Program-made: the position numbers and the translations under genes
Part shown: in pieces, positions 1 to 64,000 of the stretch
Layout of the letters: every line of letters starts with the position of its first letter
How positions within the stretch are numbered: position 1 is the stretch's first letter
Source of the DNA: Candidatus Zixiibacteriota bacterium
GTDB lineage: Bacteria; Zixibacteria; MSB-5A5; JAABVY01; JAHJOQ01
Length of the DNA stretch: 64,000 nt
Direction of reading: 5' to 3'
Assembly (NCBI GenBank): GCA_018820315.1
Contig: JAHJOQ010000092.1
Span: 6,591-70,590 of the forward strand
Notes under the pieces: generated by a model
Database searches by the model: none
What the model was told of the DNA's origin: nothing
Seen by the model: only the letters and a program-made list of their open reading frames with translations

Positions 1-1857
1 GCCACTGGACTCCATGACTTGTCAATCATTGCTACCGATGAACTCGGTGCCTCTGCTGCATGCCATTTTGAAGTATTCGTGAATTCCACTGCTCCATATT
101 TCATCGGCTGCGGGGGCGACAGCTCAGCCGTAACGTCCGTGATAGGTGAGACCGTGCGCGGCTCACTACTGGCTTCGGACCCTGACAATTGTCCCGAGCC
201 TCTTTCTTATTCACTGATTTCGTTTGGAGGTCCCGGTCTGTTTGAGGTAGACTCGGCGACTGGAGAATGGTCCTGGCGCACACACTCTACCGATGATTTC
301 CTTGGTGATTTTGATGTAACGGTCGGTGTAACAGATGGCTTCAATTCGGAGACGTGCACGTTTACAATCACTGTGCTTCCGACTTTCGATATTTGGATCG
401 GCACAGACTTGATGCATCCTCAGGGGCAATACACCATAGTCCCGATCTATGTGTCAAATGAGTCCGACTACCTCGCTGGTTTTGATTTCCTCATTACATA
501 TGATGGCAAAATACTTAATTTCATAGATGCCGAAATTGGCGAAGGTTTGGGATCTGACGGATGCGGCTGGGAGTATTTCACGTACAGGTACGTAAGCCAA
601 TCTGAATGCGACGGCTGGTGTCCGGTTCATATGCTAAGATTCGTCGCTATGGCCGAAGCTGACTTGCAGCCTCCGTACCCTCTCTGCTACGGTGGCGATT
701 CGCTCGAACTTGTGAACATGAGATTTCTTGTCTCGGGCAGTGCCGACTTTCACTGCAAGTACACGCCCGTGAGCTTCTACTGGAACGACTGCGGTGACAA
801 TGGTGTGTCCAGTGTATCGGGTGATACGCTCTGGATCTCATCGAGTGTATACGTCTTTGACGCGACCGCCACGCCGACGTACATTGAAGTTACGGGAGCT
901 AAGGGCTATGGGGGACACAGCGGGATTCCAGACGTAGATTGCCTTGCGGGGAGTATCCATGGAGGTAGACCTGTGGAAGGCATAATCTACAGGGGTGGAG
1001 GTTTGAAAACGGAGTGCGTGGCTGATGTGGTCCTGTATGGCGATCTGAATCTCAATCGCGTTCCGAATGAGATCTCTGATCTTGTGCTGTATCTGAACTA
1101 CTTCATATTTGGCTTGCCGGTATTTGTCATCAACCCGGAAATTCAGATCGCAACTTCCGATGTTAATCAGGACGGTCGTGTCCTGACCTCCGGCGACGTT
1201 GTCTATATGGTCAGGATTATCGTGGGGGATATAACAGCACCATTGAAGCCGGATCAGGGTGGTGGAGAGATGTACATCGAGTGCCGTCCCCGCGATGAGA
1301 TTGTGGCTATCTGTGTGCGATCTGACGTCGATGTTGGTGCCTTGTTTCTGGAGTTCGATGTTGGCAGCAATGACGCGTCCCCTGTGCTGCTGGCGGACCA
1401 GATGGAAATGAAGTGGAATCTCGACAAGGGTAAACTCCGCGTTATGATCTACTCGATGTCGACTGCGCGGATTCCGGCCGGTGAAAGAGAATTGCTGCTG
1501 ATTGAAAGAGCCAAGACGCCGACAATCATGCAGGTTTCTGCCTCAGACTACTACGGCAATACAATTCAGACCGAGCTGGGCGCCTATGCCCGCGAGGAAA
1601 GCCTCAGGTTGATCGCAAATCGACCCAATCCGTTCAATCCCACTACAGAGATTTGCTTTTATACTCCCGCGTCGGCAGAGTGGTCGGTAGAGATATTCAA
1701 CATCATTGGACAGAAAGTCGACGAGCTTCGTGGCACTTGCGGAACTGGCCTGAATTTCGTATTATGGGATGCGGGCAGTCACCCATCGGGAGTCTATCTA
1801 TACAGGGTGGTGGTTGGAGAACAGTCAGCTAGTGGTAAGATGGTCCTAATGAAATGA
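1..1857 (+). CDS. 5-prime-partial secreted multidomain protein with two cohesin-like modules, an internal dockerin-like segment and a C-terminal Por/T9SS sorting domain
   Basis: The reading frame is open from nt 1 (the track uses an internal TTG at 19). Cohesin-like modules around aa 125-185 (YTIVPIYVSNESDYLAGFDFLITYDGKILNF) and aa 420-470 (GALFLEFDVGSNDASPVLLADQME...LRVMIYS). Dockerin-like segment LYGDLNLNRVPNEISDLVLYLNYFIFG...SDVNQDGRVLTSGDVVYMVRIIVG. The last ~80 aa (NPFNPTTEICFYTP...GVYLYRVVVGEQSASGKMVLMK) match the T9SS C-terminal-domain pattern. Confidence 0.55.
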   Translation, partial: ATGLHDLSIIATDELGASAACHFEVFVNSTAPYFIGCGGDSSAVTSVIGETVRGSLLASDPDNCPEPLSYSLISFGGPGLFEVDSATGEWSWRTHSTDDFLGDFDVTVGVTDGFNSETCTFTITVLPTFDIWIGTDLMHPQGQYTIVPIYVSNESDYLAGFDFLITYDGKILNFIDAEIGEGLGSDGCGWEYFTYRYVSQSECDGWCPVHMLRFVAMAEADLQPPYPLCYGGDSLELVNMRFLVSGSADFHCKYTPVSFYWNDCGDNGVSSVSGDTLWISSSVYVFDATATPTYIEVTGAKGYGGHSGIPDVDCLAGSIHGGRPVEGIIYRGGGLKTECVADVVLYGDLNLNRVPNEISDLVLYLNYFIFGLPVFVINPEIQIATSDVNQDGRVLTSGDVVYMVRIIVGDITAPLKPDQGGGEMYIECRPRDEIVAICVRSDVDVGALFLEFDVGSNDASPVLLADQMEMKWNLDKGKLRVMIYSMSTARIPAGERELLLIERAKTPTIMQVSASDYYGNTIQTELGAYAREESLRLIANRPNPFNPTTEICFYTPASAEWSVEIFNIIGQKVDELRGTCGTGLNFVLWDAGSHPSGVYLYRVVVGEQSASGKMVLMK

Positions 1858-2513
1858 GTACCTCAATTGCCTTCTTGCGATTCGAGAGGCCAGGGCTTCT
1901 GATCGCAGTCCCAGTTTTGATTTCACTACTTGCGGCGATGTCATTGATTCCGTGCGAGACAGCCTACGCCGAAGACCTCATCGTGCGCGCATCGGCCGAA
2001 TGCTGCAAACAGCACCCCAACTTCGAATCTGGCAGCAAAGCCGTCCTGATGGATGGTGAAAAGATTCTTGGCACCAGTCAGATTGAGAGTGAAGCACCGT
2101 TTAGGTTCAAAGATGTGGAGCCAGGGAAGTATGACTTATTAGTATTGGTTGTTGGATACTACCCCATCAAATTCTCGGGAGTTGAGATCGGAGAGGGTGG
2201 GGTTTACGATTTCGAGCTGATAGCTGATCTTAAACCGCTCACAGCAAACCTTCTGGAAGGGCAGATAGTCATTCGGTTCAAAAAGCAGTTGTCAGACGAC
2301 GAGATTCTAAAGCGTCTCGATAGCTGGAAACTTGGAGTTCAGCAGCTCTCTCGGATAGAGCCCGGCTCCAAACCACCGCAACACGTTATTGAAAGGATGT
2401 ATGGATACTCTGAGGTGAGAGCCTCATACGATCGGTCAAGGAAGCTGAGAGATATCATGTCCGATATCTTAAACGATCCCGCTGTGATCGAGTGCACACC
2501 GTTGTATTTCTGA
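1854..2513 (+). CDS. secreted hypothetical protein (signal peptide; carboxypeptidase-regulatory-like beta-sandwich segment)
   Basis: ATGA overlap with the upstream stop. N-terminal hydrophobic signal LLIAVPVLISLLAAMSLIPCETAYA. Segment KYDLLVLVVGYYPIKFSGVEIGEGGVYDFELIADLKP resembles the CarboxypepD_reg fold. Confidence 0.45.
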   Translation: MSTSIAFLRFERPGLLIAVPVLISLLAAMSLIPCETAYAEDLIVRASAECCKQHPNFESGSKAVLMDGEKILGTSQIESEAPFRFKDVEPGKYDLLVLVVGYYPIKFSGVEIGEGGVYDFELIADLKPLTANLLEGQIVIRFKKQLSDDEILKRLDSWKLGVQQLSRIEPGSKPPQHVIERMYGYSEVRASYDRSRKLRDIMSDILNDPAVIECTPLYF

Positions 2514-2600
2514 CACAGGATTTGGGCTAAGTACTGAACTTACGCGATCTGCCGCAGCCTTCACTCGTAGCGCGACAAAACATGACAAAGGGGTTTGGAG

Positions 2601-4172
2601 ATGTCTGATATCACGATTATTCGTGGGCGTGTTGTCACTGCATTCACTCTTGCTGTTGCATTGTGCGTTGCTCTTTGCATCACAGGTTACGCATCAGATA
2701 TGCCCGTCGGTATCACTATAAAGAAAGTGTCGACCTACCGCGCCGAACTGCTTTGGTTTTGCTCCAATATCAATGATTCTATTGCCGCACACGATGATGG
2801 GGGTTGGGAGGCGGCGGTCGCGGTCCGTCATGATGATCGGGACAATCGTGCCGCAGTCAAATTCTCGGATTTTTCGGTGCCGGTGTTTGTGACAGCGGGT
2901 TCAGCTTTCGTTCTGAACCTCGATCCTGATCCGTCCAATCCGGGTGACCCGTTGTCAACAATTGAGATATCGCTGCATCGGGATAATGCCGGTGTTCCGG
3001 GAGAGATGGTCTCCGGACCGGTGACAGTGGCGGCCTCGGGCGAATGGACAGGTGGCGGCGAGTGGGTCACTGCGAGTCTATCGTATTTGCACGACAACAG
3101 TGATCCTCTGTGGCTGCAGGTGAGATGGCCATCCTCTAATCCTTTCATGCCCAAACTTGGGGGAGATGGTGGAATGCCGACGTACAACTCTTATGTCGGA
3201 TACGCGACTGAAGGTGGGGATGTCTGGGTGCCGTACGGCGATTTCGAGATCATGTTGAGGCTGCATGTTCTCAACAACGGCAAGGACTCGCCGATTGCAC
3301 CAGATGAATCTGAAACAGACAGCTTCAGAGTATACTCTCGCGACAGGCTGCCTCTTTATCCGTGTGGGAGTCTCTTCGATACGTCAACTGCGGGATTTGT
3401 GCTGAACCAGCGTGTCATACCTTACAATATAGACAATTACTACTGTGTGACGGCCTGGCTGGATGGAGTGGAGAGCTCCCCCAGCGATATCGTACACATT
3501 GAGGGTTCGAGCGGGGCATCGGCGCCCGCAAGCATTACTCCTCGTCATATCGAGCTGGCAGTACCGCTCGGTTCCGACACGGTTGCATACATGGCAATCA
3601 AGAACAAGGGCTATGCGACACTGCAGTATCAGTACTCAGATGATCCTATGTTTGCGAAAGCTGCTGATGGCTTTCCGATGACAATTCTGAATGGCTCAGG
3701 ATTGATTTATCCGGGAAGGACAGATTCGATTGTATTCCTGATTGGTTCAGCGAACCTCGGCCTCGGTGACTATATGGAGGTCGGAAGCATCGGCTTCAGC
3801 GATTCACTCGAGGTTTATTCCCCGGAGGATGTGTCGGTCTACGTCGTTATCGATCAGCTCACTTCAGTCGATAATATCGATGAATTCGTCCCGCGATCAT
3901 GTTTCCTGCACCAAAATTCCCCTAACCCATTCAATGGCGAGACGGTGATTCTGTTGGAATCTCCGGCTCTTGTTACGGAGCCGCTGCTTCGGATAGTCGA
4001 TATCCTCGGAAGACGGGTCGCAGATATTGCACCCGCCCGGTCAATGTCTGGAGTCTCTTTGTTTGAGTGGGATGGATGTGATGGGAATGGCCACTTATGC
4101 CCCTCCGGTGTGTATTTCTATACCGTTTCAAATCTGAACACGACATGGCAGAAGATGCTCATGATCCGATAA
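2601..4172 (+). CDS. secreted protein with C-terminal Por/T9SS sorting domain
   Basis: ATG at 2601 preceded by AAAGGGG; the track start at 2595 is a TTG. Signal peptide VVTAFTLAVALCVALCITGYA. C-terminus NSPNPFNGETVILLESP...GVYFYTVSNLNTTWQKMLMIR matches the T9SS CTD pattern. Confidence 0.6.
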   Translation: MSDITIIRGRVVTAFTLAVALCVALCITGYASDMPVGITIKKVSTYRAELLWFCSNINDSIAAHDDGGWEAAVAVRHDDRDNRAAVKFSDFSVPVFVTAGSAFVLNLDPDPSNPGDPLSTIEISLHRDNAGVPGEMVSGPVTVAASGEWTGGGEWVTASLSYLHDNSDPLWLQVRWPSSNPFMPKLGGDGGMPTYNSYVGYATEGGDVWVPYGDFEIMLRLHVLNNGKDSPIAPDESETDSFRVYSRDRLPLYPCGSLFDTSTAGFVLNQRVIPYNIDNYYCVTAWLDGVESSPSDIVHIEGSSGASAPASITPRHIELAVPLGSDTVAYMAIKNKGYATLQYQYSDDPMFAKAADGFPMTILNGSGLIYPGRTDSIVFLIGSANLGLGDYMEVGSIGFSDSLEVYSPEDVSVYVVIDQLTSVDNIDEFVPRSCFLHQNSPNPFNGETVILLESPALVTEPLLRIVDILGRRVADIAPARSMSGVSLFEWDGCDGNGHLCPSGVYFYTVSNLNTTWQKMLMIR

Positions 4173-4243
4173 ACCTGTTCTCTCAAGCGAAGTTAACCGG
4201 GACAGAAGCGGATGCCCATCGACAAAATTATGCGTAATATGGC

Positions 4244-4273
4244 TTGACAATATGTGCTTATTCTCCTTATATT
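4244..4273 (+). promoter_or_regulatory. candidate sigma70-type promoter (TTGACA-N17-TTATAT) about 330 nt upstream of the giant dockerin gene
   Basis: TTGACA at 4244-4249 and TTATAT/TATATT at 4267-4273, inside an AT-rich 430-nt noncoding stretch. Confidence 0.3.
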
Positions 4274-4600
4274 ATGATCGTATCCTCCATTAGAGTTCTG
4301 ACAAAAAGAGTCACTATGTGTCCATTCTTGAATGGGTGTGTGAAATACATTTTCATCGTACCGAATCAATTGCTTAGAGGGACACGACTCGGTCAGAACA
4401 AAAAACTGGAGACGCGAGAGATTATGTCAGAATCGGCTCACTGGGACTATAAACAAAGCGGTACATGATGTAACATATTAATGAGAAGGAGGAAGGGTTG
4501 GAACACAAAGAAAAGCATGCGCACGACACCTCTTAATGCGACGACATCACGCCAATTACCAACAGGTTAATGTTTGAGATTCCTTAGGGAGGATTATTCC

Positions 4601-7600
4601 ATGAGAAAGAAATTATGTCTGTTAGCGGCCTGTCTGCTTATCGTCGCACTCTTCTGGGTGATAGCGATGGCTGCAGGCCCGAATCAGACTGCCACCGTTG
4701 TTTCGGGCTCGCAAACGGTTCAGATGGGGGAGGATATAAGCCGTGCGGCATGTACGATGACCCACAGCAGTCTGACGATCGGAGCATATTTCGGTGGCTT
4801 TGCACCCGGTATGCTCAATGTCAGCTATTTCAATCCAGCTGACTTTTGTGCTGCACCATATCCGTTTGAGATCACTGCTTTTTCGTTCCCCCTGTATGAT
4901 CCGGGCGGATTCGTTTGGCCGGTTTCTCTTGACGTCGTTGTTTTTGATGCCCCCGATTCGTGCGCAGGGCCGGGAGTCGAGCTCTGTCGGTTCACGGTTG
5001 TCTGTGATCAGGCGACATTTCAGTTCCCGAATGTGGGTGTGGCAGCATTCCCGGCGCCGTGCTGTGTGAATGGGCCATTCTTCATTGGTATCGAGTACAC
5101 GAATGGCGCGGTGGGATCAATTCCTTCGATATGCTATGATGACACCTCTCCACCAGAGGTCTGCATCAACTGGTTCTTCTATTCCGATGGTGCTTGGTAC
5201 GAGTGGTACGATATCTGGACGCCGCCAACACCCGGGTATCCGATGTTCTGGGTTGACGGTGAAACTGAGTCAGCAAACTGCGACCAGGGGCCGTGCGACT
5301 GGAATCCCGGCGATGAATACAAGATGCACTTCCCGCAGCCTCCAGATGAAGCTGGATGGGATGTGAATGCCACGTTCCCAGCTGTCATGGCCGATGACTT
5401 CGAATGTATCGAATCCGGATACATAAAAGACATCCACTTCTGGGGATCGTGGAAATTCGGCGCTACCGGTATAATCGATTCATTTGGTCTGTCACTCCAT
5501 TCCAACATAACTGAGCAAGAAAACCCAGACGGCTACAGCATGCCGGGCGACCTGCTCTGGTCATATGTAGCCACACTGTGGACTGAAGAGCCCATAATGG
5601 GCCAGTACATGGAAGGCTGGCTCGATCCGGTGACCGGTGAAGTTCTGCCTGACAATCATCAGGAGTACTTCCAGTACAATATTTGTCTCGATGAACCATA
5701 CTGGTTCTGGCAGGATGCCGGTACGATCTACTGGCTGGACATCACAGCGTACCTGGCAGACGGTTCTGCGGAGACCTGGGGATGGAAGACGTCTCTCGAA
5801 CATTTCATGGATGATGCCGTTTATATGGGCGGGGGTACATGCACTGCTCCCGATAACGGCACAGGGACAGTTGATCTGCCTGCGGACTGTCCATATGTTG
5901 ATGTTGATAGTCCCTTGATGATCATGGATGGACTTCCACCGGGCACTTCGATCATCTGTGATCCAACACTCGATGAGTACTATAATAAGCAAGAATATCC
6001 GGGTGGATCTCTCGGTGGTGATATTCACGAATTCGACGCTATGCTGACCCTTGAAATGACTGGTACAGGCGACCTTGCTGGATTTGTGAGACATATTTCG
6101 ATGGATGTCCATGTCGAAATTCACACCGGCCCCCGAAATCCGGGTGATCCTGTTCAGGCATTCGCGGCTGAACTCTGGTCGCTCTCCGGTCAAATAGTGG
6201 GCGATCCGGATTTCGACTATCTGGCAATCCAGGCTGGGTCAGCCTACGGCCTTCCGAGTCCCGGCCAGTTTGAGATCACCGATATTGGAGGCGGGCTTTA
6301 CCATATCGACAGCTTCTTCGATATCACATATCAGATTGACTTTGATGGAGCTCCCGGCTCGGTTCTGGATGCCATGTCTGGTTCTACAGTGGGCACGAGT
6401 CGCTGGATACAGGGTGGTGGCTCTGGTTGGAATGAGCTGCGCGAGCCTGTGTTTGAACAGAATTGGCTCGGCAATGCCTTCTGGGGAGAAATGTACCCGA
6501 CCGGTGAATTCATCGGCGGAGGCGAAAACGCATTTGGTGAAGGCTGGTTCTATTATCCAATGTATGATTGGTGGAACATCTGGTTCTACGACCATCCATA
6601 CGATCCGACCCGCTATAAAGAGGTTCACTTTGATGTCGAGTTTATTGAGACAATGCCGGGCGGGTTTGTGGAGTTTGCCTTGAATTGGTCGACTGATCAG
6701 TGGTCAATTGACCAACCGATAGGAGATAGCGCTCCGCCTCTTCCGGGCGTTGACGAGGACCTCTACATCGGCAGAGCCATCCTTTATGCCGGTCCGATTC
6801 CTCCTGGACCTATGCCGCTTGATTTTGTGATACCGGAATACAATCCGGAGTGGGTCTCAGTCGATGTCAGAGGCATAGGTTTCATGATTCCTCAGGGTAT
6901 CATATCTCACAGCTGCTCTGGATACAGTCTAAGTGGCGAGTCGCTTGACCTTGCCTTTGTGATTACTGGCGGACCGGAAGAACCGGTACCATATGATACA
7001 GTCGTGTGCGAGCCTCAGGGTGATCCGAATCCAACACATCCGGACACATACTGGTATGATGTTACTCCGACCATCTTTGGACGTTGCGACTTCCACGTGA
7101 TGGTGTTTGACAGTGTGCTGAGTCACTACAGCAACTTTGTCGAGCCTGTCAATTGGACCCACCAGTTACACAAGGTTGGTAACGATTGGTGGATGTCGTT
7201 CTGCAATCCGGGATGTACCGACGCCATATTCGCTACATTCAGATTCTCGTTCGACAATCCGTATGCCAGTGTCTGGGGTCATTGGAGAACTACGGCAGAT
7301 CCGGCGGGTCTCTGCGATCCATATGTCGGCGTAGTCGATTCGTCTGAGAATCACACTGCCGATATGGATGGCTATGGCTATAGAGTGCATGTGCCGTACT
7401 TCGAAGCTCCCGACGTCGATACCTGTACGTATTACAAGGAGCCTTTCGAGGACTATGCACCGTTTGGCATGCCTGACTTTGATCAGAAGCAGGCTGGTTG
7501 GTTGAGCCCATTCACGGGAGGCTGGAGCTATTGTGGTCCTGCTGCAGTTGCAAACTGCTTCTGGTGGTTTGATTCGAAGTTCGAAACAATTCCGATGGTA

Positions 7601-8548
7601 CCGCCTGCAATCAGCGATCATTACCCGCTAGTTTCGGCGTACGGTCCGTGGGACGATCACGATCCGAATAATGTGATACCGTTCATAAGTGCCTTGGGAA
7701 CAGCGCTGAATACCGATATGATGCCGCTCGGAGGAACAAACATCCATATGATGGCTTCCGGCGTTATCGATTGGCTGACCGCGATGGGACTCATTGCTAA
7801 TTATACGGTAACGCTGATGCCGGGTGATAATCCGATGATGTTCGAGTACATCATGGAAGAGGTGCTCATAAGCCAGGATGTCATTCTGCTACTCGGGTTC
7901 TGGGAGGATCTCGGTGCTCAGTGTAGCCGCATCGGCGGACACTATGTGACAGTTGCCGGTGTCTGCCCCGACGACTTCGGATTGTGTATCTCTGATCCAT
8001 ATTTTGATATGCATGAGGGTGAGCCACCCGCAGGTGCCGCGCACCCGGCTGGTGTACACAATGATGCGCAGTTCATTTCCGGGCCGCACGGTACAATCTT
8101 CCACGACAAGTACCTTGTGGGACCGGTCATGTGGCCGTGTCAGCCACCGTTTACGACAGAAGTGTATGGCTATCCGAATAACCCGATAGACATAATCAAC
8201 TTCGAATGGCTGAACGATGGTGACATCCCATCCGCAGGGTATCAGGGCGGTCCGATATTCACGCTTATCGAATATGCTCTGGTGATATGCCCGGTTGACT
8301 GTGATGCGTTGATTGGCGAAGCCGACAACAGCGGCGCGATTGACATCGACGATGTTGTCTACCTGATCGCATACATCTTCTCAGGTGGACCCGCTCCTGC
8401 GCCGTACTCAGTCGCATCGGGAGATGCCGATTGCTCCTGCGCGGTCGACATCGATGATGTAGTTTATCTGATTGCATACATATTCTCGGGTGGTCCAGCA
8501 CCTTGTACATGCGAGGAATGGGTAGCCGCCTGCGGAGCACTGCATTAG
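4601..8548 (+). CDS. giant secreted protein (1315 aa) with two C-terminal dockerin repeats; N-terminal 1200 aa of unknown function
   Basis: GGGAGG Shine-Dalgarno 8 nt before ATG 4601; the track start at 4574 is further upstream. Signal peptide MRKKLCLLAACLLIVALFWVIAMAA. Composition extremely rich in W/Y/F/P/G/D/C. C-terminus carries two IDIDDVVYLIAYIFSGGPAP repeats with flanking Cys. Confidence 0.7.
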   Translation: MRKKLCLLAACLLIVALFWVIAMAAGPNQTATVVSGSQTVQMGEDISRAACTMTHSSLTIGAYFGGFAPGMLNVSYFNPADFCAAPYPFEITAFSFPLYDPGGFVWPVSLDVVVFDAPDSCAGPGVELCRFTVVCDQATFQFPNVGVAAFPAPCCVNGPFFIGIEYTNGAVGSIPSICYDDTSPPEVCINWFFYSDGAWYEWYDIWTPPTPGYPMFWVDGETESANCDQGPCDWNPGDEYKMHFPQPPDEAGWDVNATFPAVMADDFECIESGYIKDIHFWGSWKFGATGIIDSFGLSLHSNITEQENPDGYSMPGDLLWSYVATLWTEEPIMGQYMEGWLDPVTGEVLPDNHQEYFQYNICLDEPYWFWQDAGTIYWLDITAYLADGSAETWGWKTSLEHFMDDAVYMGGGTCTAPDNGTGTVDLPADCPYVDVDSPLMIMDGLPPGTSIICDPTLDEYYNKQEYPGGSLGGDIHEFDAMLTLEMTGTGDLAGFVRHISMDVHVEIHTGPRNPGDPVQAFAAELWSLSGQIVGDPDFDYLAIQAGSAYGLPSPGQFEITDIGGGLYHIDSFFDITYQIDFDGAPGSVLDAMSGSTVGTSRWIQGGGSGWNELREPVFEQNWLGNAFWGEMYPTGEFIGGGENAFGEGWFYYPMYDWWNIWFYDHPYDPTRYKEVHFDVEFIETMPGGFVEFALNWSTDQWSIDQPIGDSAPPLPGVDEDLYIGRAILYAGPIPPGPMPLDFVIPEYNPEWVSVDVRGIGFMIPQGIISHSCSGYSLSGESLDLAFVITGGPEEPVPYDTVVCEPQGDPNPTHPDTYWYDVTPTIFGRCDFHVMVFDSVLSHYSNFVEPVNWTHQLHKVGNDWWMSFCNPGCTDAIFATFRFSFDNPYASVWGHWRTTADPAGLCDPYVGVVDSSENHTADMDGYGYRVHVPYFEAPDVDTCTYYKEPFEDYAPFGMPDFDQKQAGWLSPFTGGWSYCGPAAVANCFWWFDSKFETIPMVPPAISDHYPLVSAYGPWDDHDPNNVIPFISALGTALNTDMMPLGGTNIHMMASGVIDWLTAMGLIANYTVTLMPGDNPMMFEYIMEEVLISQDVILLLGFWEDLGAQCSRIGGHYVTVAGVCPDDFGLCISDPYFDMHEGEPPAGAAHPAGVHNDAQFISGPHGTIFHDKYLVGPVMWPCQPPFTTEVYGYPNNPIDIINFEWLNDGDIPSAGYQGGPIFTLIEYALVICPVDCDALIGEADNSGAIDIDDVVYLIAYIFSGGPAPAPYSVASGDADCSCAVDIDDVVYLIAYIFSGGPAPCTCEEWVAACGALH

Positions 8549-8579
8549 AACTGCAAACTCGAGTTATTTCGATGAAAAA

Positions 8580-8605
8580 GCACCGCCTTCGGGCGGTGCT
8601 TTTTC
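8580..8605 (+). terminator. rho-independent terminator
   Basis: GCACCGCC-TTCG-GGCGGTGC hairpin followed by TTTTT, directly after the stop at 8548. Confidence 0.8.
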
Positions 8606-8698
8606 ATATGTGATACGGCCCGATTAGATTTCTGTTGCGTCTTTAGTGCGGCTTATTTAGATTACTAATCAAATAGAGATTCTCAGGAGGTACTGTAA

Positions 8699-9448
8699 AT
8701 GTCAGGACACTCAAAATGGGCGACCATTAAGAGGAAGAAGGGCAAATTGGACGCCCAGCGTGGCCGGATGTTCACTAAGCTCATCAAAGAGATAACGGTG
8801 GCCGCCCGAGCCGGCGGTGGAGACCAGGAAGGCAATCCTAGATTAAGGACTGCAGTCGCCACGGCTAAAGCCGCCAACATGCCTCAGGATAACATCAAGA
8901 AGGCCATTCAAAAAGGCACCGGAGAGCTTCCGGGAGTCACATACGATGAAGTTTCGTACGAAGGCTACGGTCCGGGCGGAGTAGCGATTCTGCTTGAGGT
9001 CCTAACTGACAACAAGAATAGAACCGTGGCCGAAATCCGGCATGCGCTCACCAAACGGGGTGGAAACCTTGGTGAGACAGGATGTGTTGGCTGGATGTTC
9101 GAGAAGAAGGGCTTGGTCCAGGTTGAATCAAGCGCGGCTGACGAGGAGAAGCTCTTCGAAATAGCCCTGGAAGCGGGCGCTTCTGATATGTCCACCGAGG
9201 GGGATATCTTTGAGATTACCACACCGTTCGAGTCTTTCGAGGCGGTTCGATCTTCCATCGAGAATGCCGGAATTGCGATGGTGAACGCCGAAGTCACTAT
9301 GATTCCTCAGTCGACTGTCGAGCTCGATGAGAGCAAGGCAAACTCCATGCTCAAGTTGATGGAGGAGCTTGAGGATCATGATGATGTACAAAAGGTTTAT
9401 GCCAACTTCGATATCAGCGACGAGTTGATGGAGAAGCTCAGTGCCTGA
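8699..9448 (+). CDS. yebC: YebC/PmpR family DNA-binding transcriptional regulator
   Basis: [16 protein letters not shown]-terminus is the family hallmark. Full-length 249 aa. AGGAGG RBS. Confidence 0.9.
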
Positions 9449-9953
9449 TGAGGTCCTGATCCTCGGCATTGATCCAGCACTATCCGTAACTGGCTATGGA
9501 ATCATCGGTGTAAACGGTGACGATCTTCGGCTCATCTCCTACGGCGAAATACGGACAAACGACCGCAACGAACTTGCATACAGACTGCACAGGATCTATT
9601 CAGGAATCAGAGAAGTAGTCCAGAATCATCGACCATCACTGGCCGTGCTCGAGGAGGGCTTCTATTCCAAGAATGTCAAGATTGCTCTCGGATTGGGGCA
9701 GGCGCGAGGTGCTGCAATGGTAGCCTGCGCTGAATGTGGCCTTGAGGTAAAGCTTTTTGCAGCTCGCGAGATCAAACAGGCAGTTGCCGGGCGCGGCTCA
9801 GCTTCAAAAGAGCAGGTCGCATACATGGTCAAGGCCAGACTGCAGATCGAGGATGGCGTGATCGACAGTCTCGATATCACCGACAGCCTCGGTGCGGCGC
9901 TGTGCGCTGCCCAGAAGCTCGATATGGAGTCGCATGATGTACGAGTACATTAG
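9441..9953 (+). CDS. ruvC: crossover junction endodeoxyribonuclease RuvC
   Basis: [17 protein letters not shown]-terminus with the catalytic Asp context. 170 aa. GTG start overlapping the yebC stop. Confidence 0.88.
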
Positions 9954-10518
9954 CGGAAGACTCGCGCTCAAGCGGGCCAGCAATGTGGTCATCGATGTCG
10001 GAGGCGTTGGCTACCTGATTGCCGTTCCGCAATCGACCCTTCGTTCACTCCCCGATGTCGGCTCAGACGTCAGAGTCCTGACCCACTTTCATGTCACCGA
10101 CAGCGGTCAGCAGCTATTCGGGTTCCTGACAGAGGCTGAGAGAGACATCTTTAAGAATCTGATCAGTATATCCGGGATCGGTCCTAAGCTCGCGCTGACA
10201 GTCCTATCGGGTGTCTCGACGCATCAGTTTGCAGAGTTGCTGGCGGCGGATGATGTCGCTCATCTGACAGCGATTCCCGGCATTGGCAAAAAGACCGCCG
10301 CACGTATAATAGTCGAGCTTAAGAGTAAGCTTCCGCAATTGACAGCCACATCGGAGCAGGGCGTTGTGCCTGAGGAGGCAATTCTGGCGCTTCAGTCGCT
10401 TGGCTATTCCCAATACGAGGTCAAGAAAGTGATCGAGAAGCTGTCTTCGCAAATCGGCCGAGATAAACTCGCCCAACTATCGACAGAGGACTTCCTGAAG
10501 GCTGCGTTGAGCGCCTGA
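9934..10518 (+). CDS. ruvA: Holliday junction DNA helicase RuvA
   Basis: MYEYISGRL...VIDVGGVGYLI N-terminal OB domain. HhH motifs (ISGIGPKLAL, IPGIGKKTAARI). Start taken as ATG at 9934/9937 rather than the upstream GTG used by the track. Confidence 0.88.
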   Translation: MMYEYISGRLALKRASNVVIDVGGVGYLIAVPQSTLRSLPDVGSDVRVLTHFHVTDSGQQLFGFLTEAERDIFKNLISISGIGPKLALTVLSGVSTHQFAELLAADDVAHLTAIPGIGKKTAARIIVELKSKLPQLTATSEQGVVPEEAILALQSLGYSQYEVKKVIEKLSSQIGRDKLAQLSTEDFLKAALSA

Positions 10519-10629
10519 AGTCTGCATAGGTCTTCTGATGGTCTGCTATTCATTAAATCCTCATGGGTTCTGCCCTCCAAATCCTGATTTTAGTTGGTAT
10601 TTCCCGCTGTTTTTCGTAGAATATGTGCC

Positions 10630-11655
10630 ATGAGTTCAGAGCGACTGACAACACCCGACAAGATGACTAACGAGGTCGAGTTTGACGCGAGTCTTCGACC
10701 GAAGAAATTCGACGATTTTGTCGGCCAGCTCAAGCTGAAAGAGAATCTCAAAGTCTTTATTCAGGCCGCCATTGAGCGGGGTGACGCTCTCGATCATTCG
10801 CTCTTCTGCGGGCCCCCAGGTCTGGGAAAGACTACGCTCGCATACATTATGGGCGAGGAGCTCGGCGTCAAAGTCAAATCGACATCTGGTCCGGTGCTGG
10901 AGAAGGCTGCCGATCTTGCTGGTCTTTTGACAAATTTGAAAGATCGCGAGATTCTGTTCGTTGATGAAATCCACAGGCTCAGTCGCGTGGTCGAAGAGTA
11001 CTTATATCCGGCAATGGAAGACTTCTCCCTTGATATCATGATCGACAAGGGGCCGGCAGCACGGTCAGTGAAGTTGCCGCTCAAGCGGTTCACGTTGATA
11101 GGCGCTACCACAAGAGCCGGATTGCTCACATCACCTTTGCGAGATAGATTCGGCGTGGTCGGCAGACTAAACTACTACGACCCTGACGACCTCCAGAAGA
11201 TTCTCATCCGGTCAGCAGGAATACTCGGAATCGAGGTCGATGCCGCAGGCGCCTTCGAGATCGCACGCAGGTCGCGTGGCACACCTCGTGTTGCCAACAG
11301 GCTGTTGCGTCGAGTACGCGATTTCGCTCAGGTTGCCGGTGATGGCATTGTCACTGCCGAGATTGCAGAGAATGCGCTGTTGCGCCTCGACGTGGACGAT
11401 CTTGGCCTCGACGAGATGGATAAGAGGATTCTCGACGTGATAATCTGCAAATTCAATGGCGGACCGGTCGGTATCTCAACCGTAGCGGTAGCTGTCGCCG
11501 AAGAGCCGGGTACGATCGAGGAAGTCTACGAGCCATTTCTGATTCAGGAAGGTCTGCTGCAGCGAACGCCAAGAGGACGCGTCGCCACACAGAAGGCCTT
11601 CGAGCATCTAGGCATTACGAGAGCCGAGAGTGAATCACAAGGCGATCTTTTTTGA
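10630..11655 (+). CDS. ruvB: Holliday junction DNA helicase RuvB
   Basis: Walker [12 protein letters not shown]. Sensor and arginine-finger regions. RuvB C-terminal winged helix. Start at internal ATG (MSSERL). Confidence 0.93.
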
Positions 11656-11660
11656 ACCCT

Positions 11661-12197
11661 ATGAACATCCTGGTTCACATTTGCTGCGGACCGTGCGCTG
11701 TGCATCCATTTGAGAAGCTTATCGATGAAGGGCACCGGGTAGCAGGATACTGGTACAACCCGAATATCCATCCTTACAGAGAGTACAAAGAACGACTTGA
11801 AAGTTTGAAGAAGCTCGAAAGCCTTACAAGATTCGAGATGATTTACTTCGATAGTTACGATCTCGAGAAATATCTGGAGAGCGTTATGCCGGATCTCGAT
11901 CGACGCTGCATGCATTGCTATGACCTTCGTCTAATGCAAACCGCAACGTACGCAAAAGAAAATGGATTTGACGCGTTCAGTTCGACTCTGCTCGTGTCCC
12001 CATATCAGGACCAGGATTGGATACGTGATGTTGGCGCGGCCGTGCAGGAGAAGACTGGAGTGAGATTTCTCGATATAGACTTCACGCCCGGATTCCGCGA
12101 CGGTAAACAGAAGGCTTACGACATGGGACTCTACATGCAGAAATACTGCGGCTGCATTTTTTCAGAACGAGAAAGATACGAAAAGAAGAAGCCATGA
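11661..12197 (+). CDS. queH: epoxyqueuosine reductase QueH (DUF208)
   Basis: N-terminal ILVHICCGPC cysteine cluster and later CMHCYDLR and YCGCIF cysteines, typical of DUF208/QueH. Adjacent to queA. Confidence 0.6.
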   Translation: MNILVHICCGPCAVHPFEKLIDEGHRVAGYWYNPNIHPYREYKERLESLKKLESLTRFEMIYFDSYDLEKYLESVMPDLDRRCMHCYDLRLMQTATYAKENGFDAFSSTLLVSPYQDQDWIRDVGAAVQEKTGVRFLDIDFTPGFRDGKQKAYDMGLYMQKYCGCIFSERERYEKKKP

Positions 12198-12297
12198 GCC
12201 CGCTCTCATCTTCCGGAAAGATAGTCATCATTCCGATTGTCACCTCAATAATCCACAGTGCAATCGCGACCCTCATCCTGAATCTGATCGGTAGAAA

Positions 12298-13323
12298 ATG
12301 AAGGTTGCTGACTTCCATTATGATCTTCCGGAGCGCCTGATCGCGCGTTATCCAGCGAGGTCGCGGACCGGCTCGCGGTTGCTGATTCTTGACCGATCAA
12401 GTGGTCAGATAAGTCATCGTCGATTCCCGGACATTACCGGGTACCTGAAGGAGGGCGATGCCCTGATCGTCAATGATTCCAGGGTCTTCAAGGCGAGGCT
12501 GCATGGAGTCAAAGTCAAGACTGGTGGAGAGGTCGAGTTCCTTTGTCTGAACAGAGTGTCGGACCATACTTGGAAAGTGCTGTGCCGCCCCGCAAAGCGA
12601 ATCAGAATCGGATCTCGCGTGCGATTTGGAGAGAGTGGAGAGGCAGTTGTTATCGAAGATCTGCAGAGCGGTGAGCGAGTCGTGCAGTTCTCTGAGGACC
12701 CTCTCGGCATCTGCGAGCAGATCGGTGAGCTCCCTTTGCCCCCATATTTCAAACGATCCGCGGAGGAAAGCGATCTGGTGCGCTATCAAACGGTCTACAG
12801 CAAGCATTTGGGATCAGTAGCGGCTCCGACGGCGGGGCTTCATTTCACCGAGGGACTCCTCGATCGCATAAGCGAAACGGGTGTCGAGCTGGTAAAACTG
12901 ACCCTGCATGTCGGATGGGGTACATTCAGGCCGGTGACTGCTCAGGAGGCGAACGATCACAGAGTGGAAGAAGAGTGGTATTCGGTCGATGCAAAGGCCG
13001 CAGCGCAGATTCGAAGAACTCGCGACAATGGCGGGAGAATGGTCGTTGTCGGGACGACATCCACACGAGCGCTTGAGAGCTGGTGGCGTGATACATCTGG
13101 CGAATTATACGCTAGCTCCGGGCTGACTGACCTGTTCATATATCCCCCATATAGGTTTAATCTGGTTGACAAATTGGTCACGAATTTCCATCTTCCTAGG
13201 TCGAGCTTGCTGATGCTTGTTTCGGCGTTGGCAGGACGAGAAAACATCCTGAGATGCTACGGCGAGGCTGTGTCGAGGGATTACCGTTTCTACAGCTACG
13301 GCGATGCGATGTTGATTCTATGA
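12298..13323 (+). CDS. queA: S-adenosylmethionine:tRNA ribosyltransferase-isomerase QueA
   Basis: MKVADFHYDLPERLIARYP N-terminus, 341 aa, typical QueA length and motifs. Confidence 0.88.
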   Translation: MKVADFHYDLPERLIARYPARSRTGSRLLILDRSSGQISHRRFPDITGYLKEGDALIVNDSRVFKARLHGVKVKTGGEVEFLCLNRVSDHTWKVLCRPAKRIRIGSRVRFGESGEAVVIEDLQSGERVVQFSEDPLGICEQIGELPLPPYFKRSAEESDLVRYQTVYSKHLGSVAAPTAGLHFTEGLLDRISETGVELVKLTLHVGWGTFRPVTAQEANDHRVEEEWYSVDAKAAAQIRRTRDNGGRMVVVGTTSTRALESWWRDTSGELYASSGLTDLFIYPPYRFNLVDKLVTNFHLPRSSLLMLVSALAGRENILRCYGEAVSRDYRFYSYGDAMLIL

Positions 13324-14027
13324 AAACTACTGCAATAATTGCTGCTGCAGGAAGAAGTGCGAGGCTTCCGGGTGCTGTTCCAAAGCAGTTTCGGCCCGTG
13401 GCAGGCCGACCGGTTCTCGCGCATACATTGAAGAAGTTTGATCTCTGTCCGGATATCACTGACGTGATCGTGGTTGTAGCTGAGGATTACTTGTTGTATA
13501 CAAGCGATGCCGTGGTGGATCGGTATGAGATTTCCAAGGTCAGGAAAATCGTTCCCGGTAAGGAAACGAGGTTTGAATCGATTGCAGCCGTGCTGGAAAG
13601 CCTACCCGCAAGTTGTGAAATAGTGGTTATCCATGACGGTGTGCGGCCTATGGTGAGACCTGAAGTGATCTCCAGGGGCATTGCCGTCTGTCGCGATGAA
13701 TCAGCCGTTGTATGCGCGTTGCGGGCCACTGATGCTGTCAAGCGCGTCGAGAATAACTACATTCTTGCAACGTTGGACAAAGAGAGAATGTATCTGGCTC
13801 AGACTCCGCAGTTTTTTGAACGTGAGCTGATTCTCAATTCATACAGGAAGATCGCCGCATCGGGAGTCACTTTCAGTGATGACTCATATGTGGTTGAAGC
13901 TGCCGGCTACAAAGTACGGATTATCGATGGCGATGAGGCCAACATGAAGATAACAACTCCGAGGGACCTTGAATTAATGCGATTTCTTCTGGCATCGGAG
14001 GCGGAGGAATCAAATGCCGGAGTTTAG
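13320..14027 (+). CDS. ispD: 2-C-methyl-D-erythritol 4-phosphate cytidylyltransferase IspD
   Basis: MKTTAIIAAAGRSARLPGAVPKQF glycine-rich nucleotide-binding N-terminus. ATGA overlap with the queA stop. Confidence 0.82.
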   Translation: MKTTAIIAAAGRSARLPGAVPKQFRPVAGRPVLAHTLKKFDLCPDITDVIVVVAEDYLLYTSDAVVDRYEISKVRKIVPGKETRFESIAAVLESLPASCEIVVIHDGVRPMVRPEVISRGIAVCRDESAVVCALRATDAVKRVENNYILATLDKERMYLAQTPQFFERELILNSYRKIAASGVTFSDDSYVVEAAGYKVRIIDGDEANMKITTPRDLELMRFLLASEAEESNAGV

Positions 14028-14556
14028 GGTAGGATACGGTTTCGCCGCCCACAGGCTGGTCGAGGGGACGAAGCTCGTAATTGGAGGTCTGGAAATTGAT
14101 GTTCCTCTCAGCCTCGAAGGTGATTATGATGCCGATGTGTTGGTGCATTCAATCGTTGATGCTCTGCTCGGCGCGGCGAATCTGGGCGATATCAGAGAGA
14201 ATTTCCCTTCGACAGATTCCAAGTATGTTGGCATAGCGAGTCTCAGGTTGCTGGAGCTTGTGAAAATCAAGCTGTCGAATGGCGGTTATGAGATAGAGAA
14301 TATAGATGCCACTATCATAGCGGAATTGCCACAACTTCGCGACTTGCGAGAATATATGGCTTCAGCAATCGCGACTGAACTGGGAGTGGATCTATATCAA
14401 GTCTCTATCAAGTTGACATCGACGGATGGTCTTGGATGTACAGCCGGAGGCAAGGGAGCGGCTGCTGCGGCAGTAGTCTGTCTGCACGAGATTTCACCTG
14501 AGGATAAGGATGAAGAGAATGGTGTCGGCTCTGAGGAAGAGTTTGAGGATGAGTGA
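14014..14556 (+). CDS. ispF: 2-C-methyl-D-erythritol 2,4-cyclodiphosphate synthase IspF, with acidic C-terminal extension
   Basis: FRVGYGFAAHRL and DVLVHSIVDALLGAANLGDI zinc-site motifs. About 25-aa Asp/Glu-rich tail (PEDKDEENGVGSEEEFEDE). Confidence 0.85.
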   Translation: MPEFRVGYGFAAHRLVEGTKLVIGGLEIDVPLSLEGDYDADVLVHSIVDALLGAANLGDIRENFPSTDSKYVGIASLRLLELVKIKLSNGGYEIENIDATIIAELPQLRDLREYMASAIATELGVDLYQVSIKLTSTDGLGCTAGGKGAAAAAVVCLHEISPEDKDEENGVGSEEEFEDE

Positions 14557-15181
14557 ATTCCTTTCGCCGGGACATATAGACAATGTGATCAGGCTCGTAA
14601 CCGAGCACGGTACCGGCTGGATATTGCTTTTCGTATTTGTGTCGATGTTTATCGAGAACGTGTTCCCGCCCTACCCGGGGGATGCAGTGATTTTTGCGGC
14701 CGGGTTCATCAGCGGCTCCGGCAAGATGAGTGTTGTACCGCTGCTTATTCTGTCAATGATTGGGAGTATCGCATCGATTATGCTGCTGCATTATATCGGG
14801 CGGCGCTACGGAAGAGTTGTTTTCGAGAGTCGGCGGCTCAAATTTCTGAAGCCGGAAGCTCTTCCCAGGATAGAGACGTGGTTCGAAAAGTACGGCGACA
14901 CACTATTGGTTGCGTCGAGATTCCTTGCAGGGACACGGGCGCTGGTCGCATTCTCTGCCGGTGTTGGCAGGATCAGTTACTCCAGAATGGCCGTGCTTTC
15001 AGGCATCTCAGTTGTGATCTGGAATAGTCTGATAATCCTTTCTGCGTATTTTCTCAAGAGCAACTGGGAAGCGGTCTACGACATCCTTATGACTTACAAT
15101 CAGGTGATATTCGCAGTCATAGTAATAGCAGTCTGCACGTTCGTCATTTTCAAAATAGCGCGAAGGGTACGCTCCAAATGA
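14549..15181 (+). CDS. DedA/TVP38 family membrane protein
   Basis: Multiple TM helices and the SRFLAGTRALVAFSAG DedA signature region. ATG just before the ispF stop. Confidence 0.65.
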   Translation: MSEFLSPGHIDNVIRLVTEHGTGWILLFVFVSMFIENVFPPYPGDAVIFAAGFISGSGKMSVVPLLILSMIGSIASIMLLHYIGRRYGRVVFESRRLKFLKPEALPRIETWFEKYGDTLLVASRFLAGTRALVAFSAGVGRISYSRMAVLSGISVVIWNSLIILSAYFLKSNWEAVYDILMTYNQVIFAVIVIAVCTFVIFKIARRVRSK

Positions 15182-16209
15182 AAGTGCTTGTATTGCTCGG
15201 TGGACTCTCACCAGAACGGGATGTCTCTCTCGATTCGGGCAGCGCGGTGTGCGAAGCATTGAAGAACTCAGGGAATGATGTGATAGCGATAGACACAGGG
15301 GCGGGAGTACTAATTCCGGAAGCTCAATCTAAGAGCATCAAGGCCGCGGTTCGCCATGAGCCGCCCGCTGTAGCTGCGTTAACTGCACTTGACAAGAAGA
15401 GTACTCTGCGGACAATCAGGGAAACTGATCTGTCCGACATTGATGTGGTATTCATAGCACTGCATGGTGGCTCCGGCGAGAATGGTACTATCCAGGCTCT
15501 TCTCGACCTGGCTGGAATTCCTTACACGGGTTCAGGTGTTCTGGCGTCAGCTCTTGCGATGGACAAGGATGTCAGCAAGAAGATATTTGAGCGAGAGAAG
15601 ATTCCGACTCCGGACTGGACCATTGTCGAGTCAATCGACGGGGGAGACTACGTTAATTTCCTGAAACCAATCGCAGATCAATTTGGCTTTCCTGTCATAG
15701 TGAAGCCTGCCGATGGTGGTTCAACTGTCGGTCTGACACTTGTCAAGTCGGCTGATAAACTCAGCTCCGCGCTTCAGCTCGCCGGTGAACTCTCGCGCAA
15801 AATCATGGTTGAGAAATATATTGCGGGAAGGGAATTGACAGTGGGGATACTTCGCGGGAAGCCACTTCCGGTTGCGGAGATAATTGCATCTCACGAGCTT
15901 TATGATTATGAATGTAAGTATTTGCCGGGGATGTCTCAATATGTTGTCCCGGCTGAGATTGACAGCGCCCTGGCTGGGCGATTGCAGGAGTTGGGAGTTA
16001 AGGCCTTTCAGGCACTCGAATGCGCGGGTTATGCGAGAATCGATTTTCGCGTAGATGCGACGGGAGAACCGTATTGCCTCGAAGTGAATACACTGCCGGG
16101 GATGACATCTACTAGCCTGGTTCCCAAAGCAGCGAAGGCAGACGGAATCTCATTCGATAAACTCATAGAGATTATTTGTAATGATGCAATAGCGCGGTTC
16201 AGGAAGTGA
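15178..16209 (+). CDS. ddl: D-alanine--D-alanine ligase
   Basis: MKVLVLLGGLSPERDVSLDSG and ALHGGSGENGTIQALLDLAGIPYTGSG ATP-grasp motifs. 343 aa. Confidence 0.9.
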   Translation: MKVLVLLGGLSPERDVSLDSGSAVCEALKNSGNDVIAIDTGAGVLIPEAQSKSIKAAVRHEPPAVAALTALDKKSTLRTIRETDLSDIDVVFIALHGGSGENGTIQALLDLAGIPYTGSGVLASALAMDKDVSKKIFEREKIPTPDWTIVESIDGGDYVNFLKPIADQFGFPVIVKPADGGSTVGLTLVKSADKLSSALQLAGELSRKIMVEKYIAGRELTVGILRGKPLPVAEIIASHELYDYECKYLPGMSQYVVPAEIDSALAGRLQELGVKAFQALECAGYARIDFRVDATGEPYCLEVNTLPGMTSTSLVPKAAKADGISFDKLIEIICNDAIARFRK

Positions 16210-16323
16210 GAGCGAAGCCGTAATGACGAAATGTCGCAGCTCGTGTCGGAGCAGCCTCGCATCTGAATCGAGGATTAAGGAGACAAGAGAACACCTTATC
16301 ATATCAAGAAAAGTGGAGTCGAA

Positions 16324-17400
16324 ATGGACAAGACAGAACTTCTGCTGCAGGAACTGACTGATGCCTGTGGCGCACCGGGGCATGAGGCTGCGATCGCTGC
16401 AATAATGAAGAAGCACCTCGAGGCGGTGTCGGACGGAATCTCGTACGACAAGCTGGGTAGCATAATCGCAGAGAAGAAAGGGGCAACATCGGAACCACGA
16501 GTCATGATCGCCGGACACATGGATGAAGTCGGGTTTATCGTAGGTTCTATCACGAAATCAGGCTTTGTGAGGTTCCTGCCTCTCGGTGGCTGGTGGGGAC
16601 ATGTTGCTCTCGCTCAGAGGGTCACGATTCTGACCGCGAAGGGCCCTGTTGTCGGAGTGATCGGCTCAACGCCGCCACACATACTCGATCCTGAGGCGCG
16701 CAAGAAGGTGATCGAAATTGAGGATATGTTTATTGATGTGGGCGCCATGGATAATTACGATGTGCAGAAGAGGCTTGGTATCACTGTTGGCGATGTCATA
16801 GTACCGTACAGTCCGTTCACCATAATGAATCACAAGAAAATGTACCTTGCCAAGGCCTTTGATGACAGAGTCGGTTGTGCCATTGTAATTGAGACAATGG
16901 AGAAGCTCGCTAAAGTGAAGCATCCGAACACTATCTACGGAATAGGCACGGTCATGGAGGAAGTCGGTCTTCGCGGTGCGATCACGTCTGCGTGGGCATG
17001 TGACCCCGATGTCGCAATCGCTCTCGATGTCGGACCTGCGAAGGACACGCCGGGGATCAAGGGTGATAACGAGGAAAAGCTGGGAGGAGGAGCCGCAATT
17101 TTCGTTTATGATGCAGGGCTGATCCCGAATGTCAAGCTCAAAGAGCTGGTTATCGATACAGCGAAGAAAAACAAAATTCCGTACTGTCTGTCGACATTGC
17201 AGCGTGGAGCGACGGATGCCGGCCGGATTCACATGGTGAGGCAGGGCGTCCCATCGATCTGTATCGCTGTAAATACCCGATATATTCATGGTCACACGAG
17301 CATCATATATCGTCATGACTATCTCAACACGGTGAAGCTTGTTACTGAGGTGATCAAACGCCTTGATAAGAAGACGGTAAAGAGTCTGACGCAGCCGTAG
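16324..17400 (+). CDS. M42 family aminopeptidase (FrvX/glutamyl aminopeptidase-like)
   Basis: IAGHMDEVGFIV metal-binding motif and typical M42 length (358 aa). Confidence 0.72.
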   Translation: MDKTELLLQELTDACGAPGHEAAIAAIMKKHLEAVSDGISYDKLGSIIAEKKGATSEPRVMIAGHMDEVGFIVGSITKSGFVRFLPLGGWWGHVALAQRVTILTAKGPVVGVIGSTPPHILDPEARKKVIEIEDMFIDVGAMDNYDVQKRLGITVGDVIVPYSPFTIMNHKKMYLAKAFDDRVGCAIVIETMEKLAKVKHPNTIYGIGTVMEEVGLRGAITSAWACDPDVAIALDVGPAKDTPGIKGDNEEKLGGGAAIFVYDAGLIPNVKLKELVIDTAKKNKIPYCLSTLQRGATDAGRIHMVRQGVPSICIAVNTRYIHGHTSIIYRHDYLNTVKLVTEVIKRLDKKTVKSLTQP

Positions 17401-17499
17401 ATTTCTGAACTCTCGGCTCGGATTTGCCGTATATGTGCATAAGTGAGAGTCTAATGGCCTGGCGTTCTTTCATTGTTGATTACCCGAAGGGATTTTGAG

Positions 17500-18897
17500 A
17501 TGGGACTGCAATTCTTTAATACGCTTACACGTCAGAAAGAGGTTTTTGAGCCTATTGTGGATGGACAGGTTAAAATGTACACGTGCGGCCCGACTGTCTA
17601 CGACTTCGCTCATATAGGCAATTTTCGTGCATATATGTTTGAGGACCTTCTGAAGCGGTATCTCAGATACAAGGGCTACAAAGTGACCCAGATCATGAAC
17701 CTTACCGACATCGATGACAAGACAATCAGGGGATCGCAGAAGGAAAACATATCGCTGGATGAGTACACAGCACGCTACAAGAAGGCGTTTTTCGAGGATC
17801 TGGATTCACTGAAGATTGATCGCGCTGATAAGTATCCCGAAGCGACCCGTCATATCGACGAGATGGTCGCAATGATCAAGGTGCTTCTGGACAAGGGATA
17901 CGCCTACGAGACTGATGGCTCCATTTATTTCAAGATATCGCAGTTCAAGAACTACGGGCAATTGTCGCATATGGACATGGCCCAGCTCAAGGTCGGAGCA
18001 CGAGTCGCCGACGACGAGTATGAGAAGGAGCAGATATCCGATTTTGCGCTCTGGAAGGGCTGGGACGAAGCGGACGGACCGGTGTTCTGGGAAACTGAAA
18101 TAGGCAAGGGACGTCCCGGATGGCACTTGGAATGCTCTGCCATGTCTGTCAAGTACCTCGGGAATCACTTCGATATTCATTGCGGCGGTGTCGACAATAT
18201 CTTTCCGCATCACGAGAATGAGATAGCGCAGACACAGGCGGCAACCGGGGAGAAGTTCGTCAACTACTGGCTGCACAACGGGTATCTGCTCGTTGAAGGT
18301 CGGAAAATGTCGAAGTCATTCGACAACTTCTACACGCTCAGACAGATTCTAGATAAGGGTTACACGGCATGCGCCGTCAGATACCTGCTGATGGCGACGC
18401 ACTATCGTCAGCAGCTGAACTTCACTTTTGACGGACTCGAATCCGCTAAGGGCGGTATCGAGAGACTCTGGGATTTCATGAAGCTGGTGAAGTCGATCAG
18501 TGGTGGGGAGTCGAATCCAGCTGTGGATGATTGTATCAGCAGAGCAGCTGCGAAATTCGAAGAGGCGCTTGATGATGACTTGAATATATCCCCTGCACTG
18601 GCGGCAGTGTTTGATTTCGTCAGGGATATCAACCGCCTGATACATGAGAAGGCAATATCGGCTGCCGACGGAGCGAAAGCTCTTGAAGTCATGCAACGGT
18701 TTGACACGGTGCTCGGAGTCATTCAGAAGGATGAGGATGACATCGACAGCGAGATGGAAGATCTGATCAGCAAGAGAAATGATGCTCGCAAGAACAGAGA
18801 TTTCGCTGAGGCAGATAGGATTCGTGACGACCTTCTCGCAAGGGGTATTGTCCTGGAAGATACCGCCGGTGGAACGAAGTGGAAGAGGAAGCTCTAA
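17500..18897 (+). CDS. cysS: cysteine--tRNA ligase
   Basis: YTCGPTVYDFAHIGNFRAY (HIGH region) and KMSKSFDNF (KMSKS). Start at internal ATG (MGLQFFNTLTRQKEVF). Confidence 0.93.
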   Translation: MGLQFFNTLTRQKEVFEPIVDGQVKMYTCGPTVYDFAHIGNFRAYMFEDLLKRYLRYKGYKVTQIMNLTDIDDKTIRGSQKENISLDEYTARYKKAFFEDLDSLKIDRADKYPEATRHIDEMVAMIKVLLDKGYAYETDGSIYFKISQFKNYGQLSHMDMAQLKVGARVADDEYEKEQISDFALWKGWDEADGPVFWETEIGKGRPGWHLECSAMSVKYLGNHFDIHCGGVDNIFPHHENEIAQTQAATGEKFVNYWLHNGYLLVEGRKMSKSFDNFYTLRQILDKGYTACAVRYLLMATHYRQQLNFTFDGLESAKGGIERLWDFMKLVKSISGGESNPAVDDCISRAAAKFEEALDDDLNISPALAAVFDFVRDINRLIHEKAISAADGAKALEVMQRFDTVLGVIQKDEDDIDSEMEDLISKRNDARKNRDFAEADRIRDDLLARGIVLEDTAGGTKWKRKL

Positions 18898-18940
18898 GCG
18901 CTGCCAAGGCGATTAGACCGCGCAGTCTGCATCCGCGTTG

Positions 18941-20155
18941 CTAACGCAGTTGCCGTCTCTGTCTGAATAGTCCTGGCAGGTACATTAGACTGCTTACAGC
19001 TGATATTAGCACGAAAGGCATGACCGGGAGGAGATATCTCGGGGTAGTGTGCGTGAAGAAGAACAGAAGCGTGAAGCTCAGCGGCGGATAGAGCAGGAGC
19101 AGGCGTGTTCCTGCGGGCAGCCTGAAGAGCCCGACGAAGGCGAGCAGCAGAATAGCACCTGCGGCTAAGTGAGTGAGGATACGCAATGGAGGAGTCTCAA
19201 GAAAATGTCTCGTACCCGGAATGAATGACCATACCCACGCAATCCTGCGAACGCCTCTCCAAACAAACTTAATTGGGTCCTTTAGAATATTCTTGAAGGC
19301 CGTCGAGTACATCTCTGTCTCGCTGAAAGATTGCTCCTGTTCACCTGCGCCGATATACAGCAGTGAATCCCTCGATTGCTGACTATCCTCAGATGAAGCA
19401 AACAGCAGGTTTCCGGCCCCGCTTGGAGGGAGTGGCGTGAAACGATCACAGGACTGATAGTTCCTGATTGCCCACGGCAGCAAGGCAATAACAAGGCCGA
19501 CTGCAACGAGAGCAAGATTCTTGAGTCTTCGTTTCCAGCCTGTTTTGGCGGCAACAATCGGTAACCAGATGAGGCCAACCATGGACACGACTATCGGCCT
19601 TGTTAAAACTGCTAAACCGAGGAGAGCGCCAGCGATGAGGAGCCGCCTCCAGGAATTCTGCGAGAGCGCGGATTGAAACGCCCACATGAACAGCAGCATC
19701 AGGAAGATCGTCATCATCTCCGAGAGTATGAGTCCGGCGTTAACCCACAGAGGTACATACAATGATAGTACCAATGCTGCAATCAGAATGAACCGGCTAC
19801 CATGGATTCTGCGGTATATGAGAAGAGCCAAAGCGAAGGAGATCAGTCCAAGAATAGCCTGAGCCATCCTGACAACCATGAAATGCTCTCCGAGGCTCCA
19901 ATACATGACGGTCAGAAACAGAGGGTAGATTGGTTGCAGCGCTCTCGATGGGGTGACACCATCATACGAGTAGATTCCAGTCAGGTCCAGATTCTCTGCT
20001 ATTCGCATATACTGAAGTGCATCGCCTCTAAGAGTGTCGTCGATGAGAACGATGCCGCAAACCTCTATCAAGAGTACTAGCAGAAGGCCTACGAGTAGAG
20101 CTCCATTATACTTGGTCAGTATCCACAAATTGCATCTCCGTCTACAAATGTCCAA
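18941..20155 (-). CDS. polytopic membrane glycosyltransferase (ArnT/PMT family 39-like)
   Basis: About 11 predicted TM helices with an N-terminal loop architecture typical of GT-C mannosyl/arabinosyl transferases. No specific motif confirmed. Confidence 0.45.
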   Translation of the reverse strand: MDICRRRCNLWILTKYNGALLVGLLLVLLIEVCGIVLIDDTLRGDALQYMRIAENLDLTGIYSYDGVTPSRALQPIYPLFLTVMYWSLGEHFMVVRMAQAILGLISFALALLIYRRIHGSRFILIAALVLSLYVPLWVNAGLILSEMMTIFLMLLFMWAFQSALSQNSWRRLLIAGALLGLAVLTRPIVVSMVGLIWLPIVAAKTGWKRRLKNLALVAVGLVIALLPWAIRNYQSCDRFTPLPPSGAGNLLFASSEDSQQSRDSLLYIGAGEQEQSFSETEMYSTAFKNILKDPIKFVWRGVRRIAWVWSFIPGTRHFLETPPLRILTHLAAGAILLLAFVGLFRLPAGTRLLLLYPPLSFTLLFFFTHTTPRYLLPVMPFVLISAVSSLMYLPGLFRQRRQLR

Positions 20156-20208
20156 ACTTGGTTAACCCGAGAATGCGCACAGTGCCGCATGTACAGTGAT
20201 TGACTATG

Positions 20209-20237
20209 CAAAAAGGGCGTCGCTTCCAGACGCCCTT
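20209..20237 (-). terminator. rho-independent terminator closing the minus-strand T6SS locus
   Basis: The minus strand reads GGGCGTC-TGGAAGC-GACGCCC followed by TTTTT, about 25 nt after the stop of 20262..20795. Confidence 0.7.
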
Positions 20238-20261
20238 CATATCTAGTACTTATCGAGCGGT

Positions 20262-20795
20262 TCACTCACTGGTCAGTTTCACAGTCTCGACAGTTTTCGT
20301 GGTGTAGACTGCATCCCGGTCGATTTCACCATTGCCGCCACTGATCAGAAAGCCAAGCCCAAGCAGCCATGAAATAAACTTCTTGCTCTTGCCTTTGTTT
20401 TCGAGCTTGCCTGCAAGTTTGATCGGGGCTCCGTCAGTCGCCTTGAATGCTCCCTCAGCCAACAAACTGACAAATGCGACTTCGATGTAGCCCGGTTTGC
20501 CTCGCTTGCCGTTCTTCTGCACTTTCGTAACAACGGCTCTGCTGGAGGCTCCCTCGGCGACAATAGTGCTGTCATCAACGACTATCGCCTCTGCAAGAGC
20601 GAGTACCAGGGAATCACCTTTCTCCAGATTTTCTGACGATATCCTATCATCACTGACAAACCTGAGCTTGACTTCAGTGTCCTTTATAACCCTGACCGTG
20701 ATTCCAGCGTCTGCGCTGGGCACGAAGAAGGCTGCTGAGAACAGGAAAAGCAGAACTGCCGAAAAAACAAGTCTTGTGATCGTTACCATTTTCAT
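20262..20795 (-). CDS. periplasmic/secreted hypothetical protein (cleavable signal peptide, no Cys) at the distal end of the T6SS locus
   Basis: MKMVTITRLVFSAVLLFLFSAAFFVPSADA signal peptide. No lipobox. Lys-rich C-terminal amphipathic segment. Confidence 0.5.
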   Translation of the reverse strand: MKMVTITRLVFSAVLLFLFSAAFFVPSADAGITVRVIKDTEVKLRFVSDDRISSENLEKGDSLVLALAEAIVVDDSTIVAEGASSRAVVTKVQKNGKRGKPGYIEVAFVSLLAEGAFKATDGAPIKLAGKLENKGKSKKFISWLLGLGFLISGGNGEIDRDAVYTTKTVETVKLTSE

Positions 20796-20828
20796 ATTTA
20801 TGTCCCTCCGTACGTGTGAGATTGATTC

Positions 20829-23024
20829 CTATTCGAGTACCGGAAGTCTATCACCGAGGCTTGGATTGAATTGAATCTTGACACTCTTTCCGAGATTGTC
20901 GAAGACCACGCCCTTCTCCATATCAAACAGTGAGTACTTGTCATCCAGAAGAGCAATGTCGCTAGGATCCTTGCCTCTGTCGCAATTCTTGTCGGCGGCA
21001 CAGAAAACTATGTGAATGTCATCTCCTATCTTCCATTCCAGTTCCCCAGTATCACCCTGGAAAGTCTCTCCCAACTTTTCCCACTGCGGAGCCTTCCCGT
21101 CATCGGTGACTTCGATGTAGAGCGCACCCTGATCCGGAACAGTGACAACTTTGTAATTGAATGTCTGTCGTTTTTTGGACCAGTTCTTTGCCGCGCTCAG
21201 ATAGCGACTCACCTTGGCAGCGTCACTGGAACCGAGCTGCCCCTGCAGATCCTGAAGAGTCCTCACGGCGTCGTCTAAGCGGTATCCTGGTTCATTGTTC
21301 CCGTTTATCACGTCAACAAGGTCCTCAAGCTTAGATCCAGCCTGTCTTGACTCCACCACGCGTACCTTGGTCACTTTCAGAGCCTGCAGCGCACCCATCA
21401 GGGCTACTTCGCCCTTGCTCAGTTCGCCCTCGAAATATGTCTTGTCCGATTCGATCTGCTCGGTGATTTGCGATAGAGGGAGAGTGTCGGCTTTAGCATT
21501 GATATAGATCTTGAACAGGCTCCAGTACCATAGCGATCGATCACTTCTTTTGAAAAGAACGGAACTTGAGTCACCCGTATGAAACTCTGCGAGATCGCCT
21601 TCCAGCGCGATATGATTCTCGTTGAGCTTGGGGATGGTATCCTTCGGATTCGCTGTCGGCCACTGTGATGAATCTGCCACGACCGCCGCGAAACGATTTA
21701 TCGCACCATCAAGCTTCTCTATGGCATCCCGGATATTGAAGTTTCTGTAAGTCTCCGATATCGTTCTTGCCACGGGCGAGAACTTCGGAAACAGCCACTT
21801 CACCGTGAGTGCTCTCGAATACCGATCGAACTTGCTTATTATGAGTGGACGCTCCTTGTCAGTGACACTCAGATACTGGCCGGAGTGTCCTTCAAGTATG
21901 TTGTCTTCAACCTTCGTTGTCTGCGGAAGCAGGAACTGGAAGTGATACAGATTCGGAATCGAATACAGCACAATCCATAGGATGCTGACAGTGACGACAA
22001 ATCTCGTAAATTTGCGAACTCTGGTGATCGCCCGGTTCCTCATTACCGATTTCAGCATCCAGTAGAACGGTTCCTGCAGACCGACCGGTCTGAGTATCCT
22101 CGGAGGCTTGTAAATCGACCGTCCGACATCAGTGCCGACCTTCTCCGGCGATTGCCCGGTGCATGAGAGGAAGAAGACCTGGAAATTAAGCGTTCTTCGG
22201 ACGATGATCTTAAGGAACTCCTTCATCTTGACCAGAATAGTTCTGACCGATCCTGCCCATTCGGAATTTGACGCGATTTTGTTGCTGCTGAGAACTTTGT
22301 CGAGAAAAACTTCAAATTCCTCAGAGAAGAACTGCTCGTCTTCGGGGCGTACAAGTACTGTCTGGCTCTCACCTGTGAAGCCGGGGAGGACGTCCGCTTT
22401 TGTGATCACGAGCGCAACCGGAATTGGCATCTGAGAACTTAGAGGTGCCAATCGTTCCAGCATTGTGATGAAGGAGGCGACATGCGCCTGGCTTTCCAAT
22501 TCTGCGCCGAGCAGCTTGGGATCATAGAAAAACATGATGCCGTGGGCACCATCCATGAAGTCGATGACCTTCTCTTTGAGTTCACCGCCTTCCCTGATGG
22601 AGACCGCTTTGCCTTCGTAGTCATATGTCACTACAGATAGCTTCTCATCGCGATCGAGGATAGCGTTGAATTGAAGCAGTCTCTCACCTTCGGTAGGATC
22701 GGGAAACTTCTGATCGCCTCGCATGTCAACTATCGTTCCGACGGCTGAAGTGCTGCCGAGACCCCAGATGTGCCTGTAGTTGACAAGGAATTCGCTTGCT
22801 GTAGCGCTGTCTGTCACCGATATCTGAAGGTTCTTCGATACCTTGCTGTCCTCATGCAGCGTAGTGAAATAAACGGATTTGCCCGAATTTGTGTGACCAT
22901 AAACGCCGATTCGGATTCCTGAAGGCCATTTGTACTTGGCTACCGGGGCAGGCCCCTTCTTCCTGGAGGAGGCTTTGAATATCTTCTTGAAGAACTTGAA
23001 TACTTTGGTAGCTGCTTTTATCAT
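20829..23024 (-). CDS. T6SS membrane-complex candidate: N-terminal P-loop GTPase-like domain, single central TM, about 370-aa periplasmic domain (TssM/IcmF-like, shortened)
   Basis: G1 GHTNSGKS at aa 43-50 and G4-like ITKAD. TM FTRFVVTVSILWIVLYSIPNLY near aa 335. Position next to the TssL-like gene at the end of the T6SS core operon. Confidence 0.4.
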   Translation of the reverse strand: MIKAATKVFKFFKKIFKASSRKKGPAPVAKYKWPSGIRIGVYGHTNSGKSVYFTTLHEDSKVSKNLQISVTDSATASEFLVNYRHIWGLGSTSAVGTIVDMRGDQKFPDPTEGERLLQFNAILDRDEKLSVVTYDYEGKAVSIREGGELKEKVIDFMDGAHGIMFFYDPKLLGAELESQAHVASFITMLERLAPLSSQMPIPVALVITKADVLPGFTGESQTVLVRPEDEQFFSEEFEVFLDKVLSSNKIASNSEWAGSVRTILVKMKEFLKIIVRRTLNFQVFFLSCTGQSPEKVGTDVGRSIYKPPRILRPVGLQEPFYWMLKSVMRNRAITRVRKFTRFVVTVSILWIVLYSIPNLYHFQFLLPQTTKVEDNILEGHSGQYLSVTDKERPLIISKFDRYSRALTVKWLFPKFSPVARTISETYRNFNIRDAIEKLDGAINRFAAVVADSSQWPTANPKDTIPKLNENHIALEGDLAEFHTGDSSSVLFKRSDRSLWYWSLFKIYINAKADTLPLSQITEQIESDKTYFEGELSKGEVALMGALQALKVTKVRVVESRQAGSKLEDLVDVINGNNEPGYRLDDAVRTLQDLQGQLGSSDAAKVSRYLSAAKNWSKKRQTFNYKVVTVPDQGALYIEVTDDGKAPQWEKLGETFQGDTGELEWKIGDDIHIVFCAADKNCDRGKDPSDIALLDDKYSLFDMEKGVVFDNLGKSVKIQFNPSLGDRLPVLE

Positions 23025-23063
23025 GGTATGTTCACGGCACCGGATTTAGGGTCTCTGTCCGTG

Positions 23064-23987
23064 TTATCCTCCGATTCCTTCCTCTACATTCGTGGCTCTT
23101 TCTCTGAGTTGCTCAAGCTTGGTGTCGGTATATGTACTCCAGAGAACGGGAACAGCTACTGCAGCAAGAAGAAAGAGTATGATGATCATCGAGTAAAACA
23201 AATATGCCGGCTTGCGCTGCGAGATAATCAATCTCAGGTAACGTCCACTCAGGAACGCTCCTTTGATCTTACGGAACAGCTCACCGAACCAGCCAGCAAC
23301 TCGTGCCCAGAAATCGCCTTTCTTCAGGTAACCCCACTCCGACAACAACTGCTTAAAGAGTCTATTCTTCGAACCGAGCTTCGTGAATGAATCGATCCTC
23401 AGCAGGTGAAACTCGAGGGATGCTCTGTCCTTAAGGAGATCCTCACCGAGTTCCTGGCGTCGCCGAGCAAGCTCAAGAAACTTCATCGGATCGCTCATCG
23501 AATTGAATGCCTCAGGCGTGAGGTCGCCTCTCAGGCGCTTGCCGAAGGTGTTAAGGAATCGGGCTATCTCCCGCAGGAAAAATGCGTTTAACTGATAGTT
23601 GTCTTTAAGGCTTCCCGGTTTGCAGAGCATGGGTACGAGGTGATTCTCGAAGAATGGCACATCCTGCTTCACGGCTCTGAGCCCGCGGCAATGCGAATAG
23701 GCTTGATTCGAACGGCCGTCAGTATCCGCCTCAGACTCGAAGTACGTGATAAGTATCTGGACTGCAAACTGCCTGAGGTCCGATGTTGTCAGAGGATTCT
23801 CTCGCACCCGGTCAAGCAGAAAGTAATCAAGCTCGACAGCCTGGTCGCGCTGCTGACGAAGCGGCTGGAAGACAGTATAGACACCGTTGTAGGTCTGAAA
23901 GAACGCTTCAGTCTTGAAGCTCGAGTACTTAGTCTCGTAAGTGTTGATGTATTTAAATAAGTCTTCTACGTAGTTCTTCATTTTCAT
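23064..23987 (-). CDS. T6SS membrane-complex candidate: cytoplasmic domain with single C-terminal TM anchor (TssL/DotU-like architecture)
   Basis: 307 aa, soluble about 260-aa N-terminal domain. Then YLFYSMIIILFLLAAVAVPVLW TM and a short tail, as in tail-anchored TssL. Placed directly after tssK. Confidence 0.4.
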   Translation of the reverse strand: MKMKNYVEDLFKYINTYETKYSSFKTEAFFQTYNGVYTVFQPLRQQRDQAVELDYFLLDRVRENPLTTSDLRQFAVQILITYFESEADTDGRSNQAYSHCRGLRAVKQDVPFFENHLVPMLCKPGSLKDNYQLNAFFLREIARFLNTFGKRLRGDLTPEAFNSMSDPMKFLELARRRQELGEDLLKDRASLEFHLLRIDSFTKLGSKNRLFKQLLSEWGYLKKGDFWARVAGWFGELFRKIKGAFLSGRYLRLIISQRKPAYLFYSMIIILFLLAAVAVPVLWSTYTDTKLEQLRERATNVEEGIGG

Positions 23988-24009
23988 GGCTTCCTTGCCT
24001 GGTCAATTG

Positions 24010-25458
24010 TCAGACTGCATATATCATAAGATCAAGCTTGCCGAGTCCGGAGAACTTCTTCGGATCGCCAACTCCCCTAAATATCAAAGTAACCTTGTTC
24101 ACAGATGGCGACTGGAGCATATCCTGCGGCCGCAGCGCGACCTTCGCGCCGAAGGTGACAGCGTCAACCTTAACCGGATCTGTCTCGCCCAAGCCTCTGG
24201 CCTCATTGACTCCGAACCTGACCTGCATATTGGTCCATTCCGCTGTGCTGAACAAGTCTTTGGACATCAGAACGACTGTGTCCGAAACAGCCTGAGGATT
24301 CTCGATGTTTATCAGCAGGTAGCTGAGCTCTCCAACCTGTTCCAGATTGCACGACTGGAATGGGACCAGTCTGTATGTACGGTTGTTATATGTCAGGCTG
24401 TCTTCAGCGGAGGCCTCTCTTCCAAGTTCATCTTTCCTGATCTGAGCCAAGAAGCCAAGCACGCCCCGGAGATCGCTCAGGATTGAGTCGATCATGCCCA
24501 CCTGGTCCCTGATATTCTGGTGGTCGTACTCAGAAAGCAGAAATGAGTCTATCGCAGCCATGAACCTGCCTACGTCAGTGCTTCGCTCCTTCGTGAAGTG
24601 CTTCTCGTTCAGATAGTCCTTCAGGCCGGGCTGTAGATTTAAAAGAGTAGCGAGAACACGGAACAGACTCTTGAAATGAACCACCATGCTGAGCGGGTGC
24701 GATGCGTTCCTGCCAAGTACGAAGCTGTCGAGAGTAGAGGAAATGTGATATGCCATCAAGAAGACAGTATCCTTGAATGCTGCCTGAAGATCAGTCTTCT
24801 CGCCAGCGAGTAATCCCTCAGTCGTTATAGCTGCAAAGGCTCGAGACGACAGTGAGAGCAGACTCTCAAGCCTGTTGCGGAAGTCCGTTGCGGTCTTAAG
24901 CAAATTTTCGTCGGCATTGATCGTCACACAAGGCGGACAATATCCAACGGAGAAGTGTGCTTCTGATCCCGTAACCTTTAGTTCAGCAACCTGCACGAAC
25001 ATACTTTCGGGCATATTCGGCCTTTTCCCCAAATGAAGGCCATATCCTGCCGCCAAATAGGGCATCCTCGGGATCTCCTCCTCAGGATCAGGATCTCCAA
25101 CCTCTCGCTTCTCCGATGGCTTTACGCTGATGTAAACCGGCATTGGACCGTCCGTTAGATCAGTCTCCGCCTTCAAGCTCAGTTTCTCTGACTCGCTGAT
25201 GTCAATATAGCTGCCATTCGGAGTCAGTGCCTGACAGCGCGTAATGGTGACTCGCAGTTTGTCGCCACTGGCCATCATATCAATGCTCAGTGCAGGCTTG
25301 CCAGACAGTGACTTCCGTACCAAGCCGTAGCTGTCGGCAACATCGAGATTGTGCCAGCGTGCTAGATCTTCAAAGTAGCTTTCCTGGTCCTTGAGATGCT
25401 GCTGGGTTATCAGCATCCCATCCTTCCAGTTTACAGAATATAACTTCAAGTCACTCAT
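24010..25458 (-). CDS. tssK: type VI secretion system baseplate subunit TssK
   Basis: N-terminus KLYSVNWKDGMLITQQHLKDQE matches the TssK shoulder-domain signature (W.EGM.L.PQHF). 482 aa. Sits between tssG and the TssL-like gene. Confidence 0.62.
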   Translation of the reverse strand: MSDLKLYSVNWKDGMLITQQHLKDQESYFEDLARWHNLDVADSYGLVRKSLSGKPALSIDMMASGDKLRVTITRCQALTPNGSYIDISESEKLSLKAETDLTDGPMPVYISVKPSEKREVGDPDPEEEIPRMPYLAAGYGLHLGKRPNMPESMFVQVAELKVTGSEAHFSVGYCPPCVTINADENLLKTATDFRNRLESLLSLSSRAFAAITTEGLLAGEKTDLQAAFKDTVFLMAYHISSTLDSFVLGRNASHPLSMVVHFKSLFRVLATLLNLQPGLKDYLNEKHFTKERSTDVGRFMAAIDSFLLSEYDHQNIRDQVGMIDSILSDLRGVLGFLAQIRKDELGREASAEDSLTYNNRTYRLVPFQSCNLEQVGELSYLLINIENPQAVSDTVVLMSKDLFSTAEWTNMQVRFGVNEARGLGETDPVKVDAVTFGAKVALRPQDMLQSPSVNKVTLIFRGVGDPKKFSGLGKLDLMIYAV

Positions 25459-25528
25459 GGCATTGCCTCTATCGTTAATCCGAAAATTTACTGATGCTCA
25501 TAGAAGATGTCAAGGTTAATATCTCATG

Positions 25529-26437
25529 CTATACATAACTGGAATAGCCGAGATAACCACAATCTGCTTTTCTCCCGATCTGCATACGTTTTTGCTCGCC
25601 CATAACTTTTATTTGGCTGACAAGATTGCTTGGCATGCACAGGTCGAGCGCTCTTTCCACTTTTTCTCTTATACGCCCACCCGGCACAAACTCGCCGATG
25701 TCTTCAGTCTTCACATCTCTGATGATGACGTCATAGGCAGAATCGCACTCTGAAAATGACCGTCCCACGAGCGAGTTCACCGCGAGTCTGCTCTCTGCCG
25801 ACCCAAGACTGAAACAAATCCCTCTCGCTATTTCAAATGTTGATGACACGTTCTCGATGATTTGACACTCATATCCGGCCAGATGCGTGAGAACCTTCTC
25901 GACCAACTCAGCATTGCCTGCCCAATGATGGTACATGGGGAGAAGAGTGAACCAAAACATAAGCTCCGAAAATGAACCTGAATGTCGATCGGAATCAAAG
26001 TCGAATAACTTGAGAAAGCGGTGAAGATGCTCCTCTTCGACAAAACTAAGGCTGAATGTGAGAGCATCTCTCTTCGCAATGGACGTGTATCTTATCACCG
26101 AAGCATCAAAAGGTGCCATCAGTTTCCGGGATTGCATATCCCAATCGTCGGTGCGGGCAGTGGAGCCACTGAGTCCGTAAAAGAACTGATACGGCATATA
26201 ATCAACTGCACTATTGTAGCCTATCATCAGGACAATTTTGGAGCCAGGCCCGACTGGAGTTCCCGCCGAAGGATTCTGTTCAATAACTTCGCCCTTGTAG
26301 TTTTCGTACTCGCCGACAGCAAGTATATCTACACTGCGGATATCAATGCAGGTCTTGCCGAGAATGTTGAGAGCAGTGGCGAAGTGAAGCGGGTGCCGTC
26401 TACTGCAGAGCTCAGGCATTATCATTTCATCGGTCAT
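25529..26437 (-). CDS. tssG: T6SS baseplate subunit TssG-like (gp7/gp53-like), assigned mainly by size and position
   Basis: 302 aa. 4-nt overlap with the upstream tssF-like gene. Canonical tssE-F-G order. Confidence 0.4.
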   Translation of the reverse strand: MTDEMIMPELCSRRHPLHFATALNILGKTCIDIRSVDILAVGEYENYKGEVIEQNPSAGTPVGPGSKIVLMIGYNSAVDYMPYQFFYGLSGSTARTDDWDMQSRKLMAPFDASVIRYTSIAKRDALTFSLSFVEEEHLHRFLKLFDFDSDRHSGSFSELMFWFTLLPMYHHWAGNAELVEKVLTHLAGYECQIIENVSSTFEIARGICFSLGSAESRLAVNSLVGRSFSECDSAYDVIIRDVKTEDIGEFVPGGRIREKVERALDLCMPSNLVSQIKVMGEQKRMQIGRKADCGYLGYSSYV

Positions 26438-28104
26438 TGACGAGTGATCTCCACTTTGTACTGGGTGTTCACCGGCGACTTGGCCTTAAGGAAACTCGTC
26501 AGCCTAATGCGAAGCAACGCCACCTCATCTTCCGATAGAAAGTCATCCGCCTTCACGGTGGCGGTAACCGCTATACATCGGCGGACACCGCGTTTGGTTC
26601 TCTCCGTAGAGTTGCGGCACTCGGCCTTCTGTATTCTCGGATCGAATGTTCTCGTCCAGGCCGAGATCTCTTTGAAATTGACTGCGCGATCACGACTGCG
26701 CAACCTTCCAGTTGCTTCGATCATGATCTGCTCCGCAGTCTTAGCCGGAACGCCCCCTCGGGTGGGGAGGATGTTCGTCACAGCCGTCAGTCCGGGATGC
26801 TTCTCGTAAAGCTCATCAATCTTGCCCGCCTCTATCCCGTTCGCCCTGTTCTCCGCAGTTACAGAGTAGTTGACGGTAAGTGAATCGGGAGGGGGTTCGA
26901 AGAAGGGTGAGAAATCGAACCAGAGAACTTGACGATCTTCCCGCTCTTCGATTGAATAAACACGCGGCGACTTCTCCGTCTGGACCTCGTAGCTGGGTAG
27001 ATATGTCCTGCCGGAAGAATCAGTCACTTCCACGATTTCGAGCACACTTGAACTGCGATCCGGAAGTTCTATCTCGACAAGCATGTTACCGCCTGTATGT
27101 TTGAAAAGCGTCAGTTCGTTTTTGTTTGTTGCGACGAAGCAATTGAACCTGATTCCGAAACGAGATGTCAATTTGCCCCTGTCGCCCCCTTCGGGAAGAT
27201 CAAGCCTCATCCAGAAGAGGTCCTTTTCCGATGCAGTGATCTCGATTCCATTCTTGAACATCAAATCAGCTATCTCGCGATTCGCAGGACCCCTTTCCCA
27301 CGCCGACACAAAGCTCTCGGTAGGAATCACAAAGCTGTCTTCGAGGGGACTGTACAGGTCACCGCTGGAGCGCAGCCCACCCCAATCCGGAGTGGATTCA
27401 TCATCGTATCTGAAGATATCTTCGATGGATGTCTCCAGCCCAGGGCAGAATCGATTCACGGTGGAAAACGCTCCAGACTCCATACCGGGACACCAGTATG
27501 ACCATCGTAGCTGCCTGAGTACTTCGGATGATCCGTTCAGATATATTAGTGAGTCCTTGAAATCGGAAGCGATGCCCGAGTATTCGATCGCAACATAAAT
27601 CCGGTCGGCTACAATCGATGAAGCGGAGCCTGCTTTGTGCCCAGCCTGCGAGACAGGGGGGAGATCTTCGCAGACATCCTTCAGCTCGTCACCGTATCGT
27701 AACAGGACATGCCTAACCTTTGCGGACATTAGTTTCTCTGTCCGATGCGGCGAAAAGAAGAATGTCTCGCCCCCATCGCGTTTTTCTCTGTAAATGAAAA
27801 GCGTCCGAGGATCGACTTCGACAGTCGGATCGGTCAATTCACAGCTCATGATCGTGAATGCCGGCACTGGCCAGCGCTTACATTCCGGGAACAGGGATCT
27901 GATCAGTGAGCTCTTGGCGACTTCCCAGACCGACATTACCCGATCTTCGATTCTCTCCAGTTGATGCGCTTGCATCTGGAGTAGCATTCGCAGGATCGGG
28001 TCCAACCGCTCCGATGACTCAGGAACGTCGGGATTCCACTTCCGGAGTTCCCGATGCATCTCTGCAAAAATCTCATCTTTGTTTCTCGATTTCTCAGTCT
28101 TCAT
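26434..28104 (-). CDS. tssF: T6SS baseplate subunit TssF-like (gp6/baseplate-J-like), assigned by size and position
   Basis: 556 aa, immediately downstream of gp25-like tssE and upstream of the tssG-like gene. Confidence 0.42.
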   Translation of the reverse strand: MKTEKSRNKDEIFAEMHRELRKWNPDVPESSERLDPILRMLLQMQAHQLERIEDRVMSVWEVAKSSLIRSLFPECKRWPVPAFTIMSCELTDPTVEVDPRTLFIYREKRDGGETFFFSPHRTEKLMSAKVRHVLLRYGDELKDVCEDLPPVSQAGHKAGSASSIVADRIYVAIEYSGIASDFKDSLIYLNGSSEVLRQLRWSYWCPGMESGAFSTVNRFCPGLETSIEDIFRYDDESTPDWGGLRSSGDLYSPLEDSFVIPTESFVSAWERGPANREIADLMFKNGIEITASEKDLFWMRLDLPEGGDRGKLTSRFGIRFNCFVATNKNELTLFKHTGGNMLVEIELPDRSSSVLEIVEVTDSSGRTYLPSYEVQTEKSPRVYSIEEREDRQVLWFDFSPFFEPPPDSLTVNYSVTAENRANGIEAGKIDELYEKHPGLTAVTNILPTRGGVPAKTAEQIMIEATGRLRSRDRAVNFKEISAWTRTFDPRIQKAECRNSTERTKRGVRRCIAVTATVKADDFLSEDEVALLRIRLTSFLKAKSPVNTQYKVEITRQ

Positions 28105-28127
28105 CGCGAATAGCTTTCGTCCAGAGC

Positions 28128-28502
28128 CTAACCAATCACAAAGGTGCCCTCAAACTTCTTCTCTTCATCGTTATCACGGTAGCTGCCGGAGACTTTGATT
28201 GCAAGTCCTATTGGATGTGAGTTCGACCCCTCCACATTTGCGAAAGAGACCGACACATTGTAGAGCATTTTCTGGGATCGGTCAATTGCATTGCGTAGAC
28301 CTGCTCTGATATCGGATTTGTTGGCGGTATAGAGGTCGGAATATTCTTTGTCCCAAATTTCGCAGCCGTATCCCGGATCGAATGGTATTGAGCCGACTCT
28401 TGTGGAAAGAATCAGCCCGATAGAGTATCTTATTGATTCATCGAGCGCCGCTCTGGAGAGATAGCCCTCTCTCAGTACCAGAGGTAGTGACAGGTATTCC
28501 AT
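28128..28502 (-). CDS. tssE: T6SS baseplate wedge protein TssE (GPW/gp25 family)
   Basis: ESIRYSIGLILSTRVGSIPFDPGYGCEIWD matches the gp25 lysozyme-like core motif. 124 aa. Confidence 0.7.
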   Translation of the reverse strand: MEYLSLPLVLREGYLSRAALDESIRYSIGLILSTRVGSIPFDPGYGCEIWDKEYSDLYTANKSDIRAGLRNAIDRSQKMLYNVSVSFANVEGSNSHPIGLAIKVSGSYRDNDEEKKFEGTFVIG

Positions 28503-28512
28503 TGAGTAGTCA

Positions 28513-30231
28513 TCAGTTCAGTTTTATTGGATTGCCCTTAACATTCACCATTGCACCTTCTGCGTCGAAGGTCCCGGATGCCTTGCTCTCGAAATTAGCC
28601 GAAGCCTGAAGCTTCATATTGGCGCTGGATTTCATTTCGAGATCGGTTCCTGCCTCGACAGTGACCTTCTCGTCAGTTTTCAGCTTTATATTCTTGCCCT
28701 CGATCGAAATGTCACCATCTATGCTCTTAATTGTTATACTCGGTCCATCCATGGTTAGAATTATCTGATTGGCGCCATCAGGCGACGTTATTTCTATAGA
28801 CTCCTTGCCCGATTCATCATTGAATATAATCTCGTTTCCTGACTTTGTCGTGAACAGCTTGATTAGATTCTCTTCACTATTCGCTTTCGAATGTGGAGCG
28901 CCCTCGGAATTGTAAACCGAGCCGACCACCACTGGCCTCGATGGATCGCCGAATTCGAAGCCGACAAGGACTTCGTCATTGAGTTCCGGTATCCAGAAGG
29001 ATCCCCGATCTGAGCCAGCGTGCATTGTGGCATAACGCACCCAAGGTGTTTCATCGGAACCGCTCCAGGGAAACTTCACCTTTATTCGACCGAGCATATC
29101 CGGGTCATGGTTGTTGACAACGATTGCTGGCTGTAATTGAGTAATTTGGGGAGCCTTTCGGGACATGCCGGGAAAAGCCAGATCAAGAGGAGTGCATATG
29201 AATGTATTATGGTACTTCCCACTTTCATCAAAAATATGCTTTACGCCCTTGACCCAATAAGGTCGGTTAATCAGATCAGCCATCTCTCTGACAGTGATGG
29301 TATGACCGACCGCAACAGTCGGCATGATCGACTGTCCCTGGCAATTAATCATCCTGCCCATAGCGCTGGAACGAGCCGTCGTGAGAACCTGATCCAGCGA
29401 TCTTGAATCCGAAACCACAGGGGATTCTACAAAGCTGGGACTATCATATACTTGTGCCGAGGCAGTGGGGGAGAGGTCGGAGAGATCGGAGAGAGCGGCG
29501 GTCCTTGAGATAGATGAGGAATCATTGGAATAGCTTCTCGTCTGCTCATAGTTGTATACGGTCGACTTGAATTCCATTTGCTGAGTGCCGACGCCAAGCG
29601 CGAAGGCTCCAAGCGTCTGCCTCCATATCAGATCTTCATTCTCACGGCTGGAGGCTTCGATCAGTTTGAACTCTCCGCCATCATAATGAGCGAACTTGCC
29701 ATCTACACAGGCAAGCCTTTGGATGAAATCCCAGTCTGTTTCGCGGTATTGTACAACGAAGTTCAGGGTCCTGGCTGATGATTCCATATTTCCAACCGTT
29801 ATGGGATAGCCTCTGACCAATGCACCGATTATATCGCTTGCTGAGATTTCGTGATACAGTGCATTGCGCTTGCAGTCTTCCATCGCAATCGTCGGGCTGT
29901 GCGCCGTCACAATCACTCTGTTTAGCCCATCTATGCTGTTGTCAAGGCTGACTTCGGTGACAACTCCAATAAATTCGAGTTCCTTGGAGGCGTCGACCGT
30001 GCCACCAGTCGGAGATATTGTTACTGCGATGGATTGACCGAGGAAGTTTGTATATGTGCTCGGATCGTCAAAGTCAGCGGTGGCAGCCGTACGAGCGACT
30101 CTCTTGATTGTTACTTTTAGTACGTGATGGTCATTAATGGATTGGTTTAATTCAACCCCGGATATGAGATGGCGAATTTCGTTACCGGCGATTCTGATTT
30201 GGCAGTCAGCTGGGGTTTCGAGTACAGGCAT
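28513..30231 (-). CDS. vgrG: T6SS spike protein VgrG (TssI; gp27/gp5-like)
   Basis: Conserved gp5 OB-fold block HAGSDRGSFWIPELNDEVLVGFEFGDPSRPVVVGSVYN. 572 aa. C-terminal beta-helix-like repeats (SITIKSIDGDISIEGKNIKL...). Confidence 0.8.
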   Translation of the reverse strand: MPVLETPADCQIRIAGNEIRHLISGVELNQSINDHHVLKVTIKRVARTAATADFDDPSTYTNFLGQSIAVTISPTGGTVDASKELEFIGVVTEVSLDNSIDGLNRVIVTAHSPTIAMEDCKRNALYHEISASDIIGALVRGYPITVGNMESSARTLNFVVQYRETDWDFIQRLACVDGKFAHYDGGEFKLIEASSRENEDLIWRQTLGAFALGVGTQQMEFKSTVYNYEQTRSYSNDSSSISRTAALSDLSDLSPTASAQVYDSPSFVESPVVSDSRSLDQVLTTARSSAMGRMINCQGQSIMPTVAVGHTITVREMADLINRPYWVKGVKHIFDESGKYHNTFICTPLDLAFPGMSRKAPQITQLQPAIVVNNHDPDMLGRIKVKFPWSGSDETPWVRYATMHAGSDRGSFWIPELNDEVLVGFEFGDPSRPVVVGSVYNSEGAPHSKANSEENLIKLFTTKSGNEIIFNDESGKESIEITSPDGANQIILTMDGPSITIKSIDGDISIEGKNIKLKTDEKVTVEAGTDLEMKSSANMKLQASANFESKASGTFDAEGAMVNVKGNPIKLN

Positions 30232-30302
30232 ATGAACCTTTATTCAGATAATTGTCAGCCGGGCAGGGGATGTCCTCCTGCCCGGGCATAATCGAAAGAA
30301 AC

Positions 30303-30707
30303 TTATTCTTCCCAGCGGTTATCTATCGTCGCGTCACCGATCGTAAGGTCATGACAAGATATCTCGAAGTACTCGTGAATCTGGTCATCAGGACTGTTCT
30401 TGACGTGAGGGATCATCTCGATGTACTCCGTAATGAACCCCTCGTTCCACGTCAGCTCCTTCATCATCGCATCTGTTGGATTCTTGAAGGTCACCTTGCC
30501 GGCCTTCCAGTTTGGTGCGCTCGAATCCATTGCCCAACGAGCAATGTCTGACGTCTCGTCTGATTCTCTTCTGACCTTGATTGTGCCGGCATGAGCGCGG
30601 TCTGATGGACGGCCAGTTTCATCCTTGGCTGTGTACAGCCTGTAGCTGACCTCATAGACGTTCTTGTAGACGACGCCGTCGATTTCGAGAGTCGGTCTCC
30701 GTGCCAT
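30303..30707 (-). CDS. hcp: T6SS tube protein Hcp (TssD), Bacteroidetes/T6SS-iii sequence type
   Basis: LEIDGVVYKNVYEVSYRLY...GRPSDRAHAGTIKVRRESDETSD follows the pattern of FCB-type Hcp (L.IDG..Y...GRPS...GG.I...ES.E.S). 134 aa. Confidence 0.68.
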   Translation of the reverse strand: MARRPTLEIDGVVYKNVYEVSYRLYTAKDETGRPSDRAHAGTIKVRRESDETSDIARWAMDSSAPNWKAGKVTFKNPTDAMMKELTWNEGFITEYIEMIPHVKNSPDDQIHEYFEISCHDLTIGDATIDNRWEE

Positions 30708-30817
30708 AGTTTCTCTCCTTAGAATTCATTAGTGTTATGTTTCGCAACAAAACCTTAACATCCTGTTCCTGGCAGCAACAACTACCCTGACAGGAAGCTA
30801 TCTTGACTCACATTGGC

Positions 30818-32245
30818 TTACTTATCCTTTACGCTCGTCTGGTCATCCTGATTCCAGGCAGTGAACTCGATATTGAATGTCCTCGCTGGATATTTCGGAT
30901 TGAGCGCGACCTTAATATCGATCTCCTGACGCTTGCGCATCTCTTCATCAGCAAATATCTCGACGCGATAATCCTGAAGAATATTGTCACCGCCGCTAAT
31001 CGCTTTCATAAATTTGTCGATGTCGCGACGCATAGTGTCGACAAATTTCTGATCGATCACGGAGAACGTCTGTTTGTTCAGGTAATTGCGCAGAGTCTTA
31101 TACACATAATCGTATGTGCGACGAATGGAGTAGACGTTGAACGTCTCCTTGCTGAACAGTGTCGCGGCACCCATAGAAACTGCCGTGCCTTCAAAGCTGA
31201 CCATCGGGTTGACGCCTTTTTCATTTATCTTGCTGGCATCCGGCTGATTCGCCTTGAACCTCAGATACTTCGCATCGGCAATCTTCCCATGCTTGAAACC
31301 TGCCATCGGCTGCTGCATGCCGACTGTTGTGTCACCCTGGTACATCTTGCCGGCGACTGACGCTGACGGTGGTATCCACATGTCCTCGTCTTCGTACTGG
31401 TTCTGCTCGCGAGCCAGAAGGTAGTTCGCGAACACCGATACATACTGCTTGTAGTTGTCGATTCCGGGAAGGTTGGCGTAGTTTGGATCGTCGAGCATGT
31501 CCATGACTTCCTCGACACTCTCCAGATTGGGGAGGTCAGTCATGATGTGCAGCTTGTTCGGGAGACCGAGCTGTCGCGCGACGGTGTCAATGTTTTCGAC
31601 ACTGCCGAGATAACCGGGGATCACGGCCATCGAGAAGCAGTCTTTGATACTCCACTCGCGATAGAGATCGGCGACAGCTTTCGACAATTCCTCGAATTTC
31701 TCCTTGTCATCGGGATCGACCAGTTCCTCTCCGCTGACATTGGCGAAGTAGGCATTGACCTTCTCGTCCGGTTCCTGCTGGGCATTTGCGAAGAACTTGT
31801 CAATAGCGCGATAGGTCGTCTCAAGTTCGCGTGACTCCCTGTGCACTTTCTTCATATTCTTTTCGAGATTCGCCTCGAGCTTGGTAGACTGCTCATTAAG
31901 GCTCTTGCGGATGGTCTCGATATTTTCTTCCTTCGCGAAATTGTCTATCCAGATTCGCAGGCGCTCGGCGAGAAGTTTCCGTTGAGTTTCGAAGTCCTTC
32001 TTGGTCAGGAATTCTTTGCGCTGAAAGTCCTTCTTCGGATCGAGCCATTCTACGCCCCGAACGAGATCGCCATCAGTGGTCTTGAATGACGGAAGCAGTC
32101 CTGCCAGCTTCTTGAAATCACCGAATGTATCCCCCAGTATCGCCGCAAATTCCTCATCCGATACTTTCTCGACTTCGAGTGCTGGCTTTGCCGCGGCCGC
32201 CTCAGCAGCCTCTGCCTGTGGTTCCAATTTCTCTTCTTCACCCAT
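30818..32245 (-). CDS. tssC: T6SS contractile sheath large subunit TssC (VipB-like)
   Basis: 475 aa, acidic N-terminus. Immediately downstream of the tssB-like gene and upstream of hcp. Confidence 0.58.
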   Translation of the reverse strand: MGEEEKLEPQAEAAEAAAAKPALEVEKVSDEEFAAILGDTFGDFKKLAGLLPSFKTTDGDLVRGVEWLDPKKDFQRKEFLTKKDFETQRKLLAERLRIWIDNFAKEENIETIRKSLNEQSTKLEANLEKNMKKVHRESRELETTYRAIDKFFANAQQEPDEKVNAYFANVSGEELVDPDDKEKFEELSKAVADLYREWSIKDCFSMAVIPGYLGSVENIDTVARQLGLPNKLHIMTDLPNLESVEEVMDMLDDPNYANLPGIDNYKQYVSVFANYLLAREQNQYEDEDMWIPPSASVAGKMYQGDTTVGMQQPMAGFKHGKIADAKYLRFKANQPDASKINEKGVNPMVSFEGTAVSMGAATLFSKETFNVYSIRRTYDYVYKTLRNYLNKQTFSVIDQKFVDTMRRDIDKFMKAISGGDNILQDYRVEIFADEEMRKRQEIDIKVALNPKYPARTFNIEFTAWNQDDQTSVKDK

Positions 32246-32261
32246 CTATCTTCACCTCTTT

Positions 32262-32702
32262 CTATTCGCTCAAAAGATCGATGTAGTAAGCCATGACTTT
32301 CAGAAGAGCTTCTTTCTTGTCACTGTCCTGAAGGATCTTCTGCAGGGATTTGTTCTTCTTAAGCTGCTTGTCGAGATCGGACATCATCTCTTTGCTGTAA
32401 TATGTTTTCTGGAGATGCTCATTTTTCTCGATGAGTTCCTTGGACGTGAAATCTTTCATCGCCCGGATATCAAAGTCGCCGTTGACAGGCTCGCCGTCGG
32501 CAGTCTCCATCTCCACTGAGAAAGACGGCTGGAATTTCTCAAAGACTTCTTTGAGGTTGTTGCATCTCTTCGGTGCTACGTCGGCTTCCTCGCTGTTGTT
32601 GAGTTTTGCCGCGTACAACATCTTGTTGGAAGGGAGAAGTTCGACCGGGATAGAATCATCCCGTTGGATCTTCTCGGTCGCTCCCAAAATGAACTTCGCC
32701 AT
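32262..32702 (-). CDS. tssB: T6SS contractile sheath small subunit TssB (VipA-like)
   Basis: 146 aa. Architecture and C-terminal helical segment (FTSKELIEKNEHLQK...KEALLKVMAYYIDLL) resemble VipA. Adjacent to tssC. Confidence 0.55.
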   Translation of the reverse strand: MAKFILGATEKIQRDDSIPVELLPSNKMLYAAKLNNSEEADVAPKRCNNLKEVFEKFQPSFSVEMETADGEPVNGDFDIRAMKDFTSKELIEKNEHLQKTYYSKEMMSDLDKQLKKNKSLQKILQDSDKKEALLKVMAYYIDLLSE

Positions 32703-32733
32703 TTATCCCTCCAGGTTCGAAAGGAATGAACTG

Positions 32734-33831
32734 TTATTTACTTCTCTCAGTGGTGAACGTGTAGTTGTCGTCCTTTACTCCTATGTTAACACGATCTCCA
32801 GCTTTTATCTTACCGGTTATTATATCAACTGACAGTCTGTTGACGATATCTCGCTCAATGATTCTCTGGATCGGTCTTGCTCCGAGCTCGAATGTGTAAC
32901 CATCCTTCGCCAGTTTCGACTTCGCTTCCTTGCTGAGAGTGGCCTCGATATTCTGGTCAGATAGCATACCGCAGAGATTGTTGAATTCAAGACCCGCTAT
33001 CACTTCTACCTGCTCCGGCGTGAATGTGTGATAGATAATGATGTCATTGAGACGGTTCAGGAACTCCGGTCTGAATTTGCTGAAAAGGAAAGTGCGAACT
33101 TCATCCATATCGACATCGCGACCCTCTCTATCAGCATCCAGAATCTTGTCTGCGGCATAGTTCGACGTTAGTACGACGATCGTGTTGGAAAAGTCGACGG
33201 TTCGATTCTGTCCATCTGTCAGCCTGCCATCATCAAGAAGCTGCAACAGAACGTTAAAGACATCGGGGTGAGCTTTCTCGGTCTCATCAAAAAGCACGAT
33301 AGAGAACGGTTTCCGTCGCACCGCTTCCGTCAGAACACCTCCAGCCTCATATCCGACATATCCGGGCGGAGCGCCTATCAGCTTGGCGACAGAGTGCGAC
33401 TCCATAAATTCCGACATGTCGAGTCTAACCATTGCGTTCTTGTCGTCGAAGAGAAACTCCGCAAGCAGCTTTGGCAGATATGTCTTGCCGGTGCCGGTAG
33501 GTCCGAGAAACAAGAACGACCCGACTGGTCTGTTTGCAAGCTTCAGTCCAGCCCTTGCCTTGCGAATCGCATTGGCTATAGCTTCAATCGCCTTCTCCTG
33601 CCCGACGATTTTCCTGGACAGGAATGATTCCATATTGATCAGACGGTCTTTTTCTGCTGTCAACATCTTGGAGACAGGTATGCCGGTTCGGCGGGCGACG
33701 ACAGAAGCAACATCAGCGTCCTCAATTGTGCGCTCTATGGATTCAGCCACTTTCTTCAATGGCGCGAACTTCCTCACCTTCTCGTCGAAATCCTTCTTCA
33801 GGAGTTCAATGTTTGTGACATCTATAGGCAT
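32734..33831 (-). CDS. clpV: ClpV/ClpB-type AAA+ ATPase, C-terminal half (M-domain remainder + NBD2 + C-terminal small domain)
   Basis: VGQEKAIEAIANAIRKARAGL sensor block. Walker A GPTGTGKT. Walker B VLFDETEKAH. Sensor-2 region LDDGRLTDGQNRTVDFSNTIVVLTSN. Start ATG shares one A with the stop of the upstream half (TAATG). Confidence 0.8.
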   Translation of the reverse strand: MPIDVTNIELLKKDFDEKVRKFAPLKKVAESIERTIEDADVASVVARRTGIPVSKMLTAEKDRLINMESFLSRKIVGQEKAIEAIANAIRKARAGLKLANRPVGSFLFLGPTGTGKTYLPKLLAEFLFDDKNAMVRLDMSEFMESHSVAKLIGAPPGYVGYEAGGVLTEAVRRKPFSIVLFDETEKAHPDVFNVLLQLLDDGRLTDGQNRTVDFSNTIVVLTSNYAADKILDADREGRDVDMDEVRTFLFSKFRPEFLNRLNDIIIYHTFTPEQVEVIAGLEFNNLCGMLSDQNIEATLSKEAKSKLAKDGYTFELGARPIQRIIERDIVNRLSVDIITGKIKAGDRVNIGVKDDNYTFTTERSK

Positions 33832-35288
33832 TATTCCACCCCCTCAGAAGCTTCGACCCGATGTCCCCAGAATTCCTGAAGGCGATCGAAATTTCTGGAG
33901 AAGTCATCATACTTCTCCTGAAGTTCATCGAATTTCTCTTTCTCCTTGTCGGGATTCTTGCCTTCCAAAGCTTCTATTAGTCCTTTCAACTCAGCGATGT
34001 TGGTCTCGATCTCAACGACTCGAGTTTTGCTGAACTCTTCTTTGACCGCAAGCTCTGATGCAGATTCATCAACGAGGTCGAGGGCGATGTCAGGGAGGTT
34101 CCGTTCGCTGAGATATCGCATCGCATATCTTACTGAACCTGTTATAGCCTCATCCGTGAACGATATCTTGTGATGGTCCTCGTACTTCGCTATCACGCCC
34201 TTAACTATCCTTACAGCGTCATCGAAATTAGGCTGCTCGACTTTCACCCGCTCGAATCTCCTGTCGAGTGCCTTGTCTTTTTCGATGTACTTGGTGTATT
34301 CTTCCTCGGTGGTAGCACCGATCAGCCGCATATGGCCGCGCGCGAGGGCCGGCTTGATGAGGTTTGCCGCATCCATGCCGCCCGATACGTTACCAGCACC
34401 TACCAACGTGTGGATTTCATCGATGAACAGGATAATCTTGCCACCGGATTTGACAACTTCGCTGACTAATGACTTGAATCGCTCTTCGAATTCGCCCTTG
34501 TACTTCGCACCCGCAACGAGCGATCCCATGTCGACAGCCATGACTTTAACATTCTGGAGGGCTTTCGGAACCTCGTTAGCGATGACCGCCTGAGCAAAGC
34601 CTTCGACAATAGCGCTCTTACCGACTCCTGCACCGCCTACCAGTGAGGGGCTATTTTTTCTGCGCCTCAGAAGAATCTGGATCAGCTGCTGAAGCTCCTT
34701 TTCGCGGCCGATCATCGGGTCGAATTCGCCTGCAGCCGCCTGGTTAGTCATGTCGATACAATACTTGAGCGTGCCTGCGATTTCTTTCTTACCTTGCGCC
34801 TCGGCGCCTGTCCCGGACAAAGCAGCACCTGCCGTTGCGATCTCCTCAACAGACTTGGTGTCTGCTATTGCTCGATAGATATCTTCTTTCTTGATATCGA
34901 CCTTTTCACGCACATAAGGGGAGAGGCCCGACTTCGGATCGAATACTGCTATGAAAATGTGCTCGGGCTCAACAAGAGGATCGAACAGCTTAGCTTTCTC
35001 TTCCAGAGCATCGGTCAAAGTATCCTGCACGGCAGGGGAGACTGTCTGGTTCTCTTTGGTCGATGACCTCTTCGGAATCTCTTTCAGGTGCTCCTCCGCG
35101 ATCGCTTCGATGAATGCGACACTCTTGCCAAGCTGATTCAGTATCGACTCGACTTCAGAGGAATCATGTCGAATCGTCGCGATAAGGAGGTGTTCGACGT
35201 AGATTTCCGGGTGCTTGAATGATGCTGCTACTTCACGGGCGACTCGAATTACCGCCCGGGAATCAGCCGAATAACTTGCGATATCCAT
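33831..35288 (-). CDS. clpV: ClpV/ClpB-type AAA+ ATPase, N-terminal half (Clp_N domain + NBD1 + start of coiled-coil M-domain)
   Basis: Clp N-domain repeats. NBD1 Walker A LVGGAGVGKSAIVEG. Walker B ILFIDEIHTLVGAG. C-terminal coiled coil ending at a TAA that overlaps the next ATG. Confidence 0.8.
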   Translation of the reverse strand: MDIASYSADSRAVIRVAREVAASFKHPEIYVEHLLIATIRHDSSEVESILNQLGKSVAFIEAIAEEHLKEIPKRSSTKENQTVSPAVQDTLTDALEEKAKLFDPLVEPEHIFIAVFDPKSGLSPYVREKVDIKKEDIYRAIADTKSVEEIATAGAALSGTGAEAQGKKEIAGTLKYCIDMTNQAAAGEFDPMIGREKELQQLIQILLRRRKNSPSLVGGAGVGKSAIVEGFAQAVIANEVPKALQNVKVMAVDMGSLVAGAKYKGEFEERFKSLVSEVVKSGGKIILFIDEIHTLVGAGNVSGGMDAANLIKPALARGHMRLIGATTEEEYTKYIEKDKALDRRFERVKVEQPNFDDAVRIVKGVIAKYEDHHKISFTDEAITGSVRYAMRYLSERNLPDIALDLVDESASELAVKEEFSKTRVVEIETNIAELKGLIEALEGKNPDKEKEKFDELQEKYDDFSRNFDRLQEFWGHRVEASEGVE

Positions 35289-35459
35289 ATTAGACTATAG
35301 CACTCCATGCTTCTAGTTCGATATTCCGCAGTTGTATCAGCCCCGTAGATGCATCTCTGCGCTCAAAGTGTCTGTCTGACGACCGAACCGATAATAGCGT
35401 TATATAAATCCTATGTCAAGAGCTTTTATGACCCAACATAGGGCATTCCAGGCCTTCCG

Positions 35460-36665
35460 TTACTTCGGCGCAAATCTATCGGACTCAATGTAATTCACAG
35501 TTTCGCTGTCTATCTCAATGCCATCAGTGTAGGTCACCCTAGCCAGAGAGAGTCTCCTGAACGTTCCGTTTGAAATGACCAGGTAGTCAGAGAATTCGCA
35601 GTCGCTGATCGCCACGCCAGTCATCTGTGCTCCCTCGAAGTTCGCACCTGATATCTTGCAGCTGGTAATCTCTCCACCAGATCCGAAAACTGACTCTACG
35701 CAATAGAGATACGCGAGATTGCTGTTGCGTAGGGTGAGGCTATCGACCTTGGAAATGTAGATTTTCGGCTCCGACATCTTCTCGCAACTGTCGATCGTGA
35801 GCAGCTGGCAGTCAGAGTTGACGATGTTGAGGCCATTGAAACCGCTGCATCCGAGGATGATCAACTGCTGGATCTTCGCTTTTCCAAAGGAGATGCTCTT
35901 GCTTTCGCATTTTTCAAACAGGAGCTTCTTTATAGTGCTTTCACCGAAGCTGCCTGACATGATGTTCGACTCAGAAATCTTTAGATCGTCGATTTTGGCA
36001 TTGCCGAATACAACGAGTTCCAACTTGCCGTCAATGATCTCAGTCAAGTCGAATCTGGCATGATAGAGACTTGTGTTGTGCCAATCTGGTTTGATTAGCT
36101 TGGTGTTAATGAACTCTGCCCTGGTGTATATACCGGAATCATCGGCGCAATTGCTAAATGTGCATTTTCTGAAGGCTGCATCACTTAGCTTTGCTCTAAC
36201 GCTTCGGCAGTCTGTGAAAGAACAGTTGTTGAATGTGCTCTGTTCAAAAGATACACCTCCGAATTCACACTCAATAAAACGGACATCCGTGAACTGGGAA
36301 TTCGAGAAGTCGTCGGAGGCGAACTTGACATTTCTGAACTCCGAATTTGTGATCCGGGCTTCCCTGCCCGCGACATTCTTAAATCCAATGTTCTTCAACG
36401 ATGACTGATTAAGCACGATGCCGGATATGTCCAGTTCCTCAATCAGCTTATCCTCGACGTGCCACCCCAACTGACCGACTTCGGCATTGAATTTCTCAAT
36501 GTCTTTGAGATCACTTTTTTCCTTGTCGCTTAATTCGGACGTCATACAGGAAACTCCTCCCAGGCTGATCATGACCACGAATACGAGCCATATCCGCAAG
36601 GGCTTAACGGTATTTCTCAAATCGCCTTCTCCACTCATAGTCGGGTATTTCGGCTCGGTCCACAT
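35460..36665 (-). CDS. pentapeptide-repeat protein with N-terminal signal/anchor (TagAB-like T6SS accessory candidate)
   Basis: Long runs of A(D/N)LxX-type pentapeptide repeats across aa 90-390. N-terminal hydrophobic segment LRIWLVFVVMISLGGVSC. Confidence 0.72.
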   Translation of the reverse strand: MWTEPKYPTMSGEGDLRNTVKPLRIWLVFVVMISLGGVSCMTSELSDKEKSDLKDIEKFNAEVGQLGWHVEDKLIEELDISGIVLNQSSLKNIGFKNVAGREARITNSEFRNVKFASDDFSNSQFTDVRFIECEFGGVSFEQSTFNNCSFTDCRSVRAKLSDAAFRKCTFSNCADDSGIYTRAEFINTKLIKPDWHNTSLYHARFDLTEIIDGKLELVVFGNAKIDDLKISESNIMSGSFGESTIKKLLFEKCESKSISFGKAKIQQLIILGCSGFNGLNIVNSDCQLLTIDSCEKMSEPKIYISKVDSLTLRNSNLAYLYCVESVFGSGGEITSCKISGANFEGAQMTGVAISDCEFSDYLVISNGTFRRLSLARVTYTDGIEIDSETVNYIESDRFAPK

Positions 36666-39600
36666 CTCTTTCGATTGTATACACTTTGTGAGTGTCAGTT
36701 CCGAATATCCCTCCGCCAGAGGTGTCCGAGTCTATCTGAATCTCGAAGTTCCACCTGCTGTCGAAATCGTAATGGGAAACGAGAGGGCTTCTCTGATTGA
36801 ACTTTATCGACATGAAGATTGATCGCTCGTTGTTGCCGGCAACGAAATTGAAGAACGTCTGCGCATCCCTGCCGCGCGGTATTATCCATCGGCTTGAGCC
36901 GTCATATTGCATCTGAATCTTTTTCCACTCTCCATCGGCGGCATAGACATAAATCACAATGTCTTCCAAATTCACTAAATTGCGTACATGCTGGAAAATA
37001 ACCAATCTGAATCTGTAGTCGACCGTCCCGCGATGTTCGTCGCGGATGAGGAACTTGTCCGATTCGAATGTCTCAAGGACTCGATCATGGTGACCGATTG
37101 TCGGGTTATTTTCAAGTATGTCATAATAGTCAACTGCTACCGCTATTCGCGGCTTTGTAGCCGCCTTGACAGGCTCCATCCTCTCGACATCACCCGCTGA
37201 ATCGAAGCAGATCTTCGAACCTGCCGAGTGGTCACTTCCCACGCCGTTGAACTCGCCTGCCTTGTTGAGTCTCGGATGCGGCCCTGCGGAGTCTGACACT
37301 ATCACTATGGGAGTGACTCGCCTGCCGGTAGCTCTAAGCGCAGGATAATCTGAGAAATCGTAGTAGCTGGTTTTCACCGAATTGTCACCGCTGTAATCTA
37401 GTCGGTTAATGGTGTAGAAGCCTCTTCGATGCGAATGCCCCGTCAATACGACCTGTATGGTGCGGCGAGTGACAAGATGTTCTTCATAGAGCGGCTGTCT
37501 GTTGGTCTCGAATGTCCCCTGATCATGATCGTCTGCATCCCAGTATGTGTCGAATTCCACATCTCCCTCTTCAGCAGTGCTCATGGGGATGCTTTCGAGA
37601 TAGCTGACAAATGTGAAGTGGCTTGTGAATATGATCTTCTTCTGATCTTCGATTGCGCGGTTCAACAGTGCAAGCTGAGTGTCGGTCACTGGATCATCGG
37701 CTCTCGGAAGATGGCCGAAGCCCTGATCTATTCCGGGGAAATCTAGCACATCTTCCTCATCTCCCCACGCCATTCCGACAAGGTTTTGGTCAGGAAATCC
37801 TGAAGCGAAATCAGAGAAAGGAGTGAACACAGTATAGAACCACTGAAGTTTCTCGTAATGGAACGTACCCATTTCCTTGACTACCCCATAAGTCTCTCCG
37901 AATGCGAGTGTCGCTTCATAGATGGTCAGATTGTGATCCGCAGCGATGCCGGGATTGGCACGGACCCATGCGACTCGAGGAGAGATACCGTATGGCAGCG
38001 CATACGCATCGTGATTTCCTGTGACAACGTAAACGGGCTTCTGATATCTCTTGTAGAAATAGACTATGAGCGTATATAGGGCGATAGCGTCAACATAATC
38101 CTGATATCTTGATTCGTATGAATCGTCGAGGGCAACCTGATCCCAAATCTGCTTAACCGTTCTACTTGTCCTGTCCGGATAGAGCATTTTGTTGAAATCA
38201 ATGAGATCTCCTGTAAGCATGAGCGCGTGGATCCCAGGATCACTTCCTACGCGGTCAAGCAGGGACTTTATGATGCGCGTGGAGACTCCAATCATAGAAC
38301 CTATTTTGGGAGAATCCTCCAGCGGGATTTCTTCCTCAGCGACAATCAGCGTCACTTGAACCTGCTGTGGCGAGTTGTTCGCCTCCGCAGATGAGATCGT
38401 AATCGAAGACTGATATGTGCCTGGTTCCCTGCCGCTGGCATTGGTGGAAATGAGAGCTGAATTTGGATTGTCGGATGTAGTAACGCCCGATGCAGGACTG
38501 ATGCTTACCCAGTCATCATCTGGAGCTGCAGTCCAATTCAGTGTGTCGCCTCCGGTATTGACTATGGTGACCGATTGAGGTCCTGTGTCGGCACCGCCCG
38601 GATGTGCAACAATCGCAACCGACTCGGGAGAAACGTGAAGGTGCGGAGGATTCTCAGTCTGTGGTGGCGGAGAGGAGGGAGGCACGACGATCTCCTCTCC
38701 CGGATATATCAGATCGGGATCGCCGCTTCTGAGACGCTGCGAATTCGGGATACCTGTTCCGCCGTCATAGTGCCAGAGCTGCTGCCATGTCATGCCATAG
38801 CGTGAGGCAATCTTGGAAAGCCAGTCGCCGCTCACAATGACATAGATGTCATATGTCGGGGCGGGAGAGGGGGGAGACTGAGAATCAGATTGAGTCTCCG
38901 ATGGTGTCTCAGATGATGGCGGTGCGCCTTCGGATGGCTGCGCTGCGACCGTCTCAAATGGATACTCAATGACCCTTGCTTCGCATCTGGACAATACGGT
39001 CTGCCTTGCGGCAAGGTGAATGTCTGTCAGATGTCCCATGTTCAAGTATGGTGGGCATTGCTCGTAATAGACCACAGGATGATAGGCCTGAATAGGGTTC
39101 ATCAGATCCGCTTCTGTGTGGTCAACATCATCTTCAGTTAATCTATAGCAGTACTGTCCACCCTCGATTATATTGGGACCATTCATATTTCGGAGAACAG
39201 TTCTTATTTGATCATCCTGAATCTCGTTTGATGTAATCTTTCCCGGTTCGACGCGATTTAGAGTATGTGTTGGAACGACACCCGGTCCGGATGCGGGAGC
39301 AGCACCGGCGGATGTTATCTCATGCCAGGTCTGATCATGCGGATAGAGCCAGAATAGATTATTAACACCGTTGGCGAGCAGATTAGTGTGTCTGATGGAG
39401 ACGCAGTACAACTGCGTGTACGCCGCGTCACGAAGCATCTGAAGGGATTGGCTGTCAAGAACCCCTTTGAATCTGGTGTCAGTGGCTATGACATTTTCAT
39501 CTAAGACTATACTGCGGAAAGATATTTCAACCGACCCATCCAATTGCGAAAGAGGATTAACTGAGAAACTTTTGGCCGGATCAAGGCCTCCGGTGATCTT

Positions 39601-39786
39601 TATCTGATAATCGATGTTGTCATTGGATAGTGTATAACCGTCATTTAGGAGTATTAGCAATTCAATATCCCGGGGACTCTGCGTGCCCACGACTACCTGC
39701 GGGGTTAGCAGCGACGGATATAATATCATTGCGGGAATGGCATAAATTACATCGTGACGTCTTCCGGTTGTACCTTGTGGACTCAT
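36604..39786 (-). CDS. large multidomain protein (1060 aa): N-terminal domain, Pro/Ser-rich linker, LysM peptidoglycan-binding domain, Ig-like domain, calcineurin-like metallophosphoesterase domain
   Basis: LysM: YDIYVIVSGDWLSKIASRYGMTWQQLW...LIYPGEEIVVP. MPP motifs: ALMLTGDLID, YVVTGNHDAY, VLTGHSHRRG. Confidence 0.6.
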   Translation of the reverse strand: MSPQGTTGRRHDVIYAIPAMILYPSLLTPQVVVGTQSPRDIELLILLNDGYTLSNDNIDYQIKITGGLDPAKSFSVNPLSQLDGSVEISFRSIVLDENVIATDTRFKGVLDSQSLQMLRDAAYTQLYCVSIRHTNLLANGVNNLFWLYPHDQTWHEITSAGAAPASGPGVVPTHTLNRVEPGKITSNEIQDDQIRTVLRNMNGPNIIEGGQYCYRLTEDDVDHTEADLMNPIQAYHPVVYYEQCPPYLNMGHLTDIHLAARQTVLSRCEARVIEYPFETVAAQPSEGAPPSSETPSETQSDSQSPPSPAPTYDIYVIVSGDWLSKIASRYGMTWQQLWHYDGGTGIPNSQRLRSGDPDLIYPGEEIVVPPSSPPPQTENPPHLHVSPESVAIVAHPGGADTGPQSVTIVNTGGDTLNWTAAPDDDWVSISPASGVTTSDNPNSALISTNASGREPGTYQSSITISSAEANNSPQQVQVTLIVAEEEIPLEDSPKIGSMIGVSTRIIKSLLDRVGSDPGIHALMLTGDLIDFNKMLYPDRTSRTVKQIWDQVALDDSYESRYQDYVDAIALYTLIVYFYKRYQKPVYVVTGNHDAYALPYGISPRVAWVRANPGIAADHNLTIYEATLAFGETYGVVKEMGTFHYEKLQWFYTVFTPFSDFASGFPDQNLVGMAWGDEEDVLDFPGIDQGFGHLPRADDPVTDTQLALLNRAIEDQKKIIFTSHFTFVSYLESIPMSTAEEGDVEFDTYWDADDHDQGTFETNRQPLYEEHLVTRRTIQVVLTGHSHRRGFYTINRLDYSGDNSVKTSYYDFSDYPALRATGRRVTPIVIVSDSAGPHPRLNKAGEFNGVGSDHSAGSKICFDSAGDVERMEPVKAATKPRIAVAVDYYDILENNPTIGHHDRVLETFESDKFLIRDEHRGTVDYRFRLVIFQHVRNLVNLEDIVIYVYAADGEWKKIQMQYDGSSRWIIPRGRDAQTFFNFVAGNNERSIFMSIKFNQRSPLVSHYDFDSRWNFEIQIDSDTSGGGIFGTDTHKVYTIERDVDRAEIPDYEWRRRFEKYR

Positions 39787-39810
39787 GCTGACAACACCGT
39801 GCGCATTTGG

Positions 39811-40677
39811 TCAGTTCTCTCTTTCAACTTCAATGGAGCATCTTCCGGGCGGAACATCTTCCTCCCTCGCAGTGCCATCTCCGCCAAATGTACCTCGTCG
39901 CTGGCTTCCGTCAGCAAGATGGAGAATGTAGCTCTCGTTTCCGGTATAGTTGAGAACTCTGATCTCAATCCAATCCTTGAAGATCAATAACCCCGATTCT
40001 TGCTCCCGCCCATACTCAATATCATTGAGCTTGATCGTGAAGAAGTACTCCGGGGAATTGTAATTGCGACCGTACTCCTGCATCTCTTCTTCTGTCGGAA
40101 TTTCGTCAGTATCTTCGTGATATTCGTATTCCCATTCCTGTTCGATTTTATCATCGATCACTTCAGCCCTCAGCTCAGTGATCTTGTCATGAGCACTGTC
40201 GCGATCATATTCATAGATGGTAAGCATCACCTCGGTATGGGGGCGAACATTCCTCACATCGGCTGAGAGTGTGAGCGTGTCGCCTCTGCGAGCCTCGCTC
40301 TGACTCCATCTCATGTTCGAAATCTCCGGAGGAGGCACAACGGGTATTCTGTCCGATTCACCGTCCAGTCCGTTGTCTGGAAGCTTGACCTCGAAGTATA
40401 TCTGATCGTCTATTTCGGTGTCTTCCGGGATCTCGAATTCGCCGTCGTAAACGTTGTTGCTGATTGTGGCGCTGATCTTGCCAAGATTCTCGCCATTCTC
40501 GCTCTTACCTTTGATCTTGATCTTAGCGCCGTTACCGACGAACGCCGTCCCAATCGTGAAGCCGGCAGTCTGACCTGCAATAGCCGCGCCCCGTTTCCAG
40601 ACCGCATAGATCAGCGACGAATCGAGCTCGATCTCGTGTTCTTCGTCGGTGCTTTTGTTGAAAGTCAGATCAGGCAT
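39811..40677 (-). CDS. hypothetical acidic protein (288 aa) in T6SS accessory region
   Basis: Long ORF with good coding periodicity, co-oriented and tightly packed with neighbours. No recognisable motif. Confidence 0.4.
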   Translation of the reverse strand: MPDLTFNKSTDEEHEIELDSSLIYAVWKRGAAIAGQTAGFTIGTAFVGNGAKIKIKGKSENGENLGKISATISNNVYDGEFEIPEDTEIDDQIYFEVKLPDNGLDGESDRIPVVPPPEISNMRWSQSEARRGDTLTLSADVRNVRPHTEVMLTIYEYDRDSAHDKITELRAEVIDDKIEQEWEYEYHEDTDEIPTEEEMQEYGRNYNSPEYFFTIKLNDIEYGREQESGLLIFKDWIEIRVLNYTGNESYILHLADGSQRRGTFGGDGTAREEDVPPGRCSIEVEREN

Positions 40678-41116
40678 CGTCTACTTCTGCAATTTCGTAC
40701 GTTCCGGGTACGAGGGCTTCGATCAGTTTCATCATTCCGACGCCGACAGTCTTCAATGTCTTCTTCGAAAACTCACCGGAAAATGTGAACCCGATTCCGT
40801 CTTTTATCACAAAGACATATTTGTGGATAGCTTGTACTCCGCCGGATGGTGTCCACCTATAGACGAATTCGTGCGCCTGATTGCCTCGATCGAGAGTGAT
40901 AGCTTCATCTTTGAGAACATCAACTCCTTGAAGAGTCGATTTTATCGGATCGATCCACTCCTTCGCGAAGTCGGCAACATCGAGATGTTGAAGCTGTCTG
41001 TTCAGCACAAGTGTCACCTGATGTGCAGTCTCGCCGTCGCTCGGTCCTCGAAAATGATAAACGGTTTGATCTTCCCAGCCACGGGGAATGTCCAGCTTGA
41101 AAATAGTCTCACTCAT
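40670..41116 (-). CDS. hypothetical small cytoplasmic protein (148 aa); adaptor/chaperone or immunity candidate
   Basis: Co-oriented, 8-nt overlap with the downstream gene. Compact alpha/beta-like composition. No signal peptide. Confidence 0.4.
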   Translation of the reverse strand: MSETIFKLDIPRGWEDQTVYHFRGPSDGETAHQVTLVLNRQLQHLDVADFAKEWIDPIKSTLQGVDVLKDEAITLDRGNQAHEFVYRWTPSGGVQAIHKYVFVIKDGIGFTFSGEFSKKTLKTVGVGMMKLIEALVPGTYEIAEVDDA

Positions 41117-41118
41117 AG

Positions 41119-42027
41119 TTACTTCTCTAATGACCTGATGAAGCGTTCCGCCTCTTTAACTTGTCCTTCACTATATATCAGAAACTCATCTGTTTCGAAC
41201 GAGAAGGGTCTGTCATACCATACAGCGATAAGATTGATTGCTGCGTCGCATACACGGGCGAACTCCGGGTCCGCTTCGGGATGGCCGATGTCATACGCAT
41301 CTGAAGTATCGGCGAGGGCTGGGAGGAGACGTGAAGCGAGTCGCTTATCACTTATGTATTCCAGAGCAAGAATGACATCATAGCGACCCTCAAGAGGGGG
41401 AGTATCGATCTGAGACGCAAATTCATTCTTGAATTCCTCGTCGCCAAGCCTGGCCATGGCCAGTTTGATCTGTTTTCCCACGTTTGCATCGTCTTCCTGA
41501 TCAAGTTGTTTCCGGAGAGGCTTCATCGCACTCGCATCATCGATTCTACCGATCAATCGAGCTACGCCGCCCCTCACCACCGCATCTGTGTTGCTTAGGT
41601 TTGCTATCAAACCCTGCAGGATAGCACTGCTGATGCGAGAGCGGATGGACTGCAGAGCCGACGCGCGGACTTGAGCATCTTTGTCCCACAGGGCTTCGAC
41701 CAGAACAGTCGGGACACTCTCATCGTCGGTGAGCACCACGCAACTGAGAGCAAGCTCTCTGGTCTCGGGGTTCTCATTCTTAAGCAGCTCCAATAAGACC
41801 GGCATTGCAGGTGAACCGATCTCCTCGGCCTGGAGGAGTGCGTCATCGCTATCTTCCAGAACGGCTTTTCTAAGGCTATCGAGTTCCACTTTGTGTTCCC
41901 CTCTGCTTCTTTGCTGATCTCGGCCACCACATGCGATGTGGACGGCAACTACCAACGTCAGCACCAAGAGATACCAAGTGCTGACTCTCACGAATTTCAT
42001 CCTGTTCCTGCTGTGCCTATCAATCAA
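41119..42027 (-). CDS. HEAT/PBS-lyase repeat protein with N-terminal signal anchor (periplasmic; immunity-protein candidate)
   Basis: N-terminal TM VSTWYLLVLTLVVAVHIA. Repeated HEAT-like helical pairs (PETRELALSCVVL..., DAVVRGGVARLIGRI..., GKQIKLAMARLGD). 4-nt overlap with the upstream effector gene. Confidence 0.55.
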   Translation of the reverse strand: MIDRHSRNRMKFVRVSTWYLLVLTLVVAVHIACGGRDQQRSRGEHKVELDSLRKAVLEDSDDALLQAEEIGSPAMPVLLELLKNENPETRELALSCVVLTDDESVPTVLVEALWDKDAQVRASALQSIRSRISSAILQGLIANLSNTDAVVRGGVARLIGRIDDASAMKPLRKQLDQEDDANVGKQIKLAMARLGDEEFKNEFASQIDTPPLEGRYDVILALEYISDKRLASRLLPALADTSDAYDIGHPEADPEFARVCDAAINLIAVWYDRPFSFETDEFLIYSEGQVKEAERFIRSLEK

Positions 42028-43733
42028 GGATTCCTGTAAAAACTGGCTGACGACGCATGCCTCCGCGCATTATGACATTCATTGTCAGTTCGATCCGCTG
42101 GATTGTCTCTAATACTGATATCTGCGCCCTTATTCCGATTACCGTACCCGACGTTATGGCACCATCGATCACCCGCTCGCGACTGAAAAGGCCAGAGACC
42201 GTACATAAGTCTCTTGAGTGACCAGAAATCGGTCTTCTTGTGTGCAGAGTCGGGATCATCCTCTGAATGCGCAAGCGACGGATTTCTGAATCCATTTGCG
42301 AGCGCCATAGCATGGCCAAGTTCATGGGCGAGTGTCCTACCGATTTCGACCGCAGTCGAATTGAAGGCTCCACCCGTGCTGGCAAGGGCAATCCCCACGA
42401 GAGGCCAATTTCGATATCGCTTTGTCGAGTAGGTGATTCCGAATGCACCCTCTATATTTCGCACTACATACAGATTCAGTTTATTATCCTCAGTGGCGTG
42501 TCCCTCGGAGTCATTCGTCGTCATGATCGTGCGATATTCGGCATTTACCGATCCCCACGTTATGATGCCGGATCGCGACAGTGTCACAGCTTTTTCACGC
42601 CAGGCTGCAGTTCTGAATCTGACTCCGATTGGCCAGAGAATTTCGTTCGCAACGGCGATAGCATCATTGATCAGTGCCTGATTCCCGACTGGCGCCATTG
42701 CGCCGGTGTAATGAACACCACCCGTATCGTGGTCGGAGCCGTTTATTGTCAACCAATAGGGGCGAATAGTCTTGACTATCAGGGGAAGCACAACCACCTG
42801 AAGCGAAGCAATTTCTATTCGCTCCCGACCGCGCTTGAATTTGATCTTGACCGATGTGCTTCTCGGAACCGCTCCGCTGGGAGTCTTGGTCCGAAGCTGA
42901 AGTATGATTTCCCTGCCTGTCGGCAAAGGGTCGGGTGACACTACTTCCACGAGGGCAGTGTCCTCACTTTCCGCCATCAGTGACGTATTGCTTGCGAGGC
43001 ACTCTCTGGTCAGCTTGAGACGAAACGGCGTCTCGCGTGCCATCGTCACAACTGGCCCCTCCAAGTCAATATTGGCACATTTAGTTTCTATGAATCCTCT
43101 GACATCCGGTTCGGGAGCTCTGCCCCAGGGGCGTCCGGATGTAACCGTTGCATCAGTGTTCGACGGTGCCCTTTCGAATCGAACCAGCGAACGACGAATA
43201 ATGAAGACGTCATCAGTCGTATTGTCATCATCGGTAACCGAGTTCAATCTGGTTCGTGTTGTATTCCTGGCAATGCCGTCTGTTCTCAATCCGGTATCAG
43301 CCTGAAATCTCAGAATGGCTTCTTCCGATGCCTTGCCGAAGGTGCCGTCGACTTTGCCCGTGTAGTAACCGAGAAGCTGCAGTCTGCGTTGTATACCGGC
43401 CTGCATGGTGCCGTGCCCCACGCCTGAGTTTGCATTGCAATCGCCGAGAGTATCCCAGGCTGCCAGACAGATATCTTCGCCTGGGGCAGGTTCATTGATC
43501 TCACCATGTAGCTGCTTGACGACATAAGTTGTGCCGAGGACCGTCAATCGAGCGGTTCCGCCTTGGGCGATGCGCAGACCATAGTAGCCGTTGCCTTGCG
43601 GCCTGACCGGCGTATCCGAACCTTCAAGTGTGGCATCGCCACCATTGATAATGCTGTCGGCGTCGACGCCGGGTACTTTCTGAAAGCTTAGCAGCACATC
43701 AGCGGTCGTTGCCTCAACTTCCTGGTGACACAT
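42024..43733 (-). CDS. T6SS effector candidate: peptidoglycan-binding domain (PG_binding_1) + C-terminal HExxH zinc metallopeptidase domain, no signal peptide
   Basis: IQRRLQLLGYYTGKVDGTFGKASEEAILRFQADTGLRTDGI matches the PG-binding repeat. RTLAHELGHAMAL is a zincin HExxH site. Located immediately downstream of the PAAR gene. Confidence 0.62.
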   Translation of the reverse strand: MCHQEVEATTADVLLSFQKVPGVDADSIINGGDATLEGSDTPVRPQGNGYYGLRIAQGGTARLTVLGTTYVVKQLHGEINEPAPGEDICLAAWDTLGDCNANSGVGHGTMQAGIQRRLQLLGYYTGKVDGTFGKASEEAILRFQADTGLRTDGIARNTTRTRLNSVTDDDNTTDDVFIIRRSLVRFERAPSNTDATVTSGRPWGRAPEPDVRGFIETKCANIDLEGPVVTMARETPFRLKLTRECLASNTSLMAESEDTALVEVVSPDPLPTGREIILQLRTKTPSGAVPRSTSVKIKFKRGRERIEIASLQVVVLPLIVKTIRPYWLTINGSDHDTGGVHYTGAMAPVGNQALINDAIAVANEILWPIGVRFRTAAWREKAVTLSRSGIITWGSVNAEYRTIMTTNDSEGHATEDNKLNLYVVRNIEGAFGITYSTKRYRNWPLVGIALASTGGAFNSTAVEIGRTLAHELGHAMALANGFRNPSLAHSEDDPDSAHKKTDFWSLKRLMYGLWPFQSRAGDRWCHNVGYGNRNKGADISIRDNPADRTDNECHNARRHASSASFYRNP

Positions 43734-43740
43734 GAATCAG

Positions 43741-44916
43741 TTACCTCGGGAGTCTTCTCGCTCCTGACAAGTTGGGGAATTCGACTCGACTCTGTTCGGG
43801 CGGGATGTTCGCTTCAATTGCCTCGCCGTTACTGTCAAGAGTCCCTCTGCGGACCTCGCCGTTTGCGAAACGCACCACATAGGCCTCGGATGCGATCGGA
43901 TTTCCATTTTCGTCTTTCAGCACTATCTTGAGGCTGTCGCTGATCTGGAGCATGCCTGAACGGGCCCGGCAGCTTCCGACATCAACGATGAAGTAGAATC
44001 GCGGAAAGGCGTAGCTCTGCGTGCGAGATCTGCCGAGAGTCGGATCACCCGTCCTACCTCTGTAACGAAATGTCCACTCGGCCTCGACGTTGTCGCCGCT
44101 CGATTCAGCTTCGACCGCATCCACAAGCTCATCCGCAGCAGATGCATTCTTCTTGAATATCTGGAACACGGCCGCTGTACCCGATTCGAAGCCCGATATC
44201 CCAGCCTGCAGGGTGACCGCCTCACCGACTCTGGCCGTAGTGGCTGACCATGTGGCGCTGGTTACGGCTCTGACCGAGACTTCATAGCTGCCTTCCTGCA
44301 CGCCGCTCTGTCTGATTCTGCCTGCAAGTGCGCCTTCGGTTGTCTCGCCATCGGGGGATGTCACAGAATATCTGGCTCCCGTGATTGGTCGCCCTCCACC
44401 ATCAACGAAATTAACATCGAGATAATGCTGCTCTTCTACCTCCGCCTCGTCGGAGGTGCCCTCGCTCTGCCCGCCGCCTGCCTGGCCGCCTCCACCGCCG
44501 CCGCCCCCGCCGCCATTGCCGATCAAAACATTTGGGCTGCCGATTATTATCTTCGCCTTGTTTGTCGGAGGTTTCTGAAATGCTGTGCCTGGAGGTGTAG
44601 GGATATGTGGGGGAGTATTCGATGCCTGGCTGTCGACAGTTGCCGCTGGCAAGCCCTCGATTTTGACCGACGAGCTCAGTCCGCTGTCGAGCATTCCCAT
44701 GAATGGATGTGGCAGGGGAGTAGGTACTGGACCGCCGGGGGTCGGTACCATGACGATATGAACGTCGACACCGACGACTTGATCATTCTGCTTGGCAGCA
44801 GGCATATTGTTGATCAGAACTGTCACCGCTGTACCGATTACCGTACCGACCGGCATGTCAGTCGGATCGTTGCAGGTCATCGCCGTGTCGCCCATTCTTG
44901 CGGCAGGTTTTCCCAT
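43741..44916 (-). CDS. PAAR-domain spike-tip protein with Gly-rich linker and about 220-aa C-terminal extension
   Basis: MGKPAARMGDTAMTC...VIGTAVTVLINNMPAAKQNDQV contains literal PAAR motifs. Poly-Gly linker GGGGGGGGGGGQAGGG. Start taken at internal ATG 44916; the track uses TTG 44943. Confidence 0.72.
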   Translation of the reverse strand: MGKPAARMGDTAMTCNDPTDMPVGTVIGTAVTVLINNMPAAKQNDQVVGVDVHIVMVPTPGGPVPTPLPHPFMGMLDSGLSSSVKIEGLPAATVDSQASNTPPHIPTPPGTAFQKPPTNKAKIIIGSPNVLIGNGGGGGGGGGGQAGGGQSEGTSDEAEVEEQHYLDVNFVDGGGRPITGARYSVTSPDGETTEGALAGRIRQSGVQEGSYEVSVRAVTSATWSATTARVGEAVTLQAGISGFESGTAAVFQIFKKNASAADELVDAVEAESSGDNVEAEWTFRYRGRTGDPTLGRSRTQSYAFPRFYFIVDVGSCRARSGMLQISDSLKIVLKDENGNPIASEAYVVRFANGEVRRGTLDSNGEAIEANIPPEQSRVEFPNLSGARRLPR

Positions 44917-45029
44917 GGTTCCCCGGAGTTGTCTCTCGTTCAATCAACGGCAGAAAAGTTAAGAATGTTTGCGGCAGGAGTCAACAAATAGTTGTCAGGG
45001 GTGTTTCACCATTTGTGCTCAGATTCGAC

Positions 45030-45057
45030 TTGACAGTGCCGACAGCGTAAGTATAAT
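45030..45057 (+). promoter_or_regulatory. consensus sigma70-type promoter (TTGACA-N16-TATAAT) for tRNA-Thr
   Basis: Perfect -35 and -10 hexamers ending about 20 nt before the tRNA 5-prime end. Confidence 0.65.
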
Positions 45058-45076
45058 AGCTGGGCAAATAGTTTGG

Positions 45077-45149
45077 GCCGGCGTAACTCAGATGGTAGAG
45101 TAGCTGATTTGTAATCAGCCTGTCGGGGGTTCAAGTCCCTTCGCCGGCT
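45077..45149 (+). tRNA. tRNA-Thr (anticodon UGU)
   Basis: Hand-folded cloverleaf: acceptor GCCGGCG/CGCCGGC, D-arm ACTC-AGATGGTA-GAGT, anticodon arm GCTGA-TTTGTAA-TCAGC, T-arm GGGGG-TTCAAGT-CCCTT. No encoded CCA. Confidence 0.7.
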
Positions 45150-45311
45150 CTTTTGACTGCCTGTGACTTCCCTGCATCAGATCAGACAGCAACTGGATTC
45201 TTAGTCCATCGCTTTTGGATGTTCTTCGGCGCGAGAGGACTTACTCCGACCACAAGATGGTCTATGCGAAAGAGTCCGCGCCATCACTTGGGTTGAACCA
45301 TTCTTAAGTTA

Positions 45312-45339
45312 TTGACAATATTGAGATTTGTGGTAAATT
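45312..45339 (+). promoter_or_regulatory. candidate promoter (TTGACA-N16-TGgTAAATT extended -10) upstream of the C10 peptidase gene
   Basis: TTGACA at 45312-45317; TG-n-TAAATT at 45331-45339. Confidence 0.4.
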
Positions 45340-45409
45340 ATCGCAAGTGGGATAATATACTCGACTAAAGTAGATCGCAATAATCCTGTATATGAGAGGA
45401 GCTTCAAAT

Positions 45410-47530
45410 ATGGTCTCCAGCAACTTCGCACCAGCAACCCCGCCAAAGAGACGTGAACTCCAAAATCTCAGCATCATCTCTTGTATCCTATTTTGCATTC
45501 TTACAGTCACAATAACTCCGGTGGCCAACGCCGAACGCGCGGCACCATCTGAAATGCAGCAAGTCTGCCAAAACTGGATTACGGAAATAACGTATTCCCA
45601 TGGCTCGTGGGCAGGGGGGACAGCTCCATCGATTAGCTCCGTCGATGACATTCTGATGAATGACACGCTGCTTGCGCATGTGTACGCCATAGAGCCGTCA
45701 GGCTATGTCATAGTGCCTGTTCTCAAAGAGTTGCCACCTGTAAAAGCCTACTCTACAGTGTCGAGCTTCAATCCGAAAGACGCCGATGGATTCGCTGCGA
45801 TGATTCGCGAGGTGCTGGAGCATCATGCGCGGCTATTCGTGAATACCTACGGCAGCCTTGATGTGTCGCAATCCGGAATGGACACGGAATTATTCGGTGA
45901 AGCAAATGGGGCGGAGTGGACGCGTCTGAACGTGGATACCGATATATTCGCATCGAGCCTGGAGAGCTCCAGCCGAGCTCCGATGGAAACCCTTGGTCCG
46001 TTGGTGACCACGAGTTGGCATCAGGGGAGCCCATACAACTTGTTCTGTCCCGATGGTGACGGTGGCAGATGCATAGTAGGCTGTGTGGCGACAGCATCAG
46101 CGCAGATTCTCGCTTACTGGCAGTGGCCCTCATCTGGTTCCGGAAGCTCGAGCTACTACTGGAGCGGCGACAATTCTTGCGGCGGCAGCACACCCGGTCA
46201 CACTCTGGGGGTCGACTACTCTGATCTCTATGACTGGAACAATGTTGTTGATGTCTGCGGTAGTAGCTGCACGCAGGCGCAGAAAGAGGCCGTCGCTGAG
46301 ATTTGCTATGAAGTCGGCGTTGCATTCGAGATGGATTATGGCAAATGCGCCTCAGGAGCTTACACTGCCGATGCTCAGATGGTTTTTCCGACATACTTCA
46401 GATTTGACTCAGGTGTTTCCCGTCAGAATCGCTCTTCCCATACACCCAGTTCCTGGTTTGCGCTGATTGGCGAAGAGATTTCCGCGGGAAGGCCGATACA
46501 ATACAGAATCAACACTCATTCGATCGTCTGCGACGGCTGGCAAACGGTCGGCGAAACGAAGCAGTACCACATGAATTATGGATGGGCCGATAGCCATACA
46601 GCATGGTACTCGATCGACAACCTCTACTGCAATTGGAGCGGGTGCGATCCGATGGTCGAATACGCTATTATCGGCATTCAGCCGGAGCCCGACTCAGACA
46701 GCGACGGCTTGCTCAATTCCGATGACAATTGCCCGACTGAATATAACCCTGATCAGACGGATACTGACGGCGACGGACTCGGCGATGTCTGCGATAACTG
46801 CATGAACGACCCGAATCCTTCACAGGGAGATGTGGATGGCGACGGCATGGGCAACGTCTGCGATCCCGATGCCGACGATGACGGCATTCTCAACGAGGCC
46901 GACAACTGCGATCTCGTAATCAATCCGGCTCAGCAGGATGGCGACGGCGACGATGTCGGCGACGCATGCGATAATTGCCTTGAAGTTCAAAACCCATATC
47001 AGTACGACGAGAATTTCGACGGTGTCGGTGACGCCTGCGATGGCGAGATGCATATTCAGAGTTACATCCTGCCGGACGGCTATCTGGGTCAGCCTTATTC
47101 ATATCAATTCTGGGCGGTTGGTGGAGTGGAACCTTATACGTGGACCAAGGTTTCCGGCCAGCCTCCTTATGGTACCATATTCCAGGCTGGTGAAATCGGC
47201 ACGATCACCGGCACTCCATCGTGGCCGGGGGAGAGCTACTTACAGGTGGCGATGCAGGATTCTGATACTCCGCCAAACTACGATACCGTAGCGATCAGTA
47301 TATCTATTTACGAACTGCAGTTTCTCTGTGGCGACGCCGACAATAACTTAGCTGTCGACATTGACGATGTCGTCCATCTCGTGTCATATGTCTTCTCAGG
47401 AGGTTCGTCTCCCGATCCTGTTGAGATTGCGGATGTCGACTGTAGCGATGGTGTCGACATTGACGACATAGTGTATCTTGTAGAGTACATATTCTCTGGC
47501 GGCGCGGAGCCTTGCGCAGGCTGTCCATAG
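45410..47530 (+). CDS. secreted peptidase C10 (streptopain family) with thrombospondin type-3 Ca-binding repeats and C-terminal dockerin pair
   Basis: [12 protein letters not shown]...[17 protein letters not shown] (catalytic Cys block), HSIVCDGW (His block) and YHMNYGWAD align block-for-block with SpeB. DxDxDG TSP3 repeats ([29 protein letters not shown]...). Terminal [16 protein letters not shown] / [22 protein letters not shown] precedes ATG 45410; the track start is 45392. Confidence 0.82.
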
Positions 47531-47607
47531 TCTCCCTGCCCTGCGAAGGCCTGCAAATGTGACTATTGATCGGGCGGCTCATTTCAATGAGACCGGAGGA
47601 ATACAAC

Positions 47608-49245
47608 ATGATCAAGTCGAGAGTTGTGACTCTGTTTTTCCTGACTCAGTTTATTGAAATCATTCTTCTGTCGAGTGGGCTCTATGCTCAGCAGAGCACG
47701 TCCGGACCCGAACCATTGCCGGGAACCGACCCGGGACTGCGACCTCCGACGCGATCGCAAGTTGTTATAACAGGTGTACCAGCCTATATATGGCATCATG
47801 GCTGCGGACCTACGGCTGTCGGAATGGTAGTCGGTTTCTGGGATGGCAATGGTTTCTCTGATCTTGTAGAGGGGGACGCGAGCACGATGACGTCGGATGT
47901 GCGGGCAATGATTGCCGACGACAGCGATTATCCCGGTTGTGGTCAAAGTTGGTACGATCACTATCAGGATTACTCATGTCCGATAGATAATGGATCGAAC
48001 ATCGTTCCGGATCGATCCGAATCTGGTGGTGCACATGTGGACAATTGTGTGGCTGACTTCATGCACACGTCAATGAGTAGCTACTGGAACGCATATGGAT
48101 GGAGCTGGTTTGGCGATGATAATCTCGGTTTCGTTGAATATGTCGACCTGGTGCTGCCGGAGGCAAACCCTTATGCGCAATCGGACATGTATGAAGATTT
48201 AACCTTCGATGATTACAAAGAGGAAATCGATAGCAGGCGACCTGTTGTTCTGCTGGTCGACACTGACGGGGACGGCGGAACCGATCACTTCGTGACTGGA
48301 ATCGGATATGACGAAGGCACCTTGAACTACTATGGCATATACGACACATGGGATTATCAGGTCCACTGGTATCGATGGCGACCACTTGCACCCGGCAACT
48401 CCTGGGGGATTTTCGGACTGACGACCTTTGGACTCGATGTCATTTGTGTCGACAGTGATAGCGATGGTTTCGGCGATCCGGGCTATCCTGATAACACGTG
48501 CCCGGAAGACAATTGTCCTTCTGATTTTAATTTTGATCAGGCAGATACAGATAGCGACGGGCTGGGTGATGTATGCGACCCAGACATTGATGATGACTCA
48601 GTCCCCAACGAAGAGGACAACTGTCCCTACACTGTGAATCCGTCTCAGCTCGACGATGACGGTGATGCAATCGGCAACATCTGTGACAATTGTCCCGACA
48701 CGTATAATCCGGAGCAATATGACGAGAATTCCGACGGAACGGGCGACGCATGCGATGGGGATCTTCACATTCAAAGCTACGAACTTCCGGACTGCACAGT
48801 CAATGAGCCTTATTTCTACCAGTTTTGGGCGGTAGGAGGAGTGGAGCCTTACTACTGGCAAAAAATAGGTGGCCAGCCGCCATATGGTTGTGTGTTCACC
48901 GGTGGTCAGGTAGGTACTATCACTGGCACGCCGACATGGGTTGGTGACTACTACCTGATCATTGCGCTGGCTGACTCAGATTCGCCCCCGAACTCTGATA
49001 CGATCGCGGTGTCAGTCTCGGTTATCGAACCTCCTAGGCCGTGCGGCGATGTTACCGGCGAAGGTGGCGTCGATATAGATGACGTTGTTTATCTTATCGC
49101 CTATATTTTCCTGGGTGGTTCAGCCCCCGATCCGCTGGAAATAGGAGATGTAGATTGCAGCGGGCAGATTGACATTGATGATGTTGTTTATATGATAGCT
49201 TACATATTTACTGGTGGACCGGCGCCGTGCGCCGACTGCGAATGA
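47608..49245 (+). CDS. secreted papain-like cysteine peptidase-domain protein (C10/C39-like) with TSP3 repeats and C-terminal dockerin pair; paralog of the upstream gene
   Basis: GGAGGA RBS before ATG 47608. Signal peptide. HHGCGPTAVGM Cys block and HFVTGIGYD His block. TSP3 repeats and terminal region co-linear with 45410..47530. Confidence 0.45.
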   Translation: MIKSRVVTLFFLTQFIEIILLSSGLYAQQSTSGPEPLPGTDPGLRPPTRSQVVITGVPAYIWHHGCGPTAVGMVVGFWDGNGFSDLVEGDASTMTSDVRAMIADDSDYPGCGQSWYDHYQDYSCPIDNGSNIVPDRSESGGAHVDNCVADFMHTSMSSYWNAYGWSWFGDDNLGFVEYVDLVLPEANPYAQSDMYEDLTFDDYKEEIDSRRPVVLLVDTDGDGGTDHFVTGIGYDEGTLNYYGIYDTWDYQVHWYRWRPLAPGNSWGIFGLTTFGLDVICVDSDSDGFGDPGYPDNTCPEDNCPSDFNFDQADTDSDGLGDVCDPDIDDDSVPNEEDNCPYTVNPSQLDDDGDAIGNICDNCPDTYNPEQYDENSDGTGDACDGDLHIQSYELPDCTVNEPYFYQFWAVGGVEPYYWQKIGGQPPYGCVFTGGQVGTITGTPTWVGDYYLIIALADSDSPPNSDTIAVSVSVIEPPRPCGDVTGEGGVDIDDVVYLIAYIFLGGSAPDPLEIGDVDCSGQIDIDDVVYMIAYIFTGGPAPCADCE

Positions 49246-50102
49246 GGGACGAAGTTAAGCAGATTATCATCATCTCGGATGGTACCGGTAAAACGGCCAA
49301 GAGGCTGATGGACGCAGTCCTCTCCCAGTACTCCGGTCACGAAGGGGAATTCCGGCTTGGAAAGATATACAGCTCGGCCAGAACAAGAGAGCAGCTCGAC
49401 AATATCCTCGATGAGATTCCTGATGGGTGCCTTGTCATTTTCTCGATTATCTCCTCCGATGTCTGGACTTACCTGCATGACCGCCTTCACGATGAACAGA
49501 TATTGCACATTAATATTCTCGAACCTATGCTCAGCACAATGGAGAAGTTTCTCGGCCTCCATCCCGAGTACAAACCGGGACTGCTTCATATCATAGATGA
49601 CAGCTACTACAACAAGATTGATGCAATCGGGTATACTGTCGAACACGATGACGGTCTTGGGCACCAGCTCGGTGAAGCCGATCTGGTTATCATCGGACCA
49701 TCGAGAACCTGCAAAACACCTATTAGCATGTACCTGGCATGCAATGAGGGACTGAAGGTCGCCAACATTCCGATTTTCCCCAACGATCAAATGAAGAGCA
49801 GGTTGCTCAAGAGGCTCGAAGAGATAGAGAGTTGCAGGATTTTCGGCGTTACCATGAATCCTGATGTTCTCGTATTTGTGAGAGAAGACAGGGCGGAGTT
49901 TTTTGGCGGCAGCGAGGCAGGCAAGGCGGCGCTTGATGTCTACCGGGACACATCGTATGTGCGGCAGGAGATCACATATCTGAGGAATCTCTGCAGCAGT
50001 CAAGGTTGGCAGGTCGTCGATGTAACGCGAAGAGCGATAGAGGAAATCTCCAACGAAATCATGCACAGGTTGAAGGCTGATTGCGGGTCGTCCCGTCGCT
50101 GA
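49242..50102 (+). CDS. pyruvate, phosphate dikinase / PEP synthetase regulatory protein (PSRP, kinase/pyrophosphorylase, DUF299)
   Basis: IIIISDGTGKTA N-terminal motif and P-loop-like IIGPSRTCKTP. About 286 aa. ATGA overlap with the upstream stop. Confidence 0.78.
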   Translation: MRDEVKQIIIISDGTGKTAKRLMDAVLSQYSGHEGEFRLGKIYSSARTREQLDNILDEIPDGCLVIFSIISSDVWTYLHDRLHDEQILHINILEPMLSTMEKFLGLHPEYKPGLLHIIDDSYYNKIDAIGYTVEHDDGLGHQLGEADLVIIGPSRTCKTPISMYLACNEGLKVANIPIFPNDQMKSRLLKRLEEIESCRIFGVTMNPDVLVFVREDRAEFFGGSEAGKAALDVYRDTSYVRQEITYLRNLCSSQGWQVVDVTRRAIEEISNEIMHRLKADCGSSRR

Positions 50103-50356
50103 AATGAGGATGAGGACAACGGTCCCCACCTGCACATTCTCATTGACTGCAACTCTGGAGTCGCTATATTAAGAATGGTACTGCATCCCGTCATTACTTC
50201 ATTGGCGGAGCACATCGATATAGCAGCATTTTCGAATAATCGGAGGTAAGTGCATCAAGAGTACGATACCTTCCACCGGCTCACATCAAAAGGCTCTCAT
50301 ACATACATTTCCGGCCGACACAAGCATTGTAACACAATCTGGAAGAGAGGCAGTCC

Positions 50357-53032
50357 ATGAAACCAACCGATGCCAGAATTAGCTTCATCTCTGCAGCAGT
50401 GCTGACACTTATGTTGCTCTGCGCCGGTACAAGCGTGCTTCAATCGGGCGAACTGTCCGGAGCGAGATCCGCCTCGGCCGATCCGATCTGGATCTACGAC
50501 TCTGATCTCACTGTAACTCACGTCGAAACCGCCGATCTTAACGCTGACAATATCAAAGATGTTATCGCCAGTGAGTACAGTTCCGATTACTACGGAACGC
50601 CCTCACGGGTGCTCGCCATTGATGGCGCTACCGGCGATACGATTTGGTCGTATTTGATTCAGGATGGTATCCGATCGATGACAATCGGTGATCTCAATAA
50701 TGACGGCGTCGCGGATGTTGTGTTGGGCGCCTCCTACAACGCGACCGGTACACCCGATGGACAGATTCATGCGCTCGATGGCAAGGATGGTGCAGTGATC
50801 TTCACCTGTCCTATCGGCGCAACAATCGAAGATGTTGTGATCGGCAATTTTACCGGCGATGAGAATATGGATGTGGTCGCCGCCAGCTTTGATGATTATG
50901 TCTACGCTGTCGATGGAGAAAGCGGCGCCCTGCTCTGGAGCAACGAAATTGGCAGCATGTTTGTCAATGCGGTCGCCGCCGCAGATGTCAACAACGATAA
51001 CATCGATGATGTAGCTTATGCTCATGAGTACTTAGCGGGATACGACAATTATTACGGCATGCTTGATGGCACCGACGGTTCTGATATCTGGGCCGATACA
51101 GTGCCGTATGTCGTTGTAGATGTATTGCTCGCGGATGTCGACGGAGATTCGGACATCGAATTGATCGTAGGAGGAATCTACAGCGACGATCATGCTGAGC
51201 TGTTTGTGCGTGATGCTGCGAAAGGCGATCTCGAATGGTCATACAATCTCGGCAGTGTCGAGCATGTGAATGGAAATATTCTAATCGAAACTCATGATGT
51301 TGATCAGGACACTGACCTCGATATAGTCGTTGGTCTGTATCTTGGGCCGAGTCCCATGCTGGCATTCGACGGCTCCGGACCGACTGCCATGTGGGTAGCT
51401 GATCCTATTGGAGTGAACACTCGCGATATGACTTTTGGCGATTTCACGGGTGACTACAATCTCGAAATCGCCGTCGCAGGTGGCGACAGGGTGGTGGTGC
51501 TGAAGGCTGATGGTGGTGAGGAGCTTTACTATTATGCTGTCGGAGGATCGATGTACAGTGTCGCAACAGGCGATTTCGATGACGACGGCGTGACGGACAT
51601 CGCAGCCGGGGGCGGTGCTGATTTCACCGGCACTCCGCCCAACCCTCTGAAATCAGTCTGGGCACTCAAGACAGTCGTCTCCACGGTTAAATGGGAATTC
51701 GATTTCGGCAGCTACGGAAATGCGATAGCGATGGGTGATCTAAATGGCGACGGTTGCGACGATGTCGTAGGTGTCTGCTCGAGCACCCGGGAGGCATGGG
51801 CTATCGACGGCGACAAAGGGACCGAACTTTGGCATTGGCAGGCGTCTGATAACTTGTTCTGCGTCACAATTGATGACTTTGACGGCAATGGTCTCGGTGA
51901 TGTCGCTGTCGGCGGCTACGACAATATTGTCACAGCACTCAACGGAGAGACAGGGTTGGTGCTGTGGCAGTTTGTGGACGCGACCGATGATTACTACCGC
52001 AAATGCCTGAAATCCGCAGACTTGAATGGCGACGGCAACTTCGATGTGATCGCCGGTAATGAAGATAACTTCATCTATGCGATAAATGGCGAAAGCGGAG
52101 GATCGCTCTGGTCCTACGATTGCGGATCGGATGCCACGGACGTGATAGTTATGCAAATGAATGGCACAGGACCGCTGGATGTGATCGCAACAGTGGGCAG
52201 TGGGAAAGTAGTCGTTGTCGACGGTTCCGATGGCTCGGAGCTTTGGACGTTTGATGGTCCCGCCGGATTAGAGCACCTTGCCGATCACAACATGCTCGAT
52301 TTTCCAGCGGAATCATTCTTCGATGTCTTCTGTGCTGTGACACCATCTGGCACAAAAGGCGTCATAAAGGTGAACTCAGAGAGTCACGATCAGGATTGGT
52401 TTACGCCTCTCGCTATCGGCTCCAACACGCACGGTATGTGGTGCGATGATGTCAATGACGACGGAGTTGCAGACGTGGCAGTAAACGGTGGGACAACAGC
52501 GAGCTACGTGACACTTCTCGATGGAGTCACCGGAGAGATTCTCTGGGACTTCCCGACGGGAGGAGAAGTCAATACGGTCGTAATCTACGATGTTAATCTC
52601 GACGGACTAAATGAAGTAATCGCCGGATCCGACGATCAGAATGTCTACGCACTGAACGGTCAAACAGGCGAGCTCATCTGGAATTATAGCACGGCAGATG
52701 ACGTGATTCATGTCCTGGTCGGCGATGTCGACTGTGACGGCAGACCGAATATTGCATGTGTGACGTTCGGCAGTGATGGGGTCATCTATGCCTTCGAATC
52801 GCTTGCCCCCATCGGTCCGTCATATGTCTGCGGCGATGCTGACGGCAGCGAAGCGGTAGATATCGACGACGTCGTATTTCTGATAACATATATATTCGCA
52901 AGCGGACCAGCGCCCGATCCACTCGATTCTGGAGAAGTCGACTGCACTGGAGCTATTGATATCGATGATGTAGTTTACTTGATAGCGTACATATTTGCGA
53001 GCGGCCCCGCGCCGTGCGCGAATTGCCTGTAG
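50357..53032 (+). CDS. secreted FG-GAP/VCBS-repeat beta-propeller protein with C-terminal dockerin pair
   Basis: Signal peptide. More than 12 repeats of the DxNxDGxxD(V/I) type (DLNNDGVADVVLGA, DVNNDNIDDVAY, DLNGDGCDDVVG...). Terminal DIDDVVFLITYIFASGPAP / DIDDVVYLIAYIFASGPAPC. Confidence 0.6.
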   Translation: MKPTDARISFISAAVLTLMLLCAGTSVLQSGELSGARSASADPIWIYDSDLTVTHVETADLNADNIKDVIASEYSSDYYGTPSRVLAIDGATGDTIWSYLIQDGIRSMTIGDLNNDGVADVVLGASYNATGTPDGQIHALDGKDGAVIFTCPIGATIEDVVIGNFTGDENMDVVAASFDDYVYAVDGESGALLWSNEIGSMFVNAVAAADVNNDNIDDVAYAHEYLAGYDNYYGMLDGTDGSDIWADTVPYVVVDVLLADVDGDSDIELIVGGIYSDDHAELFVRDAAKGDLEWSYNLGSVEHVNGNILIETHDVDQDTDLDIVVGLYLGPSPMLAFDGSGPTAMWVADPIGVNTRDMTFGDFTGDYNLEIAVAGGDRVVVLKADGGEELYYYAVGGSMYSVATGDFDDDGVTDIAAGGGADFTGTPPNPLKSVWALKTVVSTVKWEFDFGSYGNAIAMGDLNGDGCDDVVGVCSSTREAWAIDGDKGTELWHWQASDNLFCVTIDDFDGNGLGDVAVGGYDNIVTALNGETGLVLWQFVDATDDYYRKCLKSADLNGDGNFDVIAGNEDNFIYAINGESGGSLWSYDCGSDATDVIVMQMNGTGPLDVIATVGSGKVVVVDGSDGSELWTFDGPAGLEHLADHNMLDFPAESFFDVFCAVTPSGTKGVIKVNSESHDQDWFTPLAIGSNTHGMWCDDVNDDGVADVAVNGGTTASYVTLLDGVTGEILWDFPTGGEVNTVVIYDVNLDGLNEVIAGSDDQNVYALNGQTGELIWNYSTADDVIHVLVGDVDCDGRPNIACVTFGSDGVIYAFESLAPIGPSYVCGDADGSEAVDIDDVVFLITYIFASGPAPDPLDSGEVDCTGAIDIDDVVYLIAYIFASGPAPCANCL

Positions 53033-53057
53033 TAGGGTGTTTTACGAGGGGGAATAT

Positions 53058-53093
53058 GGTGGCCTGCTCTCGCAGCGGGCCACCTTCTGTTTC
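53058..53093 (+). terminator. rho-independent terminator after the FG-GAP gene
   Basis: GGTGGCCTGC...GCAGCGGGCCACC hairpin followed by TTCTGTTTC. Confidence 0.6.
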
Positions 53094-53115
53094 AATAAGC
53101 AGGGTTAAAAACAGC

Positions 53116-53143
53116 TTGCATCGACCGAAAAAGCGTATATATT
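53116..53143 (+). promoter_or_regulatory. candidate promoter (TTGCAT-N16-TATATT) for tRNA-Tyr
   Basis: Hexamers located 14-40 nt upstream of the tRNA 5-prime end. Confidence 0.45.
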
Positions 53144-53156
53144 GTCGCCTCGACAT

Positions 53157-53238
53157 GGAGGGGTTCCCGAGTGGCCAAAGGGAACAGACTGTAAATCTGT
53201 CGTCAACGACTTCGGAGGTTCGAATCCTCCCCCCTCCA
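53157..53238 (+). tRNA. tRNA-Tyr (anticodon GUA), class II with long variable arm
   Basis: GGAGGGGTTCCCGAGTGGCCAAAGGGAACAGACTGTAAATCTGT...GGAGGTTCGAATCCTCCCCCCTCCA is near-identical in architecture to bacterial tRNA-Tyr. Anticodon loop CTGTAAA. Confidence 0.88.
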
Positions 53239-53244
53239 TATGAT

Positions 53245-53273
53245 CCAGACGGTAATGACTGTCTGGCTTTTTT
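53245..53273 (+). terminator. rho-independent terminator after tRNA-Tyr
   Basis: CCAGACGG-TAATGA-CTGTCTGG hairpin followed by CTTTTTT. Confidence 0.7.
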
Positions 53274-53691
53274 GTCTCGGCGTGAATTCTCCAATCGTCC
53301 GGCACCGGGAGTTGCTTTCTTACTGCATATTTCCTTGACAACACCTCAAGAATGCAATGATTTCAAATAAGGTTGCATGCACAGTACAAATCGAGTGAAA
53401 AGAGAATACGATTGGTTCGGCAAAAGTCACTCAGCCTGAGTTAAAGCGTGCCTGAAGCTACCGTATTCTCGCGGCATTCCAGTGCTGTTCAGGTTTGAAG
53501 ATCACTGTTCGCTCTGAGAACAGGTATTTGTTGCTGTTGCTGATCTCTTGATTTAGTGCGACAGCACCTATCCTTCCAAACGGCAACCCCTTGTCAATTG
53601 ATGCATTTCATCCCCGCAAACAGCACGCGATTTGCTCTATGATTAGGTACAACCTGAGAGGCTGAAACACAGCCTGAAAGGAGATCATAAC

Positions 53692-55158
53692 ATGAATAGG
53701 CATACGCTGATTTTTGCAGGAGTCCTCCTGCTGATATTAGGCGCGAGCTGTGGTCATGAACAGCTTCCAACGAACTCAACCGATGCTTTCTCACAGGGGG
53801 CGGGGATAGGATCGGACGACTCTTCACAAAGCCTTGAGATCATTTCGGCCAAACTCAACTTCTTTGTTGTCGTGCCTAATGGCCAACCAGTCTACCTCCA
53901 TCGAATCGAGGAAGCCTGGGATCCTGCAACAGTGAGCTGGAATACGTTTGCAGGGGCATACAGTTTGGATGTCGAAGGTTCGGTAACGGTTGCGGCAGGG
54001 GGATGGCACTCTGCGGATATTACCGGTCTTGTGCAAGGCTGGACAATGGATTCTGTCTCGAATCACGGCGTTCTGCTTGAGCAGTCTGCTCCGGCTGGAG
54101 CTCCGGTTGCCATGCACAGCAGCGAAAAAGTCGGCTTCTCTCCGTTTATCGAGATATGCTATGCGACCATGGGCAGCATGATCTGTGATACTGTCATGCC
54201 GTCAGGCGATGCCTTCATTGATCAGGCGCTGCCCGACGCGTCAACAGGCAGCAACCAGATACTCCTTCTCGGAAAGATGATGATGCCAAATGCGGAGAAG
54301 CAGGCACTTCTCCAGTTCAATATGCCGGACATGGTCTACGACGTCGAATACTCATCCATCAACGGCGTTGTGTGGGAGGATGACGATCAGGACGGCATTC
54401 TTGACCCGGGCGAAACTGGAATCTCAGGGATTCGCGTCAACCTATATGATTGTCAGGACGTTCTTCTTGACAGCACTCTGTCCAACCAGTCTGGATCATA
54501 CAAATACGATAGCCTGCTGGCAGGCGGTTTTGTTGTGGAATTCATGGCGCCGTCTGGCTACTTCTTCAGCCCGCAGGATCAGGGGCCGAGTGATGTTATA
54601 GACAGTGACGTTGATCCGTCAACGGGGCGCACGGAATGCTTCGCGCTTGGCGAAGGGGAAGATGCACTGAATTGGTCTGCCGGATTATACGCTCCGGTGT
54701 TGATTGACTCCGGGTGTACGCGACCATTGGCTTATTGGAAGAGACTCGTCGGTGGTCTACAGGTTAGCAACATCTCGTCGCTTCTCCCGATATGGCTTGG
54801 GGCCAACATCGGTTCCAGCAGCATATGTGTTGAGGATGCTCGGGATGTCTTTGATGTGCTTAGGATGAGAACTTATGGTTCGCCCTGGAATGGCATCACG
54901 AGACTGTACGCGCAATTGCTTGTAACAAAGCTGAACATTGCCTCAGGTGCATTACCTGACGAGGTTGAAACCGAGATGAAGAACGCTGATGCGTTCCTCG
55001 CACTGAACTCCTGGTCCGATTGGAGAGGTCTCGACAGGCAGAAAAAGTACATGGTCATAAAGTGGATATGGAAATTCCAGAGATACAACAACGGTGTCAT
55101 TGGACCTGGCCGCTGCGGTCAGGTAGGGAATTCACTTGAGGATGAAGCCAGCCGCTGA
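53692..55158 (+). CDS. secreted hypothetical protein with SdrD-B/Cna-B-like Ca-binding beta-sandwich domain
   Basis: Signal peptide LIFAGVLLLILGASC. Segment INGVVWEDDDQDGILDPGETGISGIRVNLYD...SGSYKYDSL is SdrD B-like. Confidence 0.5.
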   Translation: MNRHTLIFAGVLLLILGASCGHEQLPTNSTDAFSQGAGIGSDDSSQSLEIISAKLNFFVVVPNGQPVYLHRIEEAWDPATVSWNTFAGAYSLDVEGSVTVAAGGWHSADITGLVQGWTMDSVSNHGVLLEQSAPAGAPVAMHSSEKVGFSPFIEICYATMGSMICDTVMPSGDAFIDQALPDASTGSNQILLLGKMMMPNAEKQALLQFNMPDMVYDVEYSSINGVVWEDDDQDGILDPGETGISGIRVNLYDCQDVLLDSTLSNQSGSYKYDSLLAGGFVVEFMAPSGYFFSPQDQGPSDVIDSDVDPSTGRTECFALGEGEDALNWSAGLYAPVLIDSGCTRPLAYWKRLVGGLQVSNISSLLPIWLGANIGSSSICVEDARDVFDVLRMRTYGSPWNGITRLYAQLLVTKLNIASGALPDEVETEMKNADAFLALNSWSDWRGLDRQKKYMVIKWIWKFQRYNNGVIGPGRCGQVGNSLEDEASR

Positions 55159-55473
55159 GCTGGAAGTGACCGGAGAACTACTTACGGCAGGTTCCGATGT
55201 CGGTGATACCGATATCGAGCCTGCACTTTGAGTGATTACAGGAGCTTTGCTCCAGTGAGATGACCCCATACTGTGTTCTGATCCCAGATCCCTGCTGATA
55301 ATTTTCTACTGAGTTCCCCAAGAAAATTCTGGAACCGTGGAATATCTTCAATGTAGAAATATATTCGAAGACTATGAACACATGCGCATGAAGGCAAGAT
55401 CAAAAAAACTCTTGATTTTCTAACAGCGATTTCATAAAGTAGCAATTCAAAGATATCAGATTTTGTAAGATAT

Positions 55474-56415
55474 ATGATTGAGATAAAGAATCTATCCAAA
55501 TACTACGGCGACTTTCCCGCTGTCGATGATATCTCATTCGAGGTACCCAAAGGACAGATACTCGGATTCCTGGGTCCGAACGGCGCGGGCAAGACGACGA
55601 CAGTCCGTGTGGTGACGGGATTTCTTCCTCCGACCTACGGAACTGTGCTCGTTGATGGTTACGATATCTCATCCGATTCAATAGAAGTCCGCAAACGCAT
55701 CGGATATCTGCCGGAGAATACGCCGCTTTATACCGAAATGAATGTCATCGACTACCTTAAGTTCATCGTTGATATGCGCAAAGATGGCATCTCCCGACCG
55801 GGCAAGCGGATAAAGCAGGTCGTAGAGCAGTGTGGACTTGGTGATGTCACGTACAAGGATATCGGTGAACTCTCCAAAGGCTTCCGCCAGAGAGTCGGCA
55901 TTGCGCAGGCGATGGTACACGATCCGCCGATTCTCATCCTCGATGAGCCGACGGCAGGGCTCGATCCGAATCAGATTGTCGAGATTCGCAGACTTATCAA
56001 AGATCTCGGTCGAGAAAAGACGGTTATACTCTGTTCGCATATACTTCCCGAAGTGGAGGCGACGTGCGCTCGTGTTGTAATCATTCATAATGGCAAGATT
56101 GCGGCTGATGGCAGTCCTAAGGAGCTGCAGGCGTCATCGGAAGGGAAGGGGACTGTTTACATACAGATCAAGGGCGCCGGTCCGGAACTAACACAGAAGC
56201 TGGAGAGTGTCCCCGGCGTAGAGCGAGTGACGGATGCCCGGAACATTGGAGAGAACATCTCTGATTTCACTTTGGAAGTCTTCAAAGGCGCTGATCCGCG
56301 CGAAGATCTGTTTAGGCTTTGCGTGCACAACAATCTCGTGTTGCTGGAGATGAACCGGCGCGAGATTTCACTGGAAGATGTGTTCCATGCTCTGACAAAA
56401 GCGGAGGGCATGTAG
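55474..56415 (+). CDS. gldA: ABC transporter ATP-binding protein (GldA-like, ABC-2 family)
   Basis: Walker A GPNGAGKTT. Signature LSKGFRQRVGIAQA. Walker B ILILDEPTAGLD. H-loop. Confidence 0.7.
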   Translation: MIEIKNLSKYYGDFPAVDDISFEVPKGQILGFLGPNGAGKTTTVRVVTGFLPPTYGTVLVDGYDISSDSIEVRKRIGYLPENTPLYTEMNVIDYLKFIVDMRKDGISRPGKRIKQVVEQCGLGDVTYKDIGELSKGFRQRVGIAQAMVHDPPILILDEPTAGLDPNQIVEIRRLIKDLGREKTVILCSHILPEVEATCARVVIIHNGKIAADGSPKELQASSEGKGTVYIQIKGAGPELTQKLESVPGVERVTDARNIGENISDFTLEVFKGADPREDLFRLCVHNNLVLLEMNRREISLEDVFHALTKAEGM

Positions 56416-57126
56416 ATGTCGAATATCTGGGTGCTTACACGTCGCGAACTGAAAGCATATTTCAGTTCACCGATTGCATATATCATAATGACTCTCTTTC
56501 TGCTGTTCTCTGCGTGGTTTTTCGCGTCATCACTTTTTCTTGCAAACACTGCAGATCTGAGAAGTCTTTTCTCCGGCGCGAGGATGCTGTTGCTCTTTTT
56601 CGTACCGGCATTAGCGATGCGGATGCTTGCGGAGGAGAAACGCTCAGGAACGATTGAGATTCTCTCGACCATGCCACTGAAAGACTGGCAGCTTGTGCTC
56701 GGCAAGTTCATTCCGTCATTCCTGCTGATATCGATCACGCTGCTTCTGACACTTGTTCACTATATCACGCTGGTCATTCTCGGGAATCCCGATTTTGGCG
56801 CGTCATTCGGCGGGTACGTGGGGATGTTCTTCATGTCGGGAGTCTATCTGTCGATTGGCCTATTCACGTCGAGCTTAACGAAGAATCAGATCGTGGCATT
56901 CATCACAGCATTCGTGATTATATTTGTTCTCTTTCTGCTCGATAAGATCGTAATCTTCATGCCGAGCTATGTCGCGACCATCTTCGAGTTCCTTTCGACC
57001 GACTATCACTACGAGAATATAGCACGAGGCGTTATTGATAGCCGCGATGTGATCTACTACGTGTCGTTGATTTTCTTTTTCCTGTTCCTGACGGTCAAGT
57101 CGCTTGAAACGAGGAAGTGGAAGTAG
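56416..57126 (+). CDS. gldF: ABC-2 family permease (GldF-like)
   Basis: Six predicted TM helices, immediately after the ATPase gene. Confidence 0.6.
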   Translation: MSNIWVLTRRELKAYFSSPIAYIIMTLFLLFSAWFFASSLFLANTADLRSLFSGARMLLLFFVPALAMRMLAEEKRSGTIEILSTMPLKDWQLVLGKFIPSFLLISITLLLTLVHYITLVILGNPDFGASFGGYVGMFFMSGVYLSIGLFTSSLTKNQIVAFITAFVIIFVLFLLDKIVIFMPSYVATIFEFLSTDYHYENIARGVIDSRDVIYYVSLIFFFLFLTVKSLETRKWK

Positions 57127-57127
57127 T

Positions 57128-58717
57128 ATGGCTACGGGAGTTAAGAAAGGCGCGACCGCGAGCACGACGATAATCATCGTTGTTGGGTGCCTGGTTTTCG
57201 CGAATCTGATTTCAGTCAATCTGTTCACGCGCGCGGATCTGACGGACAGCGGAATATACTCACTGTCAGAAGCCTCGAAAGAGCTGGTCCACAATCTTAC
57301 GGACCGTGTTGTCATTAAATGCTACTTCACCGAGGATCTGCCGCCGCCCTATAACCAGAACGCTCGTTACCTCAAGGATCAGCTTGCGGAATATCGCGCA
57401 TATTCCGGCGGCAAGCTTCAGGTCGAGTTTGTCGATCCCGCTCAGACTGACAGGGAGCAGGAAGCTCAGCAATATCGTATACCTCCGGTTCAGGTGAACG
57501 CCTACGAGAGCGACCGTCTTGAGATCAAGAAGGTCTATATGGGAATGGTCTTCCTGTATGAAGACCGGACAGAGGTGTTGCCGGTGCTTCAATCGACTGC
57601 CGGGCTCGAATACGAGATTTCTCGCACTATCCGCAAAATTACATCGGCTTCGATGCCTCGGATCGCATTTGTCACAGGTCATGGGGAGTCAGACTTGCAG
57701 CAGACTCTCAAGAATATTAATCAGGTTTTGTCCCGAGAGTATATCATCACTCCGCTTGACCTGGCGAATCAAACTGAAATACAGAGCAATATCGACGCCG
57801 TTCTGATTGTGTCGCCTAAGGCGGCATTCAGCGAGTGGGAGCTGTTTCTTCTCGACCAATACCTGATGAAGGGGGGCAAGGTCGGATTCTTCATCGATAA
57901 ATTCAATTGCGATATACAGAACAATAGCTCGACTCCTATTTCAACCGGACTGGGTGACCTGCTCAGAAAGTATGGCGTAGGAATCAACGATGACCTGGTC
58001 TTGGATGCACTATGTGCGAGGATAGGGGTGCAGCAGCAGACTGGGTTCTTCCGCATCCAGAACCAGGTGGAGTTTAGATATTTCCCGCGCGTCACCGATT
58101 TTCAAGAGGAGAATGTGATCGTAAAGGGCTTCGACGGCCTCACGTTCACATTCATCAGTTCGCTTGACACTGCCGTCGCCGTTCCACAGGGTGTTCAGAG
58201 AGAGATTCTTGCCTGGTCATCCGAGCTGTCTGCAGCAGAAAAGGATCCATTCAATTTCGATCCGTTCAGAGAGTTTGGACGCGCCGATCTTGACCGTCAG
58301 CACATTCCGCTTGTCGCGGCTATGACGGGGCAATTCCCGAGCTATTTCTCTGGTATGGGGATACCGATGTATACCGGGACCGATACAACGTTTAATCCTG
58401 CGACAGTCGTGAAAGTTGACTCATCGATGACCACAAGAATGATCGTCGTTGGTGATGGCGATTTTGCTGAGGATCGAAATATGAGTTCGCAGAGCAATCT
58501 GGTCTTCTTCATGAACGTCGTCGACTGGCTATCTCAGGACGAAGGCCTCATTTCGATTCGATCCAAGCAGGTCGCGAGCCGTCCGCTCGATGAGATTTCC
58601 AGCGGTTGGAAACGCGTTATCAAGTATTCCAATATCCTGGCCATGCCAATTCTGGTGATCATGTTTGGCGTGATTCGGTGGCGGATTCGCAAATCGAACA
58701 AGAAGAGGCGACTCTGA
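57128..58717 (+). CDS. gldG: GldG-like ABC-transporter auxiliary component (N-terminal TM, large extracytoplasmic domain, C-terminal TM)
   Basis: About 530 aa. TM at N-terminus and near the C-terminus (ILAMPILVIMFGVIRW). Conserved gldA-gldF-gldG order. Confidence 0.55.
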   Translation: MATGVKKGATASTTIIIVVGCLVFANLISVNLFTRADLTDSGIYSLSEASKELVHNLTDRVVIKCYFTEDLPPPYNQNARYLKDQLAEYRAYSGGKLQVEFVDPAQTDREQEAQQYRIPPVQVNAYESDRLEIKKVYMGMVFLYEDRTEVLPVLQSTAGLEYEISRTIRKITSASMPRIAFVTGHGESDLQQTLKNINQVLSREYIITPLDLANQTEIQSNIDAVLIVSPKAAFSEWELFLLDQYLMKGGKVGFFIDKFNCDIQNNSSTPISTGLGDLLRKYGVGINDDLVLDALCARIGVQQQTGFFRIQNQVEFRYFPRVTDFQEENVIVKGFDGLTFTFISSLDTAVAVPQGVQREILAWSSELSAAEKDPFNFDPFREFGRADLDRQHIPLVAAMTGQFPSYFSGMGIPMYTGTDTTFNPATVVKVDSSMTTRMIVVGDGDFAEDRNMSSQSNLVFFMNVVDWLSQDEGLISIRSKQVASRPLDEISSGWKRVIKYSNILAMPILVIMFGVIRWRIRKSNKKRRL

Positions 58718-59661
58718 TGAAGAAGCAGTATCTCTCGATACTTATTCTTATCGTTTTGGTTGCGGCGTACTTCGCGGTGCAGCACCGGGAAACATCAATC
58801 ATTGGTCCAAAAGGCTCTTCAGAGTTTCTCGACATCGATACTGCGACAGTAAACAAGATTTCCATGCGAAGACTCGGAGCCGCGGTGACTTTGACGCGGG
58901 CGGCGGGCATCTGGTATGTCGCACGGGATGAGAATGCGTATAAGGCGGATGCAAGTGCCATAAACCAGATTGTGACTGCGATTGCGGATGTTCAGGTAGG
59001 TAATGTGATCTCCGACAATCCTGGCAATCAGATCAAATTCCAGGTTGATACACTGACTGGCTCGACGGTCGAGCTGTACTCCGGAGACAGGTTGGTTGCG
59101 GGGTTGGTCGTCGGGAAGATGTCGAGTGACTTTGGGCACACATATGTGCGAAGGATAGGGAGTGAAAACGTCTACCTTGCAACGGGGATGTTGACGCACC
59201 AATTCACCAGAGCACCGGACGACTGGCGAGATCATACGGTCATTGAGGTTCCTCAGGATGACGTCGTCTCGATAGAAATCAAGTCTGGAAAAGAGCATTA
59301 TCAGGTAGTTCGAAGCGACTCAATATGGCAGTTATCGAGATTCCCATTCAGCGAAACAATTGATGGCGATCAGGACAGGATTGGTAGGCTATTGAGCACG
59401 GTCTGTCAGCTTGATGCGAGCGGCTTCGCAACCCCCTACGATACAACAGAGTATGATTTTGCCGATGTGCAGTCGATCTGGTCGATCACTTTAAGTGATG
59501 GTTCAGCTACGCTGCTCGAAGCCGCTGTTCCGATAGGGGATAGCAAACGGCATTTTATGAGAGTTTCGGGCGACGAAACGATATTTATATTGCCTGATAA
59601 CGTTTGGAGTGAGATCGCGAAAAGTATCGATGATCTCCTTCCAGACGAAAAAAACAGTTGA
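58717..59661 (+). CDS. DUF4340-like protein (commonly found downstream of gldG)
   Basis: TGATG overlap with the gldG stop. N-terminal TM MKKQYLSILILIVLVAAYFA. About 315 aa. Confidence 0.4.
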   Translation: MKKQYLSILILIVLVAAYFAVQHRETSIIGPKGSSEFLDIDTATVNKISMRRLGAAVTLTRAAGIWYVARDENAYKADASAINQIVTAIADVQVGNVISDNPGNQIKFQVDTLTGSTVELYSGDRLVAGLVVGKMSSDFGHTYVRRIGSENVYLATGMLTHQFTRAPDDWRDHTVIEVPQDDVVSIEIKSGKEHYQVVRSDSIWQLSRFPFSETIDGDQDRIGRLLSTVCQLDASGFATPYDTTEYDFADVQSIWSITLSDGSATLLEAAVPIGDSKRHFMRVSGDETIFILPDNVWSEIAKSIDDLLPDEKNS

Positions 59662-59852
59662 CAAGTTCGTCTCCATTTTGTATTGATGCTAAAGCCCTTC
59701 ATACACAGCCCTCTTATCAGGCGGTCGGTGAATCATAGATTTCCGACCGCTATTGTTTTTGCCACGCTTAATATTGAGTATACACGAGTCACTGTTTCTA
59801 CCCACTATAGTCACTCGTCCTATCGATCAGTCAATCTGCTCGATGGGTCGGC

Positions 59853-60491
59853 ATGGAATCGCTACTTTCCATCATGAAGAAGATCATTTCGCTCTTAAAG
59901 AAAAACTACGCACAGGCATGTTGCACGTTGCAGCATGCATCGCCGCTTACGTTGCTGATATCTACCATACTATCAGCGCAGGCAACCGACAAATCGGTCA
60001 ATGCGGTCACCCCTGACTTGTTCAGGAGATTCCCCGATGCAGAGTCTTTTGCCAAGGCGCGGCTGGCATCAATTGAAAAGATTATCAAGCCGCTGGGACT
60101 GTACAAAAACAAGGCAAAGTCTATACGCAACTGTTGCAGAATACTACTCGATGAATTCGGTGGTGAAGTCCCGCGCACGATGGCTGAGCTTGTACGCCTA
60201 CCGGGTGTCGGGCGCAAGACTGCGAATGTTGTTCTCGGGAATGCGTTCGGAATCGAAGAAGGGATTTGCGTTGACACTCATGTCGGAAGGCTTTCTCGAA
60301 GGATCGGACTTTCCGAGTCGAAAGACCCTGCAGATGTAGAGCAAGACTTGATGAAGAAGGTGCCAAGACCAGACTGGACAATCATTTCACACTTGTTGAT
60401 TGCGCATGGTCGCGCGGTTTGTGACGCGCGAAAACCTGACTGCGAGAACTGCTTCCTGAAGAAGCCATGCCCAAGGAAAGGCGTGGAGTAA
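59853..60491 (+). CDS. nth: endonuclease III (DNA glycosylase/AP lyase)
   Basis: HhH-GPD LVRLPGVGRKTANVVLGNAFG with catalytic Lys/Asp context. C-terminal 4Fe-4S ligand set CDARKPDCENCFLKKPC. Confidence 0.9.
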   Translation: MESLLSIMKKIISLLKKNYAQACCTLQHASPLTLLISTILSAQATDKSVNAVTPDLFRRFPDAESFAKARLASIEKIIKPLGLYKNKAKSIRNCCRILLDEFGGEVPRTMAELVRLPGVGRKTANVVLGNAFGIEEGICVDTHVGRLSRRIGLSESKDPADVEQDLMKKVPRPDWTIISHLLIAHGRAVCDARKPDCENCFLKKPCPRKGVE

Positions 60492-60495
60492 CAGC

Positions 60496-62052
60496 CTAAT
60501 CCCCCCCAAACACAAACGCGGTGAATTTCTGAATTTGGGCGCCCGTTTTCCAGGCGTCGGTGGGAAGGCCCGCCTTGCGGCATGTCTGTGCGAGAAATGT
60601 CTCACGGTCCCATCCGTAGTCTGTTGCAACCTGCGGAAGGAGCAACCCGCGCCGTCCCATGTGCGAGATCATCAACCCGTCGCGTCCAACTGTAATATCG
60701 TTCACGTCCTCGACATCCACTAACGGAGTCAAGACCGATATCTCCAGATCGATCTTGTCGAGTTCTTGCTTTGACAAGGGATTGAAACGGGGGTCGCGCA
60801 ATGCTGCGCTGACTGCACATTCCGATACGCACTCTTTTAGTGGCACAATTGCCTCGGTATACCCGATGCAACCCCGCAACTGCCCATTAATTGTGATAGT
60901 CACAAACGCCGCCCCCGGCTCGGCCAGTTTCCCGGAGAGATTGTCGAGCGCCGGTCTGTCGCCGTTGTTCACTGCAGCCTCTATTGACTGACGCGCAAGT
61001 TTCAACAGTGCGTGTTGCTCAGACTTGCTCAGATACTCTTCTGTCTCATTCTTTTCTGACTTCTGAGGCTTTGTTTCCACTTCGTCCTCCCTGTATATCA
61101 CAGCCGAGACATAACCGACAACACTTGTGGGATCGCCTGAAGATGTTCCCGAATCGTCGTACTTGAGAATTCTCACACCGGTCAGTCCAAGCCTCTCACA
61201 GGCGATCAGCACTGCCGCAGTCGGCCCACCGCCGCACATCTTGGCGGCGTCGGTCTGTAATTTCGACGCCAGCGTTTCGCCCTTCATATTCTGTATCAAC
61301 GAAATGCAGTAATTATCATATTGCTCAGCTGTTTCGCGTGGATAATAATGTGAGAGATCAGTCGAAACTACAAGCAGGATGTCATCGCGACCACGGAGCA
61401 CATTTGATAGCGCATCGGCCAGCGCTTTGATCGTAGTCTCAGACTGATATCCCATCTCGATGGGCACGATCTTGAATCTACCGAGTACTCGCTGCAGGAA
61501 CGGCACCTGAACCTCGATCGAATGCTCCTGGCGATGTTCTTCTGTGCCGGGATATATGGCGCTGCTCTCGTTGCAGAGTCTGTCTGCCAGTTCTGCGTCT
61601 ATCTCGACGTCGCCGAGCGGCGTACGCCACTTTCCCTCATTATATACGGCGCATCCGTCGAAGCCAACCCTGTGGGATGGTCCAATGATTATGATTGTCG
61701 AGTAGTCGAGACCCTTTAATAATTTGTAGCCGTATGCGGCGGTCGGTCCGGAATATATGTAACCCGCATGAGGCGAAATCAACGCAGCGGGACGACCGAC
61801 ATCTGACGGCACGGTGGCGAGTGCGATCATCGAATCGACAGTACTTGCCAACACAGCAGGATTGCCCGGATAGAATACGCCGGCGAATTGGGGGATTCGA
61901 ATGCTGCCGGCGAACAAACACCCGACGAAAATCAGCAGAATAGCTGCCGCAATTTCAGAAGACCATCCAAATTTCATTTGTTCGAGCTGTCCAAAGCGTA
62001 TAATATAGAGTAAGAGTGTTATACCAATGTCTATGGAAATATCTGTAATCAC
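60496..62052 (-). CDS. fusion protein: AmmeMemoRadiSam system protein B (Memo-like dioxygenase fold) + AMMECR1 domain (system protein A)
   Basis: N-terminal TM, then the Memo-like block AALISPHAGYIYSGPTAAYGY. C-terminal AMMECR1 block GAAFVTITINGQLRGCIGYTEAI...GLLLPQVA. Confidence 0.68.
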   Translation of the reverse strand: MITDISIDIGITLLLYIIRFGQLEQMKFGWSSEIAAAILLIFVGCLFAGSIRIPQFAGVFYPGNPAVLASTVDSMIALATVPSDVGRPAALISPHAGYIYSGPTAAYGYKLLKGLDYSTIIIIGPSHRVGFDGCAVYNEGKWRTPLGDVEIDAELADRLCNESSAIYPGTEEHRQEHSIEVQVPFLQRVLGRFKIVPIEMGYQSETTIKALADALSNVLRGRDDILLVVSTDLSHYYPRETAEQYDNYCISLIQNMKGETLASKLQTDAAKMCGGGPTAAVLIACERLGLTGVRILKYDDSGTSSGDPTSVVGYVSAVIYREDEVETKPQKSEKNETEEYLSKSEQHALLKLARQSIEAAVNNGDRPALDNLSGKLAEPGAAFVTITINGQLRGCIGYTEAIVPLKECVSECAVSAALRDPRFNPLSKQELDKIDLEISVLTPLVDVEDVNDITVGRDGLMISHMGRRGLLLPQVATDYGWDRETFLAQTCRKAGLPTDAWKTGAQIQKFTAFVFGGD

Positions 62053-62949
62053 ATGTCAAAAAGCAAGGTAGTTCTGGTCAAGTCGAAATCGCTCAGTTCA
62101 GGAGGAGCTGGCGATCAACGTATCTTGGGGACAATGCTCTCCAAAGGGCTCTCCGTTTTGTATGACGGGATAGATTCTGTGGACGCATGGAGAAAGCTCA
62201 GCGATTCTACCGGCAGGGTTGGGATGAAGACGAATTGTGTATCCGGAAGGAACATGTCAACTTCAGTCGAATTGGCGACGGCTCTTGCGGAAAAGCTTGT
62301 CGCTGCAGGAAAGGCGGAGCGTGACATAATCATTTGGGATAGGCAGAACAGAGAACTCGAATCGGCCGGATACTCCCTGAATTATGCCAAGAATGGTGTC
62401 AGATGTTTTGGAACAGATACGCGCGATGTCGGGTATGCAAGCTCTTTTCACACGAATGGCAAGGTTGCCAGCATGGTGACAAACATCCTCGAAATTGAGT
62501 GTGATCATCTGATTAATGTTCCGATCCTCAAGGATCACTCTCTGGCGGGCGTATCGGGTGCGATGAAAAATCTTTACGGCGCAATTCACAATCCGAACAA
62601 GTATCATGACAACAATTGCGATCCGTATGTAGCCGAATTGAGTGCGCTGCCGATTATCAGGAGCAAATCGTCACTCATCGTGACCGATATGACGCGTGTG
62701 CAGTATCACGGTGGACCCGGATTCAGGGGCTCGTATGTTGTGAAGTATGGAGCGGTGATTATGTCGTTTGATGCTGTTGCAATTGATGCTATCGGAGGGA
62801 CGATCCTCGACCGGCTTCGCATTGAGAACGACATGCATACTCTGGCGGAGTCCGGTCGGCCGGCAAAGTGGCTCATCACTGCGGAGATGCTCGGTCTCGG
62901 CAACTCCGATCCTGCAAATATCGAACTGATTGTGATTGAGGTCGATTGA
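62053..62949 (+). CDS. DUF362 domain protein
   Basis: KVVLVKS...RVGMKTNCVSG...TSVELATALAEKLVAAGKAERDIIIWD follows the DUF362 N-terminal pattern (V.IVK...VLLKPN...HP.VV.A......G...IVGD). Confidence 0.5.
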   Translation: MSKSKVVLVKSKSLSSGGAGDQRILGTMLSKGLSVLYDGIDSVDAWRKLSDSTGRVGMKTNCVSGRNMSTSVELATALAEKLVAAGKAERDIIIWDRQNRELESAGYSLNYAKNGVRCFGTDTRDVGYASSFHTNGKVASMVTNILEIECDHLINVPILKDHSLAGVSGAMKNLYGAIHNPNKYHDNNCDPYVAELSALPIIRSKSSLIVTDMTRVQYHGGPGFRGSYVVKYGAVIMSFDAVAIDAIGGTILDRLRIENDMHTLAESGRPAKWLITAEMLGLGNSDPANIELIVIEVD

Positions 62950-62953
62950 TTCC

Positions 62954-64000
62954 ATGAGACGGAGATCATTCATCAAGAGAGTAGGCGCGACAGCGGGTCT
63001 GATGTGTGCCGGAGGCCATATCTGCGATGTGATCTGTGGTTCACTGGAAAATGCGTACGCATTCGGTTATACAGACTCTCTTTCTGACGTCGAAGCGCGG
63101 TATTATAAGAAATTGGAAGAAGATATTATCCAGTGCCAACTCTGTCCGCGCGAGTGCACGGTATCTGATGTTGAACGGGGGTTCTGCGGAGTGCGCGAGA
63201 ATCAGAAAGGCGTTTACAAGACGCTCGTCTACAACCGCGCCTGTTCAATGAACATTGACCCTATCGAGAAGAAGCCTCTGTTCCATTTTCGGCCCGGTAC
63301 GACTGCGTTCTCCATAGCCACTGCCGGATGCAACGTTAACTGCAAGTTCTGCCAGAACTGGAATATCTCGCAGGTTAGGCCGGAGCAAGTGCAGAATATC
63401 GAATTGACATCTGACGAGATAGCCGCCGAGTGCATCGAGCGAAATATCCCGACCGTGGCGTACACTTACTCCGAGCCGGTGATCTTCTACGAGTATATGT
63501 ACGATACCGCCGTCAGGACGCGCCGGGACAAGATCAGGAATGTCGTCATTACCGGCGGGTATATCAATGAGAAACCGCTGCTTGAGTTGCTGGAGGTCGT
63601 GGACGCGGTCAAGGTCGATCTCAAGTCGTTCTCAGAACAGTATTATAAAGATATCGTGAATGGTGAGCTGAAGCCGGTTCTCGAAAGCATAAAGCTGATT
63701 CACAAGAACGGAAAATGGCTGGAGCTTGTCTATCTTGTCGTGCCAACTCTCAATGACTCAGATGAAGAATTTCGCAATCTATGTCGCTGGGTCAGGGACG
63801 AATTGTCGCCCGATGTCCCGATTCACTTCACTCGATTTCATCCGACATATCTGATGACGAACCTTCCGCCTACACCGGTTGAGACGCTCGAGCGTGCATT
63901 CGCCATCGCTCAAGACGAAGGTTTGAACTTTCCATATGTCGGCAATGTGCCGGGCAATAAGGGCGAGAATACTCGCTGTCCGAAGTGCGGTGATGTCGTG
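62954..64000 (+). CDS. AmmeMemoRadiSam system radical SAM enzyme (3-prime partial) with twin-arginine-type N-terminal signal
   Basis: MRRRSFIKRVGATAGLMCAGG Tat-like motif. CNVNCKFCQNW CxxxCxxC radical SAM cluster motif. Frame open to the window end. Not in the ORF track because no stop lies within the window. Confidence 0.72.
   Translation, partial: MRRRSFIKRVGATAGLMCAGGHICDVICGSLENAYAFGYTDSLSDVEARYYKKLEEDIIQCQLCPRECTVSDVERGFCGVRENQKGVYKTLVYNRACSMNIDPIEKKPLFHFRPGTTAFSIATAGCNVNCKFCQNWNISQVRPEQVQNIELTSDEIAAECIERNIPTVAYTYSEPVIFYEYMYDTAVRTRRDKIRNVVITGGYINEKPLLELLEVVDAVKVDLKSFSEQYYKDIVNGELKPVLESIKLIHKNGKWLELVYLVVPTLNDSDEEFRNLCRWVRDELSPDVPIHFTRFHPTYLMTNLPPTPVETLERAFAIAQDEGLNFPYVGNVPGNKGENTRCPKCGDVV

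Follow-up and report, generated by a model that had tools for sequence, protein, structure and literature searches.

The ATPase ClpV (TssH) of the T6SS recognises the N-terminus of TssC through its N-domain and disassembles contracted sheaths. ClpB is not found in T6SS clusters, and Francisella ClpB nonetheless serves in T6SS sheath disassembly. To our knowledge, the tandem-AAA+ unfoldases (ClpA, ClpB, ClpC, ClpV, Hsp104, p97 and NSF) are always single chains, and the communication between their two rings is an active mechanistic question. Along such a chain, the TGIP loop comes after HD1 helix 4, which itself comes after the inserted M-domain, and W463 of Mtb ClpB marks the boundary between M-domain motifs 1 and 2 (PMC8209680). 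The NBD1-M and NBD2 parts of T. thermophilus ClpB can be expressed as separate pieces (PMC4239642), and the title of Beinker et al. (2005, J Biol Chem 280:37965) describes the non-covalently linked protein as active.

The locus reported here lies in a 64,000-nt stretch of a Zixibacteria MAG (the window), and all coordinates below are positions within it. The original prediction, made from this DNA, was that a ClpV/ClpB-type unfoldase is encoded as two coupled ORFs cut in the M-domain, and on this both the relatives and the junctions agree. The ORF list and the sequence likewise confirm that the two ORFs overlap as TAATG in different frames, and the predicted total of about 850 aa holds (485 + 365 = 850). 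The features of the locus, all on the minus strand, are as follows:

33831..35288 (-): clpV-N (tssH-N, ORF1), 485 aa, with Clp_N, NBD1 and the M-domain motif-1 hairpin (ORF list, Pfam)
34854..35288 (-): Clp_N double-repeat domain, ORF1 aa 1-145 (Pfam PF02861, E = 1.2e-9; helices 8-152 in the AlphaFold model)
34068..34775 (-): NBD1 alpha/beta core and HD1 helices 1-3, ORF1 aa 172-407, with invariant catalytic residues
33846..34067 (-): M-domain motif 1 antiparallel hairpin, ORF1 aa 408-481 (AlphaFold helices H400-441 and H450-481, pLDDT about 90)
33852..33872 (-): ORF1 C-terminal motif F-W-G-H-R-V-E, from the C-termini of 120 homologues
33836..33845 (-): Shine-Dalgarno-like GAGGGGGTGG, 4 nt upstream of the ORF2 ATG, inside the variable ORF1 tail and containing a G5 run
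33829..33833 (-): TAATG stop/start overlap, TAA at 33833..33831 and ATG at 33831..33829, with one A in common
32734..33831 (-): clpV-C (tssH-C, ORF2), 365 aa, with an N-terminal helix, HD1 helix 4, the TGIP loop, NBD2 and D2-small (ORF list, Pfam)
33742..33810 (-): ORF2 N-terminal amphipathic helix, aa 8-30 (AlphaFold H8-30, pLDDT 60-78), in place of the 59-residue ClpB motif 2
33673..33720 (-): HD1 helix 4 and TGIP loop, ORF2 aa 38-53, DADVASVVARRTGIPV, the part of the NBD1 module that the second chain contributes
33040..33531 (-): NBD2 (AAA_2), ORF2 aa 101-264 (Pfam E = 3.6e-62)
32782..33021 (-): D2-small domain, ORF2 aa 271-350 (Pfam ClpB_D2-small)
32262..32702 (-): tssB, VipA-like sheath small subunit (Pfam T6SS_VipA), 31 nt downstream of ORF2
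30818..32245 (-): tssC, sheath large subunit (Pfam TssC PF17541, E = 2.5e-69)

Both clpV halves lie directly upstream of tssB-tssC-hcp-vgrG-tssE-F-G-K (tssF and tssK being assigned as "-like"), with a PAAR gene upstream of clpV-N, so that the pair sits inside a T6SS core cluster and adjoins tssB and tssC, the product of the latter being the presumed substrate of the two-chain unfoldase. The sheath and tube families of T6SS subtype iii are both present (TssC PF17541 and TssD PF17642, by Pfam). Subtype iii systems carry the membrane/baseplate-associated proteins TssN-TssR instead of TssJLM. Downstream of the tssK-like gene of the window, ORFs of 307 and 177 aa gave no Pfam match at E up to 0.01, and a 731-aa ORF gave only weak, sub-threshold Pfam matches (DO-GTPase2 and IcmF-related_N). 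Judged from its gene families, the cluster is of the Bacteroidota type and T6SS-iii-like, in Zixibacteria and their relatives.

The Pfam matches of ORF1 are Clp_N, AAA and AAA_lid_9, and its AlphaFold model (mean pLDDT 83) has ClpC, ClpB and Hsp104 as Foldseek matches. The N-domain adopts in this model the helical double-repeat fold of class-1 Hsp100 N-domains. Searched alone against the PDB, it has a weak and generic likeness to the N-domains of ClpC, Hsp104 and V. cholerae ClpV (E = 2.5e-5 for the ClpC N-domain and 0.015 for 3zri), which reveals no specific similarity to T6SS-i ClpV and does not separate a ClpV-like from a ClpB/ClpC-like domain. Across 69 sequences, NBD1 shows no change in Walker A (G218-K224), Walker B (D290-E291), the pore loop A259-R270 with Y263, or the arginine fingers R343 and R344. 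Pfam thus bears out the assignment of Clp_N and NBD1 to the 485-aa ORF, but the proposal that it ends inside a coiled coil has to be amended, since in the AlphaFold model it ends about 4 residues past a complete antiparallel hairpin. ORF1 can be aligned to E. coli ClpB as far as residue 465, with W474 corresponding to W462, and an alignment of 40 ORF1 C-termini shows no variation at this tryptophan, at G475 or at R477 (alignment columns W39, G40 and R42).

ORF2, with Pfam matches to AAA_2 and ClpB_D2-small, carries NBD2 as proposed, and what had been taken for the rest of the coiled coil can be narrowed down to one further helix (residues 8-30). Residue 30 of ORF2 aligns to E. coli ClpB 525 and the end of ORF1 to approximately 465-470, with 59 ClpB residues replaced by about 29. 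Alignments to ClpB and the family alignment accordingly place the cut at the boundary of M-domain motifs 1 and 2, with motif 2 largely deleted, and a shortened M-domain without the DnaK-binding motif 2 is a feature that distinguishes TssH/ClpV from ClpB. The residues invariant in 71 ORF2 sequences comprise V44, R48, T49, G50, I51 and P52 of the HD1 helix 4/TGIP segment, Walker A (G110-T117), Walker B (D182-E183), the pore loop G153-G160 with Y158 and R254 of NBD2, and the sensor-2 residues G317, A318, R319 and P320 of D2-small. When ORF2 is modelled alone, AlphaFold gives a pLDDT of about 50 to aa 38-53 and low confidence over 38-61, as is expected for a conserved segment that folds on a partner. 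Two intact AAA+ modules are therefore present across both chains (Walker A/B, pore-loop Tyr, Arg fingers and sensor-2), as in class-1 Hsp100s, but the single polypeptide on which those carry them is represented here by two ORFs in different frames. Direct reading of the TSNYAAD-to-FRPEF segment of ORF2 found it to be short and devoid of the [ILV]G[FL] tripeptide of an IGF/LGF-type ClpP-docking loop. Since motif 2 is missing, the split ClpV would not need DnaK, and since there is no IGF-type loop, it would not need ClpP.

Profile scores leave the family name to the genomic surroundings. The TssH model TIGR03345 gives 399.2 bits to ORF1 and 306.1 to ORF2 (705 in sum, below the cut-off of 884.95), and the ClpB model TIGR03346 gives 423.7 and 456.9 (881 for the two ORFs, below the cut-off of 1232.1). 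Because NCBIfam places the halves in neither ClpB nor TssH, the name TssH depends on gene context. A decaying pseudogene, that is, a recently frameshifted ClpV in a degenerating T6SS cluster, has nothing in its favour besides the split itself, and its probability is vanishingly small given that 69-71 sequences, at 40-94% identity, all keep the catalytic motifs of both modules unchanged, that the T6SS cluster is complete in the window, and that the split is common to lineages only about 42% identical.

The split being a deterministic feature of the sequence, chance is not at issue, and the choice between artefact and biology is settled by comparative data. On the minus strand the junction reads ...GCT TCT GAG GGG GTG GAA TAA TG CCT ATA..., with ORF2 in frame -1 (+2) relative to ORF1. 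A +1 insertion could join both frames only within a stretch of 14 nt, and the G5 run (33839-33843) falls inside it. A single-base assembly error that breaks one 850-aa ORF was among the alternatives of the original prediction. The relatives contradict it. Among the best 120 homologues of each half (240 listed in total), all are half-length: 455-511 aa with 67-94% identity for ORF1, and 352-376 aa with 77-100% identity for ORF2. Most of the best homologues of both halves carry a Zixibacteria label, including a named Zixibacteria MAG protein that is 100% identical to ORF2. This identical ORF2 occurs on seven contigs, of which two were inspected, ENA ERZ27247117 (MEGAHIT-style) and Logan SRR10598173; they are independent assemblies of the same organism and match base for base at the G5/TAATG junction. 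Furthermore, 35 loci of differing nucleotide sequence, many of them without a homopolymer at this point, are all split, as are two further lineages (L114/P0295 and L116/P0301, split by gene calls). Artefactual splits of ClpB do exist, as exemplified by L115/P0309, which at first seemed to be a split outside any T6SS and proved to be a canonical ClpB broken by frameshifts. This artefact or pseudogene, taken as a control, does not resemble the two-gene loci: its homology runs on unbroken through the break, it keeps all of motif 2, and its protein match is resumed in the other frame some 150 nt ahead of the called ATG of the second gene. An indel artefact in the window is, on this evidence, exceedingly improbable.

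The same split was thus found, as the original prediction had proposed to look for, in every close relative listed and in divergent T6SS lineages. In a second clade, comprising 22 clusters, the ORF1 products measure 471-484 aa, and distant lineages at 40-45% identity present the same cut and the same T6SS gene order. In every examined locus with enough downstream sequence, the order is clpV-N, clpV-C, tssB, tssC, hcp, vgrG, tssE. The tssB gene follows clpV-C in L001, L002, L114, L116 and 27 of the 33 metagenome loci, the remaining six, without a TssB match, being contigs of about 4.5 kb or less with little sequence past the junction. The search of genome contigs with ORF1 returned mostly fused housekeeping Bacteroidota ClpB without T6SS neighbours, and L001 and L002 alone were informative. 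Taxon labels within the second clade clash (L002 was deposited as Ignavibacteria and a cluster mate is labelled Zixiibacteriota), and for this reason we claim no firm distribution at the phylum level. Nevertheless, on these sequence comparisons the split is a genuine and old feature, common to hundreds of related uncultured bacteria.

The structure of the junctions bears on how the two products are made. In the 35 loci, the junction is ATGA in 24, a one-base overlap in eight, a 2-nt spacer in two and a 37-nt spacer in one, so that 32 of the 35 overlap by 4 or 1 nt; in addition, a palindromic insertion puts 181 nt between the genes in L083. By eye, and unscored, GGAG, GGGAG or GGAGG stands roughly 4-12 nt before the ATG in all 35 printed junctions, and roughly half of the window's long ORFs have an SD core. 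A stop/start overlap or near-abutment, with a ribosome-binding site in the upstream gene, is what a coupled pair presents, and ATGA, TAATG and TGATG junctions with an SD-like motif are typical coupling arrangements, which supports the view that the pair is translationally coupled. Programmed -1 ribosomal frameshifting yielding one fused ClpV, also put forward by the original prediction, might seem attractive given that ORF2 is in the -1 frame of ORF1 in every Zixibacteria-type locus, and that a tRNA-Gly slip on G GGG G is possible in this window. The offset, however, stays constant because the position of the stop shifts by point mutation, without indels. None of the 35 loci contains a slippery heptamer (X_XXY_YYZ), and the frame of ORF2 is closed 0-1 codon before its ATG in seven of them (L002, L090, L096, L099 and L105-L107; 0 in two), in place of the conserved heptamer and the -1 frame open through the overlap that mark a frameshift site. 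L002, the locus with the 37-nt spacer, has an offset of +1, unlike the other loci, the 181 nt of L083 separate the genes still further, and each locus has an ATG of its own, preceded in every printed case by an SD-like motif. Frameshifting as a conserved mechanism is hence very improbable, even though the G5 run of this window could allow occasional -1 slippage and a minor fused product.

In a neighbour-joining tree, the split forms are monophyletic (63/100 bootstrap) and their sister is P0125, a fused 814-aa TssH of metagenomic source. This protein was found by searching a representative library with ORF2, the other matches being mainly fragments and multi-domain oddities. It resembles the split clade in gene order (tssH-tssB-tssC-tssD-vgrG-tssE) and in having a short M-domain without motif 2. 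It differs in being a single chain, with a Pro/Gly/Ser-rich loop in place of the stop, SD and ATG of the split clade, and in a Walker B of NBD1 that is DD, versus DE in the split clade. Because the nearest relative is fused and stands in the same gene order, the split is best read as a gene fission.

The ancestral single gene would have been cut in a surface loop right after M-domain motif 1. The upstream gene now carries the N-domain, NBD1, three of the four HD1 helices and the motif-1 hairpin; a single short helix, HD1 helix 4, the TGIP linker, NBD2 and D2-small fall to the downstream gene. Both cistrons would be translated separately, yet coupled through the stop/start overlap and the SD-like sequence in the ORF1 tail. 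Chain 2 may dock in trans, by its HD1 helix 4 and its N-terminal helix, on the HD1 and hairpin of chain 1, which would rebuild one ClpV-like protomer as an interlocked heterodimer. Six such heterodimers could assemble into a two-tier ring of 6+6 chains, predicted to thread TssC and so disassemble contracted TssB/TssC sheaths.

It might be argued that both products are real and do not form one machine; the chain of N-domain, NBD1 and hairpin, for example, could be a sheath-binding ATPase of a single ring by itself, with the NBD2 chain working separately or with other partners. Isolated T. thermophilus NBD1-M reportedly oligomerises and is active as an ATPase (PMC4239642), and a crystal structure with MecA exists for the stable fragment ClpC(1-485) (PDB 3pxg). 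Such independence is nonetheless unlikely, for the genes are adjacent at every locus and overlap in 32 of 35, ORF2 carries an invariant HD1 helix 4 and TGIP loop that structurally belong to NBD1, the FWGHRVE of ORF1 is conserved despite being a would-be free end, and constraint is similar on both halves. We regard it as highly probable that the two-ORF ClpV is a fixed gene fission of TssH/ClpV, a class-1 Hsp100 unfoldase, with trans assembly of the kind proposed above. With somewhat less assurance, the pair can be considered a likely first natural two-chain class-1 Hsp100, an obligate 6+6 heterododecamer with separate NBD1 and NBD2 rings joined by the trans HD1 helix 4 and the split M-domain, and fixed across Zixibacteria and related T6SS-iii-like lineages.

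Our literature search found no description of a split ClpV, TssH or ClpB, or of a T6SS in Zixibacteria or Ignavibacteria, which is weak evidence as most subscription journals were outside its coverage. A natural cut between the rings, maintained over deep divergence (down to about 40% identity), offers a system in which to study ring-ring coupling without covalent linkage, the transmission of signals by the M-domain and the HD1 helix 4/TGIP segment, and sheath recycling in a T6SS-iii-like system outside Bacteroidota. If the proposed assembly is correct, inter-ring communication in tandem AAA+ unfoldases would do without a covalent linker in vivo, and fission could permit assembly control at the level of rings, or subunit exchange, during sheath recycling. 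In practical terms, current pipelines label the halves "AAA family ATPase" and "Clp protease N-terminal domain-containing protein", and split clusters may be scored as lacking their ATPase by T6SS detection software that demands a full-length TssH.

Compared with known systems, the split protein shares with ClpV/TssH (TIGR03345; e.g. that of V. cholerae) the summed domains Clp_N, NBD1, short M-domain, NBD2 and D2-small, the adjoining tssB/tssC, the lack of motif 2 and of a ClpP-docking loop, and intact ATPase sites and pore loops; it differs in its two polypeptides, its scores below cut-off, an N-domain that is not specifically ClpV-like and a T6SS-iii-like cluster. ClpC (B. subtilis, S. aureus) has a short one-hairpin M-domain of similar length, and the break falls precisely at the return of the ClpC hairpin to HD1, S. 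aureus ClpC 462 being aligned with ORF1 469 and ClpC 461 with ORF2 26; ClpC is, however, a single chain, depends on adaptors such as MecA and binds ClpP through a docking loop that the split protein lacks. In sequence and in structure, both halves match best to ClpB/Hsp104 (E. coli, T. thermophilus, M. tuberculosis), whose boundary Trp, HD1 helix 4 and TGIP loop are all found in the split ClpV, whereas ClpB is one chain with a full M-domain, the 59-residue DnaK-binding motif 2 of which gives way here to about 29 residues. The engineered split T. thermophilus ClpB is likewise cut between the AAA modules near the end of the M-domain, and its NBD2 fragment (crystallised NBD2 fragments: PDB 4lj4 etc.) starts just before HD1 helix 4, like ORF2 minus its first ~30 residues. 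That laboratory construct, however, is cut past the whole M-domain, whereas in the natural split ClpV the cut directly follows motif 1, and one helix stays with the NBD2 chain.

The original prediction placed a ClpV/ClpB unfoldase in two ORFs overlapping as TAATG, and the ORF list and the junction sequence agree with both its coordinates and this overlap:

33831..35288, minus strand: ORF1 (clpV-N, encoding chain 1), 485 aa, with Pfam Clp_N, AAA and AAA_lid_9
32734..33831, minus strand: ORF2 (clpV-C, encoding chain 2), 365 aa, with Pfam AAA_2 and ClpB_D2-small

On the minus strand the junction reads ...GCT TCT GAG GGG GTG GAA TAA TG CCT ATA GAT..., one A being common to the ORF1 stop TAA and the ORF2 start ATG, which puts ORF2 in the -1 frame with respect to ORF1, and the purine-rich GAGGGGGTGG is found 4 nt upstream of the ORF2 ATG. 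Chain 1 ends in ...VEASEGVE and chain 2 begins with MPIDVTNIELLK, while a hypothetical fused product would have ...EASEGGGIMPIDV across the junction. Because the ORF2 frame holds a TGA four codons upstream of the ATG, any single-base insertion fusing the two frames is confined to a 14-nt stretch. This stretch includes a G5 run (33839-33843), and hence the possibility of an assembly artefact deserved testing.

The same split is present in related genomes. The best 120 homologues of ORF1 (identities of 67-94%), each standing for one 90% cluster, all measure 455-511 aa, 118 of them 479-491 aa, and include no protein of about 850 aa; several lie on megabase contigs of Zixibacteria MAGs. The best 120 homologues of ORF2 are all 352-376 aa long, and ORF2 itself is 100% identical to an NCBI protein labelled "candidate division Zixibacteria bacterium", the source annotations of both halves giving generic names only. 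Distant lineages are cut at the same place as the window. Locus L002, deposited as Ignavibacteria (identity 42% in ORF1 and 53% in ORF2), stands for a clade of 22 clusters with an ORF1 of 471-484 aa, ORF1 measures 479 aa in locus L114 (protein P0295) and 463 aa in locus L116 (P0301), and the gene order clpV-N, clpV-C, tssB, tssC, tssD, vgrG is common to all four lineages. The labels of the MAGs are inconsistent, one 90% cluster (that of P0271, with L002) being termed Ignavibacteria, Zixiibacteriota or plain 'bacterium' according to the depositor, and further split homologues Acidobacteriota, Planctomycetota, GN15 or Deferrimicrobium, so that the phylum-level distribution of the split is not readable from them.

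Junctions were compared in 35 loci, namely the window, L001, L002 and 32 metagenome loci fetched by the pattern Lx[GED][FY]WG[HY]R[VL][ED]. The genes overlap by ATGA in 24 loci and by one base (TAATG or TGATG) in eight, and are separated by a 2-nt spacer in two and, in L002, by a 37-nt spacer with a different frame offset. The nucleotide sequences vary, and most contain no homopolymer. In every locus ORF2 has its own ATG, with GGAG, GGGAG or GGAGG seen upstream in each printed junction. A programmed frameshift, which had been put forward as an alternative, is rejected: the check for a slippery heptamer (X_XXY_YYZ) around the junction found none in the 35 loci, and in seven of them (L002, L090, L096, L099 and L105-L107) the ORF2 frame is closed by a stop 0-1 codon before the ATG, leaving a frameshift unable to join the frames. 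In locus L083 (4160-4334), the relatives of which have ATGA, clpV-N and clpV-C are separated precisely at their junction by a MITE/REP-like nested palindrome of about 118 nt, with 100% complementary outer arms (GTAGGTCGGGTTCCGA and TCGGAACCCGACCTAC) and inner arms of 18 nt. A junction duplication of about 36 nt keeps the ORF1 tail and stop as well as the Shine-Dalgarno (SD) sequence and ATG of ORF2, the spacer being 181 nt long, and with this insertion the two cistrons are uncoupled in nature.

The single-base assembly error contemplated in the original prediction is likewise rejected in view of the varied junctions, the half-length homologues and the identity of independent assemblies. An identical ORF2 occurs on seven contigs, and the window differs from an ENA contig by 0 mismatches in 2500 nt and from the Logan assembly of SRR10598173 by 1 in 2300 nt, both reproducing its G5/TAATG junction exactly. 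A negative control was met by accident in P0309 (locus L115, 6001-8644), a canonical ClpB that has an entire motif 2, shares 66% identity with Bacteroidota ClpB and is encoded outside any T6SS cluster. Frameshifts around 7415-7437 break its gene into ORFs of 482, 41 and 357 aa, and homology is unbroken across the break, the match continuing in the other frame long before the called ATG of the second gene; it is probably an artefact or a pseudogene. The name of the L115 contig suggests a long-read assembly. The Zixibacteria split genes are unlike this control, and the pseudogene reading is rejected for them because their catalytic residues are invariant: Walker A and B, the arginine fingers and sensor-2 of both modules across 69-71 sequences, together with the pore-loop tyrosines Y263 (chain 1) and Y158 (chain 2). 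Four independent lines of evidence (homologue lengths, distant lineages, junction diversity and independent assemblies) establish that the split is genuine and bear out a two-ORF unfoldase. At the protein level we infer two polypeptides that would form a complex and a ring acting in sheath disassembly.

In ClpB, the coiled-coil M-domain separates helix 3 from helix 4 in the helical domain of NBD1 (HD1), a conserved Trp (Mtb W463) marks the boundary of motifs 1 and 2, and the essential TGIP loop comes after HD1 helix 4 (PMC8209680). The alignment of ORF1 to E. coli ClpB reaches residue 465, with the conserved W474 on ClpB W462, and ORF2 aligns from residue 30 onward to ClpB from 525. Taken with the M-domain layout, these alignments imply that the motif-1 hairpin is complete in chain 1, which stops shortly after it; the AlphaFold model of chain 1 has helices at 400-441 and 450-481, with pLDDT ~90 up to residue 480. 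The cut is therefore in the M-domain, as proposed, but not inside the helix pair. HD1 helix 4 and the TGIP loop (DADVASVVARRTGIPV, residues 38-53) are carried by chain 2, ahead of NBD2. Motif 2, the DnaK-binding part of the M-domain, comprises 59 residues in ClpB, whereas the split protein has some 29 residues in its place, at the N-terminus of chain 2 (helix 8-30). In ClpC, where the M-domain is a single hairpin, the break would fall exactly at the return of the hairpin to HD1, ORF1 469 matching S. aureus ClpC 462 and ORF2 26 matching ClpC 461. The conserved C-terminal motif of chain 1, [FY]WG[HY]R[VL]E, is followed by 5-10 variable residues and the first ~7 residues of chain 2 are variable too, placing the break between two free, poorly constrained tails. 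In P0001-P0120 the chain 1 tails (33834..33851 in the window) contain much Gly, Ala and Glu. A Gly 3-4 residues before the C-terminus is nearly invariant and, judging from the sequences, probably reflects at the protein level an SD embedded there for ORF2 (dual coding).

Within chain 2, residues 38-62 rank among the best conserved (V44, R48, T49, G50, I51, P52, M56, T58, E60 and D62) and show a pLDDT of ~50 when chain 2 is modelled alone, a combination which, as far as the models go, is as expected for a segment folding on a partner. In the assembly we propose, both cistrons would be translated from one mRNA, with coupling yielding roughly equal amounts of the two chains. Chain 2 would then contribute its helix 8-30 and HD1 helix 4 in trans, packing them against the motif-1 hairpin and HD1 helices 1-3 of chain 1, to rebuild a ClpV-like protomer. 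Six heterodimers would assemble into a two-tier ring, which would recycle contracted sheaths by unfolding TssC and need neither DnaK nor ClpP. Direct reading of the ORF2 sequence found no ClpP-docking loop. ClpB is reportedly active without covalent linkage, as the title of Beinker et al. has it. A stable ClpC(1-485) fragment, equivalent to chain 1, was crystallised with MecA (3pxg), and the crystallised T. thermophilus NBD2 fragment (4lj4) starts just before HD1 helix 4, like ORF2 past its first helix; NBD1-M and NBD2 of that ClpB can be produced separately (PMC4239642). Laboratory split constructs had shown earlier that such an arrangement can work and, by analogy, support its feasibility here.

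The surroundings of the split gene comprise:

32262..32702, minus strand: tssB, immediately downstream of ORF2
30818..32245, minus strand: tssC (PF17541)
downstream, same strand: hcp/tssD (PF17642)
downstream, same strand as ORF1 and ORF2: vgrG, tssE and tssG
26434..28104, same strand: tssF-sized ORF, with no Pfam match at all
within 20829..25458, minus strand, downstream of tssG: tssK-like ORF, 482 aa, with a weak VasE match
within 20829..25458, minus strand, downstream of tssG: 307-aa ORF, without a match in the Pfam search
within 20829..25458, minus strand: 731-aa ORF, with only faint Pfam matches to IcmF-related_N and DO-GTPase2
within 35460..39786, minus strand: pentapeptide-repeat protein, 401 aa, directly upstream of clpV-N
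within 35460..39786, minus strand: LysM/BACON/calcineurin-like phosphoesterase (metallophosphatase) protein, 1060 aa, upstream of clpV-N
40670..44943, minus strand: DcrB-like, HEAT-repeat, peptidoglycan-binding and PAAR proteins, upstream of the core genes
45077..45150: tRNA-Thr, at the edge of the cluster

This is a complete, Bacteroidota-like (T6SS-iii-like) type VI secretion cluster, the membrane and baseplate parts of which are poorly covered by current models. The 401-aa and 1060-aa proteins, whose ORFs share 62 nt (36604..36665), could serve the cluster as effectors or accessory proteins. The PAAR protein of the window also has a carboxypeptidase-regulatory-like domain, and PAAR and DcrB-like genes also precede the split clpV of L114 (1-2688), a distant locus, which suggests a conserved accessory module. 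Past the tRNA, a 712-aa Peptidase_C10 (streptopain-like) protein with a thrombospondin type 3 repeat is encoded on the plus strand (within 45077..47530).

A neighbour-joining tree built from 73 sequences, full-length or concatenated, groups the 16 split proteins in a single clade (bootstrap 63/100), the sister of which is P0125 (JGI 3300075153), a fused TssH of 814 aa. Its gene immediately precedes tssB-tssC-tssD-vgrG-tssE, matching the gene order of the split loci. A Pro/Gly/Ser-rich loop (...PQIRSQLGEFPETPSDGSE...) occupies the position in P0125 that corresponds to the tails of the split clade. The NBD1 Walker B of P0125 is DD (ILVIDDFHEL) rather than DE, and its first ring may consequently lack ATP hydrolysis. 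On the simplest reading of the sequences, an ancestral fused tssH would have been split once, in a surface loop, and the two-gene form kept for a long time; given the moderate bootstrap, more than one fission event is possible. No description of a split ClpV/TssH/ClpB, or of a T6SS in Zixibacteria, was found in the literature, within the incomplete coverage of our search. If true, AAA+ and T6SS specialists would find a natural two-chain tandem-AAA+ unfoldase pleasantly surprising, and handy as an experimental system. The scores stay below the TssH (TIGR03345) and ClpB (TIGR03346) cut-offs, even with both halves summed. The split pair has the same parts as ClpV/TssH and would work alike, but it does not share the single-chain architecture of the class-1 Hsp100 proteins, all described members of which are, to our knowledge, single chains.

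Follow-up and report, generated by a model that had tools for sequence, protein, structure and literature searches.

A LysM- and BACON-containing metallophosphoesterase encoded in a Zixibacteria T6SS operon as a candidate cargo effector with a pentapeptide-repeat partner

The T6SS operon found in our window (the whole 64,000-nucleotide stretch analysed, from a Zixibacteria MAG) includes a large gene whose product combines a peptidoglycan-binding LysM domain with a phosphoesterase, and this raises the question of whether the protein is a part of the secretion machine or something the machine delivers. The sequence-only reading had allowed for a cell-wall anchor comparable to TagL or TagN, or for a large phosphoesterase or nuclease effector. 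The limits it gave for the gene (36604..39786, 1060 aa from an ATG start, and on the minus strand like all features described here) are exact in the ORF listing of the window, and the placement in a T6SS locus also holds. The operon begins with a PAAR protein with a ~230-aa C-terminal extension (43741..44943), followed by a 569-aa PG_binding_1 protein without a signal peptide (42024..43733), a HEAT-repeat protein with an N-terminal signal or lipobox (41119..42027), a 148-aa DcrB/DUF1795 protein of the Eag-type adaptor family, again without a signal peptide (40670..41116), and a 288-aa protein (39811..40677) directly upstream of the metallophosphoesterase (MPE). It then continues with a pentapeptide-repeat protein, ClpV (two ORFs), TssB, TssC, Hcp, the spike protein VgrG (28513..30231), TssE, a 556-aa ORF in the TssF position, TssG and TssK.

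Some parts of this operon are more easily recognised than others. The 556-aa ORF has no Pfam match and only a sub-cut-off match to an NCBIfam baseplate-assembly model, and the membrane-complex candidates of the locus (177, 307 and 731 aa) show only weak IcmF matches. TssC and Hcp match Bacteroidota-type Pfam models (PF17541, 2.5e-69, and PF17642, 1.7e-19, respectively), and to this extent the T6SS-iii label first given to the locus stands, with the qualification that the host is a Zixibacteria MAG. The 288-aa protein shares homology over residues 118–283 with the C-terminal extension of the PAAR protein of the same locus, which makes it a candidate spike-linked adaptor or partner.

Pfam annotation of the MPE, in which domains were accepted only above the gathering cut-offs, recovered all three of the domains noticed earlier: LysM (PF01476, residues 315–340, 28.7 bits vs a cut-off of 20.9), the Ig-like module as BACON_2 (PF19190, residues 383–476, 39.7 bits vs 25) and Metallophos (PF00149, residues 506–787, 29.8 bits vs 21.5). 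The three motifs named at that time are present (GDLID 526–530, GNHD 590–593 and GHSH 783–786), and together with H723 and the DxH motif (HLTDIH, D255 and H257) they complete the set of five superfamily motifs. As HLTDIH, which is motif I, is found upstream of the LysM, the LysM and BACON domains are not beside the catalytic domain, as had been described, but form an insertion of ~200 aa within the MPE fold between motif I and motif II (GDLID). This separation also explains why the Metallophos match begins at profile position 18 here, compared with position 2–3 in insert-free homologues.

The protein starts with a beta-rich, family-specific domain (aa 1–235; 39082..39786) with an invariant ILYPSL motif (I21, Y23 and P24) and an internal NLFWLYP strand, and this is followed by the first part of the MPE domain (aa 236–278; 38953..39081), which contains the invariant H236 as well as motif I. 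The LysM domain (aa 313–370; 38677..38850) is modelled as a beta-alpha-alpha-beta unit (strand 313–316, helices 323–329 and 334–338, and strand 365–368) and is flanked, as first reported, by Pro/Ser-rich linkers (aa 279–312, 38851..38952, disordered with pLDDT below 50, and aa 369–382), both of which are low-confidence segments in the structure model. The BACON_2 domain (aa 383–482; 38341..38640) is a PapD-like Ig domain with Foldseek matches to PapD-like, ASH and BACON structures at target TM-scores of up to 0.74. The second part of the MPE domain (aa 490–800; 37387..38319) includes the family signature ANPGIAADHNLTIYEA at residues 610–625, and the protein ends with a beta-sandwich region that is specific to the family and conserved throughout it (aa 801–1060; 36607..37386). 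Pfam scans of the N-terminal (aa 1–235) and C-terminal (aa 801–1060) regions returned zero matches.

Scanning all 1060 residues found no signal peptide, no transmembrane (TM) helix and no hydrophobic segment up to the threshold. A Pfam search for an OmpA/Pal/MotB-type domain (PF00691) in the MPE was likewise negative, and the LysM is its sole peptidoglycan-binding domain. This LysM is 70–85% identical to that of unrelated proteins of ~690–740 aa, and the one of these which we checked (P0023) adjoins VgrG in a T6SS-i cluster with the order VgrG, a 120-aa protein, PG_binding_1 protein and LysM protein.

Homologs of the MPE form a large family with a core of ~900 aa, comprising at least 346 clusters at 50% identity from many phyla, with a patchy, sometimes multi-copy and cassette-like distribution that includes three copies of the gene in some genomes. 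All 69 aligned sequences, with identities down to 25%, retain the residues D255, H257, D527, N591, H592, H723, H784 and H786, and the catalytic motifs were found in nearly all of 148 newly returned representatives. The LysM and BACON domains are missing from most of the family, and other cell-wall modules recur instead: an N-terminal LysM (P0007, P0054, P0059, P0077 and Desulfosarcina), OmpA-like plus PG_binding_1 domains (P0055, P0061 and P0137) or a Peptidase_M23 domain (P0124) are fused to the MPE, and in other lineages a PG_binding_1 protein of 214–245 aa, some LysM-like by eye, is encoded directly upstream. Family N-termini are hydrophilic, and no export signal was found in the MPEs or in their peptidoglycan-binding partner proteins. 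We counted the recurrence of cell-wall modules in a family which yet lacks a signal in favour of an effector, and likewise the three copies per genome and the LysM module shared with a VgrG-linked protein.

The association of these relatives with T6SS genes was borne out in part by a survey of 69 family loci, in which markers were sought within 10 kb using a few phmmer queries: VgrG, PAAR or other T6SS genes were found in at least 28 loci, and none was recognised with these queries in about 40. The order PAAR, DUF1795, 288-aa protein, MPE, pentapeptide and ClpV–TssB–TssC is shared by Zixibacteria, Latescibacterota and Ignavibacteriales; we note that such conservation across three phyla is also compatible with an accessory role. 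Collimonas, Massilia and Formivibrio have VgrG first, then a DUF4123 adaptor, the MPE and the pentapeptide protein, and VgrG is upstream of the MPE in Anaeromyxobacter, Pseudacidovorax and gammaproteobacterial MAGs. DUF4123 is directly upstream in four loci (L050, by Pfam with E 1.8e-22, and L047, L049 and L058, by phmmer homology to the L050 member), and a DcrB/DUF1795 gene precedes the MPE by two genes in the window and six related loci. Both DUF4123 and DUF1795 denote established families of T6SS adaptors, encoded next to spike and effector genes (PMC7714669). The MPE is also found in auxiliary PAAR or VgrG islands (L011, L013 and L050), and in Desulfosarcina ovata (L076) as an isolated PG_binding_1–MPE–pentapeptide cassette among the housekeeping genes for aconitase, LepA, CarB and IleRS.

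The gene following the MPE (35460..36665) encodes a pentapeptide-repeat protein whose N-terminus bears a hydrophobic signal and a conserved Cys (lipobox-like LGGVSC), and we propose it as an immunity protein. Its longest ORF shares 62 nt with the end of the MPE gene, which makes an internal start probable. In 46 of the 69 loci a homolog adjoins the MPE gene, and L044, L047 and L060 carry two or three of them in tandem. Sec or Tat lipoprotein signals are present on most copies; those from Acidobacteriota, Planctomycetota, Myxococcota and some others have no signal peptide, and this clashes with a purely periplasmic model of immunity. The pentapeptide gene is the fastest evolving of the block (32–44% identity vs 70–80% for the sheath, Hcp and ClpV), and the divergence of the MPE (45–51%) resembles that of VgrG and the TssF-position ORF.

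We consider it reasonably probable that the MPE is a T6SS cargo effector acting as a phosphoester hydrolase on the envelope of prey cells, and that the pentapeptide-repeat protein provides immunity. As for cargo effectors, it lies inside a T6SS cluster with adjacent adaptor genes (DUF4123 or DUF1795), and the family is found downstream of VgrG, PAAR, DUF4123 or DUF1795 in several phyla with a candidate immunity gene alongside. The enzyme, a cytoplasmic product with no export signal, would be loaded onto the PAAR/VgrG spike, aided by the DUF1795-type and 288-aa PAAR-extension-like proteins, and shot into a neighbouring bacterium. There its complete and family-invariant binuclear site may cut an envelope component at a phosphoester or pyrophosphate bond, with lipid II, undecaprenyl-pyrophosphate-linked precursors or phospholipid head groups as candidate substrates. 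In the Zixibacteria lineage, the LysM and BACON domains, which sit in the loop that follows motif I, could keep the enzyme on peptidoglycan, and in the periplasm of sister cells the pentapeptide-repeat lipoprotein would bind and block the incoming enzyme.

An effector could alternatively act in the cytoplasm, with the MPE working like Mre11/SbcD on prey DNA and the pentapeptide protein conferring immunity as a DNA mimic, since the pentapeptide-repeat fold is one that mimics B-form DNA (MfpA and Qnr). This fits with sub-threshold Qnr and MfpA matches of the pentapeptide protein, with the versions lacking signal peptides in the three phyla named above, and with a viral 'DNA repair exonuclease' (E 1.7e-3) in fold searches whose matches were swamped by the Ig domain. 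Mre11 nucleases were also the only matches in a PDB sequence search, which returned no significant solved relative (best E about 0.9, generic motifs only). However, lipoprotein or Tat signals on most pentapeptide partners lead us to expect a periplasmic location, repeated fusion or pairing with peptidoglycan-binding or -cleaving domains would be senseless for a DNase, and the partners are only mildly acidic (median pI 5.7). We therefore find a nuclease unlikely, and of the two effector types suggested by the sequence-only reading, the comparative context, including the invariant catalytic residues and lack of an export signal, supports the phosphoesterase. A structural or accessory component, either a peptidoglycan anchor or a wall-remodelling factor (cf. 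TagL, TagN and TagX), would account for the fixed position in the main operon in three phyla, the LysM and nearby PG_binding_1 proteins, and a divergence like that of VgrG. We think this very unlikely, as the MPE lacks the TM segment or signal peptide that would take it into the periplasm of its own cell, most family members do without the LysM and BACON domains, the gene occurs in auxiliary islands, in an isolated cassette and in several copies, and a review of T6SS accessory genes names no phosphoesterase or LysM factor. TagL, TagN and TagP resemble it as T6SS-locus products with a peptidoglycan-binding module, but they are membrane-anchored or exported, of OmpA/Pal/MotB type and without an enzyme domain, whereas the MPE has a LysM and a full active site. 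A TagL/TagN-type anchor is thus unsupported, for want of a membrane anchor, export signal or PF00691 domain.

The PG_binding_1 protein, MPE and pentapeptide protein might form an envelope module with a physiological role in wall or lipid metabolism of the producer, which would need its own export route and a chance nearness to T6SS genes in some lineages. The Desulfosarcina ovata cassette and the many loci where no T6SS gene was detected within 10 kb are in keeping with this, but the patchy, cassette-like distribution, the missing export signals and the immediate proximity, in unrelated lineages, to VgrG and to DUF4123 as a dedicated adaptor are not, and we regard it as quite improbable. Orphan effector–immunity pairs are in any case common in T6SS biology. 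Pentapeptide-repeat proteins are known from the T6SS literature as spike-assembly accessories (TagAB/TvpB) rather than immunity proteins, and both products could be such accessories. This seems to us the most doubtful of the alternatives, because Pfam scans of the window operon ORFs and selected neighbours in related loci found no DUF2169 or DUF3540 partner, the predicted lipoprotein export of most copies would put them in the wrong compartment for spike assembly, and the tandem duplications resemble immunity arrays. A TagAB/TvpB identity for the downstream gene is likewise unsupported given the lack of DUF2169/DUF3540 in the operon and its N-terminal signal and conserved Cys.

As a cargo effector, the MPE would resemble the effector–immunity modules that rely on DUF4123 (Tap/TEC) or DUF1795 (Eag) for loading, such as the vgrG–tap–effector–immunity islands of Vibrio and Pseudomonas, in the order VgrG/PAAR, adaptor, large signal-less enzyme and small exported protein, in tandem copies of the last gene, in several paralogous islands per genome and in orphan pairs. 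It differs in its calcineurin-like catalytic domain, for which no characterised T6SS effector was found, in having a pentapeptide-repeat beta-helix as candidate immunity protein, in the DUF1795 gene of the window being two genes upstream and in the MPE lacking a prePAAR or TM region, the usual binding site of Eag chaperones. Tle phospholipases with periplasmic Tli lipoprotein immunity are also signal-less, VgrG-linked envelope hydrolases (as proposed here) with a lipoprotein partner, but Tle1–4 are alpha/beta-hydrolase lipases and Tle5 is PLD-type, while here a binuclear MPE fold is found with peptidoglycan-binding modules. The five signature motifs place the MPE with the calcineurin-like superfamily (PF00149; Mre11/SbcD, CpdA, GpdQ and LpxH among others), from which it differs in its ~900-aa core with family-specific terminal domains and by two binding domains between motifs I and II in the Zixibacteria lineage. 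The literature searched yielded no experimental account of a T6SS effector of this type, and the earlier statement that no role had been described for this domain combination holds there too, save for unverified 'metallophosphatase domain' effectors downstream of VgrG in a Neisseria survey.

It is a more speculative and rather unlikely proposition that the family as a whole is a phylum-spanning class of T6SS toxins which cleave the linkage in lipid II or undecaprenyl-phosphate-linked precursors, guided by peptidoglycan-binding modules and neutralised by pentapeptide proteins. Colicin M and TelC (from a Streptococcus T7SS; TelC as cited in PMC12419801) cleave phosphate linkages of lipid II, and the proposed logic is the same, with an exported toxin attacking a wall precursor outside the cytoplasm at a phosphate or pyrophosphate linkage, though the folds and secretion systems are unrelated and lipid II as a substrate of the MPE is speculation. 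If true, the family would be the T6SS counterpart of colicin M and TelC, cleaving a pyrophosphate or phosphodiester linkage under the guidance of peptidoglycan-binding modules encoded in cis or in trans, and the pentapeptide-repeat beta-helix would be a new immunity fold which may mimic a linear anionic substrate.

The minus-strand ORF at 36604–39786 of the window has an ATG start and encodes 1060 amino acids, exactly as called in the sequence-only reading, and the domains named there were all recovered by Pfam above gathering scores (LysM at residues 315–340, BACON_2 at 383–476 and Metallophos, referred to here as MPE, at 506–787), together with the catalytic motifs GDLID (526–530), GNHD (590–593) and GHSH (783–786). 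The LysM domain had been placed next to the catalytic domain and this needs revision, as both the LysM and the Ig module lie inside the MPE fold. In an alignment of the target with nine homologues, MPE motif I (HLTDIH, with D255 and H257) precedes the LysM domain, so that LysM (313–370) and BACON (383–482), Pro/Ser linkers included, form an insertion of ~200 aa separating motif I from motif II. Among the nine homologues the insertion is confined to the six closest (43–83% identity), with LysM found at the N-terminus of P0007 and absent from P0008, P0012 and P0014, and we rate the Zixibacteria lineage as an architectural variant of the family, one whose catalytic domain has LysM and BACON within it.

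Across 69 sequences with identities down to 25%, residues D255, H257, G526, D527, G590, N591, H592, H723, G783, H784 and H786 are invariant, which argues for the target being an active enzyme. The same 69-sequence alignment gave a confident AlphaFold model (pLDDT 88.9, pTM 0.81; input of only 10 sequences had given an unusable model with pLDDT 54.6), consisting of a β-rich N-domain (1–235), the split MPE core and a C-terminal β-sandwich region, with the LysM and Ig modules hanging on disordered tethers (279–308 and 372–378). A hydropathy scan of the target found neither a signal peptide nor a transmembrane helix. A Foldseek search of PDB and BFVD with the whole model returned almost only Ig/BACON matches and was uninformative about the MPE subfamily, and profile searches of PDB sequences found no significantly related solved structure (the best, Mre11 with E about 0.9, matched generic motifs only). 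NCBI holds an identical protein named 'MAG: metallophosphoesterase [candidate division Zixibacteria bacterium]', and NCBIfam offered nothing specific and no family name for the target or for the 288-aa and DUF1795 proteins encoded nearby. We note that in 79 family members a conserved strand motif, 'LYNLFW.YP', stands at the very start of the protein, ahead of 'ILYPSL', and that a motif of this type is found ~120 aa past 'ILYPSL' in a further 23 members and the window protein (NLFWLYP, aa 143–150; about 39340–39360, minus strand), a shift that may reflect a strand permutation in the N-domain.

When 1.84 billion cluster representatives were searched exhaustively with a profile, 611 MPE clusters (50% identity) were identified at E < 1e-3 and 346 at E < 1e-30, most matches spanning the entire ~900-position family core, with members listed in databases only as 'metallophosphoesterase', 'CpdA', 'LysM domain-containing' or 'hypothetical'. 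Of the 148 representatives newly recovered in this search, almost all retain GDxxD, GNH and GHxH and none has a typical signal peptide. Several members begin with LysM, and N-terminal extensions include OmpA-like plus PG_binding_1 domains (P0055, P0061 and P0137) and Peptidase_M23 (P0124). N-extended members (P0055, P0132, P0137, P0155 and P0191) have an N-terminal 'EMEDVLFH' motif and an OmpA-like module that recur in a metalloprotease-like (HExxH) protein of 1087 aa, whose gene follows PAAR in Ignavibacteriales-type loci; the loci concerned are L010 (4063–7326) and L011. This recalls the way polymorphic toxins share modules for trafficking or targeting. The ~53-aa LysM of the target (38677–38850, minus strand) is also 70–85% identical to that of otherwise unrelated ~690–740-aa proteins (P0018–P0027 and P0031), one of which has L-lysine epsilon-oxidase domains. 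P0023 is encoded in a T6SS-i cluster in the order VgrG, a 120-aa protein, a PG_binding_1 protein and P0023 (L073, 10001–12223); this suggests a LysM cassette common to T6SS cargo proteins.

Pfam and NCBIfam scans of the window ORFs bore out the proposal that the target is embedded in a minus-strand T6SS operon. It is preceded by PAAR (43741–44943, minus strand, the first gene in operon order), a 569-aa PG_binding_1 protein, a HEAT-repeat protein with a signal, a 148-aa DcrB/DUF1795 protein and the 288-aa protein, and followed by a pentapeptide-repeat protein (35460–36665, minus strand), ClpV in two ORFs, TssB, TssC, Hcp, VgrG, TssE, an ORF at the TssF position, TssG and TssK. The TssF-position ORF (556 aa) has no Pfam match, and its sole match, below the cut-off, is to an NCBIfam baseplate-assembly model; putative membrane-complex genes (177, 307 and 731 aa) have only weak IcmF/TssM matches. 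A phage or defence origin was considered and rejected on the ground that the target lies within a complete T6SS operon, and PADLOC matched neither the target nor its pentapeptide partner to a defence system. The T6SS-iii label given earlier is apt in part: within 20262–32702 (minus strand), TssC and Hcp belong to the Pfam families PF17541 and PF17642, which are of Bacteroidota type, but the host is a Zixibacteria MAG and a recent review confines T6SS-iii to the Bacteroidota; Bacteroidota-type TssC and Hcp are also found in Latescibacterota and Ignavibacteriales loci.

Several further features of this region can be described. Residues 118–283 of the 288-aa protein (39811–40677, minus strand) are homologous to the C-terminal extension of the PAAR protein (226–388; phmmer about 1e-17), and the 288-aa protein is possibly a copy of a spike-decoration or adaptor domain encoded on its own. 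The HEAT-repeat protein (41119–42027, minus strand), with a signal or lipobox, weakly matches TIGR02270, a family for which fusion to PRK06147, a candidate T6SS adaptor, has been reported. ClpV is divided between adjacent ORFs (32734–35288, minus strand), one of 485 aa for the N-domain and AAA1 and one of 365 aa for AAA2, and as this arrangement is kept in related Zixibacteria-type and Ignavibacteriales loci (L001, L002 and L010) while two Latescibacterota-type loci (L007 and L009) have a fused 840-aa form, the split is probably genuine rather than the result of a frameshift. Divergent from the operon are genes for two large proteins, one with Peptidase_C10 (streptopain-like) and thrombospondin type 3 (TSP3) repeats (45392–47530, plus strand) and the other with a C39-like peptidase, TSP3 repeats and dockerin (47566–49245, plus strand).

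The window synteny was repeated at three close homologues, and a scan of GTDB, with each species represented by a single genome, found 65 MPE loci amongst the Latescibacterota, Ignavibacteriales, Zixibacteria, Acidobacteriota, Planctomycetota, Myxococcota, Gammaproteobacteria, Burkholderiales, Leptospirales, Gemmatimonadota and Verrucomicrobiota, with three copies in some genomes. When ORFs were called and neighbours clustered for 69 loci (leaving out clusters c22, c55 and c56, which are spurious opposite-strand ORFs in high-GC loci), a pentapeptide-repeat homologue directly adjoined the MPE gene in 46, usually downstream but upstream in the Myxococcota, and in tandem groups of two or three copies at L044, L047 and L060. 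Linkage of orthologues to T6SS was found in part, with VgrG, PAAR, Hcp, TssC, ClpV, DUF4123 or DUF1795 within 10 kb of the MPE gene in at least 28 of the 69 loci (a lower bound, obtained with a handful of phmmer queries scored over that distance only). In Desulfosarcina ovata a trio of PG-binding, MPE and pentapeptide genes is surrounded by housekeeping genes, and the 10 kb on either side contain no T6SS gene. The order VgrG, DUF4123, MPE and pentapeptide protein was confirmed by Pfam in Collimonas and seen by ORF clustering and phmmer in Massilia (VgrG Pfam-confirmed) and Formivibrio, and VgrG also lies upstream of MPE in Anaeromyxobacter, Pseudacidovorax and a gammaproteobacterial MAG. DUF4123 and DUF1795 (DcrB) are classical T6SS adaptor families flanked by spike and effector genes (PMC7714669). 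Directly upstream of MPE in the Acidobacteriota, Planctomycetota, Myxococcota and Desulfosarcina is a 214–245-aa PG_binding_1 protein without a signal peptide, and some of these appear LysM-like by eye.

Comparison of orthologous loci showed the pentapeptide protein to be the fastest-evolving in the block, with 32–44% identity compared to 45–51% for VgrG, the TssF-position ORF and MPE, and 70–80% for the sheath, Hcp and ClpV. The pentapeptide proteins of the Zixibacteria, Latescibacterota, Ignavibacteriales, Gammaproteobacteria, Burkholderiales and Verrucomicrobiota have an N-terminal hydrophobic signal ending in a conserved, lipobox-like Cys and often a twin-arginine motif; those of the Acidobacteriota, Planctomycetota, Myxococcota and a few others (L014, L015, L017–L027, L036, L011 and L077) start at the mature sequence and lack a signal.

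Our functional statements are all inferred from sequence, the structure model and gene context, and the observations are consistent with a T6SS cargo effector that targets the envelope of prey cells and is paired with a cognate immunity protein. MPE has no export signal yet is repeatedly given peptidoglycan-binding or -cleaving modules in cis or trans, its gene follows those for spike and adaptor proteins in phyla that are unrelated, and its active site is complete and invariant, while the adjacent small protein is fast-evolving, usually exported and sometimes present in tandem copies. A TagL/TagN-like wall anchor, one of two roles suggested in the sequence-only reading, fails because the target lacks the defining anchor or export signal, and would also leave the auxiliary-island and stand-alone occurrences of MPE unaccounted for. 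A nuclease with a DNA-mimic immunity protein is a minority alternative which the signal-less partners of some phyla would suit, but which the exported partners and the peptidoglycan modules contradict; the partners' net charge and pI (median 5.7) are not extreme and provide no argument for or against DNA mimicry. For the envelope-acting effector, we propose by analogy only that the enzyme would cut a phosphate or pyrophosphate linkage in an envelope lipid or wall precursor.

The suggestion that such a role had not been described agrees with the literature searched, in which we found no characterised T6SS metallophosphoesterase, calcineurin-like or metallophosphatase effector and no characterised pentapeptide-repeat immunity protein (effectors with a 'metallophosphatase domain', encoded downstream of VgrG, are mentioned for Neisseria but are unverified), and a 2026 review of T6SS accessory genes includes no phosphoesterase or LysM factor. 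The pentapeptide proteins known in T6SS, TagAB and TvpB, are cytoplasmic spike accessories found together with DUF2169 or DUF3540, and neither of these two domains was present amongst the scanned neighbours. We rate the finding as a putative new toxin class and a putative new immunity fold within known T6SS effector–immunity modules. The family, with at least 346 clusters (50% identity) reaching from the Zixibacteria to the Burkholderiales and Myxococcota, has culturable carriers (Collimonas, Cupriavidus, Variovorax, Enhygromyxa and Desulfosarcina) which make direct testing feasible. If our reading is true, the binuclear metallophosphoesterase would extend the T6SS effector repertoire by an enzymatic class that is widespread but as yet uncharacterised, with a phosphate-containing envelope molecule as its antibacterial target, the pentapeptide-repeat lipoprotein would be a new immunity fold, and the combination of PG-binding protein, MPE and pentapeptide protein would provide a searchable three-gene signature for T6SS cargo in little-studied phyla.

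What the first reader, a model, noticed from the sequence alone, without database searches (positions are those of the whole stretch)
45392..49245. Tandem paralogous secreted cysteine peptidases (streptopain-type C10 and a diverged papain-like partner) with TSP3 repeats and dockerins
The first gene aligns block-for-block with SpeB around the catalytic Cys, the His and the Trp-rich oxyanion region. The second shares the TSP3 and dockerin architecture but has a different Cys/His core (HHGCGPTA ... HFVTGIGYD). This suggests duplication followed by divergence of specificity, or a pseudo-peptidase. Thrombospondin type-3 Ca-binding repeats on C10 peptidases are unusual.
Basis: partly seen in the sequence, partly recalled or inferred. 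Interest (0 to 1): 0.55.

Follow-up and report, generated by a model that had tools for sequence, protein, structure and literature searches.

The report
Two dockerin-tagged secreted cysteine peptidases
Two neighbouring genes of an uncultured Zixibacteria-type bacterium encode secreted cysteine proteases of two different families that carry the same calcium-binding, dockerin-ended tail; this is an ordinary, recurrent design in that phylum, not a freshly duplicated gene pair.

Summary
Both ORFs exist exactly as described. Gene 1 (45392-47530) is a complete streptopain-family (C10) zymogen. It has a signal peptide, a SpeB-type pro-domain, a catalytic domain with Cys231/His376, TSP3 repeats, an Ig-like module and a C-terminal dockerin. 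Gene 2 (47566-49245, probable start 47608) carries the same TSP3-Ig-dockerin tail. Its catalytic head is not C10. It belongs to Pfam PF13529 (Peptidase_C39_2), a large family with 2,700 representatives at 50% identity. Cys80 and His241 are invariant in the 47 aligned sequences, and the predicted fold is papain-like. The two heads are related only at clan level (hhalign 70%, catalytic residues in register). Only the tails are paralogous (59% protein identity, no DNA repeats). So "tandem duplication then divergence" and "pseudo-peptidase" are rejected, and two different heads on one shared tail cassette is supported. C10+TSP3+dockerin is not unusual here: 63 of the best 120 homologue clusters share it. 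The same dockerin tail ends four proteins in this window. In related genomes it ends M28, S8, C1 and other secreted proteins. The gene pair is adjacent only in close relatives. Most likely function: Ca-stabilised extracellular proteases tethered through the dockerin. No cohesin partner was found. New member of a known kind; low to moderate interest.

The parts
45392..47530 (+). Gene 1: secreted C10 (streptopain-family) cysteine peptidase zymogen with a TSP3-Ig-dockerin tail, 712 aa (alternative start ATG 45410 behind GAGAGGAG)
   Evidence: ORF; Pfam; PDB; sequence; homologues
45392..45532 (+). Signal peptide (KRR n-region, hydrophobic core, V-A-N-A cleavage motif; residues 1-47)
   Evidence: Read from the translation; modelled as a lone helix 20-40; inference, no predictor was run
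45533..45991 (+). SpeB/interpain-type pro-domain (Inhibitor_I69-like), residues ~48-200
   Evidence: Inhibitor_I69 E=7.5e-4, below cut-off; 9 of 48 homologues match I69, best 1.1e-7; Foldseek to zymogens 1dki/1pvj/3bb7 over 358-407 columns, TMt 0.73-0.81
45992..46684 (+). C10 catalytic domain, residues ~201-431; Cys231 (46082-46084), His376 (46517-46519), N395-Y396-G397-W398
   Evidence: Pfam PF01640 E=5.5e-47; alignment to SpeB and interpain; residues invariant in 120-121 sequences
46685..47047 (+). TSP type-3 Ca-binding repeats, six Asp-rich loops with paired Cys, residues 432-552
   Evidence: Pfam TSP_3; COMP/thrombospondin-2 E=8e-47 to 1e-36; motif listing
47048..47320 (+). Ig-like module (He_PIG type), residues 553-643
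   Evidence: He_PIG E=0.008, sub-threshold; 22 of 48 homologues match, best 1.1e-10
47321..47527 (+). C-terminal dockerin-type module: two 12-residue Ca loops each followed by a helix, four conserved Cys; residues 644-712
   Evidence: Tail profile against PDB dockerins; tail HMM; Dockerin_1 in 33 of 48 homologues
47566..49245 (+). Gene 2: secreted Peptidase_C39_2 (PF13529) clan-CA cysteine peptidase with the same TSP3-Ig-dockerin tail; probable start ATG 47608 (545 aa), RBS GGAGG 47595-47599
   Evidence: ORF; Pfam; start codon
47608..47688 (+). Signal peptide (MIKSRVV...SGLYA), followed by the family-conserved QQSTSGP
   Evidence: Alignment A1; inference, no predictor was run
47689..48441 (+). 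PF13529 papain-fold catalytic domain, residues 42-292 of the 559-aa ORF; Cys80 (47803-47805), His241 (48286-48288), Asp260/Trp262/Asp263
   Evidence: Pfam E=1e-8, 36.4 bits against cut-off 24; invariant residues; model pLDDT 82.6; Foldseek clan-CA hits; 2,700 family representatives
48442..48762 (+). TSP type-3 repeats, five Asp-rich loops, residues 293-399
   Evidence: Pfam TSP_3 E=1.5e-11; PDB COMP E=2.7e-41
48763..49038 (+). Ig-like module (He_PIG type), residues 400-491
   Evidence: About 60% identical to the module of gene 1; PF05345 in homologue P0066
49039..49242 (+). C-terminal dockerin-type module, residues 492-559
   Evidence: Dockerin_1 E=0.009; PDB 5lxv_B E=0.003; tail profile
49227..50102 (+). 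PpsR-like kinase/pyrophosphorylase gene, translationally coupled to gene 2 (ATGA overlap at 49242-49245); same transcription unit, functional link unknown
   Evidence: Pfam Kinase-PPPase E=2.7e-67; sequence; same gene order in L001 and L011
50357..53032 (+). FG-GAP/PQQ beta-propeller protein with the same dockerin tail; terminator-like hairpin follows at 53058-53084
   Evidence: Pfam; tail HMM; terminator scan

Best explanation
These are two co-transcribed genes for Sec-exported, catalytically competent clan-CA cysteine endopeptidases of different families. Gene 1 is a C10 streptopain/interpain-type zymogen. By analogy with SpeB and interpain, its N-terminal pro-domain blocks the enzyme until it is removed, probably autocatalytically (inferred). 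Gene 2 is a member of the large PF13529 'C39-like' family. It has no long pro-domain, and its Cys80/His241 (with Asp/Asn260 or Asp263) form the active site. Both heads are fused to the same three-part tail. The tail consists of a Ca-binding TSP type-3 'wire' acting as a rigid spacer, an Ig-like module, and a C-terminal dockerin-type double EF-hand. The tail is a mobile cassette that this lineage attaches to many secreted proteins, most of them peptidases. Its most likely role is Ca-dependent tethering of the enzymes to a cohesin-type partner or other cell-surface receptor. Extracellular protein would then be degraded close to the cell, as proposed for the dockerin-bearing peptidases of Cloacimonadota. 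Shown here: gene structure, family membership, conserved catalytic residues, predicted folds, pro-domain, tail homology and distribution. Inferred: export, activation, Ca binding, tethering and substrate.
For: C10 membership and catalytic residues. Pro-domain. PF13529 membership with invariant Cys/His. Papain fold of gene 2. Catalytic residues of the two heads in register at clan level. Shared tail only. TSP3. Dockerin. The tail is C-terminal in 81 of 99 matched stretches and sits on M28, S8, C1, C39-like, DJ-1/PfpI, beta-helix and FG-GAP proteins. In the PF13529 family the position after the head is alternatively occupied by T9SS CTDs, IPTL-CTERM, PKD, Big_5 or dockerin, all modules that sort or display proteins at the surface. 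No terminator lies between the genes, gene 2 has its own RBS, and an ATGA overlap links it to the next gene. Precedents: a C10-dockerin protein in a rumen metagenome (PMC6487960), and dockerin-tagged S8 and C25 peptidases plus a cohesin scaffoldin in Cloacimonadota (PMC8542988).
Against: No cohesin-bearing partner was found in the window or in ~0.95 Mb of held sequence, but that search was insensitive and covers only a small part of any genome. Pfam Dockerin_1 and He_PIG are below threshold in the two window proteins themselves. Signal peptides were read by eye. No substrate information exists for either clade. PF13529 domains also occur as cell-wall-lytic domains of phage endolysins (PMC8223927), so gene 2 may not act on proteins. 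How the proteins would cross an outer membrane is unknown.
Confidence: 0.65

Rival explanations
1. One reading: the two genes are tandem paralogues made by duplicating one peptidase gene, after which the second copy diverged in specificity or decayed into a pseudo-peptidase.
For: The genes are adjacent on the same strand and share the tail architecture at 59% identity. The heads are both clan CA and align remotely with their catalytic residues in register.
Against: The heads belong to separate, ancient families (PF01640 and PF13529), each with hundreds to thousands of members across several phyla. BLASTP finds no similarity between the heads. Cys/His are invariant in gene 2's family. The tails share no DNA-level repeats and are no closer within a genome than between orthologues. 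The same cassette sits on unrelated heads.
Confidence: 0.04
2. Gene 2, and possibly the whole unit, is an antibacterial or cell-wall-directed weapon. The PF13529 head would cleave peptidoglycan peptides, as in phage endolysins, and the enzymes would serve competition or predation rather than nutrition, in keeping with the adjacent T6SS cluster.
For: Peptidase_C39_2 is listed as an enzymatically active domain of endolysins (PMC8223927). Weak structural matches to phage 'lysozyme' and Lysin A multidomain proteins. A divergent PAAR gene and a PG_binding_1/HExxH effector-like gene lie immediately upstream, and PAAR adjacency is conserved in L001.
Against: Both proteins have Sec signal peptides and so are not T6SS cargo. 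The structural matches to lysins are weak (E~1e-3, TM 0.3-0.36), and the best PDB matches are proteinases such as IdeS, staphopain and cathepsins. More distant C10-TSP3-dockerin genes lie in unrelated housekeeping contexts. No cell-wall-binding domain is present.
Confidence: 0.18
3. The pair is a functional couple: the C39-like peptidase matures or regulates the C10 zymogen, or the reverse, as a dedicated processing enzyme.
For: Co-transcription is likely. The order C10, C39-like, PpsR-like, propeller is conserved in three lineages at 59-75% identity. Identical tails would place both enzymes on the same anchor.
Against: Only 5 of 85 loci with a C10 homologue have a C39-like gene nearby. Four of these are two close lineages, and in the fifth the gene lies 5 kb away. 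Homologues at 47-54% identity stand alone. From established knowledge, SpeB and interpain zymogens activate themselves.
Confidence: 0.1

Closest known systems
Streptopain SpeB (S. pyogenes) and interpain A (Prevotella intermedia), MEROPS family C10
   Same: Pfam C10 domain; Cys-His dyad in aligned motifs; pro-domain plus catalytic-domain fold (Foldseek E~1e-21, TMt 0.78-0.81 to the zymogens); Sec signal peptide.
   Different: 23-30% identity only. SpeB's NWGW is NYGW in the whole clade. A ~280-aa TSP3-Ig-dockerin extension is absent from SpeB and interpain. The host is an environmental Zixibacteria-type organism, not a pathogen.
Zixibacteria 'C10 family peptidase' proteins with TSP_3 and Dockerin_1 (e.g. 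P0123-P0183; JGI label 'Peptidase C10 family/Dockerin type I domain/Thrombospondin type 3 repeat')
   Same: Same full-length architecture at 42-69% identity over 84-100% of the length. The closest relatives share the same neighbourhood.
   Different: None of substance; gene 1 is one more member. None has been characterised experimentally as far as the held literature shows.
Pfam PF13529 Peptidase_C39_2, including PDB 3erv (putative C39-like peptidase, Bacillus anthracis)
   Same: Score above the Pfam cut-off; invariant Cys/His; papain-like fold; 3erv is among the structural hits (TMt 0.51).
   Different: No sequence-level PDB relative. The clade has its own conserved N-terminal QQSTTGP segment and a ~70-residue insertion between Cys and His. 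It is fused to surface-display modules. It is not a true C39 bacteriocin-processing domain: there is no ABC transporter and it is Sec-exported.
Dockerin-tagged peptidases of cellulosome-like systems: Cloacimonadota 'Ca. Stygibacter' (PMC8542988), rumen C10-DOC (PMC6487960), R. flavefaciens NlpC/P60-dockerin protein (PMC3573020)
   Same: Signal peptide, then a peptidase, then a C-terminal dockerin; proposed tethering to a cohesin scaffold for degrading polypeptides.
   Different: No cohesin or scaffoldin has been identified here. The dockerin is bracketed by four conserved Cys and preceded by TSP3 and Ig modules. The dockerin-tagged proteins seen so far are mostly peptidases rather than glycoside hydrolases.
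Thrombospondin/COMP type-3 repeats and bacterial TSP3 proteins (NCBIfam MtsC-type)
   Same: Asp-rich Ca-binding loops with paired Cys, E=1e-37 to 1e-47 against COMP and TSP-2; partial matches to NF047638.
   Different: Only 5-6 loops. They act as a linker inside a hydrolase, not as part of an adhesive matrix protein. The full-length NCBIfam cut-offs are not reached.

Membership tests
MEROPS C10 / Pfam PF01640 (streptopain family), gene 1 | Profile match above the curated threshold over the whole domain | tested here: met
   161 bits against a cut-off of 26, model positions 1-194 of 194
MEROPS C10 / Pfam PF01640 (streptopain family), gene 1 | Catalytic Cys then His, aligned with the SpeB and interpain dyad | tested here: met
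   GCVATA (Cys231) and H376 align with SpeB GCVATA and GHAFV; invariant in 120-121 sequences
MEROPS C10 / Pfam PF01640 (streptopain family), gene 1 | Trp-containing motif after the His (SpeB NWGW) | tested here: inconclusive
   The motif is NYGW. The second Trp (W398) is invariant; the first is Tyr in all 121 sequences. The functional consequence is unknown.
MEROPS C10 / Pfam PF01640 (streptopain family), gene 1 | N-terminal inhibitory pro-domain of the SpeB/interpain (I69-like) fold | tested here: met
   The model matches zymogens 1dki/1pvj/3bb7 over 358-407 columns. I69 is sub-threshold here (20.4 bits against 25), but 9 of 48 homologues match it at E<=0.01 (best 1.1e-7).
MEROPS C10 / Pfam PF01640 (streptopain family), gene 1 | Cysteine endopeptidase activity and autocatalytic maturation | not testable with these tools
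   Needs biochemistry
Pfam PF13529 Peptidase_C39_2, gene 2 | Profile match above the curated threshold | tested here: met
   36.4 bits against a cut-off of 24. The best stretch covers only model positions 86-143, with a second stretch also present. All 120 listed homologues carry PF13529.
Pfam PF13529 Peptidase_C39_2, gene 2 | Conserved catalytic Cys and His in a papain-like fold | tested here: met
   C80 and H241 are invariant in 47 sequences. Model pLDDT is 82.6. All the leading Foldseek PDB hits (E 1e-3 to 1e-2) are clan CA, including 3erv, but TM-scores are only 0.3-0.6.
MEROPS C39 proper (bacteriocin-processing peptidase), gene 2 | N-terminal domain of an ABC exporter that cleaves double-glycine leader peptides | tested here: not met
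   The protein has a Sec signal peptide and no ABC transporter domains; do not file it as C39 proper
Thrombospondin type-3 repeat (PF02412), both genes | Profile match above threshold and Asp-rich loops with conserved Cys | tested here: met
   36.5 and 44.2 bits against a cut-off of 25; COMP and TSP-2 at 1e-37 to 1e-47; Asp, Asn and Cys columns invariant in 48 sequences
Thrombospondin type-3 repeat (PF02412), both genes | Calcium binding | not testable with these tools
   Inferred from the motif only
Type I dockerin (PF00404), both genes | Profile match above the curated threshold | tested here: inconclusive
   Gene 2 scores 16.6 bits against 22.9; gene 1 has no hit. The tail profile hits PDB dockerins (best E=3.5e-4; 14 of 15 hits). 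33 of 48 homologues match at E<=0.01. Other proteins with the same tail pass the cut-off.
Type I dockerin (PF00404), both genes | Duplicated ~22-residue segment, each a 12-residue Ca loop (D-x-D/N-x-D/N...D) followed by a helix | tested here: met
   [22 protein letters not shown] and [22 protein letters not shown]; these columns are invariant in alignment A2
Type I dockerin (PF00404), both genes | A cognate cohesin in the same organism | tested here: inconclusive
   None in the window (Pfam scans). A single-sequence cohesin search of 3,918 ORFs found nothing significant. The whole genome is not available.

The most novel reading that the evidence does not exclude
Zixibacteria and their relatives may possess a phylum-wide, dockerin-tagged exoproteome dominated by peptidases (C10, C39-like, C1, S8, M28, reprolysin-type) and beta-propellers. 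This would amount to a protein-degrading counterpart of the cellulosome. Its anchor, whether a cohesin scaffold or something new, is unidentified. Alternatively, the Cys-bracketed dockerin-like tail may itself act as a lineage-specific sorting or attachment signal, equivalent in position to the T9SS CTD and IPTL-CTERM found on the same catalytic heads in other phyla.
Probability: 0.25. Interest if true: 0.55.

Novelty: new member of a known kind. Interest (0 to 1): 0.25.

Why it matters
On its own the locus adds two more members to families that public pipelines already label 'C10 family peptidase' and 'C39 family peptidase'. Its value is as a clean example of modular evolution. One TSP3-Ig-dockerin cassette is reused on unrelated hydrolase heads, and four dockerin-ended proteins occur within 64 kb. 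This suggests that these uncultured sediment and groundwater bacteria display a protease-rich enzyme set on their surface. If a cohesin-type anchor were found, it would extend the cellulosome principle to protein scavenging in another candidate phylum. No paper in the held library mentions Zixibacteria together with dockerins.

Full report
OBSERVATION. Gene 2 most likely starts at ATG 47608. GGAGG sits 8 nt upstream of that codon, and nearly all homologues begin at the aligned Met15. Window G+C is about 50-53% with nothing unusual at the locus.

GENE 1. Pfam gives Peptidase_C10 at E=5.5e-47 across the full model, TSP_3 at 3.7e-9, and a sub-threshold Inhibitor_I69 hit at residues 50-131. PDB streptopain and interpain A match at about 1e-28. 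The alignments place GCVATA (Cys231) on SpeB's [15 protein letters not shown] (His376) on GHAFVIDG, and NYGW on NWGW. Across 120 homologues plus the query, Cys231, His376, Asn395, Tyr396, Gly397 and Trp398 are invariant, so the Trp-to-Tyr change is a trait of the whole clade and not decay. An AlphaFold model of residues 1-432 (69-sequence alignment, pLDDT 92.3) matches the zymogen structures best. SpeB 1pvj/1dki and prointerpain 3bb7 give E~1e-21, 358-407 aligned columns and TMt 0.73-0.81, while the mature enzymes align over only about 250 columns. The N-terminus (KRR, hydrophobic stretch, VANA|E) reads as a type I signal peptide (sequence; inference). The JGI gene call for the identical protein (P0121, 669 aa) starts 43 codons later and loses this signal peptide.

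GENE 2. The head is not C10. Pfam assigns Peptidase_C39_2 (PF13529; 36.4 bits against a cut-off of 24). There is no sequence relative in the PDB. The word-indexed search returned 238 homologues, and all 120 listed carry PF13529. They come from Zixibacteria, Eisenbacteria, Cloacimonetes, Bacteroidota and Anaerolineae, and several are named 'C39 family peptidase'. An exhaustive profile search finds 2,700 representatives at 50% identity (683 at E<=1e-30). In a 47-sequence alignment Cys80 (HGCGPTA), His241 (DHFVTGIGY) and Asp232 are invariant, and Thr261/Trp262/Asp263 nearly so. This excludes a pseudo-peptidase. The AlphaFold model (pLDDT 82.6) retrieves only clan-CA enzymes among its leading Foldseek hits: IdeS/Mac-1, staphopain (TMt 0.63), cathepsins, phytochelatin synthase, interpain, and the B. 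anthracis C39-like peptidase 3erv (TMt 0.51). E-values are about 1e-3. Viral hits are likewise papain-like or lysin-associated and weak. The protein is Sec-exported and lacks ABC-transporter domains, so it is not a true C39 bacteriocin-processing peptidase.

HOW THE TWO ARE RELATED. BLASTP aligns only the C-terminal parts (48% over 367 columns, about 59% over the last 280 aa). The catalytic regions give nothing. A local profile-profile comparison of the trimmed catalytic alignments gives 70% probability (E=3.9e-5, 173 columns). It puts Cys80 on Cys231, His241 on His376 and Trp262 on Trp398. This is clan-level kinship between separate families. At the DNA level the tails share no repeats of 20 nt or more beyond short GAC-rich motifs, and they differ at most third-codon positions. 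In the two lineages that keep the pair (L001-L003 and L011), orthologous tails are 63-66% identical against 57-62% for the two tails of one genome. The cassette was therefore already on both genes before those lineages split, and it is not being homogenised. The history is domain shuffling, not tandem duplication of a peptidase gene.

THE TAIL. The TSP3 region has six Asp-rich loops in gene 1 and five in gene 2, with paired Cys. It scores 1e-37 to 1e-47 against COMP and thrombospondin-2. Next comes an Ig-like module: He_PIG at E=0.008 here, but matched by 22 of 48 homologues, best 1.1e-10. Last is a 68-residue module with two D-x-D-x-N/S-x-x-x-D-x-x-D loops, each followed by a helix, and four conserved Cys. 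Pfam Dockerin_1 is sub-threshold in the window proteins. A profile of eight tails, however, hits 15 PDB sequences of which 14 are dockerins, aligned across both repeats (best E=3.5e-4). 33 of 48 homologues match Dockerin_1. An HMM of the tail finds four carriers in this window: gene 1, gene 2, the FG-GAP/PQQ propeller at 50357-53032, and the 1324-aa DUF7901 protein at 4574-8548. It also finds 82 ORFs in 42 of 86 sources, and 81 of its 99 matched stretches end within 12 residues of the stop codon. Other carriers include M28, S8, C1 and C39-like peptidases, a DJ-1/PfpI protein, beta-helix proteins and propellers, mostly above the Dockerin_1 cut-off. A reprolysin-type protein with TSP_3 and Dockerin_1 lies in L005.

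HOW COMMON. 63 of the best 120 clusters for gene 1 combine C10 and TSP_3 over 84-100% of the length, many also with Dockerin_1 or He_PIG. Named ones come from Zixibacteria, and JGI already labels one with all three domains. All 48 aligned full-length members have C10 and TSP_3. The closest species representatives in GTDB are Zixibacteria MAGs at 61-63% identity.

CONTEXT. No terminator separates genes 1 and 2. Gene 2's stop overlaps the ATG of a PpsR-like kinase/pyrophosphorylase gene (ATGA). A strong terminator-like hairpin comes only after the propeller gene (53058-53084). The order PAAR (divergent), C10, C39-like, PpsR-like, propeller recurs in L001-L003 and L011. Only 5 of 85 C10 loci have a C39-like gene nearby, and C10-TSP3-dockerin genes at 47-54% identity stand alone among housekeeping genes. 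Functional coupling of the two peptidases is therefore not supported beyond one sub-lineage. Upstream on the minus strand lies a T6SS cluster. Both peptidases have Sec signals, so a direct link to it is unlikely.

MECHANISM. Most likely the two enzymes are exported by Sec. The C10 zymogen is activated by removal of its pro-domain, as in SpeB and interpain (established knowledge; inferred here). Both are held at or near the cell surface through the Ca-loaded TSP3-Ig-dockerin tail, for extracellular proteolysis. The closest published model is the dockerin-tagged S8 and C25 peptidases with a cohesin scaffoldin in Cloacimonadota (PMC8542988). A C10-dockerin protein was also noted in a rumen metagenome (PMC6487960). 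The weak point is the missing cohesin: none is in the window, and a limited search of held sequence found none. A cell-wall-lytic role for gene 2 cannot be excluded, because PF13529 occurs in endolysins (PMC8223927).

VERDICT. These are new members of known kinds. Interest is low to moderate. The only lead with wider reach is the apparently phylum-wide set of dockerin-tagged, peptidase-rich secreted proteins with no identified anchor.

Noticed in passing
window 20829-44943 (minus strand): A type VI secretion cluster. It comprises TssK-like (24010-25458), TssG (25529-26437), VgrG (28513-30231), TssC (30818-32245), ClpV, a pentapeptide-repeat protein (35460-36665), a LysM+BACON+Metallophos protein (36604-39786), a HEAT-repeat protein (41119-42027) and PAAR (43741-44943), which is divergent from the C10 gene. 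Four papers in the held library contain both 'Zixibacteria' and 'type VI secretion', each term about once; none was read.
   Followed up: partly
window 42024-43733 (minus strand): A 569-aa protein with a PG_binding_1 domain and a C-terminal HELGH zincin motif, lying between the PAAR gene and a HEAT-repeat gene. It is a candidate peptidoglycan-directed T6SS effector.
   Followed up: no
window 32734-35288 (minus strand): ClpV appears as two abutting ORFs with a 1-nt overlap at 33831: Clp_N+AAA+lid (485 aa) and AAA_2+D2-small (365 aa). This is either a genuinely split gene or a frameshift in the assembly.
   Followed up: no
window 4574-8548 (+): A 1324-aa protein with DUF7901 (E=1.5e-42) and the same C-terminal dockerin tail. 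It contains CGPAAVAN and GGHYVTVAG motifs that look like a Cys/His peptidase core, but the profile comparison with gene 2's family was not significant.
   Followed up: partly
window 50357-53032 (+): An 891-aa FG-GAP/PQQ-type beta-propeller protein ending in the same dockerin tail. It is conserved downstream of the peptidase pair in L001 and L011, and a strong terminator-like hairpin follows it at 53058-53084.
   Followed up: partly
window 49227-50102 (+): A cytoplasmic-type PpsR-like kinase/pyrophosphorylase gene (E=2.7e-67) sits between genes for secreted proteins. Its in-frame ATG overlaps gene 2's stop codon (ATGA at 49242-49245). The arrangement is conserved in L001 and L011, and there is no obvious functional connection.
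   Followed up: partly
window 47689-47712 (gene 2, residues 42-49) and alignment A1: Directly after the signal peptide, the PF13529 clade has a nearly invariant A|QQSTTGP segment with Gln at the predicted mature N-terminus. It is followed by a confidently modelled N-terminal strand. From memory, this recalls the Bacteroidetes 'Q-rule' (pyroglutamate after signal peptidase I cleavage).
   Followed up: no
window 19-1857 and 2595-4172 (+): Two proteins carry weak T9SS-type C-terminal domains: Por_Secre_tail at 21 bits and FlgD_ig at 26.2 bits, both just under their cut-offs. The genome may therefore use T9SS-style sorting alongside the dockerin tail.
   Followed up: no
window 45392-45520; protein P0121: The public (JGI) gene call for the identical protein is 669 aa. 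It starts 43 codons downstream of ATG 45392 and so omits the signal peptide. Homologues of 700-716 aa support the longer form.
   Followed up: partly
L005 10697-14010: In a related Zixibacteria contig, a protein of 1373 aa combines reprolysin-type metallopeptidase domains with TSP_3 and Dockerin_1. This shows the same cassette on a metallopeptidase head.
   Followed up: no
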